Positions 1 through 64,000 of a DNA stretch of 64,000 bases are shown one piece after another. The notes beneath the pieces were generated by a model, which was not told the origin of the DNA, ran no database searches, and saw only the letters and a list, made by a program, of their open reading frames with translations. The first letter of the stretch is position 1; the number at the start of each line of letters is the position of its first letter. The DNA is from an uncultured Poribacteria bacterium. GTDB taxonomy: Bacteria; Poribacteria; WGA-4E; WGA-3G. Position numbers and translations under genes: made by a program. Location: positions 106,707-170,706 of the forward strand of contig OY282383.1 of assembly GCA_958295855.1 (NCBI GenBank), in the 5' to 3' direction.

Positions 1-303
1 GCATCTCTCCATAAAATCGGCTTGGACACAGGAGAAGACTACGGTCGCGATATATGCAAGGGAGAGGTCAATTTGGATTTTGACAAGCGTCTTGCGGATG
101 ATTTCCGTGCCCTTGTGTCATTTCTACACCGTGATGTTTCTGAACAAGAAATTGCCTATTTACTCCTGTCAAACGGGAATATTGAGGTAACTCGCCTACT
201 AGAATATGCTGATGTTGTCGCGCGGTTAATGGATGAAGTTCGTGCTTGGCTTCGAGACAAAGCTACTGATGAGATTAAGCGACGTGCGGGTTTAGTATCT
301 TAA
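1..303 (+). CDS. C-terminal part of a hypothetical protein that runs off the left edge
   Basis: Frame 1 is open from nt 1 to the TAA at 301-303, so the TTG at 22 in the ORF track is probably internal. The stop lies 12 nt before the TatD-like start, which suggests co-transcription. No family recognised. Confidence 0.4.
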   Translation, partial: ASLHKIGLDTGEDYGRDICKGEVNLDFDKRLADDFRALVSFLHRDVSEQEIAYLLLSNGNIEVTRLLEYADVVARLMDEVRAWLRDKATDEIKRRAGLVS

Positions 304-315
304 ATAGGTGACTTT

Positions 316-1062
316 ATGTTAGATACGCATTGCCATATCGATCTTTATCAGGATCCTCATGCTATTGCAAAAGAGATAGAGAGGCAAGGAATTCTAACAA
401 TCGCTGTTACAAATCTGCCAAGCCACTTTGAAATAGGCCAACCTCATCTTCGAGGATTTCGGCAAATTCGACAATCTCTCGGCTTACATCCCTTGATGGC
501 AGAATACCATAAGAAAGAACGCTCGAAATTCAAGCAGATGGTCCCAATGACTTCTTATATAGGGGAAGTTGGCTTAGATTTTTCAAGGGCAGGACGAGAC
601 ACGAAAGATGTTCAAATTGAAAGTTTACGGTTCGTTTTTAAGGAAATACAGGACAGACCGAGATTTGTTAGTCTACATTCGCGTGGTGCCGAAAGTAAAG
701 TGCTAGAGTTGCTGCAAGAATTCAATATACAGGGAGCAGTCTTTCACTGGTACAGCGGTCCGTTAATCGTTCTAGATCAAACCGTTCAGTCTGGGCACTA
801 TTTTTCCGTTAACCTGTCCATGGTACGTTCGAAGAAAGGCAGAAGCATTATAGATCGAATTCCATCAAATCGAATTCTCACGGAATCGGACGGCCCCCAC
901 ATTCAATTAAGAAATCGACCGGCACGACCGACAGACATCAAGGTTGTTTTAGAAGTTTTAGGAGATATTTGGGGACTGTCCTTTGAAGAGAGCAAAGCAC
1001 AGGTCATGTCTAACTTTATGAAGTTGATCGTTCCTATTCGAGAACAAGCACCTCGTTCTTAA
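316..1062 (+). CDS. TatD-family metal-dependent hydrolase / DNase
   Basis: N-terminal MLDTHCHIDLY (HxH metal motif), an internal GEVGLDF, a HSR..., and a C-terminal TESDGP, which is the typical TatD_DNase layout. 248 aa. Confidence 0.85.
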   Translation: MLDTHCHIDLYQDPHAIAKEIERQGILTIAVTNLPSHFEIGQPHLRGFRQIRQSLGLHPLMAEYHKKERSKFKQMVPMTSYIGEVGLDFSRAGRDTKDVQIESLRFVFKEIQDRPRFVSLHSRGAESKVLELLQEFNIQGAVFHWYSGPLIVLDQTVQSGHYFSVNLSMVRSKKGRSIIDRIPSNRILTESDGPHIQLRNRPARPTDIKVVLEVLGDIWGLSFEESKAQVMSNFMKLIVPIREQAPRS

Positions 1063-1180
1063 GTCACCTACTGCTCTGTCCCAGCGGAAAAACAATCCGA
1101 ATCCGCCCCTACGAACCACACACACCGCCATGCCTGCATTCGGGATGGAAACCTGTTTCTAGAAAACCGTTCCATCTCCT

Positions 1181-1760
1181 CGTGCCTACCCTCCTCCTTG
1201 TCTGAATCACGGATGACGCGGATGACGCGGAGAAGAGAGACACTCTTAAAATCCGCGCACTCTGCGGTATCCGTGATAATCCGCGATTCAGATGGAACCT
1301 TAGCCCCAGCGGGGCGAAAGGTGTTGCGAGACACATACCGCCCCTACGGGGCTTTGGACGCGGGACGCGCTGCGCGGCTATACACATACCGCCCCTACGG
1401 GGCTTTGGACAGGGGACGCGTCGCGATGCTATACACATACCGCCCCGCTGGGGCTTTGGACATGGGACGCGCTGCGATACTATACACCTTTCGCCCCGCT
1501 GGGGCTTTGGACATGGGACGCGTCGCGCTGCTCCTCTTTAGCCCTGTCAGGGCGACATGTGTATAGCCGCGCGTGCCTACCCTCCTCTTTAGCCCCAGCG
1601 GGGCGAAAGGTGTATAGCACTTGTCTGAATCACAGATTACGCGGAATTACGCGGAATTACGCGGAGAAGAGAGAGACCCTTAAAATCCGCGTTTATCCGT
1701 GTACTCCGTGAAAATCCGCGATTCAGACGAAAAAATAATCCGTGATCGCAATTCAGACAA
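1181..1760. repeat. Complex nested repeat block between convergent genes: two MITE-like units with terminal inverted repeats flank a 51-bp tandem array
   Basis: Unit 1 spans about 1199-1294 and unit 2 about 1622-1729. Both start with tgtctgaatcac and end with atccgcgattcaga(c/t), so gtctgaatc/gattcagac form inverted termini. Internal 9-bp tandems (gatgacgcg x2; ttacgcgga(a) x3) are present. The flanking hairpin agccccagcggggcgaaaggtgtata occurs at about 1301-1325 and 1590-1616. Confidence 0.8.
1331..1535. repeat. Tandem repeat, 4 units of 51 bp
   Basis: acacataccgcccctacggggctttggac... recurs at 1331, 1382, 1433 and 1484. Each unit holds a short hairpin (gcccctacggggc or gccccgctggggc). All parts of the units are similar to each other, so there are no spacers. 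Confidence 0.85.
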
Positions 1761-1781
1761 TAAGGAAAACACACGACTCCC

Positions 1782-4700
1782 TCACACCACCATGCCTGCA
1801 TCCCGATACGTCCGCTGAATCAATGCTATCTCCGCATCCGTCAACCCATACAACTCATACACCAACACATCTATCTCCCGCTCAATGGCACGCACCCCAT
1901 CGCTTTCCGGGGCCGCCACTATCTGTTTAACCCGACGCGATAATGCTGCTTTCTGGGGCACAGTCCGGTCCGCTATCGGGACATGCCGCATATATTGCGC
2001 GAAAAAACGCAAGCCACCACCCGCCCATGGGTCGTTGAGACTCTGAAATTTATGGCGCGCATACCAATCAAGCAGTTTACTGTTTAAAATAGCAAGCAGG
2101 GAAAGATCATCAGTAGATAAAATATAGGCAGTTTGTAAGCAATACGCCTTTGTCGTATCATAGCATGCACGCATGAACGGACTAAGATCTGGATAGACAA
2201 TTTTCGGTTTTTCAAACTCGGCATAATAGGCCGTGTTCGCTTGGATTTCATACCATTTGTAACTGCCCATCGCCCTGCCGTGCTTTTGCCCGCGACTTTT
2301 CTTTGGTTGCAAATCCATTCTATATTGGCTCAGATACCGCTTAATCGCAGGATACTGTTCGATGTCAATACCCTGCCGAGTGAAAATCAGATAATACCCC
2401 GTGTTTTCCGTTTTCCACTTTTTAAGGTTGCGCCCTCTCAGCACCGGTTTTATGAGTTCCTCGCTTCTGGGATGCTCAGCAATCAACTGCTGCCGCACGG
2501 ATTCCCCAATGATAAACGCAGCGTTGCATCCTGTCACCACACCTCGATAGAAACTTCCCTCCACACATTCTCCCAGGACCGTGCCTGTCTGTTGCAGTTT
2601 TTCAAGGAGTCTAAGTCCCTCCGACGATGTCAATGCCCATCCGGCTGGTGATAAGTCACGGGCATGCATAGGAATCGCGAGTTCTTGAAACGCGTCAGAG
2701 AGACGAGGGATGTCGGCTTTGTCTCGAAAAGTCGCAGCGGAAAATGCCGCTCCACTCGGTTCAGCGTTTTCAATGAGGACGATACAGGTGTTCACGCCTG
2801 CCTTAAAAACGGAGACGCTGCCAAAATCAAGCAGTCTGTGAAGACACACTTTACCGGTAAAGAACTCACGGAGTTTCTTGCCATACCCTGCGCGTAGAAA
2901 CTTATTGGAGGAGATGTAAGTGAGGACTCCCCCCGCGCGTAGCAGTTCAGTGCCACGTTTGTAGAAATAGACATAAAAATCGGTTTTACCTGTAAAGACT
3001 TCCGGAAAGAGCCGCTTTAAAGTCGGTTTAATCGGTATGATGAGTTCCTGTCGCACATAAGGCGGGTTGCCGATGACAATATCAAATCCGCCCGCTTGGA
3101 ACACCTCTGAAAACTCCACCTGCCAGATAAAGCCATCAGCGTCCGCTTGCCAGCCCTGAACGTTTTCCTTGAGGGCTGCGATGGCTTCTCGGAGGTGCTG
3201 TTTCTCAGCATCGGTGTGCGTCACCAGATAGGCCGCTTGATGTTCCTGGAGCTCCTGAATCAAGGAGCGCTCGAGGCTCATCTGTTCCGGTGCAGGCCCC
3301 GTCAAACTATCCCCCGTTGCAACCTTATAGTCTAAGTTCGGCAGCGGCTCTGGCATGTCCCCTTCATAATCCACCGCGAGGCTTAACCATAAGCGGAGCA
3401 TGGCAATGTTGACAGCGAATTCATCTTTGTCCACACCGTAAAGGTTGTTCTGAATGATGTCGAGTTTGCGGTGATACGTTGTTCTGGCATCAATCCGATT
3501 GCTTTTAAAGAGCGCGTCTCGCAAGCGGAGCAATTCGCTCATCATGCCGAGGAGGTAGGCACCACTCCCACACGCCGGGTCGCAGATACGCAGCGTTTGT
3601 AGCACCTGTAATACCTTCTCTGGGTTCCGAATTGCTGTCGCATCGCCCTCATCGACAAATGCCTGGAGGCATTCCGCTGTCTCATCGGTTTTATTGCGGA
3701 GACAGATTTTCAGGCTCTCTCGGCACATGAAGGAGACGACAGTCCGCGGGGTGTAGTAGCTGCCCGTGTCGTGCCTGCCGGTCACGAGTTCTTCAAACAC
3801 CTTTCCGAGCATCTCCGGGTCGACGGCGACTTCAATGTCGAGCGGCGTGGATTCTGTCACGGTGAAGTTGTATCGCTCAAACAGGTTCAGGATGTCAGCA
3901 AAGGTGTCGTTTGGGATATGGACAGCGTTGCGCCCATCGTGTTCCTGCATCTCAAAGAGCCCGCCATTGAGAAAGGGGACATCTCCCCTGCGTTCTGCAA
4001 GCTCAGGGGAGTCGTGTGGTAGCTCCGCCGCCGTGCCGAGTCCATAAAAGAATGCCCAATAGAGCCGGTCATTGAGAAAACTCTCAGTCACAGTAGCAGG
4101 CACACTCCGTGTGCCGTCCGCATCATCAGTCGCATCAAAGAGCGCGCGCAAATAATCGCGGCTGCCGTTGTAGGTGAGCCATCCCTTCTTTTCAATAAAA
4201 CGCAGGAACATCAGTCGGTTAAAGAGGCGTTGTGTATAGAGCCGCCGTTGTGCTTTACCGCGCAGCGACGTGTGCTCACGACTGTCGAGGGCATTTTCTA
4301 CTTGTGCAAAGACGCGTTGGTAATCGTCGAAGAATTTCTCTGTGACGGCTTCCACATCAAACGCCTTTGGCCATGCTTTCAGCCATGCCGCGTCATCTGA
4401 AAACCCCGTGCTTGGAAAAGCGAGTGCGGGGAGGTTATATTCACAGAGGGTGCGGATGTGGGTGTCTCCTTGTTCCCAGGAGAAGATGGTAAGCACAGCG
4501 CGTCGCCAGGTTGTGGTAGCCGCAAAATGTGCAAAGGCAAAGCGTTGATAGTCAGCAGTGGTGCAGATAAAAAGAAGTTGGTCGTGTGCCCAGGCGGGGA
4601 GGCTCGGGTCTCTGTCTCGCCTTTCTACAAGTCCACGGAGGACGCGTCGGAGTGCGGTGCGATAGATGGAGTCACTGCGGAATTGAACGAAAAAGATGCC

Positions 4701-4949
4701 CCAGGGCTGCGTGCTTTCCGAAAATTCAAACGCGAATTGATTGGTTGGAAAGGGTGGGAGTTGCTGGCAGTCAATGAGCCGTTTTTCTGTGGGTTCATCC
4801 AGGTCGAGTTCTTCGGCGGCCCAGGGGAAGGCGATGTCTTCGAGTTCAACGTCTTCGGGGATGGGCCATTGTAGTTTGTCGCGCAAAAAGTCTAAGAGGG
4901 TGTCAAAGTCATGGATGTTGTGCATGTCGTCTGGTGTTATTTGGGGCAT
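1782..4949 (-). CDS. Eco57I/type IIG-like N6-adenine DNA methyltransferase with a TaqI-like C-terminal specificity domain
   Basis: Motif I is DPACGSGAYLL and motif IV is GNPPYVRQ. The C-terminal region has YKWYEIQ...FEKPKIVYPD and ends in VYELYGLTDAEIALI, as in Eco57I-family RM methylases. 1055 aa. No clear nuclease motif seen. Confidence 0.8.
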   Translation of the reverse strand: MPQITPDDMHNIHDFDTLLDFLRDKLQWPIPEDVELEDIAFPWAAEELDLDEPTEKRLIDCQQLPPFPTNQFAFEFSESTQPWGIFFVQFRSDSIYRTALRRVLRGLVERRDRDPSLPAWAHDQLLFICTTADYQRFAFAHFAATTTWRRAVLTIFSWEQGDTHIRTLCEYNLPALAFPSTGFSDDAAWLKAWPKAFDVEAVTEKFFDDYQRVFAQVENALDSREHTSLRGKAQRRLYTQRLFNRLMFLRFIEKKGWLTYNGSRDYLRALFDATDDADGTRSVPATVTESFLNDRLYWAFFYGLGTAAELPHDSPELAERRGDVPFLNGGLFEMQEHDGRNAVHIPNDTFADILNLFERYNFTVTESTPLDIEVAVDPEMLGKVFEELVTGRHDTGSYYTPRTVVSFMCRESLKICLRNKTDETAECLQAFVDEGDATAIRNPEKVLQVLQTLRICDPACGSGAYLLGMMSELLRLRDALFKSNRIDARTTYHRKLDIIQNNLYGVDKDEFAVNIAMLRLWLSLAVDYEGDMPEPLPNLDYKVATGDSLTGPAPEQMSLERSLIQELQEHQAAYLVTHTDAEKQHLREAIAALKENVQGWQADADGFIWQVEFSEVFQAGGFDIVIGNPPYVRQELIIPIKPTLKRLFPEVFTGKTDFYVYFYKRGTELLRAGGVLTYISSNKFLRAGYGKKLREFFTGKVCLHRLLDFGSVSVFKAGVNTCIVLIENAEPSGAAFSAATFRDKADIPRLSDAFQELAIPMHARDLSPAGWALTSSEGLRLLEKLQQTGTVLGECVEGSFYRGVVTGCNAAFIIGESVRQQLIAEHPRSEELIKPVLRGRNLKKWKTENTGYYLIFTRQGIDIEQYPAIKRYLSQYRMDLQPKKSRGQKHGRAMGSYKWYEIQANTAYYAEFEKPKIVYPDLSPFMRACYDTTKAYCLQTAYILSTDDLSLLAILNSKLLDWYARHKFQSLNDPWAGGGLRFFAQYMRHVPIADRTVPQKAALSRRVKQIVAAPESDGVRAIEREIDVLVYELYGLTDAEIALIQRTYRDAGMVV

Positions 4950-5050
4950 TGGGTTTCCTCCATTTTTTAGGATACATTGAATCGACTAAGAAGTCAAGGT
5001 TTTTTTTCATTGGTTTCGAGCTAATGCCCCGAGTTCTCGAAAACAAATGC

Positions 5051-5079
5051 TTGCATTAAAACGCAATTTATTGTATGCT
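5051..5079 (+). promoter_or_regulatory. Candidate sigma70-type promoter for the sugar-kinase operon
   Basis: TTGCAT (5051-5056), a 17-nt spacer, then TATGCT (5074-5079), about 30 nt upstream of the ATG at 5109. Confidence 0.35.
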
Positions 5080-5108
5080 ATTCGTATCCTATATCAAGGA
5101 GAGAATGT

Positions 5109-6614
5109 ATGAGTCTTTTGGGTATTGATGTTGGCACAACGGGATGCAAAGTCATCGCATTTCGCGAGGACGGTGACATCCTCGCGCAGGCGTACGGTGA
5201 GTATCCGTTGATACATCCGCAACCCGGTCAGTCGGAGCTGGATGCACGTGTTGTCTGGGACAACATAGCCGATGGCATCCGGGCGGTTGCGACGCAAACG
5301 AAATCGGATCCGATTGAAGCGATTAGTGTTGCATCGCAAGGCGAAGCGGTGACACCGATTTCAGCCACTGGCGAAATCTTGGCAAACGCAATTACGACTT
5401 TTGATGCTCGCACATCTGGCATGTGCGAAGAATTGATGCAATTTATTAGCCCTTTGGAAGTGATGCAAATCACTGGCATGCCGCCCAGCGATATTCACAC
5501 GCTTCCGAAACTCTTATGGATGCAACGTAATCAGCCGGACATGTATCGGCAGGTGTGGAAATTCCTCGGCTTTGAGGATTTCGTCTATTTCAAACTCGGC
5601 CTGCCACCTGTGGTTGACTATTCGCTTGCAGCGCGCACCATGGCGTTTGACATTATCACCAAATCCTGGTCGGAAAAGATGCTCGGCTTGGCGGATGTAG
5701 ATGCAGTCCTCTTGCCTGACACCGCACCCTCAGGGACTATCATCGGCGAGGTGGGCGCGAAGGTGGCAGACTCACTCGGCTTGCCGAAGGGTGTCGTTGG
5801 TGTCACAGGCGGGCACGACCAGCCGTGTGGTGCATTGGGCGCAGGTATCATTCGCAGTGGCGAAGTCATGGACGCAACAGGCACCGTCGAATGTATCGCC
5901 CCCGCCTTTACGGAACCTGTCATTAACCAACAGATGATAGATGGGAATTTCGCGTGCTACCCACACGTTGTGGATGGGCTTTATGTTACGTTAGGGTTTG
6001 TCTCTAGCGGCGGCGTTGTGTTGAGATGGTATCGGGACACCCTCGCGCAAGCAGAAGTCGCACAAGCGGCGGCAGCGGGGCGCGATGTCTATGATGTTCT
6101 GCTTGAAGAAATGCCTGATTCGCCTGCCACAGCGATGTTGCTCCCACACTTCACCGGCTCAGGCACTCCCCATCTAGATCTGGAATCAAAGGGTGCAATT
6201 GTTGGGTTAACGCTTTCAACTACCAAAGGCGAGTTGGTTAAGGCGATACTTGAAGGCATCAGTTATGAAATTAAACAGAATCTCACTATGTTGCAGGATG
6301 CAGGCGTTGTGATAAACGAAATCCGAGCCATCGGTGGGGGTGCGAAATCGGAAAAATGGCTGCAACTCAAAGCAGACATGTTCGGCAAAAAGGTTATTGC
6401 ACTTGATATATCAGAAGGGGTATGTCTTGGAACTGCCATCTTATCCGGCACAGCCATCGGCAAGTATCACAGCATTGAGACAGCAGTCGACCAATTGGTC
6501 ACGCCGCGTGAAACCTATTATCCCCGTGAGGAATTCACGCAACGTTACGATGAGAAGTTGAAAGTTTATGAACAGATTTATCCGGTACTGCGTACTCTCA
6601 ACTACGAATTGTAA
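5109..6614 (+). CDS. FGGY-family carbohydrate kinase (xylulokinase-like)
   Basis: N-terminal LGIDVGTTGCKVIAF, GHDQPCGALGAG, and a C-terminal GGGAKSEKWLQLKADMFG. 501 aa. RBS aaggagag before the ATG. Confidence 0.85.
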   Translation: MSLLGIDVGTTGCKVIAFREDGDILAQAYGEYPLIHPQPGQSELDARVVWDNIADGIRAVATQTKSDPIEAISVASQGEAVTPISATGEILANAITTFDARTSGMCEELMQFISPLEVMQITGMPPSDIHTLPKLLWMQRNQPDMYRQVWKFLGFEDFVYFKLGLPPVVDYSLAARTMAFDIITKSWSEKMLGLADVDAVLLPDTAPSGTIIGEVGAKVADSLGLPKGVVGVTGGHDQPCGALGAGIIRSGEVMDATGTVECIAPAFTEPVINQQMIDGNFACYPHVVDGLYVTLGFVSSGGVVLRWYRDTLAQAEVAQAAAAGRDVYDVLLEEMPDSPATAMLLPHFTGSGTPHLDLESKGAIVGLTLSTTKGELVKAILEGISYEIKQNLTMLQDAGVVINEIRAIGGGAKSEKWLQLKADMFGKKVIALDISEGVCLGTAILSGTAIGKYHSIETAVDQLVTPRETYYPREEFTQRYDEKLKVYEQIYPVLRTLNYEL

Positions 6615-6644
6615 TGTCGAAGCCACCGCCGTGAAAAACGACAG

Positions 6645-7610
6645 ATGGATGTCACTATGAAGAAACATGTCGTGGGCATTGACATCGGGGGTACTAAACT
6701 CGCGACCGTTGTTGCTGATGCCACAGGGAATATCCTCAGCAAAGTGCGCCAGCCAACGCTCGCAGAACAGGGCCCCGAATATGCTCTCCAACAGCTTTTT
6801 GAGATGGTTTACGAAACTCTTGCGCTGGCTGGCGTAGAACAAAGTGCCATGTCAGCGATAGGCGTGAGTTGTGGCGGGCCGTTGGATACGAAAACTGGGG
6901 TTGTCTATTCGCCCCCCAATTTACCGGGGTGGGATGCATTCCCGCTCAAAACACGGCTTGAATCGGAGTTTCAAGTTCCGGTGACGATTGAAAACGATGC
7001 CAATGCCAGTGCGCTCGCCGAATGGCGGTTCGGGGGCGGGCGAGGTTACGATGCGGTGCTCTATATGACAATGAGTACCGGTATCGGCGGCGGTATTGTG
7101 CTCAATGGGCGCATCTACCACGGTGCCAACGACAGCGCAGGCGAGGTGGGGCATCAAATACTCCTGCCGGATGGCCCGCGTTGTGGATGCGGAAAACGGG
7201 GATGCCTTGAAGCACTCTGTTCCGGACCTGCTATTGCTCGCCGCGCCAAAGATGCAATTCAGAAAAAACCAGCAACAGCAATCCTAACACTCGCTGGTGG
7301 ATGCATCGAACAAGTTAAATCCGAACACGTGCTTGAGGCAGCGCGACAGGGCGATGCAGTAGCACTGAAACTTGTGGAGGAGACAGCGTATTACATGGGC
7401 TGGGGCATCACGAACCTGGTGAACATTTTGAATCCTGACATCGTTCTACTCGGAACTATTGCAATGGCCGCCGGTGCTCTTTTGCTCGAGCCAATTCGGG
7501 AGACGGTAGCAGCACTTGCGATGGCACGCCCAGCCGATGCAGTCAAGATTATGCCTGCGCAGCTAGGTGAGACGCTCGGCGACCGCGCCGCTGTGGCATT
7601 AGTCGTCTGA
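6645..7610 (+). CDS. ROK-family sugar kinase (glucokinase-like)
   Basis: GIDIGGTKLATVV ATP motif, ENDANASALAE, and the ROK zinc motif GHQ...CGCGKRGCLEA. Confidence 0.85.
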   Translation: MDVTMKKHVVGIDIGGTKLATVVADATGNILSKVRQPTLAEQGPEYALQQLFEMVYETLALAGVEQSAMSAIGVSCGGPLDTKTGVVYSPPNLPGWDAFPLKTRLESEFQVPVTIENDANASALAEWRFGGGRGYDAVLYMTMSTGIGGGIVLNGRIYHGANDSAGEVGHQILLPDGPRCGCGKRGCLEALCSGPAIARRAKDAIQKKPATAILTLAGGCIEQVKSEHVLEAARQGDAVALKLVEETAYYMGWGITNLVNILNPDIVLLGTIAMAAGALLLEPIRETVAALAMARPADAVKIMPAQLGETLGDRAAVALVV

Positions 7611-7661
7611 GCAATTCTCCGCAAGGCATAACCAAAAAACAGAAAGGAACAAAAAATCGCA

Positions 7662-8237
7662 ATGGAAAGAATTCAGAAATATATCTCACATCTGCAAGAC
7701 GTTTTAGCGCGGTTAACGTTGGCAGATGTGCGGCGTTCCATAGATGTTATTATGGAAGCATATCACGCCGAGAAACAAATTTTTGTCATTGGGAACGGCG
7801 GTAGCGCGTCTACAGCATCACACATTGCTTGTGATTTGGGAAAAGGCACGAGCGTTCCCGGCAAACCCCGTTTTCGCGTCATCAGTTTAACGGATAACGT
7901 CGCAACGATGACCGCGTGGTCGAATGATGTCTCCTACGAAGATGTTTTTGTCGAACAGCTCAAAAACCTTGTGAACCCGGGCGATGTGGTTCTCGGAATC
8001 AGTGCAATCGGCAATTCCGAGAATGTCCTTCGTGCGATGCAACACGCCGCCGACATCGGATGCAAAACAATCGGGTGGAGCGGATTCGGCGGCGGGAGGC
8101 TGGCAACGATTTGCGAAGTCAACGTCGTTGTTGACAGCGCCCTTTATGGGCCCGTTGAAGATGTCCATCTGATTTTGAACCATATCCTTCATGCGTGGAT
8201 TCAGGAAGAATTGACATTGCCGAGAAAAAGAGCCTAG
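7662..8237 (+). CDS. SIS-domain sugar-phosphate isomerase, GmhA-like (phosphoheptose isomerase family)
   Basis: 191 aa. VIGNGGSASTASHIACDL resembles the GmhA GNGGSA..A.H motif, and GISAIGNSENV resembles the SIS S-x-S-G-x-S loop. Confidence 0.75.
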   Translation: MERIQKYISHLQDVLARLTLADVRRSIDVIMEAYHAEKQIFVIGNGGSASTASHIACDLGKGTSVPGKPRFRVISLTDNVATMTAWSNDVSYEDVFVEQLKNLVNPGDVVLGISAIGNSENVLRAMQHAADIGCKTIGWSGFGGGRLATICEVNVVVDSALYGPVEDVHLILNHILHAWIQEELTLPRKRA

Positions 8238-8296
8238 TGAGGAGACCGCGGAAACGATGGAACAACGGAATATCTGTAAAAATTGTAGCAAATCCC

Positions 8297-8326
8297 TTGA
8301 CACACTATGCAACCTTAAGGTATACT
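8297..8326 (+). promoter_or_regulatory. Near-consensus sigma70-type promoter upstream of the NfeD/FloA operon
   Basis: TTGACA (8297-8302), an 18-nt spacer, then TATACT (8321-8326). Confidence 0.5.
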
Positions 8327-8406
8327 TATATCAAGCGTTCAATTTTCTAAAATGCGAAAAAACATTTCAAATCAAATTCACTTCAAACTGATAAGAGGTG
8401 ATTGAC

Positions 8407-9915
8407 ATGAAAGCCAAAAAAGATCTTGTGCGTTGCACGCTCCTCTTAATCGGATGCCTCTTCATAAAAGGTGGCGTATCCGCTGAGGACAGCGCACAGG
8501 TTTATGTCATTGACATCCGCAATGAAATTGGGACCGGCGTGGGCGCCTACATCAGCGAAGGCATTCGGGTAGCCGAGACTGCGGAAGCGGATGTGATTGT
8601 TTTTGATGTGGATACACCGGGCGGCCGCGTTGATTCCGCTGTCAATATTATCCGTGCCATTCAAGCAACACAGATTCCGACAATCGCCTTTGTCAACCGG
8701 CAAGCTATCTCCGCGGGCGCGATGATTTCCGCTGCCTGCTCGCAGATTGTCATGACATCGGGCGCAACCATCGGCGATTCAGCCCCTGTCAATCTGCAAG
8801 GAGAGGAAGCCGGTGAGAAGGCACTGTCCTATATTCGCGGCACGATTCGCGCAACCGCGGAACGGCAGGAGCGGAATCCCGATATCGCCGAGGCAATGGT
8901 TGACAAAGAACTCGTTCTCGTTAGGCTCCCTGATGGAATCATCGTCAAACTGCTCCCAGAAGAATATGCTGTACGAGAAGAAGCAGGCGAAGAAATGGAA
9001 ATCCTCTGCGCGCAAGGAAAACTGCTCACCTTATCAACAAAACAGGCACTTGAATATGGATTCGTGGACGCACAAGCAGAAACGCTAGGGCAGCTCCTCG
9101 TGCAATATCAGCTCGTTGAGAGTGAGGGTATCACGATGGCACTGACAGAGGAAGCCATCTTGCAAAAACAGAGTGAAGTCGGTGTCGCGCAAGTCACACT
9201 GCTGAAATCATTGGAGGGCGCGCGTGTGATTGAATTTGAGGCAACGCTTGCAGATAAGATCGTCTTTTTTCTCACCAGGCCCTACATCAGTTCACTGCTC
9301 CTGTCTTTGGGCATTCTGGGCATCTTTATGGAAATCCGTACCCCCGGTTTCGGCGTCCCTGGGTTCCTTGGATTGCTTTGCATCGGGTTATTCTTTGGCG
9401 GCCACATGCTGACGCAAATTGAAGCAGAGTGGGCACTCCTCGCCTTTATTATCGGAATCGCGTTAATCGCGTTGGAGGTTTTCGTTATTCCCGGGTTCGG
9501 CGTTGCAGGCATCATGGGAATTATATTGATGTTAGGAAGCGTTTTCTTCGTTTTCAACAAGGCGTACGATGTCGGTACTGCAGTCCAGTGGCTCTCAATC
9601 TCTGTCATTTTGACCTCGGGGCTCGCAATCCTTGCTGCTTACATGTTACCTAAAACGCAGGCGTTTCAAAGATTTGCTTTATCCACAGTCATGGACGCTG
9701 ATATGGGATACCACTCATCTAGCTTGGAAGATTTTCAAAGTTATGTAGGAAAAACGGGTACTGCCCTCACACCTTTGCGGCCCGCCGGTACGGCGCGCAT
9801 TGGCAACAAACGGTTGGATGTTGTCACAGTTGGTGACTTCATTGCACAAGAGAGTACTGTTAAGGTGCTAGAAGTCGAAGGTTCTAAGATTTTTGTGGAA
9901 GAAATTGAGGATTAA
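8407..9915 (+). CDS. NfeD-family membrane-bound serine protease (long form: ClpP-like domain, TM block and C-terminal OB)
   Basis: Signal peptide MKAKKDLVRCTLLLIGCLF. The ClpP-like region has DVDTPGGRVDSAV...ISAGAMIS, followed by a multi-TM block and a C-terminal GTALTPLRPAGTARIGNKRLDVVT. Start moved to the ATG at 8407, which follows agaggtg. Confidence 0.8.
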   Translation: MKAKKDLVRCTLLLIGCLFIKGGVSAEDSAQVYVIDIRNEIGTGVGAYISEGIRVAETAEADVIVFDVDTPGGRVDSAVNIIRAIQATQIPTIAFVNRQAISAGAMISAACSQIVMTSGATIGDSAPVNLQGEEAGEKALSYIRGTIRATAERQERNPDIAEAMVDKELVLVRLPDGIIVKLLPEEYAVREEAGEEMEILCAQGKLLTLSTKQALEYGFVDAQAETLGQLLVQYQLVESEGITMALTEEAILQKQSEVGVAQVTLLKSLEGARVIEFEATLADKIVFFLTRPYISSLLLSLGILGIFMEIRTPGFGVPGFLGLLCIGLFFGGHMLTQIEAEWALLAFIIGIALIALEVFVIPGFGVAGIMGIILMLGSVFFVFNKAYDVGTAVQWLSISVILTSGLAILAAYMLPKTQAFQRFALSTVMDADMGYHSSSLEDFQSYVGKTGTALTPLRPAGTARIGNKRLDVVTVGDFIAQESTVKVLEVEGSKIFVEEIED

Positions 9916-10031
9916 GCATTTTGATTTTTCGTGATGCGTTGCGGATAAGTATGAAAGCAAGATAGGGCTTACGAACACAGGTTAAATCTCGGTGGAGGTT
10001 TGTGCGGCAACCGGATTTAGGAGTAAAAAGA

Positions 10032-10511
10032 ATGTGGTTTTTAATCTTCCTAATTGGCTTCGGGGTTCTGTTAGTGTTCATTGAGTTGCTGATTCTGCCA
10101 GGGTTTGGGGCAGCAGGCGTGCCGGGGAGCCTGCTTGTGCTCATAGGTATCGGTGCTGCCTGGTGGCAATTCGGGTTCAAAACAGCCCTCACCTACACTG
10201 GCATAACGCTTGTGTTAGTTATCCCGCTGGCAATTATTGTATTATCATTGATTCGCAGAACGCGCGTGGGCGAAGCGTTCATCCTCAGTGCTACCCAAGA
10301 TAGGGATGCCGGTTTTCAGGCACCGCGCGCGGGATTGGCAAGTTTAGTTGGAAAATCCGGGAGGAGCCTCACACCCTTGCGGCCAGCAGGCGCAGCCTTA
10401 ATCAACGGGCAGCGCGTCGATATTGTCACCCAAGGCGAATTTGTTGACGCAGAAACCGACATCGAAGTCATTCTTGTGGAAGGAAATCGTGTCGTAGTCC
10501 GTAGTTTGTGA
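10032..10511 (+). CDS. NfeD-family protein, short form (TM helices and C-terminal OB domain)
   Basis: MWFLIFLIGFGVLLVFIELLILPGFG, then GRSLTPLRPAGAALINGQRVDIVT. RBS aggag lies 10 nt upstream of the ATG at 10032. Confidence 0.75.
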   Translation: MWFLIFLIGFGVLLVFIELLILPGFGAAGVPGSLLVLIGIGAAWWQFGFKTALTYTGITLVLVIPLAIIVLSLIRRTRVGEAFILSATQDRDAGFQAPRAGLASLVGKSGRSLTPLRPAGAALINGQRVDIVTQGEFVDAETDIEVILVEGNRVVVRSL

Positions 10512-10763
10512 TGTCGTCATGTCGTCATGCCTTGCGGTGAATTTAGGTTGCAAGAGAGGTTTGTCACCCAACACACCACATCAGCACCCTCTTCTGAGAT
10601 TTTTGCGGCCAAAGTGTGCATTCCCCGCTCGCGGGGATTGCAACTGCCTCGCCCAAATGCGACCGGCATGCCAGTAGATAGCAGCGGCCTCAGAAGTTGT
10701 CATACTCCGCGAGGCAAGTTAAAGAATCGCGTCAGAGGTTTGTGCTGCAAAAAGGAGAAAATA

Positions 10764-11672
10764 ATGGATGCATTTACAGGGATAATTGCCCTCGTTGTTC
10801 TTATTTTTATCATTGCGTTTTTTTGGTTCGTCCCCATAGGGCTCTGGATTGCCGCCATTGCGGCGGGTGTCCCGCTTCGCATTCTTGACCTCATTGGGAT
10901 GCGCCTCAGGCGCGTGAATCCCAATATCATTGCGAAAGGGTTAATCAGTGCCTACAAAGCCGGATTACCGATAGCCACTGCGGATTTAGAGGCACACTAC
11001 CTCGCTGGTGGTAACGTCCTCAATGTTGTCAGCGCGCTCATCGCGGCAGACAAAGCAAGGATTGAGTTGACGTTTCAACGTTCATCCGCCATCGATTTAG
11101 CTGGCAGAGATGTCTTTGAGGCAGTCCAAGTCAGCGTGAACCCGCGTGTTATTACCACGCCGCGTATCAGTGCGCTCGCCTTAGATGGGGTCGAATTGAT
11201 TACCACCGTCAGAATCACTGTCCGCACCAACATCAATCGACTCGTCGGCGGGGCTGGTGAAGAAACTATCATCGCCCGTGTCGGTGAAGGAATTATCAGT
11301 GCAATCGGTGCCTCTGAAACTTATGAGGATGTACTTGAAAACCCAGACATCATCTCCAAAACGGTGCTTGACCGGGGGCTTGATGCTGGCACCGCTTTTG
11401 AAATCCTCTCTATTGATATTGCTGATGTTAACGTCGGCAAAAACATAGGCGCAGAACTCCAAGCGGAACAAGCTGAAGCCGACTTGGTTGTGGCACAAGC
11501 CAAGGCAGAAGAACGCCGTGCCATGGCAGTCGCCCGAAAACAGGAAATGACTGCCAGTATACAGGAGATGCGGGCGCGAGTTGTTGAAGCTGAAGCCGCT
11601 GTCCCACGCGCCCTTGCAAGTGCATTTCGTGAAGGAAATTTAAATGTTTCAGGCCAGACGAATGGAGAGTAA
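10764..11672 (+). CDS. floA: Flotillin-like protein FloA (YqfA/UPF0365 family), copy 1
   Basis: [100 protein letters not shown] and [12 protein letters not shown]. True start is the ATG at 10764 after aaaggagaaaata. The 5' extension in the ORF track (10527-10763) is repeat DNA. Confidence 0.85.
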
Positions 11673-11674
11673 AG

Positions 11675-12703
11675 ATGGAACCGATTTTTGCGATTATTGC
11701 TGTCTGTGTTGTACTATTTTTAATTGTTATTAGTTGGCTGGTGCCCATCGGCCTGTGGATTACTGCAATAGCGGCAGGTGTCAAGGTTGGCATTTTCGAC
11801 CTGGTTGCAATGCGCTTGCGGCGCGTCCCACCCAACGCGATTGTTGAACCGCAGATTAACGCAACAAAGGCAGGGTTAAATCTGTCGCTTGATGAACTTG
11901 AGGCACATTTCCTTGCTGGCGGCCGTGTTGGCAGCGTCGTCGCAGCACTTATCGCTGCGGATAAAGCCAACATTTCTCTCGGTTTCGCACAAGCCGCCGC
12001 TATCGACTTGGCTGGAAGGGATGTTTTGCAAGCTGTCCAAGTCAGTGTCACACCAGAAATTATTGACATCCCAGCGGGGAGTGATGCAAGCAATGGCATC
12101 ACCGCCGTTGCCCGCGATGGCATCCAACTGATTGTCAAGACACGCGTCACTGTCAGAGCCGATATAGACCGGCTCGTTGGCGGCGCCACCGAAGATACTA
12201 TCCGTGCCAGAGTTGGCGAGGGAATTATCACAACTATTGGCTCATCCGGAAGTCACAAGGAGGTTTTAGAAAATCCAGTCCGCATCTCGGAAACAGTCCT
12301 TGAAAAAGGCTTAGCCGCAGGCACAGCCTTTGAAATTCTGTCTATTGATATCGCCGATATTAACGTTGGGGAAAACGTGGGCGCCAAATTACAGACAGAT
12401 CAGGCGGAAGCCGAGCTCAAAGTAGCACGTGCCAAAGCCGAGGAACGGCGTGCTAGCGCACAAGCGGAAGAAGAGGAGAACAAGGCACTTGTTGAGGAGA
12501 TGACGATTAAACTGATTGAGGCGGAAGCGGAAATACCACTCTCTATATCAGACTCGTTTGATTCCCAGAGAATGACTGTCATGGATTATTACAACCTCCG
12601 CAATATCCTCGCCGATACGGAGATGCGGCAATCCATCGCCTCACCAGGCGGCACCCAGGAAATGGACACAACCCGCTCTGCACACTCGCTGGGGCTTTCA
12701 TAA
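11675..12703 (+). CDS. floA: Flotillin-like protein FloA (YqfA family), copy 2, with the complete C-terminal tail
   Basis: Same motif set as copy 1, plus the C-terminal [19 protein letters not shown]. Starts 2 nt after the stop of copy 1. Confidence 0.85.
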
Positions 12704-12728
12704 CCGCAGCGCAAAGGAGAAAAACCTG

Positions 12729-13172
12729 ATGGAAAATCTCATTCAACTGATACCGCTCATCGTCGTGATTCTGATATTCGTCTTGGGCAGTTCACGGCGG
12801 AAAACTGGACAGCGGCGGCAGGAAAGGAACAGCGAAGTTGATACGTCACCTGAGAGTGAAGTTGGTTTACCGCCCTTCATGGAGAATTTTCCGTTTGCGA
12901 CAGAAGAGGCGCAGCCAGTGATGGAAACTAATGAAGCGGATGTCCCCCTTGTCGGTGCGCAGCCTGAGCCGGAACCGGAACCGGAACCGGAACCGGTTAA
13001 AGAACCCGCTGTGGCACCGCCGCCAATTCCTGTGGATTCCCGTACCGCGCTCCCAACAAAGCCGGTGCCTGCCACGTCCCTTCTGAATTTTTCACCACAA
13101 ACGTTTCGTCAAGGTATCATTCTCGCAGAAATTCTCGGCCGCCCCAAGGCACGCCGAACACGGCAACAGTAG
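12729..13172 (+). CDS. Small single-pass membrane protein with a (PE)n low-complexity tract
   Basis: N-terminal TM LIQLIPLIVVILIFVLG and QPEPEPEPEPEPVKEP. RBS aaaggagaaaaa. Lies in the operon after floA. No family recognised. Confidence 0.5.
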   Translation: MENLIQLIPLIVVILIFVLGSSRRKTGQRRQERNSEVDTSPESEVGLPPFMENFPFATEEAQPVMETNEADVPLVGAQPEPEPEPEPEPVKEPAVAPPPIPVDSRTALPTKPVPATSLLNFSPQTFRQGIILAEILGRPKARRTRQQ

Positions 13173-13190
13173 CAAGGGACACTTAGTTGT

Positions 13191-13224
13191 ACCGTAGCCT
13201 CGCTCAGAAGAGGGAGGCTACGGG
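13191..13224 (+). terminator. Stem-loop after the flotillin operon (no T tract)
   Basis: ccgtagcctc ... gaggctacgg forms a 10-bp perfect stem and is followed by a type A hairpin module at 13234-13265. Confidence 0.3.
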
Positions 13225-13325
13225 CACAACAGTGGTATGCTTCCCCGCAAAGCGAGGTAACATACAAGCTGCGCGTCTCCAATACGCCCCATCCGGTCTG
13301 CTCACGAGAAACATAGGATTTGAAA

Positions 13326-15512
13326 ATGCCCCGTCTATTTCATCAGATTTTCATTATTCCCCTATTTCTTTTTATTCTATCTGACTGTGCACAACCCCCA
13401 GAAATTCTTGAACAGCAAGCCCCTGTTCACGTAGAGGTTCCGCCTTATGCTCGCCATCTCAAGGGCTTCAAAATCTGTCTTGATGCAGGGCACGGCGGGC
13501 AAGGCCACGTTCCGGATTACAAACGAGGCCCAACAGGCGTTCGTGAAGCTGACATCAACTTACAAGTAGCCCTCCACCTACGAGATATGTTGCAGGAAGC
13601 CGGGGTTACCGTAATTATGACTCGGGTTGATGATTCTTATGTGAGTCTGCCGATGCGCAGTCAAATCGCCAACGAAAATCGCGCGGATTTCTTCATCTCG
13701 CTTCACCACAACGGAAGCGATAATCCGAAAACGAACTATACCTCTACGTGGTATCACGGCGATGCAGACGACTCCCGCCCCAGTCTCGACCTCGCCCGGT
13801 ATATTCAACAGGGTGTCTCCGATGCCCTCCGCCTGCCGACATCCGCAGCAACAGGGCTCTACTCAGACAGACTCATCACCGCTTCGGGTTTCGGTGTTTT
13901 ACGTTTGACCGGGTGTCCGGCTGTTTTGTGCGAGGCCTCTTTCTACTCTAATCCAGAGGAAGAGGCGCGATTAAAGCAGGCAGCCTACTGCAAACAAGAG
14001 GCGTACGGCTATTTTCTCGGCATCGCCCGCTACGTTGCAGCCGGGTTTCCCAAAGGTGTTTTGTTAAAACCGCAACATGAATCTGTCATTCAAACCAAAA
14101 CGCCATCGCTCCACATTCGCGTCATGGATGGCCTACACGAACGGGGCGCGTGGATGCTCAAACGGCAACAGATTTTCACCAATACTACCCAGGTCAAAAT
14201 TGACAACGTAAGTGTCCCATATCATTACGACCGGGCTCAGGATTTAATCACCGTAGACATCAGGAAACCACTGGCAAACGGTATCCATTTTGTCCAAACA
14301 GAATTGGTTAACTATTACGGCAATCACAGCCTGCCTTCGCCACAGTGGTTCAAGGTAGCGCCCCCCGCGGCAGAACTTAAACTCAGTGCCTGGACAGACA
14401 CCCTCCCGTTTGATGGCAAGAGTTACGTCGGCATTGCCGTAACTGCACGTGACGCTGACGGAATGCCCATCGCTGACGGCGAAACTATTCACGCGAAGAC
14501 CTCAAACGGCACACTCGCAGATACACAGCAACGCTCAAAGGAGGGTACATCGCACTTTTATCTCTACGCGCCTGCCGAGGCCGGCACGGCGACGGTGGAG
14601 GCTGCCTATGGGGAGACGCGCCGCTCGCTGACAATCCACTTCGCAGACATTGCAAACGGGATTGTGCAAGGACAGGTCTCCGATGCCCACTCCGGGAAAC
14701 CGATTCAAAATGTGCAATTGCACGCCGATTCGGGGTTAACCGCAGCCACAGATGTCCACGGCCATTTTTTCTTTACGACTCCCATGTCGGAGGGAAACCT
14801 TGTAAGCCCACCGCCGGGCGAAACAACGCTTCATATTTCAAAAGCGGGTTATTATCCCGACAAACGCCACATTGACGTTGAAATGAATAAGGCAACAGTT
14901 ATCAACGCCACACTTCACCCTATCGCAGACGGTGCGTTCGCCTCAACCGTCCTCATTCTTGATTCACAAACAGATACCTCCGCGACACAACAACTCATTA
15001 CAGCGTTAAAAGAGATGCTGGAACTTGCCGGAGCAAAGGTGTATAACGTTTATACCCCCGGACAAAAAACGTCTGTAGAAAAACGGATAGCCACGGTCAA
15101 CACTATTAAGGATGAGGGCTACTACTTGCAAATTAATCACGCACCTTGGCGTGAAGGTGAACCTGCTGTTATTGCAGCACACTACCGAGGCAATCAAGGT
15201 ACAGAAACTTTTCTAAAGTGCATCCTGGAACAATTCAATCAAACGCTTTTTGACACACCGATTGTCACCGTGCAAGATACGACAACGCCTGAGATTCAGC
15301 ACACCAACAAAAAGGCGATGGTGCTTGAAATCCGGTCATTAAATCATCTCAATACTTCTGCTGCACAAGAGGCTCATGCTATTTTTCTCGGCGCGTGGGC
15401 TTTCTTAAAAGCCGATAGCCAAATGTTCACCACTATTGAAAATAGTGGGAAACTTCTTGATGCGGAAAAACTGAACCGTTTCATGCTATACTTAAACAGG
15501 ACGCGACGGTAG
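13326..15512 (+). CDS. N-acetylmuramoyl-L-alanine amidase (Amidase_3) with a long C-terminal extension
   Basis: KICLDAGHGGQ...GVREADINLQVALHL...DFFISLHHNG...EASFYSNPEE. The middle carries a carboxypeptidase-regulatory-like segment (GIVQGQVSDAHSGKPIQNVQL). The C-terminal about 200 aa again looks amidase-like but degenerate. Confidence 0.8.
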   Translation: MPRLFHQIFIIPLFLFILSDCAQPPEILEQQAPVHVEVPPYARHLKGFKICLDAGHGGQGHVPDYKRGPTGVREADINLQVALHLRDMLQEAGVTVIMTRVDDSYVSLPMRSQIANENRADFFISLHHNGSDNPKTNYTSTWYHGDADDSRPSLDLARYIQQGVSDALRLPTSAATGLYSDRLITASGFGVLRLTGCPAVLCEASFYSNPEEEARLKQAAYCKQEAYGYFLGIARYVAAGFPKGVLLKPQHESVIQTKTPSLHIRVMDGLHERGAWMLKRQQIFTNTTQVKIDNVSVPYHYDRAQDLITVDIRKPLANGIHFVQTELVNYYGNHSLPSPQWFKVAPPAAELKLSAWTDTLPFDGKSYVGIAVTARDADGMPIADGETIHAKTSNGTLADTQQRSKEGTSHFYLYAPAEAGTATVEAAYGETRRSLTIHFADIANGIVQGQVSDAHSGKPIQNVQLHADSGLTAATDVHGHFFFTTPMSEGNLVSPPPGETTLHISKAGYYPDKRHIDVEMNKATVINATLHPIADGAFASTVLILDSQTDTSATQQLITALKEMLELAGAKVYNVYTPGQKTSVEKRIATVNTIKDEGYYLQINHAPWREGEPAVIAAHYRGNQGTETFLKCILEQFNQTLFDTPIVTVQDTTTPEIQHTNKKAMVLEIRSLNHLNTSAAQEAHAIFLGAWAFLKADSQMFTTIENSGKLLDAEKLNRFMLYLNRTRR
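15425..15456. repeat. 32-bp type D hairpin module (gttcaccactattgaaaatagtgggaaacttc) inside the amidase CDS
   Basis: The same 32-mer, or its reverse complement, occurs at 42412-42443, 50040-50071 and 51275-51306. Here it is translated as FTTIENSGKLL. Confidence 0.85.
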
Positions 15513-15549
15513 TAGGCACAGTCCATAGCAGTCACCAAGCGGAAATAAA

Positions 15550-16563
15550 ATGCACATCGTCTCAAAAATCACGGAACTTCAGCTCAATCATCCGTTCAAA
15601 ATTGCTCGGCGTGCGACAGATGCATACCGGCAGGTGTTCTCTGTAGAACTTGATGGTGGCATCGGTGAAGCGGCACCGGCGTTGTTCTACGGTGAAACTG
15701 TTCAGACAGTAGCAACCGCGTTGGAAACTATTGCGCCAGCACTTGAAGTTACAAAACTTGATGCAATTCAGGATGTCATGGCGGATATTGAAACGACCCT
15801 CGGTGGCAATTACGCTGCGAAATCTGCCATTGATATGGCATTGCACGACCGGCTTGGCAAAAAACTAGGGATTCCGCTCTACCAACTGTGGGGACTCAAC
15901 CCGCAAAAAACCCGTTACACCTCGTTTACTATCGGGCTTGATGAACCTGAAGTGATGGCAGCGAAAACGCGACATGCTGAGGCATATCCGATTCTCAAGG
16001 TGAAACTCGGCACACCGCGCGATATTGAGATAATCCAGACGCTCCGCGACATCACAGATAAACCTATCTATGTCGATGCAAATACAGCGTGGCATCCCAA
16101 AGAGGCGGTTCGCAAAATTCAAGAACTCGCTCGGTACGGTGTTGAATTGGTTGAACAACCCACAAAACCAGGCGATCTGGTGGGGCTCAAGTTTGTCCGA
16201 GAACACACGGAACTGCCAATTATCGCAGACGAAAGCATTAAACGCGCATCGGATATCCCTGCCCTTGCTGAATGTGTTGATGGCATTAACATCAAACTCG
16301 TCAAATGCGGTGGCTTGCTTGAGGCACGCCGGATGATACACGTCGCCCGCGCACACGGCTTGCTTGTCATGCTCGGCTGTATGATAGAGAGTTCCCTCGG
16401 TATTACTGCCGCCGCGCACTTGACACCCCTAGTAGACTACGCAGATTTAGATGGCAATTTGCTCATTGCGAACGACCCGTATACCGGTGTAACCCTTGAT
16501 AAGGGTAAGCTGATACTGCCCAAACGTCCCGGCATCGGAGTCCAGCCGAGAAGGAATTTATGA
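15550..16563 (+). CDS. L-Ala-D/L-Glu (dipeptide) epimerase, enolase superfamily
   Basis: KVKLG, YVDANTAW, VELVEQP, IIADES, INIKLVKCGG and MLGCMIESSLGITAAAHL closely parallel B. subtilis YkfB and E. coli YcjG. Confidence 0.8.
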   Translation: MHIVSKITELQLNHPFKIARRATDAYRQVFSVELDGGIGEAAPALFYGETVQTVATALETIAPALEVTKLDAIQDVMADIETTLGGNYAAKSAIDMALHDRLGKKLGIPLYQLWGLNPQKTRYTSFTIGLDEPEVMAAKTRHAEAYPILKVKLGTPRDIEIIQTLRDITDKPIYVDANTAWHPKEAVRKIQELARYGVELVEQPTKPGDLVGLKFVREHTELPIIADESIKRASDIPALAECVDGINIKLVKCGGLLEARRMIHVARAHGLLVMLGCMIESSLGITAAAHLTPLVDYADLDGNLLIANDPYTGVTLDKGKLILPKRPGIGVQPRRNL

Positions 16564-16578
16564 TGATTCTCAGCAAAA

Positions 16579-17343
16579 ATGGAGGAACATAAAATGACGA
16601 TACAGAGTGGTATGCTTCCCCGCAAAGCGGGGTTACATACAAAACGAAATGTCCTTATCACCGGCGGCACCGGTATCTTAGGCAGTGCTGTAACCAAAGC
16701 CTATCGCGCCCAAGGCGACACCGTCGCTGTCACCTATCTGTTTGAGGACGAGGTCGAACGCTTCAAACATTACAACCCTGAACTCAGCCAAGATGTTACC
16801 TTCTTGTTCGCAAACGTTACCGAGGAAGCCGAGGTTCAGAAAACTGTTCAGGAATTCCTATCCCAATTTGGGCAGCTGGATGTCTTGGTGAACATCGTTG
16901 GCGGGTTTGTCGGCGGGATTCCGGCTGTAGCACTTGAAGAGGAAAGATGGGATTTCATGATGAACCTCAACCTCAAATCCGTTTTTCTCTGTTGCAAGAC
17001 GGTGCTCGCTCACATGACAGAACGTGGCTACGGCAAGATTGTCAACGTCTCCGCGCGCGCTGGCTTAAAAGGAGAGGCGGGGTTGAGTGCCTATTGTGTC
17101 TCCAAAGGCGGTGTCCGAACCTTAACCGAGTCGTTAGCTGCCGAAGTGATGGATTCGGGTGTCAACGTCAATGCCATTATGCCGAGCATTATGGACACGC
17201 CTGCCAATCGAGAATCTATGCCGGATGAAGAGCATGGACGCTGGGTAGCCCCTGCGGATGTCGCCAAGGTGATATGCTTCCTGACTTCCGACGATGCAGC
17301 TGTCATTAATGGTGCCGCTATACCCGTTTACGGCAGGGCATAA
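16579..17343 (+). CDS. SDR-family oxidoreductase
   Basis: ITGGTGILGSAV Rossmann motif, NIVGG, and the catalytic YCVSKGG. The N-terminal 20 codons overlap a type A hairpin module (16609-16640), so the start is uncertain. Confidence 0.8.
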   Translation: MEEHKMTIQSGMLPRKAGLHTKRNVLITGGTGILGSAVTKAYRAQGDTVAVTYLFEDEVERFKHYNPELSQDVTFLFANVTEEAEVQKTVQEFLSQFGQLDVLVNIVGGFVGGIPAVALEEERWDFMMNLNLKSVFLCCKTVLAHMTERGYGKIVNVSARAGLKGEAGLSAYCVSKGGVRTLTESLAAEVMDSGVNVNAIMPSIMDTPANRESMPDEEHGRWVAPADVAKVICFLTSDDAAVINGAAIPVYGRA

Positions 17344-17360
17344 CGCATCAATTTCCTATT

Positions 17361-17400
17361 GGTATTTTCCCCCCGCTTTGCGGGGGAATCGTTTTGTTCT
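17361..17400 (+). terminator. Hairpin module plus T-rich tail between convergent genes (candidate intrinsic terminator)
   Basis: cccccgc ttt gcggggg is followed by aatcgttttgttct, 18 nt after the SDR stop. Confidence 0.4.
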
Positions 17401-17461
17401 GAGCGGACGCTAGTGCCTGTTGTTCCCGCCCGCCCTATTTCCTTGTAAGCCGCACCTGGCA

Positions 17462-18904
17462 CTATAGCCGATGCTGATTTTGCTGTGTTTGCACAAGCCT
17501 CTCTAAAATTTGCAGGCGCAACGCCGTTTCAACGTCTGCAACTTCAGGGCTACCGGCGAGGTTTTGTGTCTCACTCGGGTCGTTTTGCACATCAAACAAG
17601 AGGTAAGCTTCGCCTTTCGCGTTGAGCGCAATTTTCCACTCCCGATTTAGCAACATAATCTCACCTTGTATCTCAGAAATTGCAAAATCGCGGTGCGTCG
17701 CTTCCTCCCCCGCCCTGTTCCGCGTTAGCACCGGACACAACGATTTCCCGAATTGGCGATGCTGCAATTCGCCGCCTGCCAATTCAACAAGCGTTGGTGC
17801 GATGTCAATCCATTCCACGGGGCTTTCACAGATTGTTCCGGCGTGATGGGAGTCAGGGGTTCGGACGAGGAGCGGCACCCGGACTGCGCCGTTGAGGAAG
17901 TTGCTTTTATAGATGAGTCCATAGTCCCCGTTCATTTCACCGTGGTCGGAGGTATGGACGATGAGTGTGTTTTCAAGTTCACCCCGTGCCTCAATTGTAT
18001 CAAGGATTTCGCCAATCTGTGCATCAATGAGGGTGACGTTGCCTGCGTAATTTGCGCGGAGTTTTCCGATTTCGCCGGGTTCAAACGTCGGGTTCACCTG
18101 CTGCATAAGCCTGCCTAAGTGTCCTCTTCCCTCCCTCCCGGTTCCTTCTCCCGCCGCTGGGCGTGGTATTGCTGGGGGCATGTCCCCCGGGTCGTACATG
18201 CTGGCATAGGGTTCGGGTGTATCCCACGGCTCATGCGGGCCGCCAAAGCTAACCCAACAGCACCAAGGTTCCTGCCGGTCATAGCACTGGAGATAGTGCT
18301 TCGCCTGTTGTCCGACGTAGACATCAGCGTAGTTTTCAAGGCCGAGTACTGATGGGCGAACAAGATGCGGTTTCGTGCTGAACCGTTCGCGATAATCGGC
18401 GCGGTAGGCATCCCACAAGCCTTTTGCCTCCCAGTCCGCTGTCATGTGCGACAGGACATTCGCGCTGGCTCGCGGGCCGCCGATTTCGTTTACATCATCC
18501 AACCCGTAGATATTCATCAAGCCCTCACGGTCGCGCAGGTCTCCGCTGTGCGGATGAAGGTGCGTTTTTCCAAAGAGGCTCGTCCGATACCCCGCCGCGC
18601 GCACCGCTTGCATCCACGTCGGCGTTTCAGGAGCCATCTGATGGTGCATGTTATTCCAAACGCCGGTATTGTGTGGATACAGCCCTGTTGCCAAACTCAG
18701 GCGCGTCGGAATACATACCGGCGATGTGGTAACACAATTGGTAAATCGGATTCCTTCGTTGGCGATTCTATCCAGGTTTGGGGTTTGCACCCAATTCGAT
18801 GTGGGAATAGACTGAATCGGCATTTGGTTTACATTGTCACCGCTACACCCCATTGCATCCCAACGCTGCTGATCTGTCATGAGAAGAAGAATATTCGGTT
18901 TCAT
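17462..18904 (-). CDS. Sulfatase (formylglycine-dependent arylsulfatase family)
   Basis: MKPNILLLMTDQQRWD, the CxPxR motif SPVCIPTRLSLATG, GKTHL and HTSDHGE. Contains an in-frame type H module at 18125-18157. Confidence 0.85.
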   Translation of the reverse strand: MKPNILLLMTDQQRWDAMGCSGDNVNQMPIQSIPTSNWVQTPNLDRIANEGIRFTNCVTTSPVCIPTRLSLATGLYPHNTGVWNNMHHQMAPETPTWMQAVRAAGYRTSLFGKTHLHPHSGDLRDREGLMNIYGLDDVNEIGGPRASANVLSHMTADWEAKGLWDAYRADYRERFSTKPHLVRPSVLGLENYADVYVGQQAKHYLQCYDRQEPWCCWVSFGGPHEPWDTPEPYASMYDPGDMPPAIPRPAAGEGTGREGRGHLGRLMQQVNPTFEPGEIGKLRANYAGNVTLIDAQIGEILDTIEARGELENTLIVHTSDHGEMNGDYGLIYKSNFLNGAVRVPLLVRTPDSHHAGTICESPVEWIDIAPTLVELAGGELQHRQFGKSLCPVLTRNRAGEEATHRDFAISEIQGEIMLLNREWKIALNAKGEAYLLFDVQNDPSETQNLAGSPEVADVETALRLQILERLVQTQQNQHRL

Positions 18905-18975
18905 GTCTTTTTAGTTTCCTTGATTTTCCAGTGGATTGAAACTCTTGTAGAAACTGTAGTACTCTGCGAGGTAAG

Positions 18976-19821
18976 TTAAAAATGTCGCTCAATTCCTGCA
19001 TCAATAAACGCCTTGGACAATGTCTCATAAGACAACGTTGCTGCGGCAAGCGGATCATAGTCTTCGCGTGCCTGTACCATAAAACTCACCTCGGCAGTGA
19101 TAAATCCATCATATCCGTGTGCTTGCATCGCTTTTAGGTAATCGACATAATCGAATGTTCCCTCACCGGGGATGAGGAACTCAAAATCCGGCGCGGTACC
19201 CCGCTGGTCCTTTACATGCGTATGGGCTGACACTGCAGCCAGCGCGGCCACAGTCTCTTCCGTGGGCATACCGACGATGTCAAAATGGCTGATGTCGAAG
19301 TTAACTTTGAGATATGGCGAATTGACGATTTCCAAGAGTTCAAGCACCTTCTCGGGGGTGTCAATGATTGCGCCGATGTGGGGTTCCAGGGCGATGGTGA
19401 CACCGTTCGCTGCCCCGTAATCAACAAGTTCTCCCACGCGTTCGGCGAGGAAATCTTTTTTAGTGTCCCACTCCTCTGGCTTTCCGCCGGGTGTCGTATT
19501 GACAGCAGGCAGCGCATCGCCTTGTGCAAGTGCCACTGCCAGATCGACACCGCCTTTCAGCCGCCACATATTTTTTGCGTGCGCGTCCGGATCTATTTCC
19601 AACAGACTGGAATGTGCCGCGATCGCCGGGAGTGCCAACTCGTGCTCTTTCAGCAGAGACGCTATCCGGCTTCGTTCTGCAGCATCAAGCGTACTGAGTT
19701 CGGTTGTAAAGCGTGGGATGATGGTAAGTTCAATCCCATCGTATCCGAGGCTTTTGATATGGGAGATGGCGGTGTCTATGGGGACGGTGGGCATCCCCCA
19801 TGTGCTATATCCAAGTTTCAT
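18976..19821 (-). CDS. Sugar-phosphate isomerase/epimerase (xylose-isomerase-like TIM barrel, AP_endonuc_2)
   Basis: MKLGYSTWGM..., GYDGIELT, ALEPH, HVKD and EV. Start moved to the ATG at 19821, which is preceded by caggagaaaacc. Confidence 0.8.
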   Translation of the reverse strand: MKLGYSTWGMPTVPIDTAISHIKSLGYDGIELTIIPRFTTELSTLDAAERSRIASLLKEHELALPAIAAHSSLLEIDPDAHAKNMWRLKGGVDLAVALAQGDALPAVNTTPGGKPEEWDTKKDFLAERVGELVDYGAANGVTIALEPHIGAIIDTPEKVLELLEIVNSPYLKVNFDISHFDIVGMPTEETVAALAAVSAHTHVKDQRGTAPDFEFLIPGEGTFDYVDYLKAMQAHGYDGFITAEVSFMVQAREDYDPLAAATLSYETLSKAFIDAGIERHF

Positions 19822-19853
19822 GTGGTTTTCTCCTGATTGGTGACGGGTTGTGT

Positions 19854-20357
19854 TTATACGCGGACTTGGTACGGTATCGCATCTCCCGTGGTTGTCCAAT
19901 TATTCGGTTTAGCGACGACATTGAGTTTCGCCATATAGCGCGATTCCTCATCTTTCCAAGTATTAATTGCCACTCCAAAGAATTTAAACGGCGCAGATGT
20001 TATCTCATTGTGCCAATCCAACGTTACACGGTGTGCCTCCCTGAATTCTGTCGTTAACCAAACAATGGTGGCTGCTTGTAGTCCTGCTGCATACGTGAGA
20101 ACTTGGCCAAGGTGGGAATGATCAGACTTTCCGAGTTGGTTTTCTATAACTATTCGTGAGTCATCCGCTTTGTTACGGCACACTATATCGGCTCGGAATT
20201 CTCCTATGCTTTTCTCCCTTGCTTCAAATTCCAGTTCCATGTTCAGGGGTTCAGCGAGGAAAAACAGATTTTCAGCCAGCCAAGGAGTGAAGTCCCGCGC
20301 TTCGTGAGGCCAGATGACGCGAGGTCTAACGCTTTGAGGTGGGGAAATTTGTATCAT
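19854..20357 (-). CDS. Small PD-(D/E)XK-like nuclease-fold protein (hypothetical)
   Basis: GEFRADIVCRN....RIVIENQLGKSDHSHLGQVLTYAAG is a D ... E-x-Q/K style motif seen in restriction-endonuclease-like families. Its ATG overlaps the stop of the upstream TPR gene by 4 nt. Confidence 0.4.
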   Translation of the reverse strand: MIQISPPQSVRPRVIWPHEARDFTPWLAENLFFLAEPLNMELEFEAREKSIGEFRADIVCRNKADDSRIVIENQLGKSDHSHLGQVLTYAAGLQAATIVWLTTEFREAHRVTLDWHNEITSAPFKFFGVAINTWKDEESRYMAKLNVVAKPNNWTTTGDAIPYQVRV

Positions 20358-21376
20358 TGCCTGGCGTTCTCCTGAGATGGGTCGAGTTCCTCAAGCCAGG
20401 ATTCAACATAGGATTGGTGTTGTTCATCCCCTGCTGCGCGTGCCAACCTCAGGGCAGTTCTTAAATCCGCTATTGCTTCTGCATCGCGTCCTTGGCGAAT
20501 TTTCTCCTTTGCCCTGTATGAATAGGGCTGCGGGTACTCTGGAGCTACGCGAATAGCTTCTTCAAAGTCGACTAATGCAGCCTCACGCTGGCCTATCGCG
20601 TCTTTGACAAACCCGCGACTAGTGTAGAGAGCTGGGTGCCACGGTGCAAGACGAATCGCCTGGTTATAGTCGGCAATTGCGTCCTCGGATTGACCCAAGA
20701 GGAATTTTACATAACCGCGATAGTGATAGGCTTCCGCCATATCCGGGTTGATTCCAATTGCCGTGTCAAACTCAGCAATGGCAGATTCGTTTTCTCCCTG
20801 TTTCATTTTCGCAAGACCGCGATGGTAGTAAGCTTCAGCGCAGTTTGCATCTAAACGGAGTGCTTCCGCATGATCTGCGAAGGCGGCTTCGTGTTCGCCC
20901 AACCCAAACTTCGCGAATCCTCGTGCGGTGTAGGCAGCCGCCTGGACACATTTTGTGGCAGGTTTGAGCCGGAGTGCTTCATCAAGGTCTGCGAGGGCAG
21001 CTTCATAGCGTTCTACGGTGTTTCTGGCCTTACCCCGATGGAGATAGACTTCTGCATGCGCTGGGTCCAACCGAATCGCGTTGTCGTAAGCGGCAATAGC
21101 CATCTTAATTTTACCATACCCCAACTGACAATACGTGCTTGCAAGCTGCGCTGTGAGATTACCAGCGGTGAACCATGCACGTGCAGCAAGGCCATCATCA
21201 GTTCCCTCGACGATGTTCGCAATCGCGCGCCATTTCTCAACGGCATCGGCAACTTTCCCTGTCTGCTGCAATCTATAGGCATCGGCTATCGCCTTGTTTA
21301 TGAGGAGAAACGCCGGATCCGATTCATAAGCTCGCGCTGTTTCTTCAATGGTTTGCATGCTGTTTTCACTCGTCAT
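20354..21376 (-). CDS. TPR-repeat protein
   Basis: About 8 consecutive 34-aa repeats with the A..Y..A..LDP....AY..RG signature. Confidence 0.8.
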   Translation of the reverse strand: MTSENSMQTIEETARAYESDPAFLLINKAIADAYRLQQTGKVADAVEKWRAIANIVEGTDDGLAARAWFTAGNLTAQLASTYCQLGYGKIKMAIAAYDNAIRLDPAHAEVYLHRGKARNTVERYEAALADLDEALRLKPATKCVQAAAYTARGFAKFGLGEHEAAFADHAEALRLDANCAEAYYHRGLAKMKQGENESAIAEFDTAIGINPDMAEAYHYRGYVKFLLGQSEDAIADYNQAIRLAPWHPALYTSRGFVKDAIGQREAALVDFEEAIRVAPEYPQPYSYRAKEKIRQGRDAEAIADLRTALRLARAAGDEQHQSYVESWLEELDPSQENARQ

Positions 21377-21431
21377 GATTCACCTCGCTGACTATCATCA
21401 CGCATTTTCAATGCGCGTTGATATCCTTTGG

Positions 21432-22082
21432 TCAAAAAATGGTGCCGAGCCAATCGTTTAAGAGAAAATCGACGCGTTGAATCAGGAGCGCGACACGTCC
21501 CATAACGGTGTTACCAAATGCCGAACCGAACCCAATCATGAGAAAAGCGATACCGACTTTTGACAGCCACTTGATGGGCCCTCGGTGTTCAACAGAAAAG
21601 AAGAAATAGGTAAGTGTGCAAATTACTCCAACAACCATGAGAACCGCCTCAAAAATGCCCCAGCCGGAGAGAGTTCCTGCATGAATAGCTGCAAACGGTT
21701 CAACCGTTCCGCGTGTCTGCTCAAAAATATTTGCTCTCAACACAGTCGGGATTGCGATACCTGCGCCAAACCCGATCAGGACAGCAATAGGGTACCGGAT
21801 TAACCATGTGTGTTGAGGGGACAACCGAGCGAAAAACAGCAAGCCAATGCCGATCGGAATTAATTTGATTAAGCCTTGGAGGGATTTCCCTGTTACCGCC
21901 GCATAAAAAGGTTCCCATGCAAAGGGGATAAATCCTTGATGAATAGAGATGACAATGCCGTATCCGACAGATATACCTACAAAGAGATGTTCTGCAAACC
22001 GATAAAACGGGTTATCTCGATAAAGAAAACTATAGATGCAAAGTGTCAGAAATGCTGCAACCCAAATGCCAAAAATTTCCAT
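21432..22082 (-). CDS. Polytopic membrane protein, uncharacterised (gene 4 of a 4-gene operon)
   Basis: About 6 hydrophobic helices. Start moved to the ATG at 22082 (MEIFGIWVAAFL), 4 nt after the upstream stop. Confidence 0.6.
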   Translation of the reverse strand: MEIFGIWVAAFLTLCIYSFLYRDNPFYRFAEHLFVGISVGYGIVISIHQGFIPFAWEPFYAAVTGKSLQGLIKLIPIGIGLLFFARLSPQHTWLIRYPIAVLIGFGAGIAIPTVLRANIFEQTRGTVEPFAAIHAGTLSGWGIFEAVLMVVGVICTLTYFFFSVEHRGPIKWLSKVGIAFLMIGFGSAFGNTVMGRVALLIQRVDFLLNDWLGTIF

Positions 22083-22086
22083 AAAT

Positions 22087-22881
22087 TTATTCCTCATGCC
22101 GATTCCGAATAAAGAATGCGATATTGCCAAGAATAACTAAGCCGACAATCAACAGATGCACAAACGATTCAATATTAATCCACTGCACCCCTTTTGCAGG
22201 AGTATCTATTAGAAGTTCATACTCGGCGGCCCCCGAAATACCCGATATCAAGCCTACCAATTGTCCTGTTTGTAAATATGGATACATCTGTGAGATAATA
22301 ACACCTGTAACACCTGCTGCAATTCGCAAATTATATTGTGCATTCGCGTAAAGGATCCATGTCTCTGTAGAGCTTCCAGAAGCCAGGTCCAACAAGAGAG
22401 AGATTTGGTCATAGTTCGTGATGTTTTCCATCATCGGAATTTCAGCAAGTACTTTACCGTTGTAGTCATTCTCAAAAACGCTGGCAATGCTAGTTCCCAT
22501 TCCAAGAATAACCAGGTTACCTCCAGGTCGGTAACCGAGAAAAACATAATCTTCCCCAGCCACTGCCCCATTCTCTTTAGCAACTTCCTCTATCAGCGTA
22601 TTTGCTAGGGTTGGAGCGTCGGGAATTAGTGTGAGGCCAATAACCCGTACCTTTTTATTAAAGCACTGTTTGAGTACAGCTCTTGCCATAGGATTAAGTT
22701 CTGCTAAGGAGGCGGGCCCGTAGTCAAAGGCAAGCATGATAGTTGATTCCGGAGGAAGTGTGTCGATATAGTCATAGAGTTTCTGCGATGGCTCAGATAC
22801 CGAGACAGGTAGATTGACAGGGAACAACATTGGAATGATAACCGCCAACGCAACCAAAATAAAAACAATTCGCCTATCCAT
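22087..22881 (-). CDS. Membrane-anchored protein with a large extracytoplasmic domain, uncharacterised (gene 3)
   Basis: N-terminal TM MDRRIVFILVALAVIIPMLF, a soluble domain, and a C-terminal TM LLIVGLVILGNIAFF. There is a 2-nt gap to the upstream gene. Confidence 0.6.
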   Translation of the reverse strand: MDRRIVFILVALAVIIPMLFPVNLPVSVSEPSQKLYDYIDTLPPESTIMLAFDYGPASLAELNPMARAVLKQCFNKKVRVIGLTLIPDAPTLANTLIEEVAKENGAVAGEDYVFLGYRPGGNLVILGMGTSIASVFENDYNGKVLAEIPMMENITNYDQISLLLDLASGSSTETWILYANAQYNLRIAAGVTGVIISQMYPYLQTGQLVGLISGISGAAEYELLIDTPAKGVQWINIESFVHLLIVGLVILGNIAFFIRNRHEE

Positions 22882-22883
22882 AT

Positions 22884-23534
22884 TTAATCTCCTCCGCCTA
22901 AATACGAGCGTTCAATCCCTAATATAATTCGGATAGATTGCGAAATCACACCGAGGCTGACTCCGAGGATAATTCCGCGTCGTGATGAAAGATTGGGGTT
23001 ATCTAAAATCCACTGGCGCGCGTTTGAGGCACCGTCAGCCCAGGGTGTCTGTGACATCACAGTATTCCAAATCAGATCTCCCACCGGTACATTTCCCATC
23101 ATTACAATCAGCGCAGTAACGAGGAGAAGCGTTGCCTCAAACGTTCTAGCGCGGAAAGCGCGGTATGCAGCGGAGGCAATGAAGAAAGCAAGGAGGGAAA
23201 ACATCGTCGCGTCCATAGGCACTTGGACGTTGGTGTATAACCACTCAAAAACGCTATCTTGAGGACCAGACGGAACACCTATCACGACCATCGTGATGAG
23301 CCCCGCAAAGACAACAAAACTGTATTGCCAATGTTCTGTGCGGCGGCGGATACGCGTCACATGCGTTTGAACGAGTGTCACAATTGCTAACACCAGGGCA
23401 AAAGGAGAAATAATCAGTGCCCAGCTATTCACCTCTTCGTAAATGGATTGAGAAAACGTATGCGGACTAAACTGGGTTAAAATGATCACAAACCCAAAAA
23501 GAAAGCAGAGTGCTAAAGGTACTTGTCTTTTCAT
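22884..23534 (-). CDS. Polytopic membrane protein, uncharacterised (gene 2)
   Basis: About 5 TM helices. Start moved to the ATG at 23534, which is preceded by ggagaggtt. Confidence 0.6.
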   Translation of the reverse strand: MKRQVPLALCFLFGFVIILTQFSPHTFSQSIYEEVNSWALIISPFALVLAIVTLVQTHVTRIRRRTEHWQYSFVVFAGLITMVVIGVPSGPQDSVFEWLYTNVQVPMDATMFSLLAFFIASAAYRAFRARTFEATLLLVTALIVMMGNVPVGDLIWNTVMSQTPWADGASNARQWILDNPNLSSRRGIILGVSLGVISQSIRIILGIERSYLGGGD

Positions 23535-23542
23535 AACCTCTC

Positions 23543-24730
23543 CTAATTCACCTTCTGTAAGAGCATTGTTATCCAATTGGTACCGGATAATTCAAGAACC
23601 ACGCCTAGAACAATAGTTATGAAAATTAATACCTTTCCCCAATCTTGCCCCCTAAGGCTTCCGAGTAACATCGGTTCTTTTGATAGGTAAGCACTCGCTG
23701 CGTACAATTCTTCGCCGATTAAGGTATAGTCACATGCAGCGATAAAGAACGGAAGTTGGTGCTCAGAGTCTGTTCCTGCAATCTGAATGGCACCGATGGA
23801 ATTGCCTGTCTCAGCGAGGATAAGCGATTCAGCGAAAAATTGACCTTGTAGAAATATCGCCGCGGGCTTCTCACGCAGCATGATACCATCCACCCCAGCA
23901 GCGTAGGCGAATTGGCTCTCTGTGAGAAAGAACACGTTCTCCTCGTTATAGACATCCGGACGCCCCTCATCAAGATATGCTGTTTGCACGACCTCACGCA
24001 CTACATTCATAACAATTGGATCCCGACAAGGAACTCGCAACGGTGTTTCGTAGTCCGCTGTTCGCCGCGCCACTTGTCCCAGAATTGCCATACTCGCAAT
24101 GGTGGATACTTCATCTACACGCCCTAATCCTAAACTATAGAGAATGGAACGTCCCATCTCTGTTGCTCTGCCGATAGCTTCATCTACCGCCTCTAAGCCC
24201 GGGATGCGCCGCACAAATATCTCCTTTCCACTCCGCGCGTCATAGATATTCCAGATAATCGCTGCTGAAAAGATGAGCATGGCGAGAAACAGCCATTTTT
24301 TGCCGGTGTGAAACCACTCGCCTGTCCCTTTGACTGGGACAGTCTGTTCAGAATCCACTGTTGCCTCTGTTTCGGTGGTGGTATCTGCCCCGCTTTGCGG
24401 GGTTGATACGATTACAGCACGCACAATGTAGGTGTAAGCTGTTCCCTTTTCAATAGTTGAATCGACATAAGTTGTTGTCTCTGCAGGCAGGAGTTCTCCG
24501 ATTTCTTCAAGAGCTCCATCCGCAATCCGCCGTAGGATTTGGTAACCGCGGATAGGGCTGCCCTCGGCTGCTGCGTCCCACTCAATGGTGATGCTGCTCC
24601 CATCGTCGTTTGGTGTATCCTTTGCTGTAACGTTTGAGGGTGGCGCGACACCTTGGCTGAACGCAATGCTAACACTTATGCATAAAATCAAGCAGGTGAT
24701 TATCCATTGAACTCTTTTGTTAACTGTCAT
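23543..24730 (-). CDS. Secreted FN3-domain protein joined to a membrane domain, uncharacterised (gene 1)
   Basis: Signal peptide MTVNKRVQWIITCLILCISVSIAFSQG. An FN3-like segment follows (PSNVTAKDTPNDDGSSITIEWD...GYQILRR...YTYIVRAV), then a TM helix and a conserved-looking domain. Start moved to the ATG at 24730 after cagaggaaaatat. Type A module in frame at 24380-24409. Confidence 0.65.
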   Translation of the reverse strand: MTVNKRVQWIITCLILCISVSIAFSQGVAPPSNVTAKDTPNDDGSSITIEWDAAAEGSPIRGYQILRRIADGALEEIGELLPAETTTYVDSTIEKGTAYTYIVRAVIVSTPQSGADTTTETEATVDSEQTVPVKGTGEWFHTGKKWLFLAMLIFSAAIIWNIYDARSGKEIFVRRIPGLEAVDEAIGRATEMGRSILYSLGLGRVDEVSTIASMAILGQVARRTADYETPLRVPCRDPIVMNVVREVVQTAYLDEGRPDVYNEENVFFLTESQFAYAAGVDGIMLREKPAAIFLQGQFFAESLILAETGNSIGAIQIAGTDSEHQLPFFIAACDYTLIGEELYAASAYLSKEPMLLGSLRGQDWGKVLIFITIVLGVVLELSGTNWITMLLQKVN

Positions 24731-24940
24731 ATATTTTCCTCTGATACTGTCTGAATGCACGTCACATAAGTAAGAAATAAAAAAGTTGCTTGCTTTTTGC
24801 GGCGAAGGGTATAAACCCCTGCAAGCCTTCCCGCCCGCCCGGTTCCTTCTACCTTTTGCCGCAAATCGCGGATTAAGCAGATGGCGCAAATTGCATGTAA
24901 CTTAGTCACGTGCAAAGCACGTGATAAAATGCCTTGTGAT

Positions 24941-26029
24941 TCAGACGTTTTGCGAAATAACTTCTAAAACCCTCGAGGCTGCCACATCATCTCGGATAAC
25001 TACTTCTCCGATTTGTGTGGGTAGAATCAGACGGAGTTTTCCCCCTATTGTCTTTTTGTCTAAATACATGGTGTCATGCAACACCTTCGGTGAGAGTTCC
25101 GGTGGGAAAACAAGCGGCAGGTTTGCTCGCTTTAAGAGTGCACTTTGCCGCTGAAAATCTGCTTCAGAGAAGATACCTAAATTGACAGCCAATCGTGCCG
25201 CACAATTCATTCCAATAGAGACTGCTTCGCCGTGCCGGTATCTATTGTAGTGTGTTAAGGCTTCAAGTGCGTGCCCAAAGGTATGCCCATAGTTAAGCAC
25301 CATCCGCAATCCACTCTCTTTCTCATCTTTAGCAACGATTTCTGCTTTGTTGATGCACGCTTGCGAAATTATCTCAATAAGCACTGTGTCATCTAAATTT
25401 AAGATAGCGTCCAGGTTCTCCTCAACTGTCTCAAACAGCGATTCGTCGCGGATAACGCCCATCTTGATAACTTCGATAAGACCGGCTCGGATGTCGCGTT
25501 GCGGCAAGGTTTTGAGCGTATCTACGTCGATGAGCACCAACTTCGGCTGATGAAACGCCCCGATAAGGTTTTTTCCCTTCGGATGGTTAATGGCCGTCTT
25601 CCCACCAACACTGGCATCCACTTGCGCTTGGAGGGTCGTCGGGATTTGCACATAAGCGATGCCTCGCATATACACCGCCGCCGCAAACCCGCCTAAATCG
25701 CCGATAACACCGCCGCCGAGGGCGATAAGCGTTGAGCCCCGGTCAAGTTGGTGCGCTACCAAGCTATCTTGTATCCGAGCAAACTGCGCCAGCGATTTAC
25801 TCCCTTCACCGACAGGTACTTCAACGGTGTTGACATCAAACCCCTGATGTGTCAAACTTTCCGAAACGGCAGGGGCGTAGTGTTGCTTAACAAAAGCATC
25901 GGTAACAATAAGCACTTTCGCCGATTTTGCTCGTGGTTTGAGAAACTCCCCGACTTTGTTAAGAATCCCTGCCCCAACGAGAAGGGGATAACTGTTTTCG
26001 CCGAGTGCTACGCGTAAGGTTTTCGTCAC
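24941..26029 (-). CDS. aroB: 3-dehydroquinate synthase
   Basis: 362 aa. GGGVIGDLGGFAAAVYMRGI, DASVGGKTAINHP and NYGHTFGHALE. Confidence 0.9.
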   Translation of the reverse strand: MTKTLRVALGENSYPLLVGAGILNKVGEFLKPRAKSAKVLIVTDAFVKQHYAPAVSESLTHQGFDVNTVEVPVGEGSKSLAQFARIQDSLVAHQLDRGSTLIALGGGVIGDLGGFAAAVYMRGIAYVQIPTTLQAQVDASVGGKTAINHPKGKNLIGAFHQPKLVLIDVDTLKTLPQRDIRAGLIEVIKMGVIRDESLFETVEENLDAILNLDDTVLIEIISQACINKAEIVAKDEKESGLRMVLNYGHTFGHALEALTHYNRYRHGEAVSIGMNCAARLAVNLGIFSEADFQRQSALLKRANLPLVFPPELSPKVLHDTMYLDKKTIGGKLRLILPTQIGEVVIRDDVAASRVLEVISQNV

Positions 26030-26038
26030 TTTGTCCTC

Positions 26039-26623
26039 TCAGAGGTTTCGCGCCACTGTGTGCTGGAACACTTTTTTGATATACGCGAGGATCTCTCCAA
26101 ACGAGCATCCGGTCGTTTTCACCATATAATCCGCTTGCGCGTAATACGGGTGTCGTTCCGCCAACATTGTCCGAATCTTAGCGAGGGCATCGGGTGTTTG
26201 GAGCAGCGGGCGGTGCGTTTGATGGCCAATGCGTCGATAGATTTCCTCCGCTGTCGCCGTTAAGCAGAAAACAACGCCGTTCTGCTTTAATTTTTTCATG
26301 TTTGCTTCTTTCAAAACAACACCCCCACCTGTAGCGATAACTTGGTTGCACATCTTTGAAACTTTATGAACCGCTTCGCTTTCTAATTGGCGAAAAGCCG
26401 GTTCGCCATCTTCCGCGAAAATGTCGTTAATGCGCCGGCCGCTCTCCTGCTCAATGATATCGTCTGTATCAACGCAGTGCATCCGGAGTTGCGAGGAAAG
26501 GCGACGGCCAACAGAGGTTTTCCCGGTCCCCATAAAACCGACAAGCACAATATTAGGTTTTCTTTTTAAGGGCCGCTTCACCTGTTTTCTACCTCTCGAC
26601 ATTGAGCACTCCTTAAAAGACAA
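26039..26623 (-). CDS. aroK: Shikimate kinase
   Basis: P-loop VGFMGTGKTSVGRRL, then FR..E and ATGGG. Directly upstream of aroB. Confidence 0.85.
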   Translation of the reverse strand: MSFKECSMSRGRKQVKRPLKRKPNIVLVGFMGTGKTSVGRRLSSQLRMHCVDTDDIIEQESGRRINDIFAEDGEPAFRQLESEAVHKVSKMCNQVIATGGGVVLKEANMKKLKQNGVVFCLTATAEEIYRRIGHQTHRPLLQTPDALAKIRTMLAERHPYYAQADYMVKTTGCSFGEILAYIKKVFQHTVARNL

Positions 26624-26713
26624 AAATCAAATGCAGCGAAAAAACAAGACGAATCAGGTTAATTTGATATTAGCCTTTATTATAGCACGATTCAAAAAAA
26701 ATTGTAAAGGTTT

Positions 26714-26742
26714 TTGCACGAATTCTCAAGGTGTGGTATAAT
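26714..26742 (+). promoter_or_regulatory. Near-consensus sigma70-type promoter with an extended -10
   Basis: TTGCAC (26714-26719), a 17-nt spacer ending in tgg, then TATAAT (26737-26742), about 90 nt upstream of the GNAT start. Confidence 0.5.
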
Positions 26743-26832
26743 TTTGTATCTATTAAGTGGGAGGGAAACCTTGTAAGCCCGATGACTCCTTGTGGGTTCG
26801 TATTCACTTTGCACTGGAAAAGGAGATGGCAC

Positions 26833-27369
26833 ATGGCACGACAACTCAGAATGGTTCGCCCCAATTTAGAAAATTTACCGAAACTAGCACTCCCTGTAGG
26901 CTACGGCATGCGAACCTACCAAGAAGGTGATGAGGTGCATTGGGCAAATATCATCAGCGACTCGTTCGGCGGAAGGCAACGCACTGTGCAAGACACGCAG
27001 GATGAGATTACCGGACGAGATGTGTTTGTCCCCGATGGGCTCTATTTCGCAACGCACCAAGGCATTCCTGTCGGCACTGCCTGTGCGTGGCGGCAATCTG
27101 TTGATGAAACAGATGTTGGATACGTGCACATGGTAGGCGTTGTAGCGCAACACACCGGACACAAACTCGGAAAATGGGTATCGCTCGCGGTCCTCTTCTA
27201 TTTTCGTAACCATGGATTCATAAGTGCCATGCTTGACACCGACGATTTTCGCATCCCTGCTATTAAGACCTATTTGAACTTAGGATTTATACCTGTTTAC
27301 GTTGAAGAAGGGCAACCAGAGCGGTGGCGGGACATCTTTGAAAAATTGGAGATGAGTGCTAGACCCTGA
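26833..27369 (+). CDS. GNAT-family N-acetyltransferase, paralogue 1
   Basis: MARQLRMVRPNLENLPKL...YQEGDEVHWANI...VGVVAQHTGHKLGKWV...LDTDDFRIPAIKTYLNLGFIPVY. Start moved to the ATG at 26833 after aaaaggaga. Confidence 0.7.
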   Translation: MARQLRMVRPNLENLPKLALPVGYGMRTYQEGDEVHWANIISDSFGGRQRTVQDTQDEITGRDVFVPDGLYFATHQGIPVGTACAWRQSVDETDVGYVHMVGVVAQHTGHKLGKWVSLAVLFYFRNHGFISAMLDTDDFRIPAIKTYLNLGFIPVYVEEGQPERWRDIFEKLEMSARP

Positions 27370-27404
27370 AAATCGGAGTAAATCGGTATAACTATCGTTT
27401 TTAC

Positions 27405-27433
27405 TTGACAAAGCGAAATAAATGTGGTATGAT
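27405..27433 (+). promoter_or_regulatory. Consensus-like promoter of tnpA with an extended -10
   Basis: TTGACA (27405-27410), a 17-nt spacer ending in tgg, then TATGAT (27428-27433). The ATG at 27440 lies about 7 nt downstream, so the mRNA could be leaderless. Confidence 0.55.
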
Positions 27434-27439
27434 GTAGGT

Positions 27440-28045
27440 ATGAATAACCTAATGTCACCACAAAAGGCTGCGCAGGTGTTGGATATTTCCATCGAGCACC
27501 TTCGCAGAATGGAAGCCCGCGGCGAAATCGACTGCGTGCGCACTGGAGGCGGGCATCGGCGTTACGATGTCCATAAGTTTGTTGATGCTCAACGTCAACC
27601 AGACATTTCTACCATTTGCTACTGTCGAGTCAGAGGAAAAGCGCAGGCGGACGCCCTCGCCGCGCAAGTCGAATTCATGCAAGAAAGGTACCCTGAAGCG
27701 GAGATTATCCAAGACTTCGGCAGTGGCATCAACTTCAAGCGAAAAGGACTCCAGCGGATATTGGACAGAGTCCTGTGCGGCGATAAACTCCGAGTTGTGG
27801 TCGCCCATCGGGATAGACTCGCCCGCTTCGGCAGCGAAGTCTTTCGATATCTTATCGAGCAAAACGGTGGAGAAGTCGTGGTTCTCAACCAAACTACTCA
27901 CAGTCCCGAACAGGAACTTACTTCCGATTTGCTGGAGATTCTCCACGTCTTTTCCTCACGGCTGTATGGACTCCGACGCTACCGTGACGAAATCAAAGCA
28001 GATACAAATCTTACCCACAACGCCACAGAAAGCGATACTCCGTAG
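27440..28045 (+). CDS. tnpA: IS607-type TnpA (MerR-HTH plus serine-recombinase domain) that lacks the expected nucleophile serine
   Basis: HTH is SPQKAAQVLDISIEHLRRMEARGEI. The recombinase core has YCRVRGKAQ where the family consensus is YARVSSxxQ, followed by DFGSGINFKRKGL and VVAHRDRLARFG. Confidence 0.75.
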   Translation: MNNLMSPQKAAQVLDISIEHLRRMEARGEIDCVRTGGGHRRYDVHKFVDAQRQPDISTICYCRVRGKAQADALAAQVEFMQERYPEAEIIQDFGSGINFKRKGLQRILDRVLCGDKLRVVVAHRDRLARFGSEVFRYLIEQNGGEVVVLNQTTHSPEQELTSDLLEILHVFSSRLYGLRRYRDEIKADTNLTHNATESDTP

Positions 28046-29117
28046 ATGGGAAGGTATCTCACGTTACGTCTACAACGAGGCGGTGAAGCAGTTTAACAAA
28101 GGCCGCAAGGTGTATGCGCCCGACTTGCTAAAAACATTACCTGAGTGGACATCGAATTGTCCTCGACATATCCGTGTCGGTGCAGTGATGGATGCACAGA
28201 AAGCGGTGACTGCAGCACGGCGAAAGTGGAAGGAAACCGGTGAACCGCAACGCGTAAAGTTCCGCAGGAAGAAGAATACCACGAAGTCGTTTTACTTGTG
28301 TGCGCAGTTCATCAAAGCTCATGGTTTCTATGTCAGGTTTCTTGGTGACATGAAGATGACAGAGCCACTGCCTGCGAAGCCACAAGGCCGTGGTAAGAAA
28401 GCCGACAGAGACCATGAAAACGAAGTTAAAGATGGCCGTGTGCTGTTTGAGAATGGCCGGTTTTACATGTGCGTCGCCTACAAGGAAAAAATCAAACCGC
28501 GAGACTCAAGCGGAAATATCGTAGCTCTTGACCCGGGCGTTCGTACGTTTATGACATTGTTTTCAGAAGGCACATTCGGTTGGCTTGGACATCATGCAAT
28601 TAATCGTATCCAGAGGCTCTGCCAACATGCAGATAATCTCTACTCCCGCGCAACGCAGGTGAAACGTCCGCTACGGCGTACCCTGCGACAATGTGCACAG
28701 AAGATTCAAGTAAAAATCCAAAATCTTGTGATGGAACTACACAAGAAAGTCGCACACTTCCTCGTCACAAACTTTGACATCATCCTGCTACCGACTTTTG
28801 AAACGCAGCAGATGATTAAGCGTGGCGCGCGGAAGCTCCGAAAGAAGTCTGTCCGTCAGATGTTGACGCTGTCGCATTACCAGTTCAAGATGTTCCTGAA
28901 GCAAAAGGCTTTAGAATATGGCGTTCTTGTAGTCGATGCCAATGAAGCATATACATCAAAGACGGTCTCATGGACAGGTAACATTGTCGAGAACCTCGGC
29001 GGTGCGAAGGTGATTACTGATGCAGACGGTAATCGGTGTGACAGAGATTTGAACGGCGCACGTGGTATTTTCATATCGGAAATGTCACGTGCTTTGAGGG
29101 TTCCTCCAGCGAGATAA
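27966..29117 (+). CDS. tnpB: TnpB (OrfB_IS605/IS607 type, RuvC-like RNA-guided nuclease family)
   Basis: The N-terminus KQIQILPTTPQKAILRRWEGISRYVYNEAV is typical of TnpB. RuvC-I is ALDPGVRTF, RuvC-II is DANEAYTSKT and RuvC-III is CDRDLNGARGI. Start placed at the ATG at 27966. The ORF-track extension back to 27567 is an out-of-frame overlap of tnpA. Confidence 0.8.
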   Translation: MDSDATVTKSKQIQILPTTPQKAILRRWEGISRYVYNEAVKQFNKGRKVYAPDLLKTLPEWTSNCPRHIRVGAVMDAQKAVTAARRKWKETGEPQRVKFRRKKNTTKSFYLCAQFIKAHGFYVRFLGDMKMTEPLPAKPQGRGKKADRDHENEVKDGRVLFENGRFYMCVAYKEKIKPRDSSGNIVALDPGVRTFMTLFSEGTFGWLGHHAINRIQRLCQHADNLYSRATQVKRPLRRTLRQCAQKIQVKIQNLVMELHKKVAHFLVTNFDIILLPTFETQQMIKRGARKLRKKSVRQMLTLSHYQFKMFLKQKALEYGVLVVDANEAYTSKTVSWTGNIVENLGGAKVITDADGNRCDRDLNGARGIFISEMSRALRVPPAR

Positions 29118-29260
29118 TCGCTGCAAACCACACGGTCGAGATGGTAACGCAATAGACGTTATCTCTGCTCTTGTCACGATTTGTGTAGGTTCAAAGGAAC
29201 AGATGCCTCCTATGTCAGTGCAAATCGTGAACGTTAGAGAAACACTCTCTGAGGAACTGT
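28950..29260 (+). ncRNA. Expected position of the TnpB omega/reRNA (not verified)
   Basis: In characterised TnpB elements the guide RNA scaffold overlaps the 3' end of tnpB and runs to the right IS end. This call rests on position only, and I could not evaluate the structure. Confidence 0.25.
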
Positions 29261-29305
29261 GGGCGAAAGTCTCACGTTAAAAATAGTGTGGAAGATCAGC
29301 TCAAA

Positions 29306-29830
29306 ATGGCTCGGCATGATTTAGAGAATCTGCCGAGGCTCCAGTGTCCTGATGGTTATCACATCCGGACTTATCAGAAAGGGGATGAGGTGCATTGGGC
29401 GCGAATCATGGACAGAGCCTTCGTCGACAAAGGCAGAACTGCCCAGGATGCGTACCGGGATGTCATCAGCCACCCTAATTTTGATCCGGATGGGTTCTTT
29501 TTCGTTCTCCACGAGGGGACACCCATCGGCACGGCATGTGCATGGAATCGATGTCTCCGTGGCAAACGGATTGGTTACATTGACATGCTCGCGGTGCTTC
29601 CAGAGCACACCGGACATAGACTTGGAAAATGGCTAACGGTGTCTGTCCTGCACTATTTTAAAGCGCGGTGTGTGGCGTATGTGATGTTAGACACTGACGA
29701 TTTTCGGCTTTCTGCAATTAAAAATTATCTCAATTTGGCGTTCGTTCCTGTTTATGCTGGCGAAAATCACGGTGAACGTTGGCAGGCAATCTTTGAAAGA
29801 CTAGGTGTTCCCCCTGTTGCAATTGCATAA
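29306..29830 (+). CDS. GNAT-family N-acetyltransferase, paralogue 2
   Basis: MARHDLENLPRL...YQKGDEVHWARI...LAVLPEHTGHRLGKWL...LDTDDFRLSAIKNYLNLAFVPVY. Colinear with the gene at 26833-27369. Confidence 0.7.
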   Translation: MARHDLENLPRLQCPDGYHIRTYQKGDEVHWARIMDRAFVDKGRTAQDAYRDVISHPNFDPDGFFFVLHEGTPIGTACAWNRCLRGKRIGYIDMLAVLPEHTGHRLGKWLTVSVLHYFKARCVAYVMLDTDDFRLSAIKNYLNLAFVPVYAGENHGERWQAIFERLGVPPVAIA

Positions 29831-30111
29831 GAGGCCTCCGAACCGCTCCGCACCTCCTTTTCTTTACGAAATCCGATTTTTCGTCATTCCTTGCGGAGAA
29901 TAGCATTGCAATGCTGTTCTCACAATACTCTGTAGCTCTGGTCGGAAGGCCCTTATGCACCCTTAATTAGCAGACAACACGCTACAACTAATAAGGAGAG
30001 TTAGTCACGCATTTTCAATGCGTGGCGAAGTTCTCCCGATTTTGAAGAGGGTTCACACCCCCGCAAGCGGGGGCGAGAACCTCATGCGGAAAAATCGGAG
30101 CAGAAACCCAA

Positions 30112-31740
30112 TTGACGAAAATACGAAAACGGGCTATTCATCTTGTCATGCCTGCGGTTCTGGCCATCGGCTTTGCGGCCCGCCTCATCGGCATAAACAT
30201 CGGCTTGCCCGACTCACCCGATCCGCGCGAGGCACTCATTGCCCAAGATGTGCTGAATCTTATTCATTTCACTGCACCCCCTGAAATCTACAACTGGCCA
30301 GGAACAGCTTGGTTCTACCTTATTGCTTTAATAGGCAAAGTCCTTTCAATCGGCGGCTTTCATCTCACCGAAGCGCGCGTGATTTGGGTGGCACGGCTCC
30401 TCAACGCGCTGCTATCCACAACTACCCTGTGGCTCACCTATCGTCTCGGAATGCGCTGTTACAACAGACATGTCGGGCAGATTGCGGCAGGTTTCCTCGC
30501 AGTCGCGATGCTACACGCTACCAATGAATCGCGTTTCGCACTCGTTGACATTCCTGCTACCTTCTGTGTCACCTTGTTTCTCTCAATAGTTGCTGGAAAT
30601 ACCCGCCTCACCTTCAAAACCGCTGTGTGGCTTGGTATCCTTGCCGGTATCGGTTTCGCAGTCAAATTCACAACCGTTTTCGCAGGTTTCTCCCTTCTAA
30701 TTTTTATTGGCACAGACAACTTTTACCGAAGGTTCGCAACAATTATTGCCGTTTCTGCCTTGACTTTTACGCTGCTATGTCCCTATTGGCTAATCGATGT
30801 AGTTTCGCCACAGTGGAACCTCTTCTTTGAGGATTTCTGGTACGAAGCCACACACTACCACCGGGGCCACTTCGGGCTATTCGCTACCGCCGACACCAGT
30901 TGGGCGCATCGGTTTATCTACATAATGACACTTCTGAAGTGGGGGTTGGGATGGCCGCTTGCTCTTTTGGCAAGTTTTGGGGTAATTTATGCAATTGCCA
31001 CGGCGGTATTGCATCAAAAATGCCACATCTTGCAAGGCACGAGTTGTTGTTCAAAAAACGCCAGAAGACGACTTCGCCTGCAACCTGATGAAAAAAAACG
31101 GGTATGGCTTTTGCTTGCCTTCGTTATCCCGTATCTGCTGTTTATTGGCGCACATAAGGTTACGTTTACGCGCCATCTGCTAATCCTCTATCCGGCACTC
31201 ACAATTCTTGCCGCCGCTGCACTAAGCACGTTTGAAAAACGGAGCGCGATTGCCATCGGTGGGGCTGTCATGCTTTACTCGTTCATTTACACCGCCGCTT
31301 TCGCCTCAGTCCTGATGTCGCAACCGACCGGGGGTGAGGTGTCCGAGTGGATATCCGCCAACATTCCACAAGAGGAATCTATTTCACGTTCCCCGGAAAT
31401 CTTATTCGATTGGCTCCTTCCCGAATTAGACCGGGAGCTGACAGATGAAGAGGCGGAATGGGCACTCATTCTTCTGCCGAACAGCGAGGTGTTCCAAAAG
31501 TACGCACAACAGCCGCACCATTATCAAAAACAGGATTGGTATCCTCTGGTGGAAATTGACATGGAGGGAACCCTAGAATTTTACGAACGAATCTTAGCGG
31601 AGGGAAGCCCTTATGAATTGCGCCAGATATTTCGCAGCACCCCGAATTTCCTAGGCATTCGCATCTCCGATAGGGACGCGCCGTTTCCGATGCGGGCACT
31701 TGCACACCCTGAGATTCGTCTTTATCGTCGCCGCGATTAA
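30112..31740 (+). CDS. ArnT/PMT-like membrane glycosyltransferase (GT39/GT83-like)
   Basis: About 11 TM helices with a C-terminal soluble domain. The first loop has PDSPDPRE. The general architecture matches dolichyl-phosphate-mannose or undecaprenyl-phosphate sugar transferases. Start uncertain (TTG at 30112). Confidence 0.6.
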   Translation: MTKIRKRAIHLVMPAVLAIGFAARLIGINIGLPDSPDPREALIAQDVLNLIHFTAPPEIYNWPGTAWFYLIALIGKVLSIGGFHLTEARVIWVARLLNALLSTTTLWLTYRLGMRCYNRHVGQIAAGFLAVAMLHATNESRFALVDIPATFCVTLFLSIVAGNTRLTFKTAVWLGILAGIGFAVKFTTVFAGFSLLIFIGTDNFYRRFATIIAVSALTFTLLCPYWLIDVVSPQWNLFFEDFWYEATHYHRGHFGLFATADTSWAHRFIYIMTLLKWGLGWPLALLASFGVIYAIATAVLHQKCHILQGTSCCSKNARRRLRLQPDEKKRVWLLLAFVIPYLLFIGAHKVTFTRHLLILYPALTILAAAALSTFEKRSAIAIGGAVMLYSFIYTAAFASVLMSQPTGGEVSEWISANIPQEESISRSPEILFDWLLPELDRELTDEEAEWALILLPNSEVFQKYAQQPHHYQKQDWYPLVEIDMEGTLEFYERILAEGSPYELRQIFRSTPNFLGIRISDRDAPFPMRALAHPEIRLYRRRD

Positions 31741-31890
31741 AGGTTGCAGCAGAAACCTCCGCCGACATCTACGAGGCGCGCTAATGCGCGCGTTTTTGGT
31801 GCCTTGCCAATGGTATTTGCCCCTGCAAAGCAGGGGTTTCATACTCATGCTGATTACTCCGCAAGGAATGACAAAAAACACGAAATGCCC

Positions 31891-32568
31891 TTACATGAGT
31901 GGTGCCGTGAAATGTTCCTTTTGGATAGGGACGATAGCCCCTAAGATTTGGTGAAGCACATCCGCCGGAATTGTGTTAGCATCAACGATCCTAATTAGTT
32001 CTTGCGGATAGCGGTCGATTAGCGGTTCGGTTTCTCGTTTGTAAACATCCCATCGGTACCGAACTATCAATTCGTCGGTATCGTCTTGCCTGTTCTCTTT
32101 AATTGCCCGCCCACGGATGCGCTGAAACATCACTTCCCGGTCCTCGCAAACCATGTAGATAACGTTAAGAAGGTTGAGATAAGGAGCTATCAATGTGGCT
32201 TGATTAATATTCCGGGGAATGCCATCCAGAACGAGCAGATCCGATGCTGGATTGTAAACTTTTTCACACGCTTTGGCTTGGACATAGTTCTGCCATATTT
32301 TAACGGTAATACTATCCGGTACGAGTTCGCCGCGGGTTGCATATTGATGAAAGATTTTTCCTAATTTGGAATTTTCATCAAGCTGGCGGAACATGTCCCC
32401 GCTAGAAATGTGAAAGATACCGGGGATTTGTGCTAACAATTTCCCTTGTGTACCTTTGCCGACGCCGGGCGGGCCGACAATAATTACAGATTGATAACAC
32501 GGTTTTTCCTCCGCGTGTGGGAGGTTTTGATCCGTTGTCATGCTTATTCTTTCCCTCAGCCGCTTCAC
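31891..32568 (-). CDS. adk: Adenylate kinase family protein
   Basis: P-loop GPPGVGKGTQ, SSGDMFR, LDGIPRN and R..D. About 200 aa core with an N-terminal extension. Confidence 0.75.
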   Translation of the reverse strand: MKRLRERISMTTDQNLPHAEEKPCYQSVIIVGPPGVGKGTQGKLLAQIPGIFHISSGDMFRQLDENSKLGKIFHQYATRGELVPDSITVKIWQNYVQAKACEKVYNPASDLLVLDGIPRNINQATLIAPYLNLLNVIYMVCEDREVMFQRIRGRAIKENRQDDTDELIVRYRWDVYKRETEPLIDRYPQELIRIVDANTIPADVLHQILGAIVPIQKEHFTAPLM

Positions 32569-32737
32569 TACTCTCCGTTGAGCGGGCTTGCGCGCTGACG
32601 ATGCGCGCCTACAGTAAATTATGTGAGCAGTTCATCACGCATTGAAAATGCGTGGTATACCTTTTGTGCACTAGTAATTAGAGTCAATTGCTTATCGATT
32701 TTCATAGACATAAACGCCAACGCGTCTACAATAATCG

Positions 32738-33793
32738 TTACAGGCCAAGCAGATGTTGAAGGATGTAGAAATCCAAACCTTCATAGTCTCGTGCCGCGAT
32801 AAACTCCTGCTCCACCTTTTTGTCAAACGTCCGAACTTTCTCAAGTAGGTTAAGGAAGGTTCTGCGGCTACTCAATAGGTGTTTTGTTGAAATGTGGCGC
32901 GGTTGTGTTCGCATAACCTTGACATCCAATCCGACGAATTCTCCATTCCTACCGTAGCCGTTCTCTTCGAGCACCCGAACCTGATTAAAGGCACGCCGCA
33001 AATTCACGGAACCGAACGCCTTGTCCTGGTCGAATTTGAGGCCGTTCTGATCGTTGAGATGTACACTCCAGAGCTTCTTATGGTAGAGCGCGTAACCCAT
33101 TTCATCGGACGGTTCTAGCCCTGCCAGAATAGCATGCGCGCTCTCGATTAACCCGCCGACGCGTTCCGGGGCATCGCTTGCATAAGCCAAACCGATAGCG
33201 TGTCCAATCGTTGGAATATAAGCCATGTCCATCGGTTCATTCGGCTTCGGTTCAATCAGAATCCGCATCTCCGAATCGTAGTCGAGTAGCGCGTTAATCG
33301 CGTCCAGAATGTATCCCACAGCGTTTGCTGAACTTTTTGTTTCGCGGATATAGGTACCTTCGCGGGCAAGCCAGAGCACCAGATTTTTACACCCAATCTC
33401 ATTGGCAATATCTACACAACGTTTTGAACGTTCAAGCGCGTACTGTCGCTCTTTGGCAGAATTAGCCGTGTAAGCACCATCAATCGTCAGGGGTGACTCC
33501 CATAGCCGTGGCGCAACTACCTCCGCAGTCAAACCGTGGTTATCAATCTGTGTTTTGACTGCCTTTGTCCTCGACATTAACTGCGCGTGCCCTCCCTTGT
33601 TAAAAGTCTCGTCAATATCAGGCACAATGTCATCGTCATGAAATTGAATCCCGACAAAGCCAAGGTCGCGGTAAAACTCAACCTTTTCATCAAAACTGAA
33701 CGACTCTCGCACAGCCGGGCCAAAAGGGTCAGTACCCTCGTGTATATTCCAGGGGCCAAAAGAGAAACAGTATTCTGTAAACGGTTTCGTCAT
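32738..33793 (-). CDS. xylA: Xylose isomerase, class I (actinobacterial-type) homologue
   Basis: FSFGPWNI..GTDPFGPAVR, QFHDDDIVP, LVLWLAREG, IEPKPNEP, LYHKKLWSVHLNDQNGLKFDQD and ILQHLLG are colinear with Actinoplanes/Streptomyces XylA. Start at the ATG at 33793 after ggaggaaaaaaa. Confidence 0.75.
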   Translation of the reverse strand: MTKPFTEYCFSFGPWNIHEGTDPFGPAVRESFSFDEKVEFYRDLGFVGIQFHDDDIVPDIDETFNKGGHAQLMSRTKAVKTQIDNHGLTAEVVAPRLWESPLTIDGAYTANSAKERQYALERSKRCVDIANEIGCKNLVLWLAREGTYIRETKSSANAVGYILDAINALLDYDSEMRILIEPKPNEPMDMAYIPTIGHAIGLAYASDAPERVGGLIESAHAILAGLEPSDEMGYALYHKKLWSVHLNDQNGLKFDQDKAFGSVNLRRAFNQVRVLEENGYGRNGEFVGLDVKVMRTQPRHISTKHLLSSRRTFLNLLEKVRTFDKKVEQEFIAARDYEGLDFYILQHLLGL

Positions 33794-34041
33794 TTTTTTC
33801 CTCCAGGCAGTTTGCGCGCTGAAAACGCTCACCTCAGGGCACGATTTTGCCTATAGCGGGTTATACCAGATTAACTTCATGCCTGTAGGGGTAGGCCTTG
33901 TGTCTACCCTCCCTTCGTCGTCTCCGCCCGGAAACCTTCCGAAACGAAAAAACAATACAAATCAGGGTAATAATGTAAGAAATAAAAAAGTCGCTCACGC
34001 TTTGCTCACAACTTGGTATTACGCTATTTCTCAAAAATTAC

Positions 34042-34071
34042 TTGACTTTTCTAATAAGTATAAAGTATTAT
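34042..34071 (+). promoter_or_regulatory. Candidate promoter of the Omp85-family gene
   Basis: TTGACT (34042-34047), an 18-nt spacer, then TATTAT (34066-34071). Confidence 0.4.
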
Positions 34072-34128
34072 TTTAAATGTGTCAAGCAATTCTGACGTAT
34101 ATCCGCGTAAAAAAGGAGTTTTCCAAGA

Positions 34129-37100
34129 ATGTTATCCTCAATTCACGCAATTCTATCCTATCTCCTACTACTTTTTTCTTTTATGCTTGGGATAAACCTC
34201 TCTGCCCAAGCTGGAGAGGCAGCGCCTGATGAAGTCGCCGGAACAACACCTTCCTCAGCTGCCGCCGAGTCAATCAGTGCAGAAAAACAGACTTTCAGTT
34301 TTGACGGTGTCTATCAAATAGCACTTAATCTGGATGTACCTGGGAACGTTGAAGTCGTAGCTACGGACAGCGACCTGATTAGCGTCGCACTGGAAAAGCG
34401 AGAACAGAACCAAACCGCCATAAAGGCCTACCTCGATAGCATCACCCTAACGGGGGCTCAAGAAGAAGGCACACTTCAGTTGAAATTAAAGCTGCCGGAC
34501 GACGCGTCCAAAGCACTATCAGAAAGTCAAAGTGCACACGCCATAAAACAGCAACTTCAGTTGAACTACGTCATTAAAACACCCGCTGATGTATCCATCC
34601 AGATTCAAGCAAAAGCTGGAGATATACGCCTTCAGCGAATCCGCGGCAAAATAGAAATCGCAACCGACACAGGGAATGTACATTTAGATGAAACGTTAGG
34701 CAACTATAACGTCAGCGTAATGGAAGGGCGCGTCTACGGTAAGATTTTGTTAACCCACGGGCAGAACAAGATAGAGACGCAAAATGGCTCCATCGATCTG
34801 GTTGTGCTTGATACAGTCGCCTCGCCGATGGATTTGACTGCGCGTGGGGGCAGCATTCGACTCCGCTTACCCGAAAATTACGCCGCGGATGTCGAATTTG
34901 AGAGCGAAAAACAGCAAGTTGTTATTAACCTTCCCTCACAAATTGAGGATAACATAGCGTTTATTAACGAAGGCGGTCCTCTGCTACGCCTGATAGCCAC
35001 TGATGCGATTTCACTCCTATTGAGCACGTCCAATAGCACAAGTGAAAGTGCGCCTACAGATGTCGCGCCAGATGCGCTAGCAGATTCCGCCCAACCTGTA
35101 CCGAAAACAGCGCACCCTCCTACTATTGATGGAAATTTATCTGAAAAAGCGTGGCGCACAGCCGCCGCGCTCTCGCCCTTTCAGAACCCAGAGGGCACCG
35201 AAACGCCAAAAGATCCGACTGAAGCCTTTTTAATGTGGGACGCGCAAAACCTCTATATCGGTGCAAAGGCGTACATTGCCCAGTGGCAGGTTCCCCGTAT
35301 TTCACAAACGCAGCAGGATTCGCCTGTCTGGGAAGACGAGTCGGTTGAAATCCTGCTAGATGCGAACCCACAAACCGAGGTTTACTACCACCTTATTGTT
35401 AACCCCATTGGTGCCCTATTCGATCAGCAGGTTAACGCCGCAGGCGAGCCCAATTTCCGATTCGCCCCGGCCGATGTTCAACGGCGCACGCAGGATAGCA
35501 CGACAAAACAGTTCAAGGCGGAGCACACATGGAATTCAGGTGCCAAGGTTGCAACTCAAATTAATGCAGCTTTTTGGAGCTTCGAGGTTGCCCTCCCACG
35601 CAAGGTATTAAAACAGAATTCTAAGAATACCTGGCTCTTTAATATGCACAGAAAGGCATTGGGCGACTTGGTCACGGATTTCCACACCCGGCAGCTGATG
35701 AACACCTTTAATAGGCAGCAGAACACACGGAACAACACAGACAACTTGGAATTGCCTGAAAGCACCACCCAAGGAGAACATAGCTATTGGTTACCGACTT
35801 ACGATGCGGAGCATCCCTGGTGGCCCCATCGGAAAGAAGCAATGGGAGCACTCACGCTGGTAACCGCGCAATCATCCACTTTGGAAACCTTTCACACCGA
35901 AGAAAAGTTGGAAGTTACAGCGATTGAAATTGAAGGTAACACTACAATTCCAACGGACGTTGTACTACAGCAAATCCCGATGGAGCCAGGCGAGGTTGTC
36001 ACAAACGCACACCTCTCGTGGCTAATTACAGAACTGAAAAACCATGACTGGTTTCAGACGGTACATTTGGAGACTGTAGTTCCCGAAGCCGGCGAGCACA
36101 AATCGCCATTAAGTCCTCTGCACGAGCAATCTCCTGCTGATAAAACTGAGAACCCATTGCCTGCTGAACCATTGAAAGTCATTGTGCGTATCCGCGTGAC
36201 TGAGGCACCTGTACAATTTGTGCGCCACATTGACATCACCGGAAATAGAAGTTTTCCTGCACAATTTATCAAGGATTGGTTTCGGCTAGAACCAGGCTAT
36301 CTAGCGGTGGCATCTGTCAAACTAAAACAACAACTCATTGCTAATTTTTATTGGTACCGAGGTTACGAGTTTGCAAAAACCACGTATCAATTCGCAGCGG
36401 ATAGCCTGCAGTTTACCGTCGATGAAGGGACCTTGGACGAAATCCGTTTCACCGGGAATGACCGGATCTCATACGCGGAACTGGCATCAGCCCTTGAGCT
36501 GGAAACGGAAGGGGTTTACTATCGAACGCTCGGCCAAGCGAAAATAAACAGCATGCGCAAGCAACTCAGCGAAAACAACCCACACTTCAAATCTATTCAG
36601 AATTGGCGAGTACAACGCGAGGGTGGGAAAAACATCTTGGTTGTTGACATTGAGGAACAACCTTCTGTCAAGCCCAGCGGGACTCCTATTTTTGGATTTA
36701 ACCGTGTTCACGGCTTAGTTCTGGGGGCAGGCGGAAAACTCTCAACCCGCTTCGCGGGGGAAGCACAAATCTTCGGTTCCGTCACCCGTGGATTTTCTAG
36801 CAAGATATGGAATTACAGCGCTGGAATCGAAAAAAACTTTTTTAAGCGGCATGCTTTCAAATTCGGAGGCGGTTTCTTTAAACTCACCGATGTCAGTTAC
36901 AATAACCATTTGCTTCCTACCCAAGCAAATCTCAGTGCCGCATTTTATGGAAGTGCACAGCAGGATTATTATCAACGTCAAGGATATCAAACCTGGATAG
37001 CGCGCGCATTCGGCCCATCGGCGGACCTCAGACTTGAATTCACGCAGGAGAACCATGGGAATCTGTCCAAATCAACAGACTGGAGTTACCTTTACAGGCA

Positions 37101-37809
37101 CCGAATCAAGCGCGGTAACCCGAGAATTGAACGCGGGCAATTGAGAATGCTCTCCCTCAGCTATGCTTTTGATACACGCGACCAGAAGCTTGTACGCCAA
37201 GGCTCCCAAAATATGGGAAGTTATATGCTGTTTTGGCCAAATGAACGCACACGGCGCGGTTGGCGAGGATTCTTCGCAATTCAAACCGCAGGACAACGGC
37301 TCGGTGGCGACTTCGCTTTCAATTCTTATGCATTTGAGTTAGCGCGCTACACACCACTGCTCGGCCCGCACCATTTGAACATCCGTCTCGCAGGGGATTT
37401 TTCGGACACTCCTTTGCCCAAACAACGGCTTCTTTACCTCGGCGGTGCAGCGACACTGCGCGGATATAATTACCACGCATTTGCTGGTGATAACTCAATG
37501 TTGCTTAATATTGAATATCGATTTATCAAAGAAACGCTCATTCGTGCCACTACTCCTAATGCCGTACTCGGGTGGACATTCAGCTGCTTTCTAGATACCG
37601 GCCAAGCCTGGTGGGCTGATGAAAACCCGTTTGCTGATGCTTTCATGAGACAGCTAAAAACCTCAATTGGCATCGGAGTTTCCTTGTTCATTGATCCGGT
37701 CGGCAAATTTTTACCGTGGAGCGTTGCAGCTGAAATTGCCCAACCGCTCGGCACATCGTTTTCTTTACGAAATCCGAAACTCATTTTGCGCTTTGAACGA
37801 ATCTTTTAA
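34129..37809 (+). CDS. Omp85/BamA-family outer-membrane protein with N-terminal DUF4097-like and CBM9/DOMON-like domains
   Basis: The signal peptide is followed by repetitive G.I.L/V beta-helix-like segments (GDIRLQRIRGKIEIATDTGNVHLD...GSIDLVV...GSIRLRL). Next comes PPTIDGNLSEKAW...WEDESVEILLD...YYHLIVNP. A POTRA-like segment (VTAIEIEGNTTIPTDVV.., IDITGNRSF, IRFTGNDRIS) precedes a C-terminal beta-barrel ending in LILRFERIF. Confidence 0.7.
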   Translation: MLSSIHAILSYLLLLFSFMLGINLSAQAGEAAPDEVAGTTPSSAAAESISAEKQTFSFDGVYQIALNLDVPGNVEVVATDSDLISVALEKREQNQTAIKAYLDSITLTGAQEEGTLQLKLKLPDDASKALSESQSAHAIKQQLQLNYVIKTPADVSIQIQAKAGDIRLQRIRGKIEIATDTGNVHLDETLGNYNVSVMEGRVYGKILLTHGQNKIETQNGSIDLVVLDTVASPMDLTARGGSIRLRLPENYAADVEFESEKQQVVINLPSQIEDNIAFINEGGPLLRLIATDAISLLLSTSNSTSESAPTDVAPDALADSAQPVPKTAHPPTIDGNLSEKAWRTAAALSPFQNPEGTETPKDPTEAFLMWDAQNLYIGAKAYIAQWQVPRISQTQQDSPVWEDESVEILLDANPQTEVYYHLIVNPIGALFDQQVNAAGEPNFRFAPADVQRRTQDSTTKQFKAEHTWNSGAKVATQINAAFWSFEVALPRKVLKQNSKNTWLFNMHRKALGDLVTDFHTRQLMNTFNRQQNTRNNTDNLELPESTTQGEHSYWLPTYDAEHPWWPHRKEAMGALTLVTAQSSTLETFHTEEKLEVTAIEIEGNTTIPTDVVLQQIPMEPGEVVTNAHLSWLITELKNHDWFQTVHLETVVPEAGEHKSPLSPLHEQSPADKTENPLPAEPLKVIVRIRVTEAPVQFVRHIDITGNRSFPAQFIKDWFRLEPGYLAVASVKLKQQLIANFYWYRGYEFAKTTYQFAADSLQFTVDEGTLDEIRFTGNDRISYAELASALELETEGVYYRTLGQAKINSMRKQLSENNPHFKSIQNWRVQREGGKNILVVDIEEQPSVKPSGTPIFGFNRVHGLVLGAGGKLSTRFAGEAQIFGSVTRGFSSKIWNYSAGIEKNFFKRHAFKFGGGFFKLTDVSYNNHLLPTQANLSAAFYGSAQQDYYQRQGYQTWIARAFGPSADLRLEFTQENHGNLSKSTDWSYLYRHRIKRGNPRIERGQLRMLSLSYAFDTRDQKLVRQGSQNMGSYMLFWPNERTRRGWRGFFAIQTAGQRLGGDFAFNSYAFELARYTPLLGPHHLNIRLAGDFSDTPLPKQRLLYLGGAATLRGYNYHAFAGDNSMLLNIEYRFIKETLIRATTPNAVLGWTFSCFLDTGQAWWADENPFADAFMRQLKTSIGIGVSLFIDPVGKFLPWSVAAEIAQPLGTSFSLRNPKLILRFERIF

Positions 37810-37819
37810 CCAACAAATT

Positions 37820-38118
37820 GCGTCAAAAACCTCTGACGAGAGCTACAGTGTATTGTCGCACCTAGGGGTAGGCACAAGGCACTACCCCTACGGACTGCGC
37901 CGCAAGGAATAATAAAAATGCGTCAAAAACCTCTGACGAGAGCTACAGTGCATTGTCTACCTAAGGGTAGGCACAAGGCACTACCCCTACGGACTGCACC
38001 GCAAGGAATAACAAAAATGCGTCAAAAACCTCTGACGAGCGCTACAGTGCATTGTCTACCTAAGGGTAGGCACAAGGCACTACCCCTACGGACTGCACCG
38101 CAAGGAATAACAAAAATT
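37820..38118. repeat. Tandem array of 3 composite units of 99-100 bp
   Basis: gcgtcaaaaacctctgacgag starts at 37820, 37920 and 38019. Each unit is a type F module, then gggtaggcacaaggcactacccctacgg, then ccgcaaggaataacaaaaa. Confidence 0.9.
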
Positions 38119-38140
38119 CTCCGCGAGGAATGACAAAAAC

Positions 38141-39277
38141 ATGAAAACAACACCGCTTTATCACACACATTGCCAACTCGGTGCCACCTTTGCTGAAAAA
38201 CACGAAGGCTGGAATTTAGTTGCTCACTTCACCGATACTGCCGCTGAAAACCATGCTGTTAGAAACCATGTCGGCATCGCTGATTTGTCACACCAAGGTA
38301 GACTCCGATTGACTGGCGAAGATCGGGCAAAATTTTTACACCGCCTCATCTCAAACGATGTTGAAAGCCTATCCGCTGGGCAAGGCAATTATGCGATGCT
38401 CTTGACGAATCGCGGTAAAATCATCGCCGATATGAACATCCATGTCCTTGAAGATGCAATTGGCATCAATACCGCGCCTGAAACGACAGACAGCCTCTTT
38501 AAGGAATTGGATAAATATATCATCGCTGATGACGTAGAACTTTCTGGGCTAACCGAGGAAACAGGAGCAATCGCTGTCCACGGCCCCAAATCACCAGAGC
38601 TCGTTCAATCCGTGTTGGGTATAACAGCCCTCGGTACTTTGGTACAACATCACAACCGCTTTTATGAGGTGGACTCTCCACAAGGTTGGCAATGGGTTGT
38701 CTGCGTGAGGGCAGATATCACAGGCGAAATTGGCTACAACCTTTACACCTCAGCCGACGCATTAGCATGGCTATGGGAACGGTTGATGACTGAACGTGAA
38801 GAGGTTCAACCTATTGGATGGGATGCCCTAGAATCGCTCAGGATTGAGGCTGGGATACCGAGATACGGAGCGGAATTAACCGATAAGGTTATCCCTCTTG
38901 AGGCAGAATTAGAACACGCCATCAATTTTGAGAAGGGATGTTACATCGGCCAGGAGATTGTGGCGCGGATGAAATATCGCGGCCACCCCAATCGCCTCTT
39001 ACGCGGCCTCGAAATCCACGATGCGAATGTGCCGGAGCAGAACGACCGGATTTTCAGCAGTGGTATAAGCCCCGCTTTGCGGGGTAAACACCCTAAAGAA
39101 AAGGAGGTGGGTTGGATTACCAGCGCGACCTATTCGCCGACACTCGAAAAACCGATTGCCCTCGGTTACGTTCGGACCGCGGTTGCTACGGCAGGCAGCC
39201 GCGTCCAAATTGAAACTTCGGCAGGGCATGTCAACGGCACGGTTGTGCTTTTGCCTTTTTTAACGAACGAAGTTTAA
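38141..39277 (+). CDS. GcvT/YgfZ-family folate-binding (aminomethyltransferase-like) protein
   Basis: HVGIADLSHQGRLRLTGEDRAKFLHRLISND, EAGIPRYG, KGCYIGQE and GWITSATYSPTLEKPIALGYV. In-frame type A module at 39062-39092. Confidence 0.8.
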   Translation: MKTTPLYHTHCQLGATFAEKHEGWNLVAHFTDTAAENHAVRNHVGIADLSHQGRLRLTGEDRAKFLHRLISNDVESLSAGQGNYAMLLTNRGKIIADMNIHVLEDAIGINTAPETTDSLFKELDKYIIADDVELSGLTEETGAIAVHGPKSPELVQSVLGITALGTLVQHHNRFYEVDSPQGWQWVVCVRADITGEIGYNLYTSADALAWLWERLMTEREEVQPIGWDALESLRIEAGIPRYGAELTDKVIPLEAELEHAINFEKGCYIGQEIVARMKYRGHPNRLLRGLEIHDANVPEQNDRIFSSGISPALRGKHPKEKEVGWITSATYSPTLEKPIALGYVRTAVATAGSRVQIETSAGHVNGTVVLLPFLTNEV

Positions 39278-39376
39278 AAAATTGTGTCGGTAACGCTTAA
39301 CAGAGATGCCGACACAGGAAAACCGGACCTGCAATTTCCTAATCCTAGGTTCGCACCAGAGGAGGAACGCCTTACA

Positions 39377-40216
39377 ATGGGAAATTCAAATTTTGCCAAA
39401 ATTCTGCTGGGCTTAGACGGCTCCAGCTACGCGCAAGCGGCAATTGAATACACGTGTCAACTCGCCCTCGGCCACAACGCAATAGTTACAGGTGTGGCTA
39501 TCATTGATTTACCAGGTATTCAATCTGCGAGTGTGCCAGTGCCAATCGGCGGGGCGCATTATGACGCGCAACGTGAAGACAAGATAGTGGAGGAGACACA
39601 AGCAAAAGCAAAAGCGATTCTTGACGACTTTGAGCGCATCTGCCAATCCCGAAACGTGGACGCCGTTTTACACGCCGATACCGGCAGAGCTTTCTCCGAA
39701 ATTATAGAGGAATCCAAATTCCACGATTTTATTGTCATCGGCAAGCGAACCTTTTTTGGATATTCCGCCCATGAATCCCACGGCACGCTTGAACAAATTT
39801 TGAAACATGGCCTGACGCCTGTCCTTGCGGTACCCGATTCGGTGCGGAAAATTGAGAAGGTTTTAATTGCGTACGATCATAGCGTACCAGCTTCCAAAGC
39901 TGTCCACATGTTCCTCCTTCTCGGTATATGGAACGCGTGCGATATAACCCTGCTCACGGTGAATGACAATGCTGAAGCCGCACAGGCCTTACTTGTAAAC
40001 CTAAGTGAGTTTTTCGAAAGCTACGGTATTCAACCGAATCTTGTCACGCGAAGCGGACATCCGGATGCTGAAGTCAAATCCTACATCGAGGAAAACGACA
40101 CCGACCTGTTAGTGATGGGCGCTTACGGCAGAAAAAGCATCCGTGAATTCTTTGTCGGCAGCGTTACCCAGCATCTAATACAAGAGACAGAAATTCCGCT
40201 TTTTCTTTTTCATTAA
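39377..40216 (+). CDS. Tandem universal stress protein (2 UspA domains)
   Basis: KILLGLDGS ... and a second half KVLIAYDHS...DLLVMGAYGRKSIREFFVGSVT. Start at the ATG at 39377 after agaggagga. Confidence 0.8.
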   Translation: MGNSNFAKILLGLDGSSYAQAAIEYTCQLALGHNAIVTGVAIIDLPGIQSASVPVPIGGAHYDAQREDKIVEETQAKAKAILDDFERICQSRNVDAVLHADTGRAFSEIIEESKFHDFIVIGKRTFFGYSAHESHGTLEQILKHGLTPVLAVPDSVRKIEKVLIAYDHSVPASKAVHMFLLLGIWNACDITLLTVNDNAEAAQALLVNLSEFFESYGIQPNLVTRSGHPDAEVKSYIEENDTDLLVMGAYGRKSIREFFVGSVTQHLIQETEIPLFLFH

Positions 40217-40354
40217 CTTTCAAACCAAGAAAATGTAAGAGAAAACGGAATGTGAACTATTCCCAGATTAAATTTGGGGGAGTGGGATAAGCCCCGCTTT
40301 GCGGGGTAAATACCCTTAACGACACCTACAAGCCAACTATGAGGTGAATTCACT

Positions 40355-41263
40355 ATGATACAGAACCTTTTTAGAACCCAAACGTTACTGTTACTGTGCC
40401 TGCCGATACTCTTGGGGGGATGCGGTCTTGCCAAGTTGTCTAGCATCCAAGAGGAAGGCGATCTAACTGTGGTAGAAGCCACGCTTGAGGGAAACCTCAA
40501 GACGCTTGAACGCATGGCTAAGCTTGGGAATACGTCTCTCCTTGTTAAGACTGCCCGCGCTTTTTCATCTTACAGCGGCTTTATGGAAGATAAGATGGAA
40601 GACGCTGAGATAGCCGGTGACACGAAAACTGCGGCGGAGATGCATGCACGTGCAATTGAGCACTATAAACGTGCTGAAAGCTACGCGTTCAAGGCACTGG
40701 CGAAATCCAATAAAACCTTCAAGGAAGCAAGAACTGTCGATATCGCTGTGTTTGAAAAGGCACTCCAAAAACTGAAAAAGAAGGATGTTGAACCCCTGTT
40801 TTGGGCAGCTTACGCTCTAGGCCGCGGCATTAGCCTCCAGAAAGATGATCCGATGCAAGTCATTGATCTCGCTCGGGTGGAACTAATGATGCGGCGGGTG
40901 CTTGAACTGGATGAAACCTTCTACTTTGGTGGTGCTCACCTGTTCTACGCTGTCTATTACGGCGACCGGGCACCAGCAATTGGCGGGGACCCGGAGAAGG
41001 CAAAGGAACACATCGCTCATGTCGATAGAATTAATAAGGGAAGATTCCTGATGAGCAAATTCTATCTCGCGCTCTACTACGCCTATCCTAAACAGGACGC
41101 GCGGCTCTACAAACAGGCATTACAAGAAATTCTTGATGCGCCATCGGACATTTATCCGGGGCAGGCAGCCGCAACTTCGGTGGCAAAATCCCGCGCCAAA
41201 CGTTGGCTCGCTCAGGCGGATACACTTTTTGATCCAGAAATGGAAGAAGGAGACACTGAATGA
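40355..41263 (+). CDS. TatT-like TPR lipoprotein (TRAP-transporter-associated)
   Basis: Lipobox LLGGCG. Helical TPR-like body with FYFGGAHLFYAVYY...GGDPEKAKEH and MSKFYLALYYA. Directly followed by a DctP-family gene with a stop/start overlap. Confidence 0.55.
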   Translation: MIQNLFRTQTLLLLCLPILLGGCGLAKLSSIQEEGDLTVVEATLEGNLKTLERMAKLGNTSLLVKTARAFSSYSGFMEDKMEDAEIAGDTKTAAEMHARAIEHYKRAESYAFKALAKSNKTFKEARTVDIAVFEKALQKLKKKDVEPLFWAAYALGRGISLQKDDPMQVIDLARVELMMRRVLELDETFYFGGAHLFYAVYYGDRAPAIGGDPEKAKEHIAHVDRINKGRFLMSKFYLALYYAYPKQDARLYKQALQEILDAPSDIYPGQAAATSVAKSRAKRWLAQADTLFDPEMEEGDTE

Positions 41264-42342
41264 TGAAAAAGCAGAAAACAGACGTTAAACAACATGCCCC
41301 TCAAGAAGTTCAACACGCATTTTCAATGCGTGGTATACCCTTCGTGGGCGTGATTCTACTGCTCTTCGGGATGCTATGTTTTCCCATAGGGCATCTCGTC
41401 GCGGAATCTATTAAGTTTGCGACACTCGCACCGAAGGGTTCCACGTGGATGAACAATTTCGATGCAATGGCAAAAGAACTTCGCAGCAAAACCGATGGGG
41501 AACTCCAATTTCGATTCTATCCCAACGGTGTCCAGGGCGACGAACCTGATGTCGTCCGCAAGATGCGCGCAGGCCTGCTCCACGCTGGGGCCATGACAGC
41601 TACCGGACTTGGCGAAATACAGCAAGAGGTGCTGATTTTTCAACTGCCCCGGATGTTCAAAACCTACGATGAAGTTGACTACGTCCGTGAGCATCTCCGC
41701 GAAGAACTTGATAAAGCCTTTGAGGATGCCGGATACGTCCTGCTCGGTATGGGCGACATCGGCTTCTATTACATATTCAGCAATCAACCGATCACTACCA
41801 TGGCAGACCTTCAGGCACCAAAAGTCAAGGTGTGGGTTCGTACCAGCGACAAAATTGGGCTCGAATTTTACAAAAATGCCCAAGTTGCGACTGTACCCAG
41901 AGAGGTTACACAAGTTCTGTCTTCGCTCTATGCCGGTCAGATTAACGCTGTAAGCGTATCGCCTTACGCATGTGTGGCATTGCAATGGTACCCCAAATTC
42001 AAATACATGAGTGACTTCCCGGTTAGCGTAGGTGTCGGCGCAACGGTGATTACAAAGGAGAAGTTTGACCGGCTTTCTCCCGAGCAACAGCAGCTTTTGC
42101 GGGAAACCGCCGACAAATATCAGATCGAGTTGATTCAGAAAATTCGGGAAGATAACGATAAAGCACTTGAGGCACTGCAACAGAAAGCAGGTATTAAGGT
42201 GGTTGAATTCAAAGAAGACGCGCGCAAAGCGTGGGATGCTATCGCAGTGGAAACCCACAACGCGCTCGTTGGTGAGATTTACTCACAAACGTTCCTTGAC
42301 AAAATTAACGCGCTCTTACAGGAGTACCGAGCGAACAATTAG
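41260..42342 (+). CDS. TRAP-transporter substrate-binding protein (DctP family)
   Basis: IKFATLAPKGSTWMNNFDAMAKEL...FRFYPNGVQGDE. The start could be the ATG at 41260 (ATGA overlap) or the ATG at 41325, which lies inside a type C hairpin module. Confidence 0.8.
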   Translation: MMKKQKTDVKQHAPQEVQHAFSMRGIPFVGVILLLFGMLCFPIGHLVAESIKFATLAPKGSTWMNNFDAMAKELRSKTDGELQFRFYPNGVQGDEPDVVRKMRAGLLHAGAMTATGLGEIQQEVLIFQLPRMFKTYDEVDYVREHLREELDKAFEDAGYVLLGMGDIGFYYIFSNQPITTMADLQAPKVKVWVRTSDKIGLEFYKNAQVATVPREVTQVLSSLYAGQINAVSVSPYACVALQWYPKFKYMSDFPVSVGVGATVITKEKFDRLSPEQQQLLRETADKYQIELIQKIREDNDKALEALQQKAGIKVVEFKEDARKAWDAIAVETHNALVGEIYSQTFLDKINALLQEYRANN

Positions 42343-42411
42343 GTTACGGTGAACCTCGGCACTGTTGTCACGGTAGGCGGGCTTTCCCGAGTCCGTCTAC
42401 TTGCTTTGCTA

Positions 42412-42443
42412 GAAGTTTCCCACTATTTTCAATAGTGGTGAAC
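42412..42443. repeat. 32-bp type D hairpin module, reverse orientation
   Basis: gaagtttcccactattttcaatagtggtgaac. Confidence 0.85.
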
Positions 42444-42716
42444 ACTTCGCACACGGGAAAACCTCGGCACATTCATCTGTGACGCTATCCTACGCTGTGC
42501 CGGTGTCAAAATCCGATGGCGCGACAAGATGAAAAAGATAAGCACCACTCTGTTTACGAGCACCAAGACATGCCGGATTACGAAACACACCGTAAGGTGA
42601 TTGTAGACTGGGCGGAATGCCGGTTACGGAAACCGGACACTCCGACCCACAGTTACAAGTATTAGCGTGCTAGAGGGGTTCGTGGGTGAGCAATGCCAGA
42701 ACAGACTCTAATCCTA

Positions 42717-44234
42717 TTAATCTTTTTTTAGGAGTCGTTCAACCTGTTCTGCGACTGCCGCATCTGTCTTTTTCAGACGACGCATCCCCTCCTCAGGCCC
42801 GTAGCGGTTCAAGGTTTCCATCGCTTTTGAAAACCTTTCGGGGTTAAACTGTTCCGAGAGCTCGGATTCAAGTCTTTCCGCTGTTGGAATTTGTGACATA
42901 AAATGATTTTCGAGTTCCGCTGTCAATTCAGCGTCTGTCATATTGGCGAATTCTTCAAACTGCCGGAGCTGCTGCTTGAACTTCTCAAATTCGGCTTGTG
43001 CGGCTTGTGCGGCGGCTGCAGGATCCGAGTGGCGTGCCCTCTCACTGTTTTCCCTATAGTTTTCGGTATCACCAGGGAAGTGACTATCTGACATCGCATC
43101 TCCATTTGGTGCCGTTTCCGAGAATTGTTCCATCTCCTCGGGAAAAATTATCTTTTCAGAGACAACAATACGGTCCTTTGACGGGTCGTAAGGTTCAGGT
43201 TTCTCTGTCAGGACGTTGTAATCCGCGTCCACATAGACAATCTCAATGCCTTCGGGATGAACGCCGTGATGCCGCAGGGCATAATTTTGCTCTTTTGTCA
43301 AGTGCATGCCCCATGTCCGCGTTACCGGGCCATCTCTATAAACATAAGTCATCTTTCCAGTCACCGGTAAGTATTTATCGGGGTGGCTTGCGGGGAAATA
43401 GATGGTGCCGGCGGTATTCGGGTTCGCCGCCCTGAAGTCTTTGTAGACTTGTCGCTCCCACTGCTGCCGTTCGATAAATGCGTCTTCATAAGCCTCGAGG
43501 GAGTTTACGGGCATCACACCGTTTCGTCCGCTCTGCCATGTATTTGGGTTATCATGTGCCTGAATGAGGTAGAATCGTGATTTCAGGTAGTAGTCGTAAT
43601 CGGTAGCGTTTTCAATCACAATGCCTTTATCCAGGATGCGCTGGAGCCATTCTTCGCGGGGGTAGTGTTCGTCATACTTGAGCGTCTTTGGAAAGAGCTC
43701 CACATAACCTGCGTCGTAGGCTGCCATAAGTGCTTCTGTTGTTTGGGGCCCGTCGTAGGGTGTGGGCTGCACAATAACGGGATCCTCGGCTTTCAACTTA
43801 TCCCATGCCTCGGGCGGTGGGTAGATTGGATGTGTCGGTGGCGGCAGTGCTTCTGCTTTAAAGAGTTCGGCTGTTTCCGCCAGGCTCGCTCGGATTTTTG
43901 AGTGCCACTCTGCAATAAATTTAGCAGCGTGGGGTGTCCCTTCTGCTAACCTATTATGCAGGAATTCCGTTTCCACCACATGTCCAAGCATAATTTCGGT
44001 CCGTTTGTCAAGCCAGTCATCCCATGTCTCCACATAATCTGTCTCCGCCTCTTTGCGCTTTTCCTCTGAGGCCAACGGATGCAATCGTAATCTTTCCGCT
44101 CTTGCCCGGGCTTCAGGTGTAAATGGGATGCTTTTCAGTAGTGAAGTCCGGGAGTCGTCACGAAGGAAAAGAAACAATCCAATACCGAGAACTAGCAAGA
44201 GAGGTACCGCAATCAACAAACGTTTACGTGTCAC
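42717..44234 (-). CDS. Signal-anchored hypothetical protein, 505 aa (full-length paralogue)
   Basis: N-terminal anchor LLIAVPLLLVLGIGLFLFL. No family recognised. Shares two nearly identical blocks with 44575-45663. Confidence 0.6.
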   Translation of the reverse strand: MTRKRLLIAVPLLLVLGIGLFLFLRDDSRTSLLKSIPFTPEARARAERLRLHPLASEEKRKEAETDYVETWDDWLDKRTEIMLGHVVETEFLHNRLAEGTPHAAKFIAEWHSKIRASLAETAELFKAEALPPPTHPIYPPPEAWDKLKAEDPVIVQPTPYDGPQTTEALMAAYDAGYVELFPKTLKYDEHYPREEWLQRILDKGIVIENATDYDYYLKSRFYLIQAHDNPNTWQSGRNGVMPVNSLEAYEDAFIERQQWERQVYKDFRAANPNTAGTIYFPASHPDKYLPVTGKMTYVYRDGPVTRTWGMHLTKEQNYALRHHGVHPEGIEIVYVDADYNVLTEKPEPYDPSKDRIVVSEKIIFPEEMEQFSETAPNGDAMSDSHFPGDTENYRENSERARHSDPAAAAQAAQAEFEKFKQQLRQFEEFANMTDAELTAELENHFMSQIPTAERLESELSEQFNPERFSKAMETLNRYGPEEGMRRLKKTDAAVAEQVERLLKKD

Positions 44235-44326
44235 AGTTTTCTCCTTTTATAAGGGCGGCGTTTCTTGTATGAAACACCGCCCTGGGTCTGTCTCGTTGTT
44301 AAACACTTAGCGAAACGAAGTCTGAT

Positions 44327-44548
44327 TTACTCGCCGTAGGTGGTGTATGATGCATCTGCAGAATCGTAGGAATTGCCTCCGAAGGTGATATAGCAACACG
44401 ATGCCGATTTACTGGCTTCCGCGCGCCCATCAACATAGGCAGATACAGACTCTGAAGGTTGTACCTGTGGGATAACCTTCGTTACTATTGTGGAATACTC
44501 TGTCTTGTAGAGTTTTCCACCGCTTGTCCACTCGGCGAATTGTTCCAT
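44327..44548 (-). pseudogene. Chimeric remnant at the duplication junction (3' part of the 268-aa gene fused to MEQF of the 505-aa gene)
   Basis: MEQFAEWTSGGKLYKTEYSTIVTK... corresponds to residues about 199-268 of the 45756-46562 product. The first 4 codons come from the IIFPEEMEQF region of the 505-aa gene. Confidence 0.6.
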
Positions 44549-44574
44549 CTCCTCGAGAAAAATTATCTCTTGCC

Positions 44575-45663
44575 TTACTCTTCAGGGACAACAATGTAGT
44601 CCTTTGACGGGTCGTAAGGTTCAGGTTTCTCTGTCAGGACGTTGTAATCCGCGTCCACATAGACAATCTCAATGCCTTCGGGATGAACGCCGTGATGCCG
44701 CAGGGCATAATTTTGCTCTTTTGTCAAGTGCATGCCCCATGTCCGCGTTACCGGGCCATCTCTATAAACATAAGTCATCTTTCCAGTCACCGGTAAGTAT
44801 TTATCGGGGTGGCTTGAGGGGAAATAGATGGTGCCGCCGGTATTCGGGTTCGCCGCCCTGAAGTCTTTGTAGACTTGTCGTTCCCACTGCTGCCGTTCGA
44901 TAAACGCATCTTCATAAGCCTCGAGGGAGTTTACGGGCGTTACACCGTTTCGTCCGCTCTGCCATGTATTTGGGTTATCATGTGCCTGAATGAGGTAGAA
45001 TCGTGATTTCAGGTAGTAGTCGTAATCGGTAGCGTTTTCAATCACGATGCCTTTATCCAGGATGCGCTGGAGCCATTCTTCGCGGGGATAGTGTTCGTCA
45101 TACTTGAGCGTCTTTGGAAAAAGTTCCACATAACCTGCGTCGTAGGCTGCCATAAGTGCTTCTGTTGTTTGGGGCCCGTCGTAGGGTGTGGGCTGCACAA
45201 TAACCGGTTCGCTTCCATGTGGATGTAGTTCTTTTTCGCTTCCATGTGGATGTAGTTCTTTCCATGGCAACGCCTCTTTGAGAGGTGTCGGCGGTGGCAA
45301 ATTCGCTGCTTTGTACGGTGCCACCATTTCCACTAATTTAGGGCGGTATCCCGCTTTATACACTGCAATCTCTTCTTGTGTTCTGAGGCCCCCACCCTCT
45401 ACAAGGGCACCAACCATATCTTCTACCCTTCCATCAATCCAGTCGTCCCATGTCCGCACAGGTGTGTTCTTCAAAAAAGCCTCTCGCTTTTCCTTTGAAG
45501 CCAACGGATGCAATCGTAATCTTTCCGCTCTTGCCCGGGCTTCAGGTGTAAATGGGATGCTTTTCAGTAGTGAAGTCCGGGAGTCGTCACGAAGGAAAAG
45601 AAACAATCCAATACCGAGAACGAGCAAGAGAGGTACCGCAATCAACAAACGTTTACGTGTCAC
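44575..45663 (-). CDS. Signal-anchored hypothetical protein, 362 aa (truncated, divergent-core paralogue)
   Basis: The first 56 aa are identical to the 505-aa paralogue. The C-terminus is cut by an 11-nt insertion that creates a TAA at 44575-44577. Confidence 0.6.
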   Translation of the reverse strand: MTRKRLLIAVPLLLVLGIGLFLFLRDDSRTSLLKSIPFTPEARARAERLRLHPLASKEKREAFLKNTPVRTWDDWIDGRVEDMVGALVEGGGLRTQEEIAVYKAGYRPKLVEMVAPYKAANLPPPTPLKEALPWKELHPHGSEKELHPHGSEPVIVQPTPYDGPQTTEALMAAYDAGYVELFPKTLKYDEHYPREEWLQRILDKGIVIENATDYDYYLKSRFYLIQAHDNPNTWQSGRNGVTPVNSLEAYEDAFIERQQWERQVYKDFRAANPNTGGTIYFPSSHPDKYLPVTGKMTYVYRDGPVTRTWGMHLTKEQNYALRHHGVHPEGIEIVYVDADYNVLTEKPEPYDPSKDYIVVPEE

Positions 45664-45755
45664 AGTTTTCTCCTTTTATAAGGGCGGCGTTTCTTGTATC
45701 AAACGCCGCCCTGGGCCTGTCTCGTTGTTAAACACTTAGCGAAACGAAGTCTGAT

Positions 45756-46562
45756 TTACTCGGAAGGGGTGTATGATGCATCTGCAGAATCGTAGGAATT
45801 GCCTGCGAAGTCGAAATCGACACACGATGCCGATTTATTGGCTTCCGCGGGACCATTAACATGAGCAGATGCAGACTTTGAAGGTTGTACCTGTGGGATA
45901 GCCTTCGTTACTATTGTGGAATACTCTGTCTTGTAGAGTTTTCCACCGCTTGTCCACTCAGCCCCTGTTTTTGCACGATCATCACCAAGGTTAACGCTAA
46001 TCGTTAGTTTTATTGTGGGATCGGAAACCTGCACTCCATAAACCCGCTTGAACTGTTCCCGCACCATGAGCACCCATGCCTGAAGGAACGATTCGTTTCC
46101 GGAATCTGTTTTTGCAGGGATTGTCACTGCCTTCCAATGGTCGTGGGCGAATCCAAAGTGTGAAAGCGTGCACCAAAAGCCATCACAAGGGACATAACCT
46201 TCTACGGTGCATTCCTCCCGAGAAGCCTCTACCGTCGCGCTTCCTTTGTAATCCGCAACTCTTTCGTATAAAGCACCGTTGAAAGCTGTGGGATTTGAAA
46301 TAGACGGTCCCATATAGGCTGAGGCATTAGAGGAACCCGCAGACACGGAACCACTCAGGGTCCAGCCACCGCGATGACTTTCAGAGTGAGAATCCGAAAA
46401 CGAACTATATCCTTCATTCTGGTATGTCCATTCACAGTATCCCTCTATGGGCAGCAGCATCAAACTACAGATCGCGAGAATGAGAATGGATAGGCACGCG
46501 ACAGATGGATGTTTCAACTTCTCTAAAAACACAGTTTTTCTCCTTGATTTTGATTCCGACAC
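45756..46562 (-). CDS. Secreted or anchored hypothetical protein, 268 aa
   Basis: Hydrophobic N-terminal segment VACLSILILAICSLMLL. Cys- and Ser-rich. No family recognised. Confidence 0.55.
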   Translation of the reverse strand: MSESKSRRKTVFLEKLKHPSVACLSILILAICSLMLLPIEGYCEWTYQNEGYSSFSDSHSESHRGGWTLSGSVSAGSSNASAYMGPSISNPTAFNGALYERVADYKGSATVEASREECTVEGYVPCDGFWCTLSHFGFAHDHWKAVTIPAKTDSGNESFLQAWVLMVREQFKRVYGVQVSDPTIKLTISVNLGDDRAKTGAEWTSGGKLYKTEYSTIVTKAIPQVQPSKSASAHVNGPAEANKSASCVDFDFAGNSYDSADASYTPSE

Positions 46563-46756
46563 TCGTCAGTGTCGGGTTGTACACAACTTTTGGGGGATTG
46601 CTTCTCTGCGTATCGAGACATCAAAGGGAGGCTCAGGCCATCCGTCCCATGAGAGTGCTGGGCTCTATTGTTATAGCATACAAACCCTGTCATCTGCTAT
46701 GATAAAAACCAGCGCTGCTATACTATGACTATGGCGGTGCTACGCGTCGCTCGGTG

Positions 46757-46969
46757 TTAACACCACCGGCGGTGCCCCACGGAAGAAGGCAAGCAACATG
46801 TCGCAAATATCCACAACAATGACCCCATCAAAACTATACCACGTGTAGTCGTAGTGTGCTGCTCTTGCGCTCGTTCAGATGACACAGAGAGGCACCCGCT
46901 CATGACAAATAACAAGGTCAAAGAAAGTTTGAGAAAAAACAGTGGCGTATAACGTTCTACATGCTTCAT
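46757..46969 (-). CDS. Possible small lipoprotein (70 aa)
   Basis: The ATG at 46969 is preceded by a strong RBS (gaggaggatacctattt). Lipobox-like LLFVMSGC. No homology basis. Confidence 0.35.
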   Translation of the reverse strand: MKHVERYTPLFFLKLSLTLLFVMSGCLSVSSERAQEQHTTTTRGIVLMGSLLWIFATCCLPSSVGHRRWC

Positions 46970-47104
46970 AAATAGGTATCCTCCTCTAATTTCAAAATCG
47001 TCAAACGCCGCTGCATGAATGCGCCGCTTCCGTTTCACTTGACGTAAGTGCAATTATCGTGCCAATGTAAGAAATCCCACTGTTATGGGATATCGGCATT
47101 TTCC

Positions 47105-47169
47105 AACTATGCAAAAATTTGCGCAGTAGGCAAAAAATTGCATAGTAAACTATGCAAAAAATTGCATAG
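47105..47169 (+). promoter_or_regulatory. Array of palindromic operator-like sites upstream of the corrinoid operon
   Basis: Perfect 22-bp palindrome actatgcaaaaaattgcatagt at 47148-47169, an imperfect copy actatgcaaaaatttgcgcagt at 47105-47126, and a half-site caaaaaattgcatagt at 47130-47145. Confidence 0.5.
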
Positions 47170-47300
47170 TACTCGTTGATGTCGCTCAGGGATGTTGTAT
47201 ACGGAGAGGTATTCCCTTAATGTTAACAACTAGCACCAGGCGTACGTTTTAAGAAACAAAATTCATTTGCTATTTTTTTGCGTGTGTAGTATTATATATC

Positions 47301-48080
47301 TTGAGGAGGAACGTGAAACCTGTGGCAGCTATTAATGACATCGCAAACGAATTTATTCGTGAAGAAATTGAAGAGTTCCTGGAAAAGCCTGATGAGATAG
47401 CCCGTTTCATTGAGATGTTTGCACAAACAACCCCAGCAATGCAAACCATCGCCGCCGCGCTTATTGATGGAGATCATCACACCGTCGATGAATTGACACA
47501 AGAAGCACTTGAAGAAGGCACAGAAGCGCTTGAGGTTATGGACGACGGGCTTATCGCGGGAATGGGCATCGTCGGCATCAAGTTCCGGGAAAATTTCATT
47601 TTTGTGCCAGAAGTCTTAGCATGCGCGCGCGCAATGAAAGCAGGCATGGCACATATCGAACCGATTCTTTCTGATTCGGGGATTGAACCTATCGGCACGG
47701 TGATTATGGGGACTGTCAAAGGGGACTTGCACGATATCGGTAAGAACTTGTGCATCATGATGTTGCGCGGTACTGGCTTCGTCGTCCACGATTTGGGCGT
47801 AGATACCTCCGAAGACGAATTCATTGCGGCAGTTGAGGCATACGAAGCACCCATCCTGGGTATGTCCGCGCTGCTCACAACAACAATGCCGAACATGGGC
47901 AAAACAATTGATGCATTTATTGACGAAGACCTCCGGGAAGAGGTCAAGATTATGGTGGGGGGTGCCCCAGTCACACAGACATTCGCCGATGATATGGGTG
48001 CCGATGGATATGGGAAAGATGCGCTGGCATGTGTCGCTCTCGCTAAACAGTTTCTTGAGGAAACGGACGAAGAATGGTAA
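47301..48080 (+). CDS. Cobalamin-binding corrinoid protein (methyltransferase cognate, MtbC/MtmC-like)
   Basis: B12-binding DxHxxG motif (GDLHDIGKNL), SALLTTTM and MVGGAPV, with an N-terminal helical cap domain. Start uncertain (TTG 47301, GTG 47313 or GTG 47322). Confidence 0.85.
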   Translation: MRRNVKPVAAINDIANEFIREEIEEFLEKPDEIARFIEMFAQTTPAMQTIAAALIDGDHHTVDELTQEALEEGTEALEVMDDGLIAGMGIVGIKFRENFIFVPEVLACARAMKAGMAHIEPILSDSGIEPIGTVIMGTVKGDLHDIGKNLCIMMLRGTGFVVHDLGVDTSEDEFIAAVEAYEAPILGMSALLTTTMPNMGKTIDAFIDEDLREEVKIMVGGAPVTQTFADDMGADGYGKDALACVALAKQFLEETDEEW

Positions 48081-48095
48081 ATAGTTGTCTAAAAC

Positions 48096-50054
48096 ATGAA
48101 AAAAATAGACAAAGCCGAATATGAAAAACGGCTCACTAAAATTACACAGATTTTTGAAGACATGGTTGTTCATGCGGATGAACAAGCAACTTACCGGTGC
48201 CCCTACAAAAATCGCTTTGACCACTGTACAGCGAAGTTCGGCTGTCGAAACCAGCGAAAAATTAATGAGGGAACCGGGCTGCTTTGTGTGGGAGACGATA
48301 AACTGGACTATCGAAGTGCTTGGGAAACGGATGCAACAGACGAAACAGCACAGGCTTTTGAGCTGGAAATAGCTCAAAAACCCTCTTCCATTAAGATGGC
48401 AAACGGCACAATTACATGTGCCGGCAAGGTTCATCCACTCACCCCTGGAAAAACTGTTTTTGACTACGCAGACGAGCTCGCCGTGCAAGTGCCGACATCC
48501 TGCTTCAGGACAGGGCAGTGCCACGAATGCATCGTTGAAATTAAACGTGGGATGGATAGCCTCCAACCTCACACCGAAGCAGAGGCCTTCCTTCGAGAGA
48601 ACTATCGCCTCGCCTGCCAAGCCGTTGTTCTTAATGTGGATGAGGACATAACGTTTGAACCGCTTCGACGCGCACCGAAGATTCTGACTCATACGGGGGC
48701 AAACAAAGCAGAATTGGGAGTGGAAACCCCTTCCGCAGTGGAGCCACGGGTGAGTCATCGCGATGGCGTTGTCTATTACGACAATGAACCCATCGACCGA
48801 TACCGAGGACACCTCTATGGGCTAGCCCTAGACATCGGCACAACCACCGTGGTGGCAAATCTGGTGGATTTAGTGAACGGAGAAACAGTGTCTGTCAGTT
48901 CTTTTGAAAACCCGCAACGCTTCGGTGGCAGCGACATCATGCGTCGAATCAGTTACGACGGTGAATTTCGGGGCGAACTGCACCGCTCGCTTATCGCCAC
49001 ACTCAATGGCGAAATTATGGAGATGTGTGAGCGACACAACTTCGTCCGACAGGAAATCTACGAAATTGTTGTCGCTGGTAACACAACGATGCGAGATATT
49101 TTCTTCAAACAGGATGTCCAAAGCATTGGTGAAAAGCCCTATAAATCCGTCATCGAGCATCAATATCGCGAAGGCACCCGTTCGACGACTTCGCTAACCG
49201 AAAAGACTCGCCGATTGGGCATCCGTGCGAACCCGAAAGCGATGGTTTACAGCTTGCCGTTGATTGCCAGCCATGTTGGGGCAGATGTCGCCGCAGATTT
49301 AGTCTCCATTGACATGCAATCGCAGGATGAAGCAATTATGCTCGTTGATGTGGGAACAAACACGGAGGTAGTTGTCGGGAATTCAAAACGGATGGTCGCG
49401 GCATCGTGTCCGGCGGGGCCCGCGTTTGAAGGCGGGGGCATTGAATACGGAATGCCCGCTTACCCTGGCGCGATTGAGTCGGTAACCTATGTCAATGGTG
49501 ACATTGTGTATGAGACGATTGGCGGGGAAAAACCACAAGGTTTCTGCGGCTCGGGTCTTATCTCGCTACTCGCTGAGCTTCGTCGGCATAACCAGATGAG
49601 TCCGAAAGGCGTTTTTGGAAATAGAAAGCAACAAATAATCTCTATTTTACCTGAACACGGTATTACCCTCTCACGCGAGGATGCAAGCAATCTCGCACAG
49701 GCGAAAGCGGCGAATTACTGTGGGCAATATATTGTCCTACGACACTTCGGCTGTGCCCCCCAAGACATTACAAAACTCTTTTTGGCGGGTGGGTTTGCCA
49801 ACTACGTCAACTCACAAGATGCAATTGACATCGGGTTTCTCGCCCCGGTACCCGAGGAGCGGATTGTCAAAATCGGGAACGCGGCAGTGGATGGCGCAAA
49901 AACGGTGTTGCTTTCAGAAAAAAAACGTTTAGCGATTGAAACGTTTGTCAAAAATATTGAACACATTGAATTGGAAACCACACCCGATTTTTTTGAGGTC
50001 TTCGTGGAGGGGTGCCAATTTAAACCGATGCCTGCAATTGTTCACCACTATTGA
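48096..50054 (+). CDS. RACo/RamA-like ATP-dependent reductive activator of corrinoid proteins (2Fe-2S ferredoxin plus ASKHA/DUF4445)
   Basis: Plant-type ferredoxin segment (SCFRTGQCHECIVEI...RLACQ), then YGLALDIGTTTVVANLV, VVAGNTTM and MLVDVGTNTEVV. There is an extra Cys-rich N-terminal segment. Confidence 0.8.
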   Translation: MKKIDKAEYEKRLTKITQIFEDMVVHADEQATYRCPYKNRFDHCTAKFGCRNQRKINEGTGLLCVGDDKLDYRSAWETDATDETAQAFELEIAQKPSSIKMANGTITCAGKVHPLTPGKTVFDYADELAVQVPTSCFRTGQCHECIVEIKRGMDSLQPHTEAEAFLRENYRLACQAVVLNVDEDITFEPLRRAPKILTHTGANKAELGVETPSAVEPRVSHRDGVVYYDNEPIDRYRGHLYGLALDIGTTTVVANLVDLVNGETVSVSSFENPQRFGGSDIMRRISYDGEFRGELHRSLIATLNGEIMEMCERHNFVRQEIYEIVVAGNTTMRDIFFKQDVQSIGEKPYKSVIEHQYREGTRSTTSLTEKTRRLGIRANPKAMVYSLPLIASHVGADVAADLVSIDMQSQDEAIMLVDVGTNTEVVVGNSKRMVAASCPAGPAFEGGGIEYGMPAYPGAIESVTYVNGDIVYETIGGEKPQGFCGSGLISLLAELRRHNQMSPKGVFGNRKQQIISILPEHGITLSREDASNLAQAKAANYCGQYIVLRHFGCAPQDITKLFLAGGFANYVNSQDAIDIGFLAPVPEERIVKIGNAAVDGAKTVLLSEKKRLAIETFVKNIEHIELETTPDFFEVFVEGCQFKPMPAIVHHY

Positions 50055-50071
50055 AAATAGTGGGAAACTTC
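50040..50071. repeat. 32-bp type D hairpin module that covers the stop codon of the RACo-like gene
   Basis: gttcaccactattgaaaatagtgggaaacttc. It is read as V H H Y stop. Confidence 0.85.
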
Positions 50072-50106
50072 TATAGCAAAGGTCTCAGCAGAGGACGTAC
50101 GCAATA

Positions 50107-51111
50107 GTGAAAACCTTTCGAGAACGCTTAAAATCTGATGAACCCATTGTTTACGACGGCGGGTTCGGCTCGCAATTGTTTGCTCGCGAGATAGAACTCA
50201 CTAACAGCGCGCTCGCCAATGAATTGCATCCCGCCGCTGTCATAAGTATTCATTCAGACTATATCCGCGCGGGCGCGGCGGCAATCGGCACAAATACGTT
50301 TGTGGTATCCCCACTTCATCTGCAAATGGCAGGCCGAGACAAATCGGATGCTCAACGGCTCACACGGCTCGCCGTTCGGCATGCGAAAACCGCTGTCGCC
50401 CAGAGTGAAAAAGAGCTCTACATTGCAGGTTCTGTCGGGCCATCGCCCGGTGCGATTGAAGCGGATAGTGGCGATACGACGTTCGGCATTGCAAATGCAG
50501 ATGTCAGAGAAGCGCATAAACTGGTTATCCACACGCTGGCAGAAGAGGGGGTAGATTTCTTGTGCCTTGAGACAATGTTTTCAGCGAAAGAAGCCGCCAT
50601 CGCCGTTGACATTGCCCGCGAGACACATCTCCCCACCGCGGTCAACATGACTTACAAATGGACAAAGGAGCGGCGTACCGGTAAAGTCATCTATCGAACG
50701 GATTGGGGGCATTCTGCCGCCGACCTGCTCCAGATGCTTGCCAGCGGCGAGTTTTCGCGAGGTGTCTCGCTGTTAGATTGCGTGGATATCATCGGACTGA
50801 ACTGCGGTGCTGAATCAAGGCGAGCGGAACACTCCGGGATGCCGTATGCAATTACTGGCACCCAGCAACTGCACGCTGCTCTCGCTGAAACCGGAATTCA
50901 CGGAAAACGGATGATGGCATACCCGAACGCGGGCATGCCGAAACTTGATGAAAACCATAAAACTGTCTATACCCAAACACCAACGGAGATGGCAAGTTAT
51001 ATCTCTCTACTCATTGAAGCGGGTGCTTACTTAATAGGTGGGTGTTGTGGCACGACACCGGAGCACATTAAAGCCTTCCGTGAGATAGTTGATTCTTTTG
51101 TCCATGCCTAG
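50107..51111 (+). CDS. Homocysteine S-methyltransferase-domain protein (MetH N-terminal module-like)
   Basis: YDGGFGSQL, NTF, LETM, and the zinc-site-like LNCG ... GGCCGTTPEHI. Confidence 0.8.
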   Translation: MKTFRERLKSDEPIVYDGGFGSQLFAREIELTNSALANELHPAAVISIHSDYIRAGAAAIGTNTFVVSPLHLQMAGRDKSDAQRLTRLAVRHAKTAVAQSEKELYIAGSVGPSPGAIEADSGDTTFGIANADVREAHKLVIHTLAEEGVDFLCLETMFSAKEAAIAVDIARETHLPTAVNMTYKWTKERRTGKVIYRTDWGHSAADLLQMLASGEFSRGVSLLDCVDIIGLNCGAESRRAEHSGMPYAITGTQQLHAALAETGIHGKRMMAYPNAGMPKLDENHKTVYTQTPTEMASYISLLIEAGAYLIGGCCGTTPEHIKAFREIVDSFVHA

Positions 51112-51274
51112 TACCTTGACTGCATTATGTAGTCTTAACTCCATTGGAGCTCTCGTCGGAGGGTATTTTTTTGAAGAAAATAAGAGCGTATTGCGACAAA
51201 CATTACAAAACAAATGAACAAGGTACATCTCGTTTTTACAAGCAAAACAGAGGGTGTTTCACTTTAACCTGAAA

Positions 51275-51306
51275 GAAGTTTCCCACTATTTTCAATAGTG
51301 GTGAAC
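51275..51306. repeat. 32-bp type D hairpin module, reverse orientation
   Basis: gaagtttcccactattttcaatagtggtgaac. Confidence 0.85.
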
Positions 51307-51590
51307 ACTCGCATGAATCCATACACTGATTGGATTCACACAGCAAAATCGATGTTACACGTTGTGAAAAGTGTAACGTTTTTACTAAAATGGAAACCAT
51401 CTCATAACTGTTTAAGGAGATAAAGATCAGATAGGGTATCGGTTTCCCCTGCAAAGCAGGGGTAACATACCAATGGCAAGATGGGTGTAACAATGCACTG
51501 TAAATCTCAATCTGCATTTAACCCCTGCAAAACAGGGGGTAATGCCCCTTGGAGGTTTCTAATTTTTCGTAAGGTGTTTCCCTTGACTCT

Positions 51591-52211
51591 ATGCAAACAC
51601 GCGTTAAAATTTGTGGTATTACCAATCTTACTGATGCGGAAACAGCAATTGAGGCAGGAGCAGATGCCCTCGGTTTTATTTTTGTGCCAGAGACACCGCG
51701 TTATGTAGCGCCACCTGATGCAGCAGAAATTATAGTGGCACTCCCACCGTTTATTACAACAGTGGGCGTATTCCGAAATGCAGAACTCGCGGAGGTTGAG
51801 GCGGTTGCTGCCCAATGCAGTATAACAACTATCCAGTTACACGGCACAGAATCGCCACAATTTTGCACGCAATTAACTTTACCAGTCATTAAGGTATTTG
51901 AACTACAAAATGAACGGGACATCTACACCTTAGCTGCTTACAAAGTGAGTGCATGTCTTGTGGATAAACCAAAAACAATCCAAACTGGAACGGTTAATTG
52001 GGAACTTGCACGGAAGGCGCGGTGCCACGCGAATCGGTTAATCCTCGCAGGAGGCTTAACTCCCGACAATGTCACAGAGGCAATTCGGTATGTAAAACCT
52101 TATGCGGTTGATGTAGCCAGTGGCGTAGAAGCGGATAAACGCCAGAAGGATTCCGGAAAAGTCAACGCTTTCATCAAGGCAGTTAGAGGAATTGACGCAA
52201 CGTTGAACTAA
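51591..52211 (+). CDS. trpF: Phosphoribosylanthranilate isomerase
   Basis: VKICGITNLTDAETAIEAGADALGFIFVPETPRYV, QLHG, LAGGLTPDNV and GVDVASGVE-like. 206 aa. Confidence 0.85.
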   Translation: MQTRVKICGITNLTDAETAIEAGADALGFIFVPETPRYVAPPDAAEIIVALPPFITTVGVFRNAELAEVEAVAAQCSITTIQLHGTESPQFCTQLTLPVIKVFELQNERDIYTLAAYKVSACLVDKPKTIQTGTVNWELARKARCHANRLILAGGLTPDNVTEAIRYVKPYAVDVASGVEADKRQKDSGKVNAFIKAVRGIDATLN

Positions 52212-52290
52212 TTGCCAATAAAGCAGGGGGAACCGTAGTTCAACAAAGAAACGTTCATCTCCTGTAGTTAGCAACAAATCAAACAAAAAC

Positions 52291-52836
52291 ATGGAAACCA
52301 TAACGCTTACCTATAAAAGGCTTCCTGACCGGATTAATCATTTTCAGCAGCAGTTGCTTTATGCAGACGAGGATGTTATTGTCACCTCTCAGCGGATTAA
52401 ACCGTCCTCACCCATTGTTCAAAACGGCGAGACAGTTTTGGACGAAAACTTCACCGCTGTCTGGTTCGTATTTACAGGACTTTGGTATGACATCGGCAAA
52501 ATCTACAATCTTAATAACGAATGGACGGGCTATTATTGCGATATTATGAAGCCGGTGAAGCGGAGCGTAGATGTAGCGGGGGATGGGCAGGCACAAGGCT
52601 CGGTTTCCCCTACTTTTGAAATAACCGATCTGTTCTTGGATCTCTGGATAAATCCAGATGGTAGTTATGAAATTCAGGATGAGGACGAGTTTGAAGCGGC
52701 AATCCGAGACGGTGCAATCGGCTCTGAATTGGCAGAAAAAGCGCAGGACGCGCTAAACACATTAATCGCTGAAGTTGCGGCAGGAAAATTCCCGCCACAA
52801 TTTGTGCGAACTTTTCGTCAATTTGCCGAGGGTTAG
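52291..52836 (+). CDS. DUF402-family protein (FomD/Ntdp-like nucleotide phosphatase fold)
   Basis: WYDIGKIYN...WTGYYCDI ... DLFLDLWINPDGSYEIQDEDEF. In-frame type E module at 52585-52613. Confidence 0.6.
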   Translation: METITLTYKRLPDRINHFQQQLLYADEDVIVTSQRIKPSSPIVQNGETVLDENFTAVWFVFTGLWYDIGKIYNLNNEWTGYYCDIMKPVKRSVDVAGDGQAQGSVSPTFEITDLFLDLWINPDGSYEIQDEDEFEAAIRDGAIGSELAEKAQDALNTLIAEVAAGKFPPQFVRTFRQFAEG

Positions 52837-52854
52837 ACACGCATTTTTGCGGCT

Positions 52855-53045
52855 AATAAGATACTACCCCGCTTTGCGGGGTGAGTATCCTCTTCGCCCA
52901 TAAGCGACGTGCATTCAATGCGTGATGGGCAGGCACGAGACCGGCCGCTACAAGGTAGGTTTCGGTTTTGTCTGTTAGACGGGCAGGCACGAGACCGGCC
53001 GCTACAAATTGCATTTTGGGGCAGGCACGAGACCGGCCACTACAA
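52855..53045. repeat. Mosaic intergenic array of hairpin modules
   Basis: Type A (52860-52889), then cgcccataagcgacgtgcattcaatgcgtg, then three copies of gggcaggcacgagaccggcc(g/a)ctacaa. Confidence 0.8.
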
Positions 53046-53071
53046 ACACAACTTGGTATGATATTGGAGCT

Positions 53072-54457
53072 ATGCAGAATCTCTTTTTTCCAATCGGTGG
53101 TGGAAATGAAATCGGCGCAAGTTGCTACTTTATCCAGTTGAATGGGGCCAAGCTCCTCTTGGATTCTGGCATTCGTTTGCATTCTGATTCTACCTATCCG
53201 CGCTTCGATTCGCTTTACGCTGAAAATCTCCTTGATGGCTTGTGGGAGTTGGAGGGAATTCTGCTTTCTCATGGACACTTGGACCATGTCGGCTCATTAC
53301 CCACTGTTGTTGCTGAAGCACCGGAGGTTCCTGTTTATGCGACGCTACCGACACGAGACATTATGGAACTACAGCTGAACCAACCGCTGCGCGCCACTAA
53401 GGGTGCAAACCCCTGCAAAGCAGGGGCAAATACAATCCCTGGCGATGCAGAGTTGGTGGATTTTCGAGAGGTTAAGCAGTTCAACGCAGTTCGGGTTCAG
53501 CGCGCGATAGACAGTGTCGTGCCGCTCAGATGGCATCACCCGATTGCACTACAGACGTGCCAAGTCACTTTCTTTCCTGCAGGGCACATCCTTGGGGCCT
53601 CCATGGTTTACATAGAATCGGAGGTGGGCAATATTCTATTTACCGGCGATTTTACGCCCTTCGACCAACTGACAGTCCCCAAGTATGATATTCCTGATAA
53701 TTTGGCAGTCGATGTATTGATTACTGAGTCAACTTATGGGTACCAGGAAGGTGCTTATACGGGCGATGTTGACGAGGAACGAGAAAACTTCGCTCAGAAA
53801 ATCGACAGATGTTTAGATGAGGGCGGGACGGTGCTGATTCCCGCGTTTGCAATTGGAAGGAGTCAGGAACTCGCCCTAATTTTGCGACATCTCATCCGTA
53901 CTGGCCGTTTGAGGCCTTTTACCATTTACATTGATGGATTGGCGCAGGTTGCCTGCGATATTTACGAAGAGAATGGCGTCCGGGTCTTTGGGCACGAACT
54001 GGAGAAGGCCCCTCGCCACCTTATTGACGCGCTGGATGCTTTTAATGGAGTCATCATTGCTAGCTCCGGGATGTTGCTTGACAATAGTGCTTCCGCGCGA
54101 TATGCAGAAAAACTGCTTCCAGACCCGAGGAACGCTGTATTCTTCAGTGGATACCTCGATGAGGAAAGCCCGGGGCGGCGGCTGGAGGGGTTGGCTATGA
54201 GCAAGGGGCAACGGTTCCGACTCAATGAGAGAAAAGTACCTGTTCATGCCAATGTGGATACCTATCGTCTCTCCGCACATACAGATAGTGAAGGCATTCT
54301 TTCACTGATTGAAAGGGTAGCCCCCAAAAAGGTTATTTTCGTCCACGGCTATCCACAATACAGAACGGGCGTTAACGTCTATAATGAAACATACCGACGA
54401 TTCCAAAGCCGGATAGAAGTCTATCAAGCAAACAACGGCACACCTATCTATTTCTAA
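53072..54457 (+). CDS. MBL-fold / beta-CASP hydrolase (RNA-metabolising metallo-beta-lactamase family)
   Basis: LLLDSG, SHGHLDHVGSLP, FFPAGHILGAS, FTGDF, ESTYG, and a C-terminal SAHTDSEG...FVHG. Start at the ATG at 53072. In-frame type B module at 53402-53433. Confidence 0.75.
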   Translation: MQNLFFPIGGGNEIGASCYFIQLNGAKLLLDSGIRLHSDSTYPRFDSLYAENLLDGLWELEGILLSHGHLDHVGSLPTVVAEAPEVPVYATLPTRDIMELQLNQPLRATKGANPCKAGANTIPGDAELVDFREVKQFNAVRVQRAIDSVVPLRWHHPIALQTCQVTFFPAGHILGASMVYIESEVGNILFTGDFTPFDQLTVPKYDIPDNLAVDVLITESTYGYQEGAYTGDVDEERENFAQKIDRCLDEGGTVLIPAFAIGRSQELALILRHLIRTGRLRPFTIYIDGLAQVACDIYEENGVRVFGHELEKAPRHLIDALDAFNGVIIASSGMLLDNSASARYAEKLLPDPRNAVFFSGYLDEESPGRRLEGLAMSKGQRFRLNERKVPVHANVDTYRLSAHTDSEGILSLIERVAPKKVIFVHGYPQYRTGVNVYNETYRRFQSRIEVYQANNGTPIYF

Positions 54458-54890
54458 TTTTCGTCTTTTCGTCAATTTGCCAGCGTCCGATAAGGCGAGA
54501 TTGGCTGATGAATGCCTTTGCGCTATGGGTATTTTCCCCTGCTTTGCAGGGGCAGATACCACCTGCCGTTTTGTCCAGGTGGTATTAACCCCTGCAAAGC
54601 AGGGGCAACATGCCAGTGTCCAAAACTTATTGCATTTAGTGAAGAAAGATCAGAAACCTCTGACGAGATCTTCAAGCAACTTCAAACTACAGCGAGAAGC
54701 ACCAGTGCTAGGCAAGGCAGAAAGATCAGAACCCTCTGACGAGATTTTTGCGGCTAAAAGGGTATCACCCCGCAAAGCGGGGACATACCCACCTGCGCCC
54801 AAATGCGACGTGCATTCAACGAATTTCAAACTACGGGGGAACTGGTGGTGCTGAACCTTACGAAAAACTGAACTTTATGAAGAGGAGATA
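54458..54890. repeat. Mosaic intergenic array (types G, B, B, F, F, A and C-like)
   Basis: 54565-54647 is identical or nearly identical to 61489-61570. 54649-54718 is the reverse complement of 59924-59994. Confidence 0.8.
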
Positions 54891-54896
54891 TAAGCA

Positions 54897-56096
54897 GTGG
54901 AACTACAAATTAACCAGTTGATAGAGAAATATCAACATAAAGCCAAAAGCCACTCCGAAGGTCGAGGCAAGTATAACCCGGGTCACGACTACGAACTGGT
55001 ACAGGCGGTGTTAGCTGCGCCGGAACACCGGCCAAAGCAACTCGTCGCCCAACTGGAAAAACAGATGGGTGTTAGCAAGGTCCCTTTTCATGTAGCACGC
55101 CAACTTGGACGTAACCAACTTGACCGGCCCGATAAACGCCTCGAATGGGCAGAACTTGTTACCCAAGCCGGCCAGGATTTGTGCCAATTCGCACTGGAAA
55201 GTACAGAACCCGCAGACTATAAGGCACTTTACGAAAAGGTTAAACAGGTAGTTTTTGTTGAAAAAAAGACACGACAGATAGAACCGAAGGCTATTCTGTT
55301 TGTTTTTTGCACAGAACTCCCTGATACCGTGAGTTACAAATCCAGCCTACAGGAAACAGCACGGTTGACGAACTTCGATGAATCAAAAAAGTTGCTGCAC
55401 GACATCGTCGATGTGATTGCGACTGAAAGAGGTTTTTCGTCAGGTTCAGCTCTGGGGGTTTCTGATGTAGGTGGAAGTCCTGTGAACATCTCGTCGGAGG
55501 TTTCTGATGTAGGTGCGGATAATGCGGGAACGCAAGGGCTTATCCACTCCTTAACCTGTGACATCGAACGAACGGATGGGGAACCGGCACAAGGCACTGC
55601 GGCTACAGCAGCGGATGTGCGAATTGCTGATGAGAAGGATGACTTGCGTGCTGCGGCAGAGGTTGCGCGGCTGCAACTAGAAGCACTCCAGGAAGAATTG
55701 GAACAAGTCCGGGAGGAAGCCAAGCAAGAAGCGGCGCTTACGTTCTTCCAAGAGATGAATTCCGCGAAGCACAGCAATTTACTCGACCAATTTCTAAAAG
55801 CGGAACTGTTAGTGAAACAACTGAGGCAACAGGGAACCGACATCCCACAAGAAATTGAACTCATCCCCAGTCTTATCCGAATGTTCACCCGTTTTGTTAA
55901 AATGCAGGGCATCCGTCCTAAAGCGGTTGTGGGCGAACGGAAACAGATAACACTCAACGAATCTGATGAATACGAATACATCGGGTCCGAGTGGGAAGAC
56001 CCGGACGAACACAAAACGGTTGAAGTCCAATCTGCAGGTTGGCTCTATGCTGATACACTCATTTCTAAACCCAAAGTTCAGGAGGTGACATCATGA
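54897..56096 (+). CDS. Hypothetical protein with a C-terminal coiled coil and a GrpE-like domain
   Basis: RBS gaggaga before the GTG at 54897. The C-terminal 150 aa (AEVARLQLEALQEELEQVREEAKQEA ... MFTRFVKMQGIRPKAVVGE ... HKTVEVQSAGWLYADTLISKPKVQEV) follows the GrpE layout of a long helix, a 4-helix bundle and a beta domain. Assigned by eye only. Confidence 0.45.
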   Translation: MELQINQLIEKYQHKAKSHSEGRGKYNPGHDYELVQAVLAAPEHRPKQLVAQLEKQMGVSKVPFHVARQLGRNQLDRPDKRLEWAELVTQAGQDLCQFALESTEPADYKALYEKVKQVVFVEKKTRQIEPKAILFVFCTELPDTVSYKSSLQETARLTNFDESKKLLHDIVDVIATERGFSSGSALGVSDVGGSPVNISSEVSDVGADNAGTQGLIHSLTCDIERTDGEPAQGTAATAADVRIADEKDDLRAAAEVARLQLEALQEELEQVREEAKQEAALTFFQEMNSAKHSNLLDQFLKAELLVKQLRQQGTDIPQEIELIPSLIRMFTRFVKMQGIRPKAVVGERKQITLNESDEYEYIGSEWEDPDEHKTVEVQSAGWLYADTLISKPKVQEVTS

Positions 56097-59000
56097 AATA
56101 TTGGGTGATAGCCCCAATGGAATCTACTACGCCCGAAGAACTATTCCAGACAGCTTGGGAATATGACAAACGCCATGGGACAATCGCTGTGGGATTTCCG
56201 TCAGGGCCAGCACCGGTATCTTCGGAGGTTTCTGATCTTTCAATTGTTACGCATGTGAACTGTGGTAGTTTTGACGATTTTCAGCGTAGTTTTAAGGCTC
56301 TTAAGGAGCAGGGTGAGCTTGAGTGGGGTCCCCGCGCACCGAAAATGATTTGGGAATTCCATCGCGAAATTCAGCCAGGTGACAAAGTTATCGCGCGGCG
56401 TGGGTTAAGCACGATTCTAGGCATCGGTACTGTGACAAAAACCGCCTACTACGATTTTACCAAAGGCAGCGCCCGAATTGGAGTATCCTCTCCAACTACA
56501 GCAACAGCAGAAACCCCTGACGAGAGCTTCACAGCACCTCAAACTGCAGGAGCAGACCCCCGGGCTAGCCCTGACGAAAGACCAATTCCTGATACTCACT
56601 ACCCATACTTCCGTCCGCGGTTTATAGAGGTTGACTGGGAGCACACCGGAGAGTTCTCAGCGAAGTTAGGATGGAGACGCAGCGTTCAGGAAATAACGCG
56701 CGAACAATTTGATTTTTCGTTGGGCTCAGCACCGGAGCTTCAGGCTGTAGTTGCTGCCCACCCGCAACCACAAGGCTCGGTTTCCCCTACGGAACCTTCC
56801 CGCCCGCCCGGTTCCTTGACACCTACAGTGCCGACACCGCGGGAGCAAGGTGGACAGGCACAAGGCTCGGTTTCCCCTACGACAACGCCCACAGAACACG
56901 CAGGCACGAGACCGGCCCCTACAAATGTCCGCTCTACAACGCCAAAGGCGATTCTTCCTACAGCAACAGCAGAAACCCCTGACGACATCTCCACAGGACT
57001 TCAAACTACAGGGGCGGGTACTGGTGCTGGCCCTGACGAAAGACCGAACTATTACATCGGCATCGACCTAGGTACTACCAATTCGGTAATGGGATGGGGT
57101 ACGCTCAACCCACAAACCAACAAATTAGAACCGAAGGTTGTGGAGATTAACATGATGATTGAACGCGGTGGCATGGGCAAAAAGGAGTTGTTACCTTCCT
57201 GTGTCTATTTCAAGGAAGAAAGCCCGCCAATTGTCGGCGAATACGCCAAAACGATGATTGGCAGACAGACGAACCGCGTTGTAAAATCTATTAAGAGCGA
57301 GATGGGCACCCAGAGACGGTTCCACTTCAATAACACGTCCTACGATGCCTCCACGATTTCGTCGCAGATTCTCAAGCACCTCGTTTCCAGCGCGAAAGCC
57401 TTATTTGGCTTTACACCTGATGATGTAGTCATTACCGTGCCTGCCTCCTTTGATTCCGATATGCGGGCAGCCACGATTGAAGCGGCGAAGCTCGCAGGAT
57501 TCCGCACCCAAGAGGACGATGGAAGTCCGCGCAACATTCTGCTTGATGAACCTCGTGCCGCACTCTATGATTTCATCAACAGGCAGAACAAAGGCGAAAT
57601 CCCGGAAACGCTCATTAACTTCCACCAACCGCAGCTTGTCCTCGTTTTTGATTTAGGAGGCGGAACACTAGATGTGTCCTTACACCGCGTCTCTTATCAG
57701 CAAGAACAATATAGGTTGAATATCGAAGACCTGGCAATCTCGCGCTATACACAAATCGGTGGAGATGACTTCGATGCCAAACTCGCAGAGCACTTTTTAG
57801 CGGCTTATGCGAACAGGCTCCCCGATAACCTTGACGACTTCCAGATGAATCTGCTTAAAAGCACATTCCGAGAATACGCAGAACAGGCAAAAATTGATTT
57901 AAGCAGTGAAGTTGAAACTGGCAAATTAATGGGATATTTTGATGCAGAGACGGTGGAAGCCGCGATTATTCAAACACCCTTTGAAAATCAGGTGTTTCAA
58001 TACGATTTGACGCTGTCTGAATATGAGGAGGTCGTCGAACCCTTGCTCGCCAGCCACCTGACGCTACAGTCTGTTAATCAACTTGACAAGCTACCAGCAG
58101 GGGAGGGGGGGAAAGCCTGCGATAATATCATCTATCCCATCCTTGATGTGTTACAAAAGGCACAGCGGAAGCTCGGGAGCATGCCCAACGTGGATGCTGT
58201 TCTGCTGAATGGCGGGATGACAAAACTCCATACGATTCAGCAACGCTTGGAAACTTTGTTCGGATTTCCACCAATCGCCGCGGGCGACCCGGATAAAGCA
58301 GTCGCGCGGGGCGCGGTTGTCTATCACTACGATTTACACCGCGGCATTAAACCCGCTCGCATTCTGAACGATACTATCGGCATTGAAATCGCCGGAGGCA
58401 GAGTTAAACCACTTGTTGAGGCGGGAACTATTCTCCCGTTGTCTCAGCCTAAGCCAATTGACGGCTTACAGGTCAGCGACGGCGCACCTTCACTAAGGCT
58501 GCCCTTCTACCTCGGCAGCCGAAACGATACCAACCCTCCCAATCGCCGCATTCTTGAGCGGAATGTTCGGTTTCAACGCCCCCTTCTTAAAAATGAACCG
58601 ATTTTTTTACAGGTACAGGTGGACGAACGCGGTATTATGAATGTAGAAGGCTGGCCTAAGGCCAACCCGAAGGAAAGATTTACGGTAAGTGTAGACTCCA
58701 CCCAGCCGCCCGCAGCGGAGCGGGAGGGTTCTGTCCAGGGGTATGTTTCCCCGCAAAGCGGGGCAACCTACAAAAGCCAGACCGAATCCCGTGTTGACAC
58801 ACAGAGGGGGGGACTTCGCGCCCAGGTGGCAATTCCCCCTGCAAAGCAGGGGGAACCTCGGCAGGCACGAGACCGGCCCCTACATTCGCAGAAAGTTTCC
58901 GAGTCAACAGCGGAGGGGGGCAGTGGGCAGGCACGAGACCGGCCCCTACATTCGCAAATGGAACCTGGTGCTATCCTAGATGTGCGATATGAATTGGCGG

Positions 59001-59905
59001 AGATGAAGAAAAACTTCTCATATTATCTGAGAACGTATCAGATTAACCGCAAAAAGGCAATTATGGAGCAGGTTACCCGGCAACGCACCAAAATTTCCCG
59101 CGCCCAGAACGCGGAAGAGTTTATTAGCCCCCTCCTCGACAACATTGACTACGTTAATAACTTTGGGAAAGCGAGAATGATGGTGTTATTGGGAGACCTG
59201 GCGAGCAGTTGCTCAGATACAGATCTGCTTTACGATATTTGTGATGCCGCCATTGCGTTGAGCAACCCCGAAGAGATTAAATACAGACACCCCCAGGTTA
59301 TCAAGACTGTCATTAGATACGCTGTCGAAGCGATTGGGAAAACGCGGCTTCCCATTGCGGAATCGCACCTCATTAACCTCCTTACGCAAGAAACCCCGAT
59401 TGCTGTCCGCCCGAGTGCTGTATATTCTATTGGGAAATGTTGTCATAGCCTCAACGCAATCGAGCACCTAAAGCCTCTGATTAAATACGGATTAGCCGCA
59501 GACCGCATCGCTATCAATTGGGCGTTTGGAAAAATGGGGAGTCGTGAACATGAGAGGCCCCTGCCAATCGAACAACTTGAACCTGTCGTCTCCATCCTCA
59601 TGGAGCAGCTGCGAACCGAATCTCACAACGACGTAAAGCGGAACGGCATTTACGCCTTAGGTGAAATTTGCGATCGGCGCGACTGCGCAGCCGATGTTAT
59701 CGCTGTAGAAAGAGGCGCTGCAGTGATTGAACAGCTTGAACTGTTCCTAAATTTCCGGAGGGATGGAAGTCTGTCCGAGTTGGCGAATATGCAGCAACAT
59801 CGGATGCTCCAGCGGTTTGCAGGAGTGTCTATTCAGATGATAAAAGGGACTCAGCTATCTGCTGAGCAGGAAACGAGCCTGCTCACGATTCGATCGGAAA
59901 ACTAA
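56093..59905 (+). CDS. 1270-aa fusion: N-terminal PUA/EVE-like domain, complete Hsp70 (NBD plus SBD-beta) and C-terminal HEAT-like repeats
   Basis: Hsp70 motifs are IGIDLGTTNSV, VVITVPASFDSDMRAATIEAAKLAGF, LLDEPRAA, LVFDLGGGTLDVSL, IGGDDFD, VLLNGGMTKLHTI and DPDKAVARGAV. The beta-sandwich-like region is TIGIEIAGGRVKPLVEAGTILP. The C-terminus has repeated AV..L/IG helical pairs. The N-terminus reads MKYWVIAP..WEYDKRHGTIAVGF...IQPGDKVIARRG...ILGIGTVT...FIEVDW. Confidence 0.75.
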   Translation: MKYWVIAPMESTTPEELFQTAWEYDKRHGTIAVGFPSGPAPVSSEVSDLSIVTHVNCGSFDDFQRSFKALKEQGELEWGPRAPKMIWEFHREIQPGDKVIARRGLSTILGIGTVTKTAYYDFTKGSARIGVSSPTTATAETPDESFTAPQTAGADPRASPDERPIPDTHYPYFRPRFIEVDWEHTGEFSAKLGWRRSVQEITREQFDFSLGSAPELQAVVAAHPQPQGSVSPTEPSRPPGSLTPTVPTPREQGGQAQGSVSPTTTPTEHAGTRPAPTNVRSTTPKAILPTATAETPDDISTGLQTTGAGTGAGPDERPNYYIGIDLGTTNSVMGWGTLNPQTNKLEPKVVEINMMIERGGMGKKELLPSCVYFKEESPPIVGEYAKTMIGRQTNRVVKSIKSEMGTQRRFHFNNTSYDASTISSQILKHLVSSAKALFGFTPDDVVITVPASFDSDMRAATIEAAKLAGFRTQEDDGSPRNILLDEPRAALYDFINRQNKGEIPETLINFHQPQLVLVFDLGGGTLDVSLHRVSYQQEQYRLNIEDLAISRYTQIGGDDFDAKLAEHFLAAYANRLPDNLDDFQMNLLKSTFREYAEQAKIDLSSEVETGKLMGYFDAETVEAAIIQTPFENQVFQYDLTLSEYEEVVEPLLASHLTLQSVNQLDKLPAGEGGKACDNIIYPILDVLQKAQRKLGSMPNVDAVLLNGGMTKLHTIQQRLETLFGFPPIAAGDPDKAVARGAVVYHYDLHRGIKPARILNDTIGIEIAGGRVKPLVEAGTILPLSQPKPIDGLQVSDGAPSLRLPFYLGSRNDTNPPNRRILERNVRFQRPLLKNEPIFLQVQVDERGIMNVEGWPKANPKERFTVSVDSTQPPAAEREGSVQGYVSPQSGATYKSQTESRVDTQRGGLRAQVAIPPAKQGEPRQARDRPLHSQKVSESTAEGGSGQARDRPLHSQMEPGAILDVRYELAEMKKNFSYYLRTYQINRKKAIMEQVTRQRTKISRAQNAEEFISPLLDNIDYVNNFGKARMMVLLGDLASSCSDTDLLYDICDAAIALSNPEEIKYRHPQVIKTVIRYAVEAIGKTRLPIAESHLINLLTQETPIAVRPSAVYSIGKCCHSLNAIEHLKPLIKYGLAADRIAINWAFGKMGSREHERPLPIEQLEPVVSILMEQLRTESHNDVKRNGIYALGEICDRRDCAADVIAVERGAAVIEQLELFLNFRRDGSLSELANMQQHRMLQRFAGVSIQMIKGTQLSAEQETSLLTIRSEN

Positions 59906-60060
59906 TTTTTCGTAAGGTCTTTCGGCCTTGCCTAGCACTGGTGCTTCTCGCTGTAGTTTGAAGTTGCTTGTAGCTCTCGTCGGAGGTTTCTGATTTTTAC
60001 ACACGGCGCAATGAACAAAAGGGGGAGATAGTTGCCTTGCTTTGCAGGGAAACTATTCGT
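59906..60060. repeat. Mosaic intergenic array (types G, F in reverse, and a degenerate B)
   Basis: 59924-59994 is the reverse complement of 54649-54718. Confidence 0.8.
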
Positions 60061-60070
60061 TGCAAAAAAT

Positions 60071-61297
60071 ATGGCAACATTAGCAATAAACGGCGGCGAA
60101 CCTGTCCGCACCAAACCTTATCCCACTTGGCCCACCCTCGATGCAACAGACCTTGGCGCATTTGAGAACATCTATAACAGTGGGCAATGGGGTGTCGGTG
60201 GCGCAAAGGTTCCTGAGTTTGAGAAACAGTTTGCTGAATTCCAAAGTGCAAACTACGGCATTTGTGTTAATAGCGGAACCTCCGCACTCTACATTGCCCT
60301 CAAAGCGGCAGGCGTTTGCCCCGGCGATGAAGTGATTACGACACCTTACACCTTTCAAGCCACAGTCGTCGCAATTCTGATGACACACGCTGTGCCAGTT
60401 TTTGTGGACACCGCACAGGATAGCTTTCTGTTAGACGCTTCTAAAGTTGAATCGGCGATAACTGAAAAGACTCAAGCCATCTTGCCGGTCCATATTGCAG
60501 GGTACCCAGCAGATTTGGATGCGTTAGTTGACATCGCTAATCGGCATAACCTTAAAGTGATTGAAGATTGCGCGCAGGCACACGGTGCCGAATGGCGGGG
60601 GCGAGGTGTCGGTAGTTGGGGGCATTTCGGATGCTTTAGTTTCCAGTCCTCCAAAAACCTTTGCGCTGGTGAAGGGGGAATCGTCTTGATAAACGACCGG
60701 AAACTCTATGAACGTGCCTGGGCACTGCATAACTGCGGCCGCACACCGCCGGATGCTGAATTCGGTGACATAGAACCGTTCGGTGGAAATTTCAGGATGA
60801 CCGAATGGCAAGCTGGGCTTCTCCTCTCTCGTTTGACCCGGCTTGAGGAGGAAACCAACTACCGCCACATGAACATGCGGTGGTTGGATGGCTGGTTTGG
60901 CGAAATTCCGGGCATCAAGGTTACCCCGCTGGACCCGCGCGCAACACGGGGCGGTTCTCACGGCTATAAGGCGATTTTTGATTCCGAGGAATTTGAGAAC
61001 ATTTCACGTGAAACGTTCCTCCGCGCACTGCGTGCCGAAGGGATACCGATGGGATATTGGTACAACACACCCATGTATCGTGCTGCCTTTCTAACCTCTA
61101 ACCTCTTTGGGCAAAGCCTCGATTATTCCCATGTCCATTGCCCGGAAACCGAGAAGTTGTGTCAAACAGGGATTTCCCTCGGACAAAATGTCTTAATGGG
61201 GAACGAAGAGGACATGGAGGACATCATTAAGGCAGCGATAAAAATCCGCCGCAACGTGGGGGAATTATTTTCGTCAATTCGCCATGCGCCCGGTTAG
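60071..61297 (+). CDS. DegT/DnrJ/EryC1/StrS-family PLP-dependent sugar aminotransferase
   Basis: INGGEPVR, FE..FA, NSGTSALYIAL, EDCAQAHGA, and FSFQSSKNL (the PLP lysine). Start at the ATG at 60071. The last 10 codons and the stop lie in a type G module. Confidence 0.85.
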   Translation: MATLAINGGEPVRTKPYPTWPTLDATDLGAFENIYNSGQWGVGGAKVPEFEKQFAEFQSANYGICVNSGTSALYIALKAAGVCPGDEVITTPYTFQATVVAILMTHAVPVFVDTAQDSFLLDASKVESAITEKTQAILPVHIAGYPADLDALVDIANRHNLKVIEDCAQAHGAEWRGRGVGSWGHFGCFSFQSSKNLCAGEGGIVLINDRKLYERAWALHNCGRTPPDAEFGDIEPFGGNFRMTEWQAGLLLSRLTRLEEETNYRHMNMRWLDGWFGEIPGIKVTPLDPRATRGGSHGYKAIFDSEEFENISRETFLRALRAEGIPMGYWYNTPMYRAAFLTSNLFGQSLDYSHVHCPETEKLCQTGISLGQNVLMGNEEDMEDIIKAAIKIRRNVGELFSSIRHAPG

Positions 61298-61680
61298 GTT
61301 TTTTGTTGTTATGGAGATTTTCTACGTAGGTTTCCGTTTGATCTGACAGATTCAAACTTTTTGCATTTAGTGAAGAAATTTCTACTATCCTTTTTACGGC
61401 TTGGGGACTCTATATAAGCAAATCGGTCTTTCATCAATTCGCCAGCGTCCGATTAGGTGACATTGGGTGGGGTATGTCCTTTACGTAAGCCGTTTTGTCC
61501 AGGTGGTATTAACCCCTGCAAAGCAGGGGCAACATGCCAGTGTCCAAAACTTATTGCATTTGTGAAGAAATTTCTACTATCCTTTTTACGGCTTGGGGAC
61601 TCTATATAAGCAAATGGGTGTATTTTAAATTTTTGCTTGCAACGAGTGGGCAGGCACAAGGCACTGCCCCTACAGAGGAG
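61298..61680. repeat. Mosaic intergenic array with an internal about 70-bp direct repeat
   Basis: ttgcattt(a)gtgaagaaatttctactatcctttttacggcttggggactctatataagcaaat occurs at about 61362-61428 and 61553-61617. Types G, B and E are also present. Confidence 0.8.
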
Positions 61681-61686
61681 ACAACC

Positions 61687-62232
61687 ATGTCTAACGCACA
61701 CGAATCCCAAAAGGAAATTCGACGAATTCTACGGTTATTGGAAACCACAGCGCGGCTTATAGAAACTTCAACTATTACGGACGAGTTTTCCGGTGGCGAA
61801 GAACGATGCGCGCAGCAGTTCAACAACGCGCTAGCCCGCCTAAGCTACCTGGAGGCTGTACCTAACGGATTGTTTGAACCGTTGGGAAGCGGGGCCGCTT
61901 TTGGCGATATTTGCTTCGCATGCCATCAGGTCGCCGCGTATCTCAAAGACGGACTGGCTGATGAGTTTGACTTTGCCCAGGTGAAGAAGGCGATTGGTGA
62001 CGAGTTAAAAGATGTACAAGAAGTCGTACGCCAATCCGTGCCCTCCTTCTTCAAAGACGTATGGGGGAGCTCAGCGGAAGAAACAGACGCTGCGAAACCT
62101 GAAACCGTCGAGGTTACCTCGGAAGAGGATGGAGAGGGAGCAACAGCGGACTCTGTTAAAGAACGCCTCGCGAGACTAGAAGGGCAGATGGAAACTGTTG
62201 TGGAGATACTCCAAGAGCTTCGGACGCAATAA
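61687..62232 (+). CDS. Hypothetical acidic helical protein (181 aa)
   Basis: The ATG at 61687 follows gaggagacaacc. The upstream part of the ORF-track call is repeat DNA. No family recognised. Confidence 0.5.
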   Translation: MSNAHESQKEIRRILRLLETTARLIETSTITDEFSGGEERCAQQFNNALARLSYLEAVPNGLFEPLGSGAAFGDICFACHQVAAYLKDGLADEFDFAQVKKAIGDELKDVQEVVRQSVPSFFKDVWGSSAEETDAAKPETVEVTSEEDGEGATADSVKERLARLEGQMETVVEILQELRTQ

Positions 62233-62448
62233 GTTTTTCGTTAATTCGCCATGCGCTCGGTTAGGTGAATGCACGTCGCTTATGGGCGCAGTGGTATATT
62301 ACCCCTGCAAAGCAGGGGAAACCGATACCATTACGCCGCAAAATTGGCAAATTTTCGTAAGGTTCAGCTTCAGGGGTTCCTGCTGTAGCGTGAATTGCTG
62401 GTGCTGGGCTTTACGAAAAAGCAGTTTCATCAATTGAGTTTCTGCTCC

Positions 62449-62570
62449 GATTTTTCCGTTGATTGCTTTTTCCGCAAGGAACCGGGCGGGAGGGAAGCAA
62501 AGCGGGGGAAGAAGCTGCTCAAAATCGGGTTTCTTATTGGTTCTATGGCGTTTTGTGCGAATTAACGAAA
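62449..62570. repeat. About 122-bp composite repeat, copy 1
   Basis: gatttttccgttgattgctttttcc(g/c)caaggaaccgggcgggagggaagcaaagcgggg...aaaatcgggtttcttatt(g/c)gttctatggcgttttgtgcgaattaacgaaa. The second copy is at 63427-63549. Confidence 0.85.
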
Positions 62571-62720
62571 AGAAGCCAGCATGGGCAATTTACAATTCAC
62601 AACGTCTATACAAGGGGTTTGGAAAATTTATACGCCGCGCGAGGCAAGATATAACCTCCAAACCCAACATTCAATACCAAACGACACGACAGATGTCCAG
62701 GCACAATAGGAGCGTTCACA

Positions 62721-63377
62721 GTGTTGAAACAGCTTTTAACCAACCGCCTCTTTATAGGGGCACTTGCGTTTTTCGTCATTTTTGTTGTCGGATGCGTGCT
62801 TTATCTCCGCCACGTCGAACGCGAAGCACAACAGGGGGTAGAACACTCCCAAGAAGCCCGCAAGCGATGGGAAAAACGCAACGCCCAAACGCAAACCGCA
62901 ACGCCGCAGGAGACAGCGAACACCGGCAACACGGGGCCACCACCGCCACTCGCCGACGACACCTCGCAGGGTGGACATTTCCATGAAGACGGAACAGGGC
63001 ACGCGGAACCACACAAACAGCAGCCAGGCACTGCAAACCCTGAGACAGATAGCCTCACGCCCGAGGAATTAAAAGAACTCAACCGTATCCTAAATACAGA
63101 AGGGTTCAAACGTGAGAAACTCTCCCAAAGACAGTTGTTACATCTGAGCAGAGTCGGGTTACACTGGGATTATCTCTCGCCAGAACAACAGAGACAGGTG
63201 GAGATAGATAATTATGCTCAAAAAGGGTTAAACCCACCACCTGACGGATACCGTTACAATATGCAAACATCAGGACTTCCGGTATTAGATGAAAACGGGA
63301 ACGCCATCATCATAAAAGAAGACGAACCCTCAATACGAAAATCATTCGGAGGATATTTATTAAATGATTCAAAATAG
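62721..63377 (+). CDS. Hypothetical N-terminally anchored protein (218 aa)
   Basis: GTG start and TM LFIGALAFFVIFVVGCVLYL. Basic and His/Pro-rich linker. No family recognised. Confidence 0.45.
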   Translation: MLKQLLTNRLFIGALAFFVIFVVGCVLYLRHVEREAQQGVEHSQEARKRWEKRNAQTQTATPQETANTGNTGPPPPLADDTSQGGHFHEDGTGHAEPHKQQPGTANPETDSLTPEELKELNRILNTEGFKREKLSQRQLLHLSRVGLHWDYLSPEQQRQVEIDNYAQKGLNPPPDGYRYNMQTSGLPVLDENGNAIIIKEDEPSIRKSFGGYLLNDSK

Positions 63378-63426
63378 TTTTTCGTCAATTGGGTTTCAAG
63401 GGTAGGCACAAGGCACTACCCCTACG

Positions 63427-63549
63427 GATTTTTCCGTTGATTGCTTTTTCCCCAAGGAACCGGGCGGGAGGGAAGCAAAGCGGGGAATGCACCCTCTGCA
63501 AAATCGGGTTTCTTATTCGTTCTATGGCGTTTTGTGCGAATTAACGAAA
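63427..63549. repeat. About 122-bp composite repeat, copy 2
   Basis: Direct repeat of 62449-62570. Only the central about 20 nt differ. Confidence 0.85.
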
Positions 63550-64000
63550 TTGCTTTTTTGGCAGTGCTCCTTTTATCTCCTGTAGCCTATAGCGTATGGA
63601 GAGTCAATGGAGAAGTGACGTTCTCCAACCAATCCATATTTTCAGTCCCGAGTGCGTAGACGACACTCTCCATAGCACAGACACGCACCCATCTTATGTC
63701 AAATCCTTCTTCAGAAGGAACACCGACACATCTTACGCCAAGCCCAGCAGCACCTGCCCTCGATTATCCCAGCTGCGCTGGGCAATTGGCAACCCGAGAC
63801 CGGTTTCCCCTACAAATAATTTTAGAAGGTACGCTCAATCCCCCAAAAGAGCATTTGGTTGATTGATGGCGAAGAGGGGGAATCAAGTGGAAACGCAAAT
63901 TCAACCCGGAATATGTCCGCTGCGCTGATCTTGGCAAACCCCCCCCGTAGTCCAAATCCAACACTCCGCTTCGGTGCTGTCAGGTTGAATGTGTCTTGTC

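What the first reader, a model, noticed from the sequence alone, without database searches (positions are those of the whole stretch)
27440..28045. IS607-type TnpA with the nucleophile serine replaced (RVSS becomes RVRG)
Serine recombinases of IS607 elements carry Y-A-R-V-S-S-x-x-Q near the start of the catalytic domain, and the first Ser is the nucleophile. Here the colinear segment reads I-C-Y-C-R-V-R-G-K-A-Q, with codons cga gtc aga gga at 27626-27637. The expected Ser codon is therefore AGA (27632-27634), one nucleotide away from AGC/AGT.

The downstream D-L-x-R-Q is also eroded (ALAAQ). The HTH, the SGINFKR motif and the DRLARFG motif are retained.

The ORF is intact and sits behind a very strong promoter. 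The element may therefore be immobile while still expressing both proteins, which would fit domestication of the tnpA/tnpB pair.
Basis: partly seen in the sequence, partly recalled or inferred. Interest (0 to 1): 0.6.

Follow-up and report, generated by a model that had tools for sequence, protein, structure and literature searches.

The report
Serine-less IS607 transposase, recurrent in Poribacteria
One copy of a jumping gene in a sponge-symbiont genome encodes a transposase whose DNA-cutting serine is replaced by arginine. The same swap recurs in about a fifth of this transposase's close relatives but in none of a sister group, so it may be a selected non-cutting regulator rather than plain decay.

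Summary
tnpA (27440-28045) is an IS607-family serine transposase, and an ungapped alignment to ISC1904 OrfA puts Arg (AGA, 27632-27634) where the nucleophile Ser belongs. The rest of the active site is intact.

It is not a unique domesticated gene. It lies in a complete 1851-bp IS607/TnpB element, one of six mosaic full copies plus fragments in a Candidatus Poribacteria genome. Four copies carry AGA and three keep AGC-Ser. One Ser copy has an intact tnpA and could supply transposase in trans. A sister strain about 1% diverged has the empty site, so this copy inserted or excised recently.

Ser-to-Arg recurs across the clade. Of 119 close TnpA cluster representatives, 27 lack Ser (23 Arg). None of 116 in the sister clade does, and none of 147 wider family representatives has Arg. 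Other catalytic residues never vary. Ser-less proteins are otherwise clean, and two dead-dead pairs give pN/pS 0.23-0.31.

Best reading: a dead transposase in a non-autonomous but mobile IS copy, with the Arg allele probably favoured as a non-cutting, DNA-binding, trans-dominant subunit. The favoured status is inferred, not shown. Neutral decay of a gene that can be supplied in trans is the main rival.

The scan has noted serine-less IS607 TnpAs on other DNA, but those were solitary viral genes.

The parts
26830..27369 (+). GNAT acetyltransferase gene 1. Its last four codons and stop (S-A-R-P-stop) come from the left tip of the IS.
   Evidence: Pfam Acetyltransf_1 E 5e-9. The ORF reads through 27352-27369.
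27350..27351 (+). AG at the left junction, the inferred crossover or target dinucleotide, preceded by GG.
   Evidence: AG is the only sequence shared by the left and right junctions of all six copies, and GG precedes it in five of six. The empty-site contig agrees.
27352..29202 (+). IS607-family element of 1851 bp with no terminal inverted repeats and no target duplication.
   Evidence: The limits of similarity among the six copies define it. Contigs in runs X2-X4 join 27354 directly to 29206, with a 5-nt AGATG ambiguity.
27405..27433 (+). Sigma-70-type promoter of tnpA (TTGACA, 17 nt, TG-n-TATGAT). It probably gives a leaderless mRNA.
   Evidence: It matches 11 of 12 consensus positions with an extended -10. 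It is conserved in five of six copies.
27440..28045 (+). tnpA: 201-aa IS607 serine transposase with an N-terminal MerR-like HTH and a catalytic domain, carrying Arg at the nucleophile position.
27632..27634 (+). Codon AGA (Arg65) in place of the nucleophile Ser codon AGC.
   Evidence: AGC is found in L019, L020, the L023 fragment and both G006 copies.
27966..29117 (+). tnpB: 383-aa RNA-guided nuclease family protein. It overlaps tnpA by 80 nt in the +1 frame.
   Evidence: NF040570 scores 113 bits against a cutoff of 100, and Pfam Cas12f1-like_TNB, HTH_OrfB_IS605 and OrfB_IS605 match. It is intact in all six copies with omega 0.12-0.25.
29118..29202 (+). Non-coding right end, nearly invariant among copies. 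It is the presumed 3' part of the TnpB guide-RNA scaffold.
   Evidence: One search shows the conservation. No Rfam family matches. The RNA role is inferred from TnpB biology, not tested.
29203..29280 (+). Displaced original tail of GNAT gene 1: 24 codons plus the stop, cut off by the insertion.
   Evidence: The translation is in frame with GNAT1 across the empty-site joint.
29288..29830 (+). GNAT acetyltransferase gene 2, a paralogue of gene 1.
   Evidence: Pfam Acetyltransf_1 E 5e-11.

Best explanation
The gene encodes an IS607-family TnpA that can no longer cut DNA, because the nucleophile Ser is Arg (AGC to AGA). Every other active-site and interface residue and the DNA-binding HTH are kept. 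It lies in a complete IS607/TnpB element that is non-autonomous but still mobile, moved by the Ser-bearing TnpA of a sister copy in the same genome.

The Arg allele is not a random hit. Within this Poribacteria IS607 clade, where the nucleophile codon is AGY and Arg is one step away, Ser-to-Arg has arisen or spread repeatedly and is carried by otherwise pristine proteins.

The most likely mechanism is that Arg-TnpA still binds the element ends and co-assembles with live TnpA, and so acts as a non-cutting, trans-dominant subunit. That would damp excision and transposition of the whole IS family, and with it TnpB-induced breaks at emptied sites. It could also autoregulate its own promoter.

Shown: loss of the nucleophile, multicopy status, mobility of the site, recurrence, and restriction to one clade. 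Inferred: binding, co-assembly, inhibition, and selection for Arg.
For: Dead nucleophile with the rest intact:
- The ungapped alignment to 3ilx places Arg65 on the nucleophile Ser.
- In 119 close cluster representatives, Y61, C62, R63, D125, R126, L127, R129, G131 and E133 never change and V64 changes once. Position 65 needs 15 changes on a tree built without that column, and at least 4 origins of Arg are forced by well-supported branches.

Frequencies:
- In the window's clade, 27 of 119 lack Ser (23 Arg, 2 His, 1 Gly, 1 Asn).
- In the sister clade (TCC/TCN Ser codon in the Poribacteria DNA loci, plus cyanobacterial relatives), 0 of 116 lack Ser.
- In the 150 best 50%-identity representatives of the wider family, 136 of the 147 with a residue there have Ser; only 3-4 others keep an intact YCR(V/I) context and none has Arg there.

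Separate Arg alleles:
- Two codons are seen, AGA here and CGT elsewhere, with His = CAT.
- Three local contexts are seen: KAQ, KSQ and KGQ.

Ser-less proteins are not decaying:
- They average 0.30 deviations at 84 conserved columns, against 1.03 for Ser forms.
- Dead-dead pairs look selected. L031(Arg)-L032(His) give 13 synonymous and 13 nonsynonymous differences, pN/pS 0.31, p 0.003. L045(Arg)-L049(Arg) give 11 and 8, pN/pS 0.23, p 0.0015. Ser-Ser pairs have median omega 0.22.

Mobility and a source of transposase in trans:
- L031 and L032 share only the 1.95-kb element and not their flanks.
- An empty site for the window copy exists in a strain about 1% diverged, and four left flanks seen in that sample are absent from this genome.
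- An intact Ser TnpA, 193/201 identical, lies in the same genome.
- A sister assembly holds at least 4 different intact Arg genes beside 2-3 Ser genes.
- All three JGI metagenome hits to the KSQ haplotype, found with a pattern that allowed Ser, Arg, His or Asn, were CGT.

A possible rationale for Arg specifically: IS607 dimers are held inactive by two acidic helix-E residues that contact the active-site arginines (PMC4058570). The two invariant acidic residues E159 and D163 here lie in the aligned stretch and may be their counterparts, which I did not verify. An extra Arg could strengthen that lock. This is inference.
Against: - No biochemical or expression data exist.
- pN/pS below 1 is not decisive. 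The window compared with L018, a copy whose tnpA is clearly broken by a hairpin insert, also gives 0.18. The low ratios can therefore be inherited or imported by gene conversion, and the copies are visibly mosaic.
- The CGT allele sits on an identical local haplotype in L031, L045 and L049. It may have one mutational origin spread by recombination, so the number of independent origins may be as low as 2-3.
- Positions 66-68 next to the nucleophile are also variable in this clade, with 10-14 changes each.
- In this genome tnpA is also knocked out by another route, a REP-like insert in four full copies and one fragment. That fits simple dispensability of tnpA in each copy.
- The sequences are related, so the frequency contrasts overstate significance.
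- If Arg-TnpA were a strong inhibitor, the continued spread of Arg elements needs explaining.
Confidence: 0.5

Rival explanations
1. Ordinary decay of a gene that can be supplied in trans. TnpA can come from any live copy, so each copy's own tnpA is dispensable. Ser-to-Arg is simply the commonest single-step loss from an AGY codon (3 of 8 nonsynonymous paths). Arg copies are young non-autonomous elements that hitch-hike and outnumber autonomous ones, as MITEs do. The Arg protein has no function.
For: - In this genome only 1 of 7 tnpA copies is potentially active. Four full copies and one fragment are broken by a REP-like insert, three of which also carry Arg.
- tnpB is under clear purifying selection (omega 0.12-0.25), while tnpA omega ranges from 0.2 to 0.95.
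- Arg clades are shallow in the tree.
- pN/pS below 1 is also seen against a definite pseudogene.
- An internally deleted Arg derivative exists (L124).
- An ORF-less IS607-like element was noted in this genome by an earlier report (e1-1428355).
Against: - Random first hits should strike the other roughly 80 conserved positions as well. Those average 1.2 deviating sequences per column against 27 at the nucleophile, and the catalytic Arg and Asp residues show none.
- The sister clade and the wider family show almost no loss of the nucleophile.
- Transitions from AGT would give Gly or Asn, yet Arg, which needs transversions, dominates.
- Ser-less proteins carry fewer, not more, rare substitutions.
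Confidence: 0.36
2. Host domestication of this tnpA/tnpB pair. On this view the element is fixed and immobile at this locus, and both proteins now serve the cell.
For: The ORFs are intact and the promoter is strong.
Against: - The element is multicopy with conserved ends.
- The locus is empty in a sister strain.
- No orthologous position is shared across species.
- The insertion truncates a GNAT gene rather than forming an operon with it.
Confidence: 0.04
3. Arg-TnpA is still a working transposase, using another nucleophile or read through recoding.
For: Arg elements have moved. Some Arg forms have a Ser three residues later (RVRGKSQ).
Against: - The window protein has no Ser anywhere in residues 65-68.
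- All serine recombinases use this Ser (PMC4058570).
- AGA and CGT are both ordinary Arg codons, and AGA encodes a conserved Arg elsewhere in the same gene.
- Live Ser copies co-reside and explain the mobility.
Confidence: 0.02

Closest known systems
IS607-family TnpA serine transposases (IS607 of H. pylori, IS1535, ISC1904, ISC1926; PDB 3ilx, 3lhf, 6dgc, 6dgb)
   Same: - N-terminal MerR-like HTH followed by a serine-recombinase catalytic domain.
- tnpB downstream and overlapping.
- No inverted repeats and no target duplication; simple insertion at a dinucleotide.
- NF033518 passes its cutoff.
   Different: - The nucleophile Ser is Arg.
- The ends and target carry AG (target GGAG) instead of the GG reported for IS607 (PMC6188088).
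- The whole clade reads Y-C-R-V-S-G rather than Y-A-R-V-S-S.
Transposon-encoded transposition inhibitors made from defective or shortened transposases (Tn5 Inh, IS1 InsA, Drosophila P-element KP repressor, mariner dominant-negative copies). This comparison rests on my own knowledge.
   Same: The protein is encoded by the element itself, keeps DNA binding and multimerisation but lacks catalysis, and arises and spreads within a transposon population.
   Different: Those inhibitors are truncations or alternative products of DDE transposases. Here a full-length serine transposase carries a single swap at the nucleophile. Inhibition is not shown here.
Solitary serine-less IS607 TnpA relics in giant viruses and jumbo phages
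   Same: An IS607 TnpA-derived protein that has lost the catalytic Ser yet keeps an intact ORF and HTH.
   Different: Those are single-copy genes at fixed positions, without tnpB or transposon ends, and have usually lost other catalytic residues as well. Here only the nucleophile is changed, inside a complete, multicopy, mobile IS.
Laboratory nucleophile mutants of serine recombinases such as Ser10 substitutions of gamma-delta/Tn3 resolvase. This comparison rests on my own knowledge.
   Same: Loss of the Ser abolishes cleavage while DNA binding and synapsis remain.
   Different: Those were made in the laboratory. Here the substitution is natural and recurrent, and almost always to Arg.

Membership tests
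IS607-family insertion sequence (the element) | tnpA encoding an N-terminal HTH plus a serine-recombinase catalytic domain | tested here: met
   NF033518 scores 159 bits against a cutoff of 110. PF00239 scores E 1e-14. PDB 3ilx scores E 4e-27.
IS607-family insertion sequence (the element) | tnpB (RNA-guided nuclease family) immediately downstream | tested here: met
   NF040570 scores 113 bits against a cutoff of 100. The gene overlaps tnpA by 80 nt.
IS607-family insertion sequence (the element) | No terminal inverted repeats and no target-site duplication; simple insertion | tested here: met
   The empty-site contig joins 27354 to 29206. The shared AGATG is explained by the AG crossover plus a chance ATG. 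No inverted repeats link the ends.
IS607-family insertion sequence (the element) | GG dinucleotide at the ends and at the target (as in IS607 of H. pylori) | tested here: not met
   The junctions share AG, while GG lies just 5' of it in five of six copies. This is a variation within the family and is based on only six copies.
Catalytically competent serine recombinase or transposase | Nucleophile Ser in the R-V-S motif | tested here: not met
   Arg65 (AGA) aligns with the Ser of ISC1904 and with the Ser of 92 of 119 close relatives.
Catalytically competent serine recombinase or transposase | Active-site Arg and Asp residues (R63, D125, R126, R129) and the SG-I-N motif | tested here: met
   All are present and invariant in the clade.
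Domesticated (exapted) transposase gene | Single copy at a fixed orthologous locus, with transposon ends lost | tested here: not met
   There are six full copies with conserved ends. The site is empty in a sister strain. Related Arg/His elements lie in unrelated flanks.
Domesticated (exapted) transposase gene | Purifying selection after loss of catalysis | tested here: inconclusive
   Two dead-dead pairs give pN/pS 0.23-0.31, but a comparison with a definite pseudogene gives a similar value, and recombination is rife.
Transposon-encoded trans-dominant transposition inhibitor | Keeps the DNA-binding and oligomerisation surfaces while lacking catalysis | tested here: met
   It is 193/201 identical to the Ser form of the same genome and deviates at only three conserved columns, deviations the Ser form appears to share. 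This is by sequence only.
Transposon-encoded trans-dominant transposition inhibitor | Lowers transposition of live copies in trans | not testable with these tools
   This needs a transposition assay.

The most novel reading that the evidence does not exclude
Ser-to-Arg at the nucleophile is a positively selected 'anti-transposase' allele. On this reading, a full-length serine transposase is converted by one nucleotide into a trans-dominant, end-binding inhibitor or regulator that sweeps through IS607/TnpB populations in sponge symbionts by transposition and gene conversion. It would be accessible only where the Ser codon is AGY, which would explain why one clade shows it in 23% of variants and the sister clade in none.
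Probability: 0.35. Interest if true: 0.75.

Novelty: new variant of a known kind. Interest (0 to 1): 0.58.

Why it matters
IS607/TnpB elements are the ancestors of Cas12 and are now genome-editing tools, yet how their transposition is kept in check is poorly known. A natural, recurrent, single-residue conversion of the transposase into a non-cutting form would be the first self-limiting mechanism described for serine transposases.

It would also show how codon choice at a catalytic residue shapes the evolutionary options of a mobile element. If instead it is neutral, it remains a clear example of division of labour: tnpB is kept in every copy while tnpA is supplied in trans.

Both outcomes can be tested directly with a small transposition assay.

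Tried and rejected
- Sequencing or assembly error was rejected. AGA occurs in four copies, in eight distinct proteins from other assemblies, and in the contigs of four runs.
- A misaligned serine was rejected, because the PDB alignment has no gap and no Ser lies in residues 65-68.
- 'DLxRQ erosion' was rejected as a feature of this copy, because it is clade-wide.
- Rfam with permissive thresholds found nothing in 27200-29500.
- No direct repeats were found in the left or right end at seed 6. An apparent AAATCG(G) motif in the ends was not pursued, because the first copy of it is not conserved among elements.
- No RNA holder was listed for the stretch, so expression is untested.
- The contigs show no alternative letter at 27632-27637, but contigs drop rare variants. 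I do not use this to claim that the Ser allele is rare.
- A JGI metagenome scan for the window's own haplotype found nothing.
- The careful tree did not finish, so quick trees were used.
- L031 and L032 were tested for a shared orthologous locus and have none.
- One search was an empty script.
- Structure and complex prediction were not run. They could not give side-chain distances here, and a dimer of 96%-identical proteins would pass trivially.

Full report
**What is there.** The ORF at 27440-28045 (+) encodes 201 aa. It passes the NCBIfam equivalog model for IS607 transposases (NF033518, 159 bits against a cutoff of 110) and Pfam Resolvase (E 1e-14), with weak MerR and HTH_17 hits at the N-terminus. 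Its best solved relatives are the catalytic domains of the archaeal IS607-family transposases ISC1904 (3ilx, E 4e-27), 3lhf, 3lhk and ISC1926 (6dgc).

The alignment to 3ilx has no gap around the active site: Y-A-R-V-S-S-N-T-Q-K-D-D-L-A-N-Q lies over Y-C-R-V-R-G-K-A-Q-A-D-A-L-A-A-Q. Arg65, codon AGA at 27632-27634, therefore occupies the position of the nucleophile Ser.

A second gene, 27966-29117 in the +1 frame, overlaps tnpA by 80 nt and is a TnpB (NF040570, 113 bits against a cutoff of 100). A near-consensus promoter (TTGACA, 17 nt, TG-n-TATGAT; 11 of 12 positions) ends 6 nt before the ATG, so the message is probably leaderless.

**The element and its copies.** The window lies in a 5.55-Mb genome (G000). 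The related loci found all come from Candidatus Poribacteria, which are sponge symbionts.

The genome holds six full-length copies at 89-95% nucleotide identity, plus fragments. Their common sequence runs from just after an AG at 27350-27351 to an AG at 29201-29202. There are no inverted repeats.

tnpB is open in all six copies (383-397 aa) and evolves under purifying selection (omega 0.12-0.25).

The state of tnpA differs between copies:
- Only the window copy (Arg) and L020 (G000:C1:331647-332249, Ser) have an intact tnpA.
- L017, L018, L019, L021 and the fragment L023 carry a 35-38-nt hairpin insert after codon 41, which brings a stop.
- The nucleophile codon is AGA in the window, L017, L018 and L021. 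It is AGC in L019, L020 and L023.

All four combinations of insert and codon occur, and the copies are obvious mosaics, so gene conversion among copies is frequent.

A related genus (G006) has two intact copies, both AGC. AGC is therefore ancestral, and AGA arose in this lineage by one C-to-A change.

Other, distant IS607 families in the same genome keep the canonical Y-A-R-V-S-S and D-L-x-R-Q.

**Mobility.** Public contigs from one sample (X1) reproduce the occupied site exactly. In a second sample (X2-X4), a contig about 1% different in the flank runs up to 27354 and continues with the sequence found at 29206 onward, matching 29 of 30 letters. This is the empty site.

The insertion is thus polymorphic between close strains and makes no target duplication. 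The five shared letters AGATG are explained by the AG crossover plus a chance ATG. The insertion cuts 24 codons off the upstream GNAT gene. Four other left flanks seen in that sample are absent from this genome.

The family is therefore active in the population, and this Arg-bearing copy has inserted or excised since the strains split. 'Immobile' and 'domesticated' do not fit. The live Ser protein of L020 is 193/201 identical and is the obvious source of activity in trans.

**The wider pattern.**
- Among the 120 closest 90%-identity cluster representatives, the clade motif is Y-C-R-V-S-G-K. With the window added, 27 of 119 full-length proteins lack the Ser: 23 Arg, 2 His, 1 Gly, 1 Asn.
- On a tree built without that column, position 65 needs 15 changes. 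Y61, C62, R63, D125, R126, L127, R129, G131 and E133 need none, and V64 needs one. Well-supported branches alone force at least four origins of Arg.
- In DNA, the other Arg alleles are CGT and His is CAT. The Ser relatives use AGT or AGC.
- Two controls show the loss is specific to this clade. In the sister clade, whose Poribacteria DNA loci use TCC or TCN for the Ser, together with cyanobacterial relatives, 116 of 116 scorable representatives keep Ser. In 150 representatives of the wider family, 136 of the 147 with a residue at that position keep Ser. Only three or four proteins with an intact Y-C-R-V/I context have lost it, and none to Arg.

From AGY, Arg is reachable in one step. From TCN it is not.

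**Are the Arg forms decaying?** They do not look it.
- At 84 columns that are at least 95% conserved, Ser-less proteins average 0.30 deviations against 1.03 for Ser forms. The nucleophile column has 27 deviating sequences against a mean of 1.2 per conserved column.
- Two pairs in which both members are dead give pN/pS of 0.31 (L031 Arg against L032 His: 13 synonymous and 13 nonsynonymous differences, p 0.003) and 0.23 (L045 against L049: 11 and 8, p 0.0015). This is like Ser-Ser pairs, whose median omega is 0.22.
- L031 and L032 share only the element and not their flanks, so the dead element moved after the change.
- Their tnpB genes are intact. The single 'stop' is the natural end, five codons early.
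- A sister assembly carries at least four different intact Arg genes beside two or three Ser genes.
- All three JGI metagenome matches to the KSQ haplotype were CGT, although the pattern also allowed the Ser, His and Asn codons.

**Caveats.**
- The low pN/pS is not decisive. The window against L018, whose tnpA is certainly broken, also gives 0.18, so low ratios can be inherited or imported by gene conversion.
- The CGT allele lies on one identical local haplotype in two tree clades. It may be one mutation spread by recombination.
- Positions 66-68 are also variable in this clade.
- In this genome tnpA is also inactivated by hairpin insertion, which fits plain dispensability.
- The sequences are related, so simple frequency tests overstate significance.

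**Interpretation.** It is essentially certain that this protein cannot perform serine-recombinase cleavage, because the eponymous Ser is the nucleophile in all family members (PMC4058570). It is also well supported that the copy is a non-autonomous member of an active IS family.

The step beyond that is inference. Three things argue that Arg at this position is favoured rather than tolerated: the excess of loss at the nucleophile alone, the preference for Arg over the Gly and Asn that transitions would give, and the cleanliness of the Arg proteins.

The mechanism that fits best is a non-cutting subunit that still binds the ends and joins TnpA assemblies. IS607 transposition uses multiple TnpA dimers at the ends (PMC6188088). 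Such a subunit would poison or damp transposition in trans, and with it the TnpB-made breaks at emptied sites. This is analogous to Tn5 Inh, IS1 InsA or P-element KP (from my own knowledge).

A structural rationale for Arg is that IS607 dimers are kept inactive by two acidic helix-E residues that hold the active-site arginines (PMC4058570). E159 and D163 are invariant acidic residues in the aligned stretch and may correspond to that pair, which was not verified. An extra Arg could lock that state.

I give this reading 0.5, neutral decay with hitch-hiking 0.36, host domestication 0.04 and residual activity 0.02.

**Relation to known things.** By homology and anatomy the element is a member of the IS607 family. 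As an enzyme, its TnpA fails the defining test of a nucleophile Ser.

I found no paper describing natural nucleophile replacement in IS607 TnpA or IS607 in Poribacteria. Earlier reports of this scan describe serine-less IS607 TnpAs, but as solitary, fixed genes of giant viruses and jumbo phages that lack tnpB and ends. This case differs in being a one-residue change inside complete, multicopy, mobile elements.

I class it as a new variant of a known kind, namely defective-transposase derivatives within transposon populations.

Noticed in passing
window 27563/27564 (site of the insert in other copies); L017-L019, L021, L023; L020 and L021 near the tnpB 3' end: A roughly 30-nt palindrome (GGTAT..CCCC(T)GC-TTT-GC(A)GGGG..ATACC) has about 280 loose-pattern matches in the genome. 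It is inserted after codon 41 of tnpA in four full copies and one fragment, leaving a 41-residue fragment that spans most of the HTH. It is also inserted in frame (13 aa) near the C-terminus of TnpB in two copies. It belongs to the REP-like families already noted for this genome.
   Followed up: partly
window 27350-27354 and 29201-29280: An empty-site allele exists in a strain about 1% diverged. The insertion removes the last 24 codons of the upstream GNAT gene and replaces them with S-A-R-P. The element lies between two paralogous GNAT genes.
   Followed up: yes
window 27350-27351 and 29201-29202; all six copies: The junctions share AG, with GG just upstream on the left in five of six copies (target GGAG). 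IS607 of H. pylori is reported to use GG as the crossover.
   Followed up: partly
window 27440-27964 against 28047-29114, and L031/L032: Synonymous divergence of tnpA is only about a third of that of tnpB between the same copies (dS 0.04-0.14 against 0.12-0.40 here; 0.13 against 0.38 for L031/L032). This could be homogenisation of the tnpA half by gene conversion or an extra constraint on its DNA.
   Followed up: no
window 29174-29183 and 29221-29230: A perfect 10-nt inverted repeat (TCACGATTTG / CAAATCGTGA) has one arm inside the right end and the other in the flank where the TnpB guide would be read. The flank arm is also present in the empty-site allele.
   Followed up: no
L124 (JGI contig Ga0209544_1044038): An internally deleted derivative of an Arg-type element. 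The left end and the first roughly 430 nt of tnpA are joined directly to the 3' end of tnpB and the right end.
   Followed up: partly
Sister-clade loci L060-L108; G005, G013, G039, G042 and others: Many copies of the TCC-codon sister clade show one TGA inside the tblastn match to TnpA. The position was not examined. It may simply be a shorter natural C-terminus.
   Followed up: no
window 27422-27440: Gene callers start the protein at an upstream ATG (207 aa, M-W-Y-D-V-G-M). That ATG lies inside the -10 region of the promoter, so the 201-aa leaderless form starting at 27440 is more likely.
   Followed up: no

Follow-up and report, generated by a model that had tools for sequence, protein, structure and literature searches.

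A predicted pro-Fanzor-type TnpB without zinc-finger cysteines in an IS607-family insertion sequence of a sponge-symbiotic poribacterium

Introduction

The closest described systems to the locus presented here are the TnpB proteins of the pro-Fanzor or TnpB2 type, which are encoded by IS607 elements, mostly of cyanobacteria (Yoon et al. 2023, PMC10711439). Their defining features are a DPG signature in the RuvC-I motif and a shifted catalytic glutamate (PMC10711439, PMC11832414); the latter precedes the first zinc-finger position by six residues, and phenylalanine occupies the canonical glutamate column. They are partnered by a serine recombinase of the IS607 type and their reRNA extends to the right end of the element. 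IS607 elements move by recombination at a core dinucleotide (PMC10711439; 10.1101/2023.11.20.567912), and their reRNA includes an invariant nucleotide of the flank (PMC10711439). In CboIStron and ISXfa1 (10.1101/2023.11.20.567912; PMC10711439) the serine TnpA recombines at the core dinucleotide of both ends, the target motif serves as the TAM and the donor joint is cut by TnpB; the core is GG, the TAM is TGGG or GGG and the TnpBs possess a zinc finger, the Cbo element carrying a group I intron as well.

Two further systems are relevant through their solved structures. The Fanzor2 protein of Acanthamoeba polyphaga mimivirus (ApmFz2, L79; PDB 9b0l; PMC11832414) is viral and eukaryotic, has the same shifted glutamate, keeps a Cys4 zinc finger, uses a GGG TAM and possesses an N-terminal domain that is not encoded within a transposase gene. 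The TnpB of ISDra2 (8exa, 8h1j), which is partnered by a Y1 transposase, has the canonical RuvC-II glutamate and a Cys4 zinc finger and lacks an N-terminal extension. The literature has the zinc finger of TnpB as common, but not universal. Branches of TnpB without it are noted by Altae-Tran et al. 2023 (PMC10691335), although the accessible part of that paper does not describe the particular branch treated below, its RNA or its target. The published search for pro-Fanzors employed a pattern that demanded CxxC...CxxC (PMC10711439), and so a zinc-less branch would be missed.

The window analysed here is a stretch of 64,000 nucleotides, in whose coordinates all features are given, from the genome of a sponge symbiont, Candidatus Poribacteria (5.55 Mb in two contigs). 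A first-pass annotation of this DNA had noticed a TnpB without zinc-finger cysteines linked to an apparently dead TnpA, and had proposed that it could be either a repurposed RNA-guided protein or simply a decaying copy. Our essential contention, in which we have considerable confidence, is that the locus is instead an IS607 copy encoding a naturally zinc-less nuclease of the pro-Fanzor type.

Results

Extent of the element and its insertion in a GNAT gene

The IS607-family insertion sequence in the window occupies positions ~27352-29202. It is one of seven full copies in the genome, which share 86-96% nucleotide identity and are accompanied by two remnants truncated at the 5' end; the family is found in 54 of 176 genomes of the Poribacteria phylum. 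When the copies are aligned with their flanks, their likeness ends exactly past ...GGTTCAAAGGAACAG at position 29202, where the right end closes with ...GGAAC followed by AG. The left end (27352..27439, + strand) was located by alignment of six to eight copies, which are conserved from AGTGCTAGA (27355), its boundary being uncertain by 3-5 nt. Before AGTGCTAGA there are three variable bases and, upstream of these, a near-invariant (G)GAG, which almost every copy and relative has 5' of its left end. In the window copy this is the GGAG at 27348..27351 (+), the predicted TAM, whose last AG is the dinucleotide common to the right end. The left end also contains a promoter-like sequence, TTGACA-17-TATGAT (27405-27433), which scores 11 of 12 in a promoter scan and has an extended -10.

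An uninterrupted orthologous site is present in three related genomes, as TTGGAG in G070, where CTCCCACCCATG follows directly, and as TTGGAA in G066 and G067. Joining window position 27351 to 29203 restores a GNAT reading frame, whose C-terminus (...RETLSEELWAKVSR and stop) is collinear with those of its orthologues. The empty sites and the restored frame together indicate that the GNAT gene upstream was hit by the element within its final 25 codons, that the GGAG belongs to host DNA and that the AG dinucleotide lies at both junctions. [quoted passage not shown] Its displaced 3' end is found at 29203..29280 (+), collinear with the uninterrupted C-termini in L089, L090 and L091, and a tandem GNAT paralogue lies downstream at 29306-29830. 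The '170-nt non-coding tail' of the first-pass annotation (29118-29287) is therefore only partly what it seemed; 29118-29202 is the right end of the element with the 3' part of the RNA scaffold described below, but 29203-29280 consists of GNAT codons.

AG is found at both junctions in all copies, where the IS607 elements studied previously have GG, and there is no consistent target duplication, given a left boundary placed to within 3-5 nt. By analogy with the established mechanism, the junctions would fit IS607 recombination at a core dinucleotide, with AG instead of GG. Three other placements were considered and rejected: a 2-nt core 'GN' at the palindrome centre of the joined ends (65% relatives) fits only one of eight copies; a 3-nt ATG target duplication fits the window copy only; and a core AG placed where AGTGCTAGA begins adds 5 nt to the rebuilt GNAT frame and conflicts with the empty sites.

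In a sister family of 50% identity (L122-L138 and L140-L166), whose members come from Poribacteria, Caldilineaceae, Moorena and Latescibacteria, the element closes with ...ATCGG, which is the classical GG core, and a gene start often lies 6-13 nt past its end. A 252-bp contig (L029, NZ_VRMG01000155.1) in an assembly labelled Lacisediminihabitans profunda, an actinobacterium, codes at 93% identity for residues 36-117 of TnpB, and probably strayed into that assembly as a contaminant.

Lesions in tnpA and selection on tnpB

The first gene of the element, tnpA (27440..28045, +), encodes an IS607 serine recombinase with a MerR-like helix-turn-helix (NF033518, 159 bits, cut-off 110), in which an N-terminal MerR/HTH_17 domain is followed by the Resolvase domain. 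In the window copy the nucleophile Ser71 has become arginine (AGA, 27632-27634), RVRG being aligned to RVSS of ISC1904 TnpA (3ilx); this copy should consequently be unable to move itself, and the earlier impression of a dead TnpA is borne out. Serine (AGC) is present at this position in L019, L020 and L030, as it is in most relatives. The change to arginine occurs in four of the genome's copies, including the window copy, three of which also have a frameshifting hairpin insert. Such inserts, of 35-38 nt, are found in the tnpA of four copies (L017, L018, L019 and L021, at about window position 27559/27560), L019 having the hairpin alone, and in a further copy (L022/L023, G000:C1:3099366-3108602) tnpA is split by ~7.3 kb of DNA. 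Altogether tnpA has a lesion in six of the seven copies, and only that of L020 appears intact.

The hairpins are REP-like sequences of 35-39 nt, of the type GGTATT..CCCCGCTTTGCGGGG..ATACC. In tnpB they occur in frame only, at the 3' end of the gene in L020, L021 and L022 (at about window position 29075), where they contribute 13 extra residues within the loop of the first omega-RNA hairpin; L022 has a further in-frame insert in mid-tnpB.

Pairwise dN/dS among the copies is 0.12-0.26 for tnpB, with dS of up to 0.39, and 0.35-1.2 for tnpA, where substitutions are few; judged from these sequences, tnpA looks relaxed compared with tnpB. For the same pairs among copies L016-L021, synonymous divergence is several-fold lower in tnpA (0.03-0.15) than it is in tnpB (0.11-0.39), which suggests mosaic copies, gene conversion or a nucleotide constraint imposed by overlapping frames.

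The arginine at position 71, the lesions in six of seven tnpA genes and the location of the window copy inside a gene, away from the usual site of the family (see below), would all be in keeping with a decaying pseudo-element, in which tnpA is dead and tnpB and its RNA are merely unbroken so far. We find this quite improbable, since tnpB is of full length with all of its catalytic residues, differs from its nearest sister by 16 non-synonymous and 27 synonymous changes, and is followed by an omega-RNA scaffold identical or nearly so to those of the other copies. The tnpB frame is open in all seven full copies and, whereas the hairpins of tnpA shift its frame, those of tnpB do not; neither the frameshifts nor the relaxed selection that would mark tnpB as a decaying copy are seen among these copies. 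The low dN/dS is partly a record of selection in an active lineage before insertion; as evidence against decay it accordingly carries more weight for the family as a whole than for the single copy in the window. The window copy is, in our reading, a normal, non-autonomous member of a thriving IS607 family that happens to have clipped a GNAT gene.

A RuvC core without zinc ligands

The core of tnpB (27966-29117) retains the three catalytic residues that had been recognised in its RuvC motifs: D189 (28530-28532) in RuvC-I (ALDPGVRTF), E327 (28944-28946) in RuvC-II (NEAYTSKT) and D361 (29046-29048) in RuvC-III (DRDLNGARGI). The protein matches the NCBIfam model guided_TnpB (NF040570) with 113.4 bits, above the cut-off of 100, and the Pfam family Cas12f1-like_TNB at 1.8e-12. 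In an alignment of 150 relatives, D189 is conserved in 147 sequences and both E327 and D361 in all 150. None of the four zinc-ligand cysteines is present; their columns in this alignment are filled by V334, T337, D352 and a gap, and the lone C358 falls in a hydrophobic column that holds M, V, L or I in relatives. It had been reported that the cysteines were gone save one, and the alignment indicates that they are indeed absent, rather than shifted. The TNB segment that is equivalent to the zinc finger (V334 to C358, 28965..29039, +) has an S-W-T-G motif and no zinc ligands.

The same condition is widespread among relatives. CxxC...CxxC is found in 52 of the 150 aligned sequences and the other 98 sampled representatives are zinc-less; most of these share S-W-T-G-E (with the tryptophan in 79 of 98) and an isoleucine at position 350. 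All 120 of the closest database homologues, at 63-96% identity, are zinc-less. In a tree estimated without the zinc-finger columns (FastTree, midpoint-rooted), 96 of the 98 zinc-less rows fall inside one clade of 104 with support of 86; at least five state changes are needed, for which we claim no direction. Zinc-less relatives occur in cyanobacteria (Anabaena, Anabaenopsis, Moorena, Microcoleus, Tychonema, Planktothrix and others), in Caldilineaceae and in Latescibacteria, which together with their presence in Poribacteria indicates that loss of the zinc finger is old and lineage-wide. The loss is clade-wide and includes elements whose TnpA retains its serine. An AF2 model of the 383-aa core has a pLDDT of 92.2, with the zinc-less segment forming short beta strands (pLDDT 81-89); the fold of the segment is probably retained, given that its length and conserved motif are kept.

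We know of no zinc-less member of this clade that has been assayed, and it is conceivable that loss of the zinc finger ended DNA cleavage, leaving an RNA-guided DNA binder or omega-RNA chaperone that would benefit the element by another route and whose RuvC site serves RNA processing only. The TNB/zinc-finger domain does adjoin the RuvC site in the solved TnpB and Fanzor2 structures (PMC11832414), and TnpB is known to process its own RNA (PMC10278001). However, the D-E-D triad is essentially invariant over 150 diverse members, zinc-bearing and zinc-less alike, the clade has many members, is multicopy and extends across several phyla, as would fit a working maintenance nuclease, and the length and motif of the segment are preserved with, probably, its fold. 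A protein that no longer cleaves DNA is therefore unlikely in our view, although a zinc-less nuclease could be a weakened one.

Affinity with pro-Fanzors and Fanzor2

The RuvC-I motif contains the DPG signature (D189-P190-G191), with the proline conserved in 142 of 150 relatives. The catalytic glutamate, E327, is the residue conserved throughout the alignment directly before the zinc-finger position, six residues ahead of its first column as in the described pro-Fanzors, and the canonical glutamate column is again phenylalanine (F278). By these sequence features the window TnpB is of the pro-Fanzor/TnpB2 type, that is, of a lineage related to the ancestors of eukaryotic Fanzors, as are Oscillatoriales relatives at 36-40% identity, of which the homologue in L027 is a Cys4 form. 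It likewise has an IS607 serine recombinase for a partner and a predicted reRNA running to the right end. The differences from the published pro-Fanzors (PMC10711439) are that all four zinc-finger cysteines are missing and that the element has an AG dinucleotide with GGAG upstream, where theirs have GG or GGG.

The closest solved protein by both sequence and fold is ApmFz2 (phmmer 3.8e-20, profile 1.1e-65, VIA Z 27.7 over 406 residues), with which E327 aligns at an NE pair, followed by the TnpBs of ISFba1 and ISDra2. The latter resembles the window protein in overall fold (Z 25-26) and in its omega-RNA logic.

A predicted omega-RNA scaffold of conserved structure and its predicted guide

It had been anticipated that the omega-RNA would lie at the 3' end of the tnpB frame and in the tail behind it, and this is where a conserved structure is found (29046..29202, +). 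RNAalifold yields a consensus of 34 pairs from ten diverged right ends, comprising a helix inside the coding sequence (29054-29072/29078-29096), a closing stem, GUUCCU/AGGAAC (29100-29105/29195-29200), which finishes two bases before the end, and two further helices (29107-29112/29118-29123 and 29126-29132/29184-29191). A covariance model constructed from the same ten right ends locates ~150 sites in 55 of 112 genomes of the family. Over a set of 36 sequences, the share of cells that pair is 95.7%, and it is 34-50% when the partners are slid, in an alignment that was fitted to the model and so favours the structure, the slid controls being drawn from that same alignment. Compensatory changes are seen in 20 of the 34 pairs of these sequences, and none of 500 shuffles reaches any of five structure measures. 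Within the genome, only one of the 85 non-coding scaffold positions varies among copies.

Two checks that had been suggested for this RNA were less informative: a search of Rfam over 26500-30500 (E up to 10) returned no match, the RNA being one without a curated model, and the fold of the single sequence 28980-29222 gives a z of only -2.2. The claim rests instead on the comparative analysis, which bears out the predicted omega-RNA as a genuine conserved structure.

In three genomes (G108, G105 and G173) there are many omega-RNA model matches of 114-121 nt with no tnpB match (e.g., G108:C1:2480969-2481085), G108 having 15 RNA matches against four strong TnpB matches; such sites might represent solo right ends or mini-elements that carry no protein. 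In L034-L058, where right ends measure 229-247 nt, most of the 65%-identical relatives contain an extra module of ~100 nt that separates the scaffold core from the terminal ...AGGAACAG and appears to have arisen by partial duplication of the region of the terminal stem.

The likeness between copies ends where the scaffold does, and the first 16-20 nt of host flank (29203..29222, +) are the predicted guide, a role that we assign by analogy with the biology of IS607 and TnpB (PMC10711439). A genome-wide search with the 20 nt past the scaffold matches its own site only, as would be expected of a guide aimed at the vacant site.

TldR proteins are nuclease-dead, TnpB-like repressors whose RuvC site is inactivated and whose guide is fixed on a host promoter. 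A domesticated regulator of this kind could be imagined here, with a dead TnpA beside an intact TnpB and a guide region just upstream of a paralogous GNAT gene, and it would agree with the earlier suggestion of a repurposed RNA-guided protein. We give this very little credence: all three RuvC residues are in place, the genome has seven mobile copies, whose sites are unrelated, the guide is plain flank with no second target in the genome, and loss of the zinc finger is not confined to copies with a dead TnpA. Nor did we find a fixed single-copy orthologue with a conserved guide matching a promoter across species. Rather than a repurposed protein, the locus presents a standard multicopy insertion sequence with its ends, a predicted promoter and a putative flank-derived guide.

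A probable upstream extension of tnpB inside tnpA

The full open frame of tnpB (27567..29117, +) encodes 516 aa, its TnpB-homologous core beginning at 27966. The extension (27567-27965, +) overlaps tnpA in another frame and contains an SWF motif at 27876-27884. Over the 133 codons upstream of the core, the tnpB frame is stop-free in 48 of 54 loci (from Poribacteria and Caldilineaceae, with one Moorena MAG and one other); the third frame has a mean of 6.5 stops and is open in none of the 54, and the tnpA frame is open in 72%. Two four-fold degenerate valine codons of tnpA are frozen, as GTG in 61 of 61 and as GTT in 60 of 61 distinct sequences, and the preceding codon always ends in C, which indicates that S-W-F is kept in the tnpB frame. 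Residues W66, S104, W105 and F106 are each at least 90% conserved among 97 long homologues. The hairpin insert found in the tnpA of four copies stands 7 nt ahead of this frame's ATG (27567) and so leaves the tnpB frame untouched.

A profile of the long forms aligns with ApmFz2 from residue 77, matching its SWY to the SWF seen here, and residues 62-511 of an AF2 model of the 516-aa form superpose on residues 53-518 of 9b0l (Z 27.7), whereas ordinary TnpBs align to this model from residue 138 only. The extension is modelled with moderate pLDDT (60-82) and residues 1-62 are predicted to be disordered. A 383-aa gene model starting at 27966 was rejected, because that ATG is missing in other copies and the frame is open upstream; 27567-29117 appears the likelier tnpB gene. 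From the conservation and the model, 27567-27965 probably encodes a Fanzor2-like N-terminal domain.

Frequent siting before host start codons

We compared 36 insertions (L032-L058, with L017-L022 from the genome of the window), which are not all independent since some sites are common to several genomes. An open frame of at least 80 codons begins no more than 30 nt from the right end in 34 of them. In 23 of the 36 an ATG start lies 4-11 nt past the right end, compared with 1.7% at random window positions and 5% after any GGAG. The typical left flank is AAGGAG and, taken with the nearby ATG, this indicates that the family usually sits just behind the Shine-Dalgarno motif of a host gene and ahead of its start codon. 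Survivorship alone might yield part of this bias. There are two exceptions to the siting, one being the window copy, which is located inside a gene instead. The AGGAAC-AG of the right end could, from its sequence, act as a substitute ribosome-binding site.

Discussion

In proposing how this element operates, we draw on the tested IS607 TnpBs, and the life cycle that we envisage is that of CboIStron and ISXfa1. Transcription would start at the sigma-70-like promoter of the left end and cover tnpA, tnpB and the right end in a single unit. The product of tnpB would be an RNA-guided RuvC nuclease of the pro-Fanzor/TnpB2 lineage, from a sublineage in which the Cys4 zinc ribbon appears to be replaced by a zinc-free hairpin around a conserved tryptophan. 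The last ~70 nt of the open reading frame and the 85 nt behind it would make up the omega-RNA scaffold, to which readthrough into host DNA would add a guide of 16-20 nt. The ribonucleoprotein would then cut the vacant site, marked by GGAG and a match to the guide, so that the element is restored by recombination. Having lost its own nucleophile, the window copy could be mobilised by the one sister copy whose tnpA appears intact.

The extension and the insertion sites may belong to one picture, which we have not found described: a Fanzor2-type N-terminal domain would be translated from a second frame inside tnpA, and the TAM and target would be the GGAG of a Shine-Dalgarno motif, with the AGGAAC of the closing stem furnishing a new ribosome-binding site. 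We put this joint reading forward tentatively, and would place its chances a little below even. The N-terminal domain has so far been seen in Fanzor2 only, and here it is apparently overprinted in a transposase gene. If the reading is true, the domain is older than the Fanzors, the evolution of the two genes of the element is bound together, and the element comes to lie behind the ribosome-binding site of a host gene and before its start codon.

The zinc-less branch adjoins the ancestors of eukaryotic Fanzors, and it bears on the purpose of the zinc-finger domain and on the design of smaller editors. It would mean that a successful branch of TnpB works, or at least persists under selection, without a zinc finger.

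Follow-up and report, generated by a model that had tools for sequence, protein, structure and literature searches.

Within the 64-kb stretch of DNA analyzed here (the window), the genes encoding protein X and a large Hsp70 protein constitute the distal two-thirds of a conserved, widespread RNase/GrpE-like/Hsp70 cassette that probably functions as an accessory module of nucleic-acid surveillance or defense. The cassette is defined by its domain identities, its intact ATPase and nuclease motifs and the conserved order of its three genes. It is found inside CRISPR or defense loci of other bacteria and is therefore probably dedicated to nucleic-acid surveillance rather than to protein folding. 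No published description of the three-gene cassette was found.

Protein X (399 residues) is encoded on the forward strand at positions 54897–56096 from a GTG start codon that is preceded by the Shine-Dalgarno sequence AAGAGGAGA. The large-protein ORF (56093–59905, forward strand; 1270 residues) begins with ATG and has a Shine-Dalgarno sequence, AGGAGG, 8 nt 5′ of its start at 56093. The two ORFs share an ATGA overlap at positions 56093–56096, as described in the initial annotation, and an ATGA or a 1–4-nt overlap of the X and Hsp70 genes is kept in loci L001, L002, L041 and L042. The synteny check suggested in that annotation shows the X and Hsp70 genes to be syntenic in every related locus examined, with reading frames that usually overlap or abut. 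The proposed two-gene unit is thus genuine as a pair, but the complete unit is a triad that includes the upstream β-CASP RNase gene. A J-protein had been reported missing, and a Pfam scan for DnaJ indeed identified no J-domain gene in the cassette or its neighbors.

The first gene of the triad (53072–54457, forward strand) encodes a CPSF73/aCPSF1-type β-CASP metallo-β-lactamase RNase that matches the Pfam Lactamase_B, Beta-Casp and RMMBL families. The listed ORF spans positions 53009–54457, and M22 of that ORF is the likely start because the L003 orthologue starts at the equivalent of M22. All seven motifs of the nuclease are readable in the translation, and its PDB matches include aCPSF1 (1e-41), CPSF73 (4e-37), TTHA0252 (5e-29) and Cas14 (5e-27). 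The gene carries an in-frame repeat insertion at positions ∼53396–53430 and is located upstream of the X gene in 11 loci. The nuclease–X intergenic region (54465–54870) is expanded in the window by REP/MITE-like dispersed repeats of families D1, D3, D4, D6, D8 and D12; the corresponding gap measures only 8–190 bp in L001–L003.

The AlphaFold model of X (pLDDT 81) begins with a novel, all-helical N-terminal domain (residues 1–177), followed by a disordered linker (residues 183–234) with a repeat insertion inside. The chain continues into a coiled-coil helix (residues 238–287), two further helices (residues 295–311 and 318–336) and a small β domain of seven short strands (residues 339–396). This predicted succession of a long helix, a two-helix segment and a C-terminal β domain is GrpE-like in topology. 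The GrpE assignment of X is based on profile, transitive and topological evidence. The Pfam GrpE profile does not match the window X at E ≤ 0.1 but matches its L041 relative (7e-6; 26.2 bits, above the gathering score of 25.8), which shares 38% identity with the window X (E 1e-28). Further matches are obtained with the relatives from L034 (4e-4), L042 (9e-4), L038 (0.014) and L043 (0.049), and these matches span ∼140 of the 165 profile positions. An hhalign comparison of the X family profile with a three-sequence GrpE alignment gave a probability of 86%, an E-value of 5e-6 and a score of 40, relative to shuffle controls that average 11–16 and reach a maximum of 24.5. A Foldseek search with the X model retrieved GrpE (9a81_A) as the top match, but with an E-value of 0.14 and a probability of 0.82. 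The hhalign result, the Pfam matches of the relatives and the predicted topology all agree with the GrpE-like C-terminus that had been proposed for the upstream protein, and X from residue 238 onward (the last ∼160 residues) is best described as a putative divergent GrpE module. The X family comprises 330 clusters at 50% identity.

The large protein combines three domains, which had been anticipated as a PUA/EVE-like N-terminus, an Hsp70 motif set with a β-sandwich and a HEAT-like C-terminus; profile or structure comparisons recover the first two and support a HEAT-like fold for the third through sub-threshold matches. The N-terminal residues 1–216 (56093–56740, forward strand) form an EVE/YTH-like reader domain of the PUA-like superfamily, corresponding to Pfam DUF8426 (PF28530), which is recorded on orthologues of the large protein. 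Using the AlphaFold model of this domain (pTM 0.71), Foldseek identified 1WMM (E 5e-5), 2HD9 (3e-4) and 2P5D (8e-4), each with a probability of 1.0, followed by YTHDF2, THYN1 and VcaM4I. The Pfam EVE profile (PF01878) yields a weak match (E 0.0093; 16.4 bits, below the cut-off of 23). Eight aromatic residues of the domain (W4, W22, Y24, W87, F89, Y119, Y120 and W182) are invariant and are compatible with a putative modified-base cage. The EVE domain is an accessory of one Poribacteria sub-lineage, and most orthologues (∼945 residues) lack it. Fusions of DUF8426 with NucS/YhcG PD-(D/E)xK nucleases occur as well, and PD-(D/E)xK nucleases are the usual partner type of EVE readers in modification-dependent restriction.

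The central region (residues ∼320–870; 57050–58700, forward strand) contains the Hsp70 nucleotide-binding domain (NBD), the interdomain linker and the β-sandwich of the substrate-binding domain (SBD-β), with profile matches to Pfam HSP70 (7e-45) and NCBIfam DnaK (3e-44). NBD residues 322–619 align to DnaK 4RTF, and SBD-β residues 696–862 align to DnaK residues 335–503 (E 1.4e-5). Alignment A1 shows no variation at the catalytic and phosphate-loop residues D325, K401, E486, D520, G522–G524, T525 and D527, and the hydrophobic interdomain linker RILNDTIGIE is conserved. The α-helical lid (SBD-α) is absent: the DnaK alignment stops at the β-sandwich, and a repeat-derived linker and the HEAT repeats follow. 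The NCBIfam models exclude the housekeeping equivalogs DnaK (151 bits vs a cut-off of 648) and HscA (123 vs 709); the DnaK score and the missing J-domain gene uphold the earlier view that this is not the housekeeping grpE-dnaK-dnaJ operon. The C-terminal residues ∼955–1270 (58955–59905, forward strand) are predicted to form a HEAT/PBS-lyase-type α-solenoid. The HEAT_2 match of the window protein is sub-threshold (E 0.0015; 19 bits vs a cut-off of 27.7), the homologues P0002 and P0106 reach 2e-4 and 3e-5, and HEAT_PBS and Adaptin_N also match weakly. PF13646 is precomputed on many homologues, and the motif (A)xxALGxIG or AxxALGxxG recurs in this domain in the family alignment.

Besides Poribacteria, at least six further lineages keep the order nuclease, X and Hsp70. 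Poribacteria contribute L001, L002 and L007–L014, and the triad occurs elsewhere in L003, L031, Melioribacteraceae (L034), Anaerolineae (L035), Intestinibacter (L036), Thermoflexales (L037), Synergistaceae (L038), Haloplasma (L039) and L040–L042, a patchy distribution outside Poribacteria. Two proteins, P0106 and P0111, are Rosetta-stone fusions in which the N-terminal domain of X is joined to EVE-Hsp70-HEAT. In P0094 (L005), a RAMP is fused to an EVE-Hsp70-HEAT paralogue beside Cas10 and Csx10, and L003, L004 and L005 also carry Hsp70 paralogues without a peptide-binding domain.

The tentative defense or surveillance role in the initial annotation gains support from genomic association, as the cassette, the pair or a paralogue resides in four type III CRISPR-Cas loci (L034, L039, L043 and L005). 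The triad of L034 is accompanied by Csm3/Csm5/Csm4, a CARF-Mrr nuclease and Cas_NE0113, and that of L039 by CARF (TM1812) proteins, Cas1 and a CRISPR array with 15 or more repeats. L043 contains Cas10, RAMPs, a CRISPR array, Hsp70-HEAT, X and Cas6. In L041, the triad is embedded in a restriction/helicase island of SNF2/DEAD helicases, a 1601-residue MmeI/Eco57I-type methyltransferase and a DEAD/MZB protein. Several observations argue against the surveillance reading. In the window and at least 10 Poribacteria genomes, the triad is flanked by the housekeeping genes for homocysteine S-methyltransferase and DUF402 on one side and DegT aminotransferase on the other. No cas or restriction genes lie near the cassette in the window and the Poribacteria core loci, no CRISPR array occurs within the 64-kb window, and no defense neighbors are present at L035, L037, L038, L040 and L042. 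Moreover, the three cassette proteins have no match to a CARF or SAVED sensor, the Hsp70 has no J-domain partner, and PADLOC returned no meaningful match for the cassette.

From this evidence, we infer a surveillance function in which Hsp70 would act as an ATP/ADP-driven clamp or switch that is reset by its dedicated GrpE-like partner X. The HEAT domain and the X N-terminal domain would scaffold the RNase, and the SBD, together with EVE or RAMP where present, would pick the target, which could be an RNP or a nucleic acid that is foreign or carries modifications, thereby gating the nuclease by the nucleotide cycle. The EVE/YTH domain of the Poribacteria sub-lineage may serve as a reader of modified bases, and in Poribacteria, the module would have turned into a fixed chromosomal locus. 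A more specific proposal, which we put forward tentatively, is that the triad represents an unrecognized class of immune effector, working on its own or as an ancillary module of type III CRISPR, in which a GrpE-reset Hsp70 cycle licenses a CPSF73-type RNase and the N-terminal targeting modules are swappable. For Poribacteria, the candidate targeting module would be the EVE modified-base reader, and for L005 a RAMP that binds crRNA. If true, this would be the first Hsp70/GrpE machine to operate as a nucleic-acid-directed defense switch and a fixed genomic feature of sponge-symbiont Poribacteria. Hsp70 and GrpE form the textbook protein-folding machine, and the widespread lineage described here differs in having HEAT repeats for a lid, an extra exchange-factor domain, an RNA nuclease partner and an EVE or RAMP targeting module. 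Should the proposed function hold, the Hsp70 nucleotide cycle would have been repurposed to switch nucleic-acid surveillance, and Pfam DUF8426 and ∼330 uncharacterized GrpE-like clusters would acquire a testable function. In that case, the biology of type III CRISPR systems, in which CARF and SAVED sensors now dominate, would also gain a new effector logic.

The initial annotation knew of no characterized system with this architecture. That statement stands for the cassette as a whole, but earlier work on conflict systems had predicted both Hsp70-HEAT proteins and Hsp70s paired with a dedicated GrpE (PMC11090510, PMC7159879). CnuD of the type III CoCoNuT (CnuCD) systems (Bell, Makarova, Wolf, Koonin, eLife 2024; PMC11090510) is comparable in that it occurs in predicted defense operons with coiled-coil partners and predicted RNA targeting. 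However, CnuD works with a McrB-like GTPase (CnuB), a McrC-like protein (CnuC) and HEPN RNases, and no CnuB-, CnuC- or HEPN-type genes were found among the called and Pfam-scanned neighbors in the window or any locus examined. The Walker-A-like motifs of CnuD are described as degenerate, which suggests poor ATPase activity (PMC11090510). The ATPase motifs of the window Hsp70, set apart from CnuD by this description, are all intact and invariant, and its fixed partners are instead a GrpE-like exchange factor and a β-CASP RNase. The GAP1-N2 GTPase-centric conflict systems (Kaur, Burroughs, Iyer, Aravind, eLife 2020; PMC7159879) share the theme of a dedicated Hsp70 with its own GrpE, and some add NBD-only Hsp70s without a peptide-binding domain, comparable to the paralogues of L003, L004 and L005. 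These systems, found mainly in actinobacteria and firmicutes, combine a GTPase with FNIII/DnaJ or TPR proteins, whereas the cassette lacks a GTPase, DnaJ and FNIII, its Hsp70 has HEAT and EVE domains, and its GrpE-like protein is highly divergent with an added N-terminal domain. The grpE-dnaK-dnaJ system (structures 1DKG and 4ANI) has the same Hsp70 NBD and SBD-β, the GrpE architecture predicted for X and the same grpE-like-to-hsp70 gene order, but the cassette lacks DnaJ and the SBD-α lid and adds the EVE, HEAT and X N-terminal domains. Type VII Cas14 (PMC12669027, PMC10910872) likewise places a CPSF-type β-CASP RNase in a type III-derived CRISPR context; unlike Cas14, the window nuclease has no Cas10-like C-terminal domain, and the window contains no Cas5 or Cas7. 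Like type III ancillary effectors, the cassette is found both within and outside cas operons, and three surveys of type III accessory proteins (PMC6546367, PMC11229360 and PMC12669027) make no mention of Hsp70 modules. The reader domain shares the EVE/YTH fold with VcaM4I and THYN1/YTHDF and, as in VcaM4I (6YEX) and the McrB N-terminal readers, is fused N-terminally to an effector, but its partner is an Hsp70 ATPase and not a GTPase or nuclease as in restriction enzymes.

Two functional alternatives dispense with a conflict role or with the nuclease. The cassette could be housekeeping RNA-processing machinery, in which the RNase matures or decays cellular RNA like RNase J, aCPSF1 or FttA, Hsp70/GrpE is its dedicated assembly or remodeling chaperone, and EVE recognizes modifications that rRNA or tRNA normally carries. 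The conserved chromosomal synteny in which the locus is fixed across Poribacteria would fit such a role, as would the ordinary neighbors of several non-Poribacteria loci (for example, ribosomal protein S20, SpoU methylase and rRNA dimethylase) and the degree of conservation of the nuclease, which is the highest of the three proteins between the window and L003 (64% identity, compared with 39% in the case of X and 48% in that of Hsp70-HEAT). We nevertheless regard this role as rather unlikely, given the patchy distribution outside Poribacteria, the presence of the cassette or pair inside type III CRISPR loci of three lineages and a restriction/helicase island of another, the RAMP fusion and the occurrence of the EVE domain on PD-(D/E)xK nucleases. 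Alternatively, the Hsp70 could be a specialized DnaK paralogue like HscA or HscC, with its own GrpE, that folds or holds one particular client protein and to which the nuclease and extra domains are incidental. Its intact ATPase motifs, interdomain linker and SBD-β are typical of working Hsp70s, and a GrpE-type partner is encoded; this explanation is still quite improbable, as HEAT repeats replace the helical lid, a J-protein is missing, 11 loci show strict linkage to the nuclease, and the Hsp70 is fused to the nucleic-acid modules EVE and RAMP.

A third alternative, that separate EVE, Hsp70 and HEAT genes were bridged into an artefactual megaprotein by in-frame repeats or assembly errors, arises from the linkers. 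The two linkers between the domains are made of dispersed repeats that are also found in intergenic DNA, and the public gene call for the window sequence (P0004, 917 residues) begins at M354. However, an M354 start would remove the invariant phosphate-1 loop IGIDLGTTNS, and the Shine-Dalgarno sequence and ATGA coupling are located at 56093. In ten orthologue clusters (P0001–P0003 and P0005–P0011; 59–89% identity, 1170–1275 residues), a single ORF covers all three domains, joined by linkers that differ and are mostly free of repeats, and the distant proteins P0082–P0115 also contain EVE-Hsp70-HEAT in a single chain. A fusion artefact is thus very improbable and was rejected on the basis of the orthologues.

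The low-complexity linkers of the large protein are in-frame dispersed-repeat insertions and not conserved tethers. The segments of ∼100 residues at 216–318 and 870–955, which had been taken to tether the domains, and the loop at residues 135–169 are repeat copies. The EVE-Hsp70 linker (residues ∼217–319; 56741–57049) is largely made of copies of D5 (56761–56790 and 56851–56880), D2 (56887–56929) and D3 (56958–57045), the last of which is unique to the window genome. The SBD-β-HEAT linker (residues ∼881–955; 58734–58956) comprises in-frame copies of D1 and D2. An 88-nt D3 repeat (56496–56583) is inserted in frame in the EVE-domain loop (residues ∼135–164), within a segment of pLDDT < 50 (residues 135–169), and is missing from P0002–P0011. 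In X, a repeat insertion (residues ∼179–207; 55431–55515) with repeat pairs I2, I3, I5, D10 and D14 coincides with a segment of pLDDT < 50 (residues 183–208), and the X orthologues are ∼16 residues shorter than the window X. A downstream copy (59918–59998) forms the inverted pair I1 with positions 54645–54725 (81 nt, 94%). The two inverted copies therefore bracket the X and Hsp70 gene pair, an arrangement that may simply reflect the local repeat density. The locus is a clear case of dispersed elements inserted in frame into coding genes, which resembles the insertion of Rickettsia palindromic elements, and at least one automated gene call has gone astray over these in-frame repeats.

The pair consists of two overlapping plus-strand ORFs. 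The upstream ORF (54897-56096) uses a GTG start codon and encodes X, a 399-aa protein, and the downstream ORF (56093-59905) starts with ATG and encodes the large protein of 1270 aa. Both frames are present in the window sequence and, as stated in the initial annotation, overlap in an ATGA tetranucleotide that is shared by the X stop and the large-ORF start. Inspection of the upstream sequence identifies AAGAGGAGA ahead of the X start. An AGGAGG motif is located 8 nt 5' of the large-ORF start, and its position within the 3' end of X makes translational coupling of the two ORFs plausible. The closest homologues carry the annotation Candidatus Poribacteria. P0004, the public gene call for the same window sequence (57152-59905), contains 917 residues and begins at M354, so that both EVE and the phosphate-1 loop of Hsp70 are missing from it. 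The M354 start is almost certainly mis-called, and the repeat-rich 5' third of the ORF is the probable cause.

The large protein matches the Pfam HSP70 family with an E value of 7e-45 and the NCBIfam DnaK and HscA models with scores far under their equivalog cut-offs. Residues 322-619 pair with the nucleotide-binding domain (NBD) of Mycobacterium tuberculosis DnaK (4RTF), and residues 696-862 pair with the β-sandwich substrate-binding domain (SBD) of the same structure. The DnaK alignment ends where the β-sandwich ends, and thus the large protein has no helical lid. When the large protein is aligned with ten orthologues, the catalytic and phosphate-binding positions are all invariant, including the IGIDLGTTNS (D325), DLGGGTLD (D520, T525 and D527), GGDDFD and NGGMTK motifs and the K401 and E486 residues. 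The Pfam match, the 4RTF alignment and the invariant motifs agree with the initial annotation, which had assigned Hsp70 nucleotide-binding motifs and a β-sandwich to this protein.

The HEAT-like C-terminal repeats that had also been proposed are consistent with sub-threshold HEAT_2 matches at residues ∼955-1270 (E values of 0.0015 for the window protein, 2e-4 for P0002 and 3e-5 for P0106) and with four to five repeats of a PBS-lyase-type 'AxxALGxxG' motif in the same region of a 20-sequence alignment. At the N-terminus, Pfam EVE matches residues 1-216 weakly (E value of 0.0093), and precomputed annotation files the corresponding domain of the orthologues as PF28530 (DUF8426). An AlphaFold model of the N-terminal domain, calculated from 21 N-terminal domains, has a pTM of 0.71 and is of low confidence only at residues 37-46 and 135-169. 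The top Foldseek matches of this model in the PDB are exclusively EVE and YTH structures, led by PH1033 (1WMM; E value of 5e-5) and including MJECL36, THYN1 with 5mC DNA, the EVE-HNH enzyme VcaM4I and YTHDF1-3. The PUA/EVE-like assignment made initially is therefore right at the fold level. The EVE domain is absent from most Poribacteria orthologues (∼945 aa), and the reader is thus an accessory part of the protein. A homologue search with the EVE alignment yielded only two proteins, both nuclease fusions, and no deep alignment. In P0223 and P0224 (∼330 aa), DUF8426 is fused to NucS/YhcG-type PD-(D/E)xK nuclease domains, a layout typical of modification-dependent restriction enzymes.

The 52-62.5 kb region of the window is dense in short dispersed repeat families, which are both intergenic and intragenic. 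Repeat copies occur in the large ORF (56196-56241, 56496-56583, 56761-56929, 56958-57045 and 58734-58956) and in X (55431-55515), with further in-frame sites in neighboring genes (52584-52613 and 53396-53430). In-frame repeats hit at least four adjacent genes, those for DUF402, the β-CASP nuclease, X and Hsp70. In the orthologue alignment, the repeat stretches of the large protein correspond to gaps or unrelated sequence. A 30-residue insert at residues ∼146-175 is common only to the window protein and its closest relative P0001, and an insert at residues ∼291-318 is confined to the window genome. The inserts, which are absent in the orthologues, encode low-complexity loops that are disordered in the AlphaFold models and match segments with pLDDT<50 in the models of both X and the N-terminal domain. 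The linkers of the large protein are repeat insertions, REP/MITE-like in-frame inserts similar to Rickettsia palindromic elements.

A fusion artefact as the origin of the long ORF is rejected. EVE, Hsp70 and HEAT are found in one chain in ten orthologue clusters (P0001-P0003 and P0005-P0011; 59-89% identity, 1170-1275 aa) and likewise in the more distant P0082-P0115. Such single-chain orthologues, observed despite variable linkers, indicate a real three-domain protein; separate genes for the three parts, the arrangement that would have counted against the initial annotation, are not what the orthologues contain.

Several longer repeats are also observed in the window. An 81-nt inverted repeat with 94% complementarity (54645-54725 and 59918-59998) exactly encloses the X and Hsp70 pair, and a perfect 73-nt repeat (54565-54637 and 61489-61561) has 6.9 kb between its copies. 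This arrangement may stem from mobility, from recombination or simply from the density of repeats. Tandem arrays of a 99-nt unit (37815-38117; 3.1 copies, 96% match) and a 51-nt unit (1331-1532; 3.8 copies) are not CRISPR arrays, and the 99-nt unit holds motifs of the same dispersed families that fill 52-62.5 kb.

Searches with the X sequence give no match in Pfam, NCBIfam or the PDB, and no GrpE signal is detected in it by Pfam/NCBIfam, phmmer or a profile search of PDB sequences. The first homologue search identified 102 close homologues, and profile searching against 1.84 billion representatives extended the family to 330 clusters, most of which share only the last ∼160 residues. The AlphaFold model of X (pLDDT 81) consists of a confident all-helical N-domain (residues 1-177), a disordered linker (residues 183-234), a 50-residue long helix (residues 238-287), two helices (residues 295-311 and 318-336) and a small β domain (residues 339-396). 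The order of helix, two helices and β domain in the model matches the GrpE layout. The best PDB match of full-length X in Foldseek is a GrpE chain (9a81_A), with a non-significant E value of 0.14. The hhalign comparison of a Poribacteria-only X alignment with E. coli GrpE or three GrpEs is not significant, and a GrpE signal arose only once the alignment had been diversified by the search of representatives. The diversified alignment (Neff 5.7) matches GrpE from E. coli, G. kaustophilus and human with a probability of 86%, an E value of 5e-6 and a score of 40, and the match is collinear (X residues 242-397 on GrpE residues 39-193). Control scores are 16 for the reversed template, 13-15 for unrelated alignments, 11 on average (maximum 21) for sixty column shuffles and 16 on average (maximum 24.5) for sixty block shuffles.

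Pfam GrpE is the best match for X relatives at other loci, each of which spans most of the profile. The L041 relative (E value of 7e-6, 26.2 bits) exceeds the gathering score of 25.8, and the E values are 4e-4 for L034, 9e-4 for L042, 0.014 for L038 and 0.049 for L043. Window X shares 38% identity with L041 X across the C-terminal 153 residues (E value of 1e-28). On this evidence, the C-terminal part of X is assigned as a divergent GrpE module, as its GrpE-like spacing had initially suggested, with a putative nucleotide-exchange activity. A J-domain in the N-terminal region of X is rejected, with no HPD motif and no DnaJ Pfam match. P0106 and P0111 lack the GrpE module and carry the X N-domain (residues 1-205) joined directly to EVE-Hsp70-HEAT. 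This Rosetta-stone fusion links X to the large protein and suggests that the X N-domain docks on it.

Directly upstream of X, a plus-strand gene (53072-54457) encodes a β-CASP metallo-β-lactamase (Pfam Lactamase_B, Beta-Casp and RMMBL). All seven nuclease motifs (DSG, HGHLDH, AGH, GDF, TESTYG, SAHTD and FVHG) are readable in its translation, and among solved structures it is closest to aCPSF1, CPSF73, IntS11, TTHA0252 and Cas14, the effector of type VII systems. The order of nuclease, X and Hsp70-HEAT is kept in Poribacteria (L001, L002 and L007-L014), where the triad is flanked by DUF402 and DegT genes. This arrangement recurs in L003, L031, Melioribacteraceae, Anaerolineae, Intestinibacter, Thermoflexales, Synergistaceae, Haloplasma and L040-L042, and the pair is syntenic, together with the nuclease, inside and outside Poribacteria. 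The X and Hsp70 frames abut or overlap in L001, L002, L041 and L042. Further upstream in the window (48096-52211), genes for a RACo-type corrinoid activation protein, a homocysteine S-methyltransferase and a PRAI-like TrpF look like ordinary metabolism, and their order is shared with L001 and L002.

In the proposed mechanism, Hsp70 would function as an ATP-driven clamp with its own exchange factor, and scaffolding would come from HEAT together with the N-domain of X. The CPSF73-type RNase would be gated or targeted by the Hsp70 switch, and specificity would come from the SBD and exchangeable N-terminal modules (EVE or RAMP). Fixed synteny across Poribacteria favors the main rival reading, in which the cassette would be a housekeeping RNA-processing complex. 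The 64-kb window contains neither a CRISPR array nor a cas gene, no defence neighbors are found at the window, the Poribacteria core loci, L035, L037, L038, L040 or L042, and PADLOC returns only marginal, uninformative matches. No J-protein, CARF or SAVED domain is found in the cassette. At other loci, the surroundings are of a defence type. The Melioribacteraceae triad (L034) is located amid Csm3/Csm5/Csm4, a CARF-Mrr nuclease and a Cas_NE0113 protein, and the Haloplasma triad (L039) is flanked by TM1812-family CARF proteins, Cas1 and CRISPR arrays. L043 is ordered as Cas10, four RAMP genes, a CRISPR array, Hsp70-HEAT, X and Cas6, with CBASS-type E2/JAB-ThiF genes and HicAB in the vicinity. 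In L041, the surrounding genes encode SNF2/DEAD helicases, a 1601-aa methyltransferase of the MmeI/Eco57I type and a DEAD/MZB protein.

There is a real chance that the cassette represents a new effector class. No published description of the triad was found in the open-access literature, and Hsp70 is unmentioned in type III accessory-gene surveys and the 2025 CRISPR classification. CnuD, an Hsp70 NBD/SBD and HEAT protein, is a predicted part of type III CoCoNuT restriction systems (PMC11090510), but it has McrB/McrC partners and degenerate ATPase motifs, which the cassette does not match. Conflict systems centered on GAP1-N2 GTPases (PMC7159879) are predicted to include dedicated HSP70 and GrpE pairs with NBD-only paralogues, and these do not match the cassette either.

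L005 (1-18122) is an unusual type III-like locus, in which a RAMP-EVE-Hsp70-HEAT fusion (1373 aa) adjoins a short Cas10-palm protein (547 aa), two 800-900-aa RRM-RAMP fusions, a Csx10-like protein, another RAMP and three NBD-only Hsp70 paralogues, with no CRISPR array inside the 18 kb. NBD-only Hsp70 paralogues (383-439 aa) are also located beside Hsp70-HEAT in L003 (one; 9741-11060) and in L004 (three in tandem; 2943-10324), a paralogous Poribacteria-type system with EVE-Hsp70-HEAT. These NBD-only proteins may be partner ATPases or Hsp110-like exchange factors.
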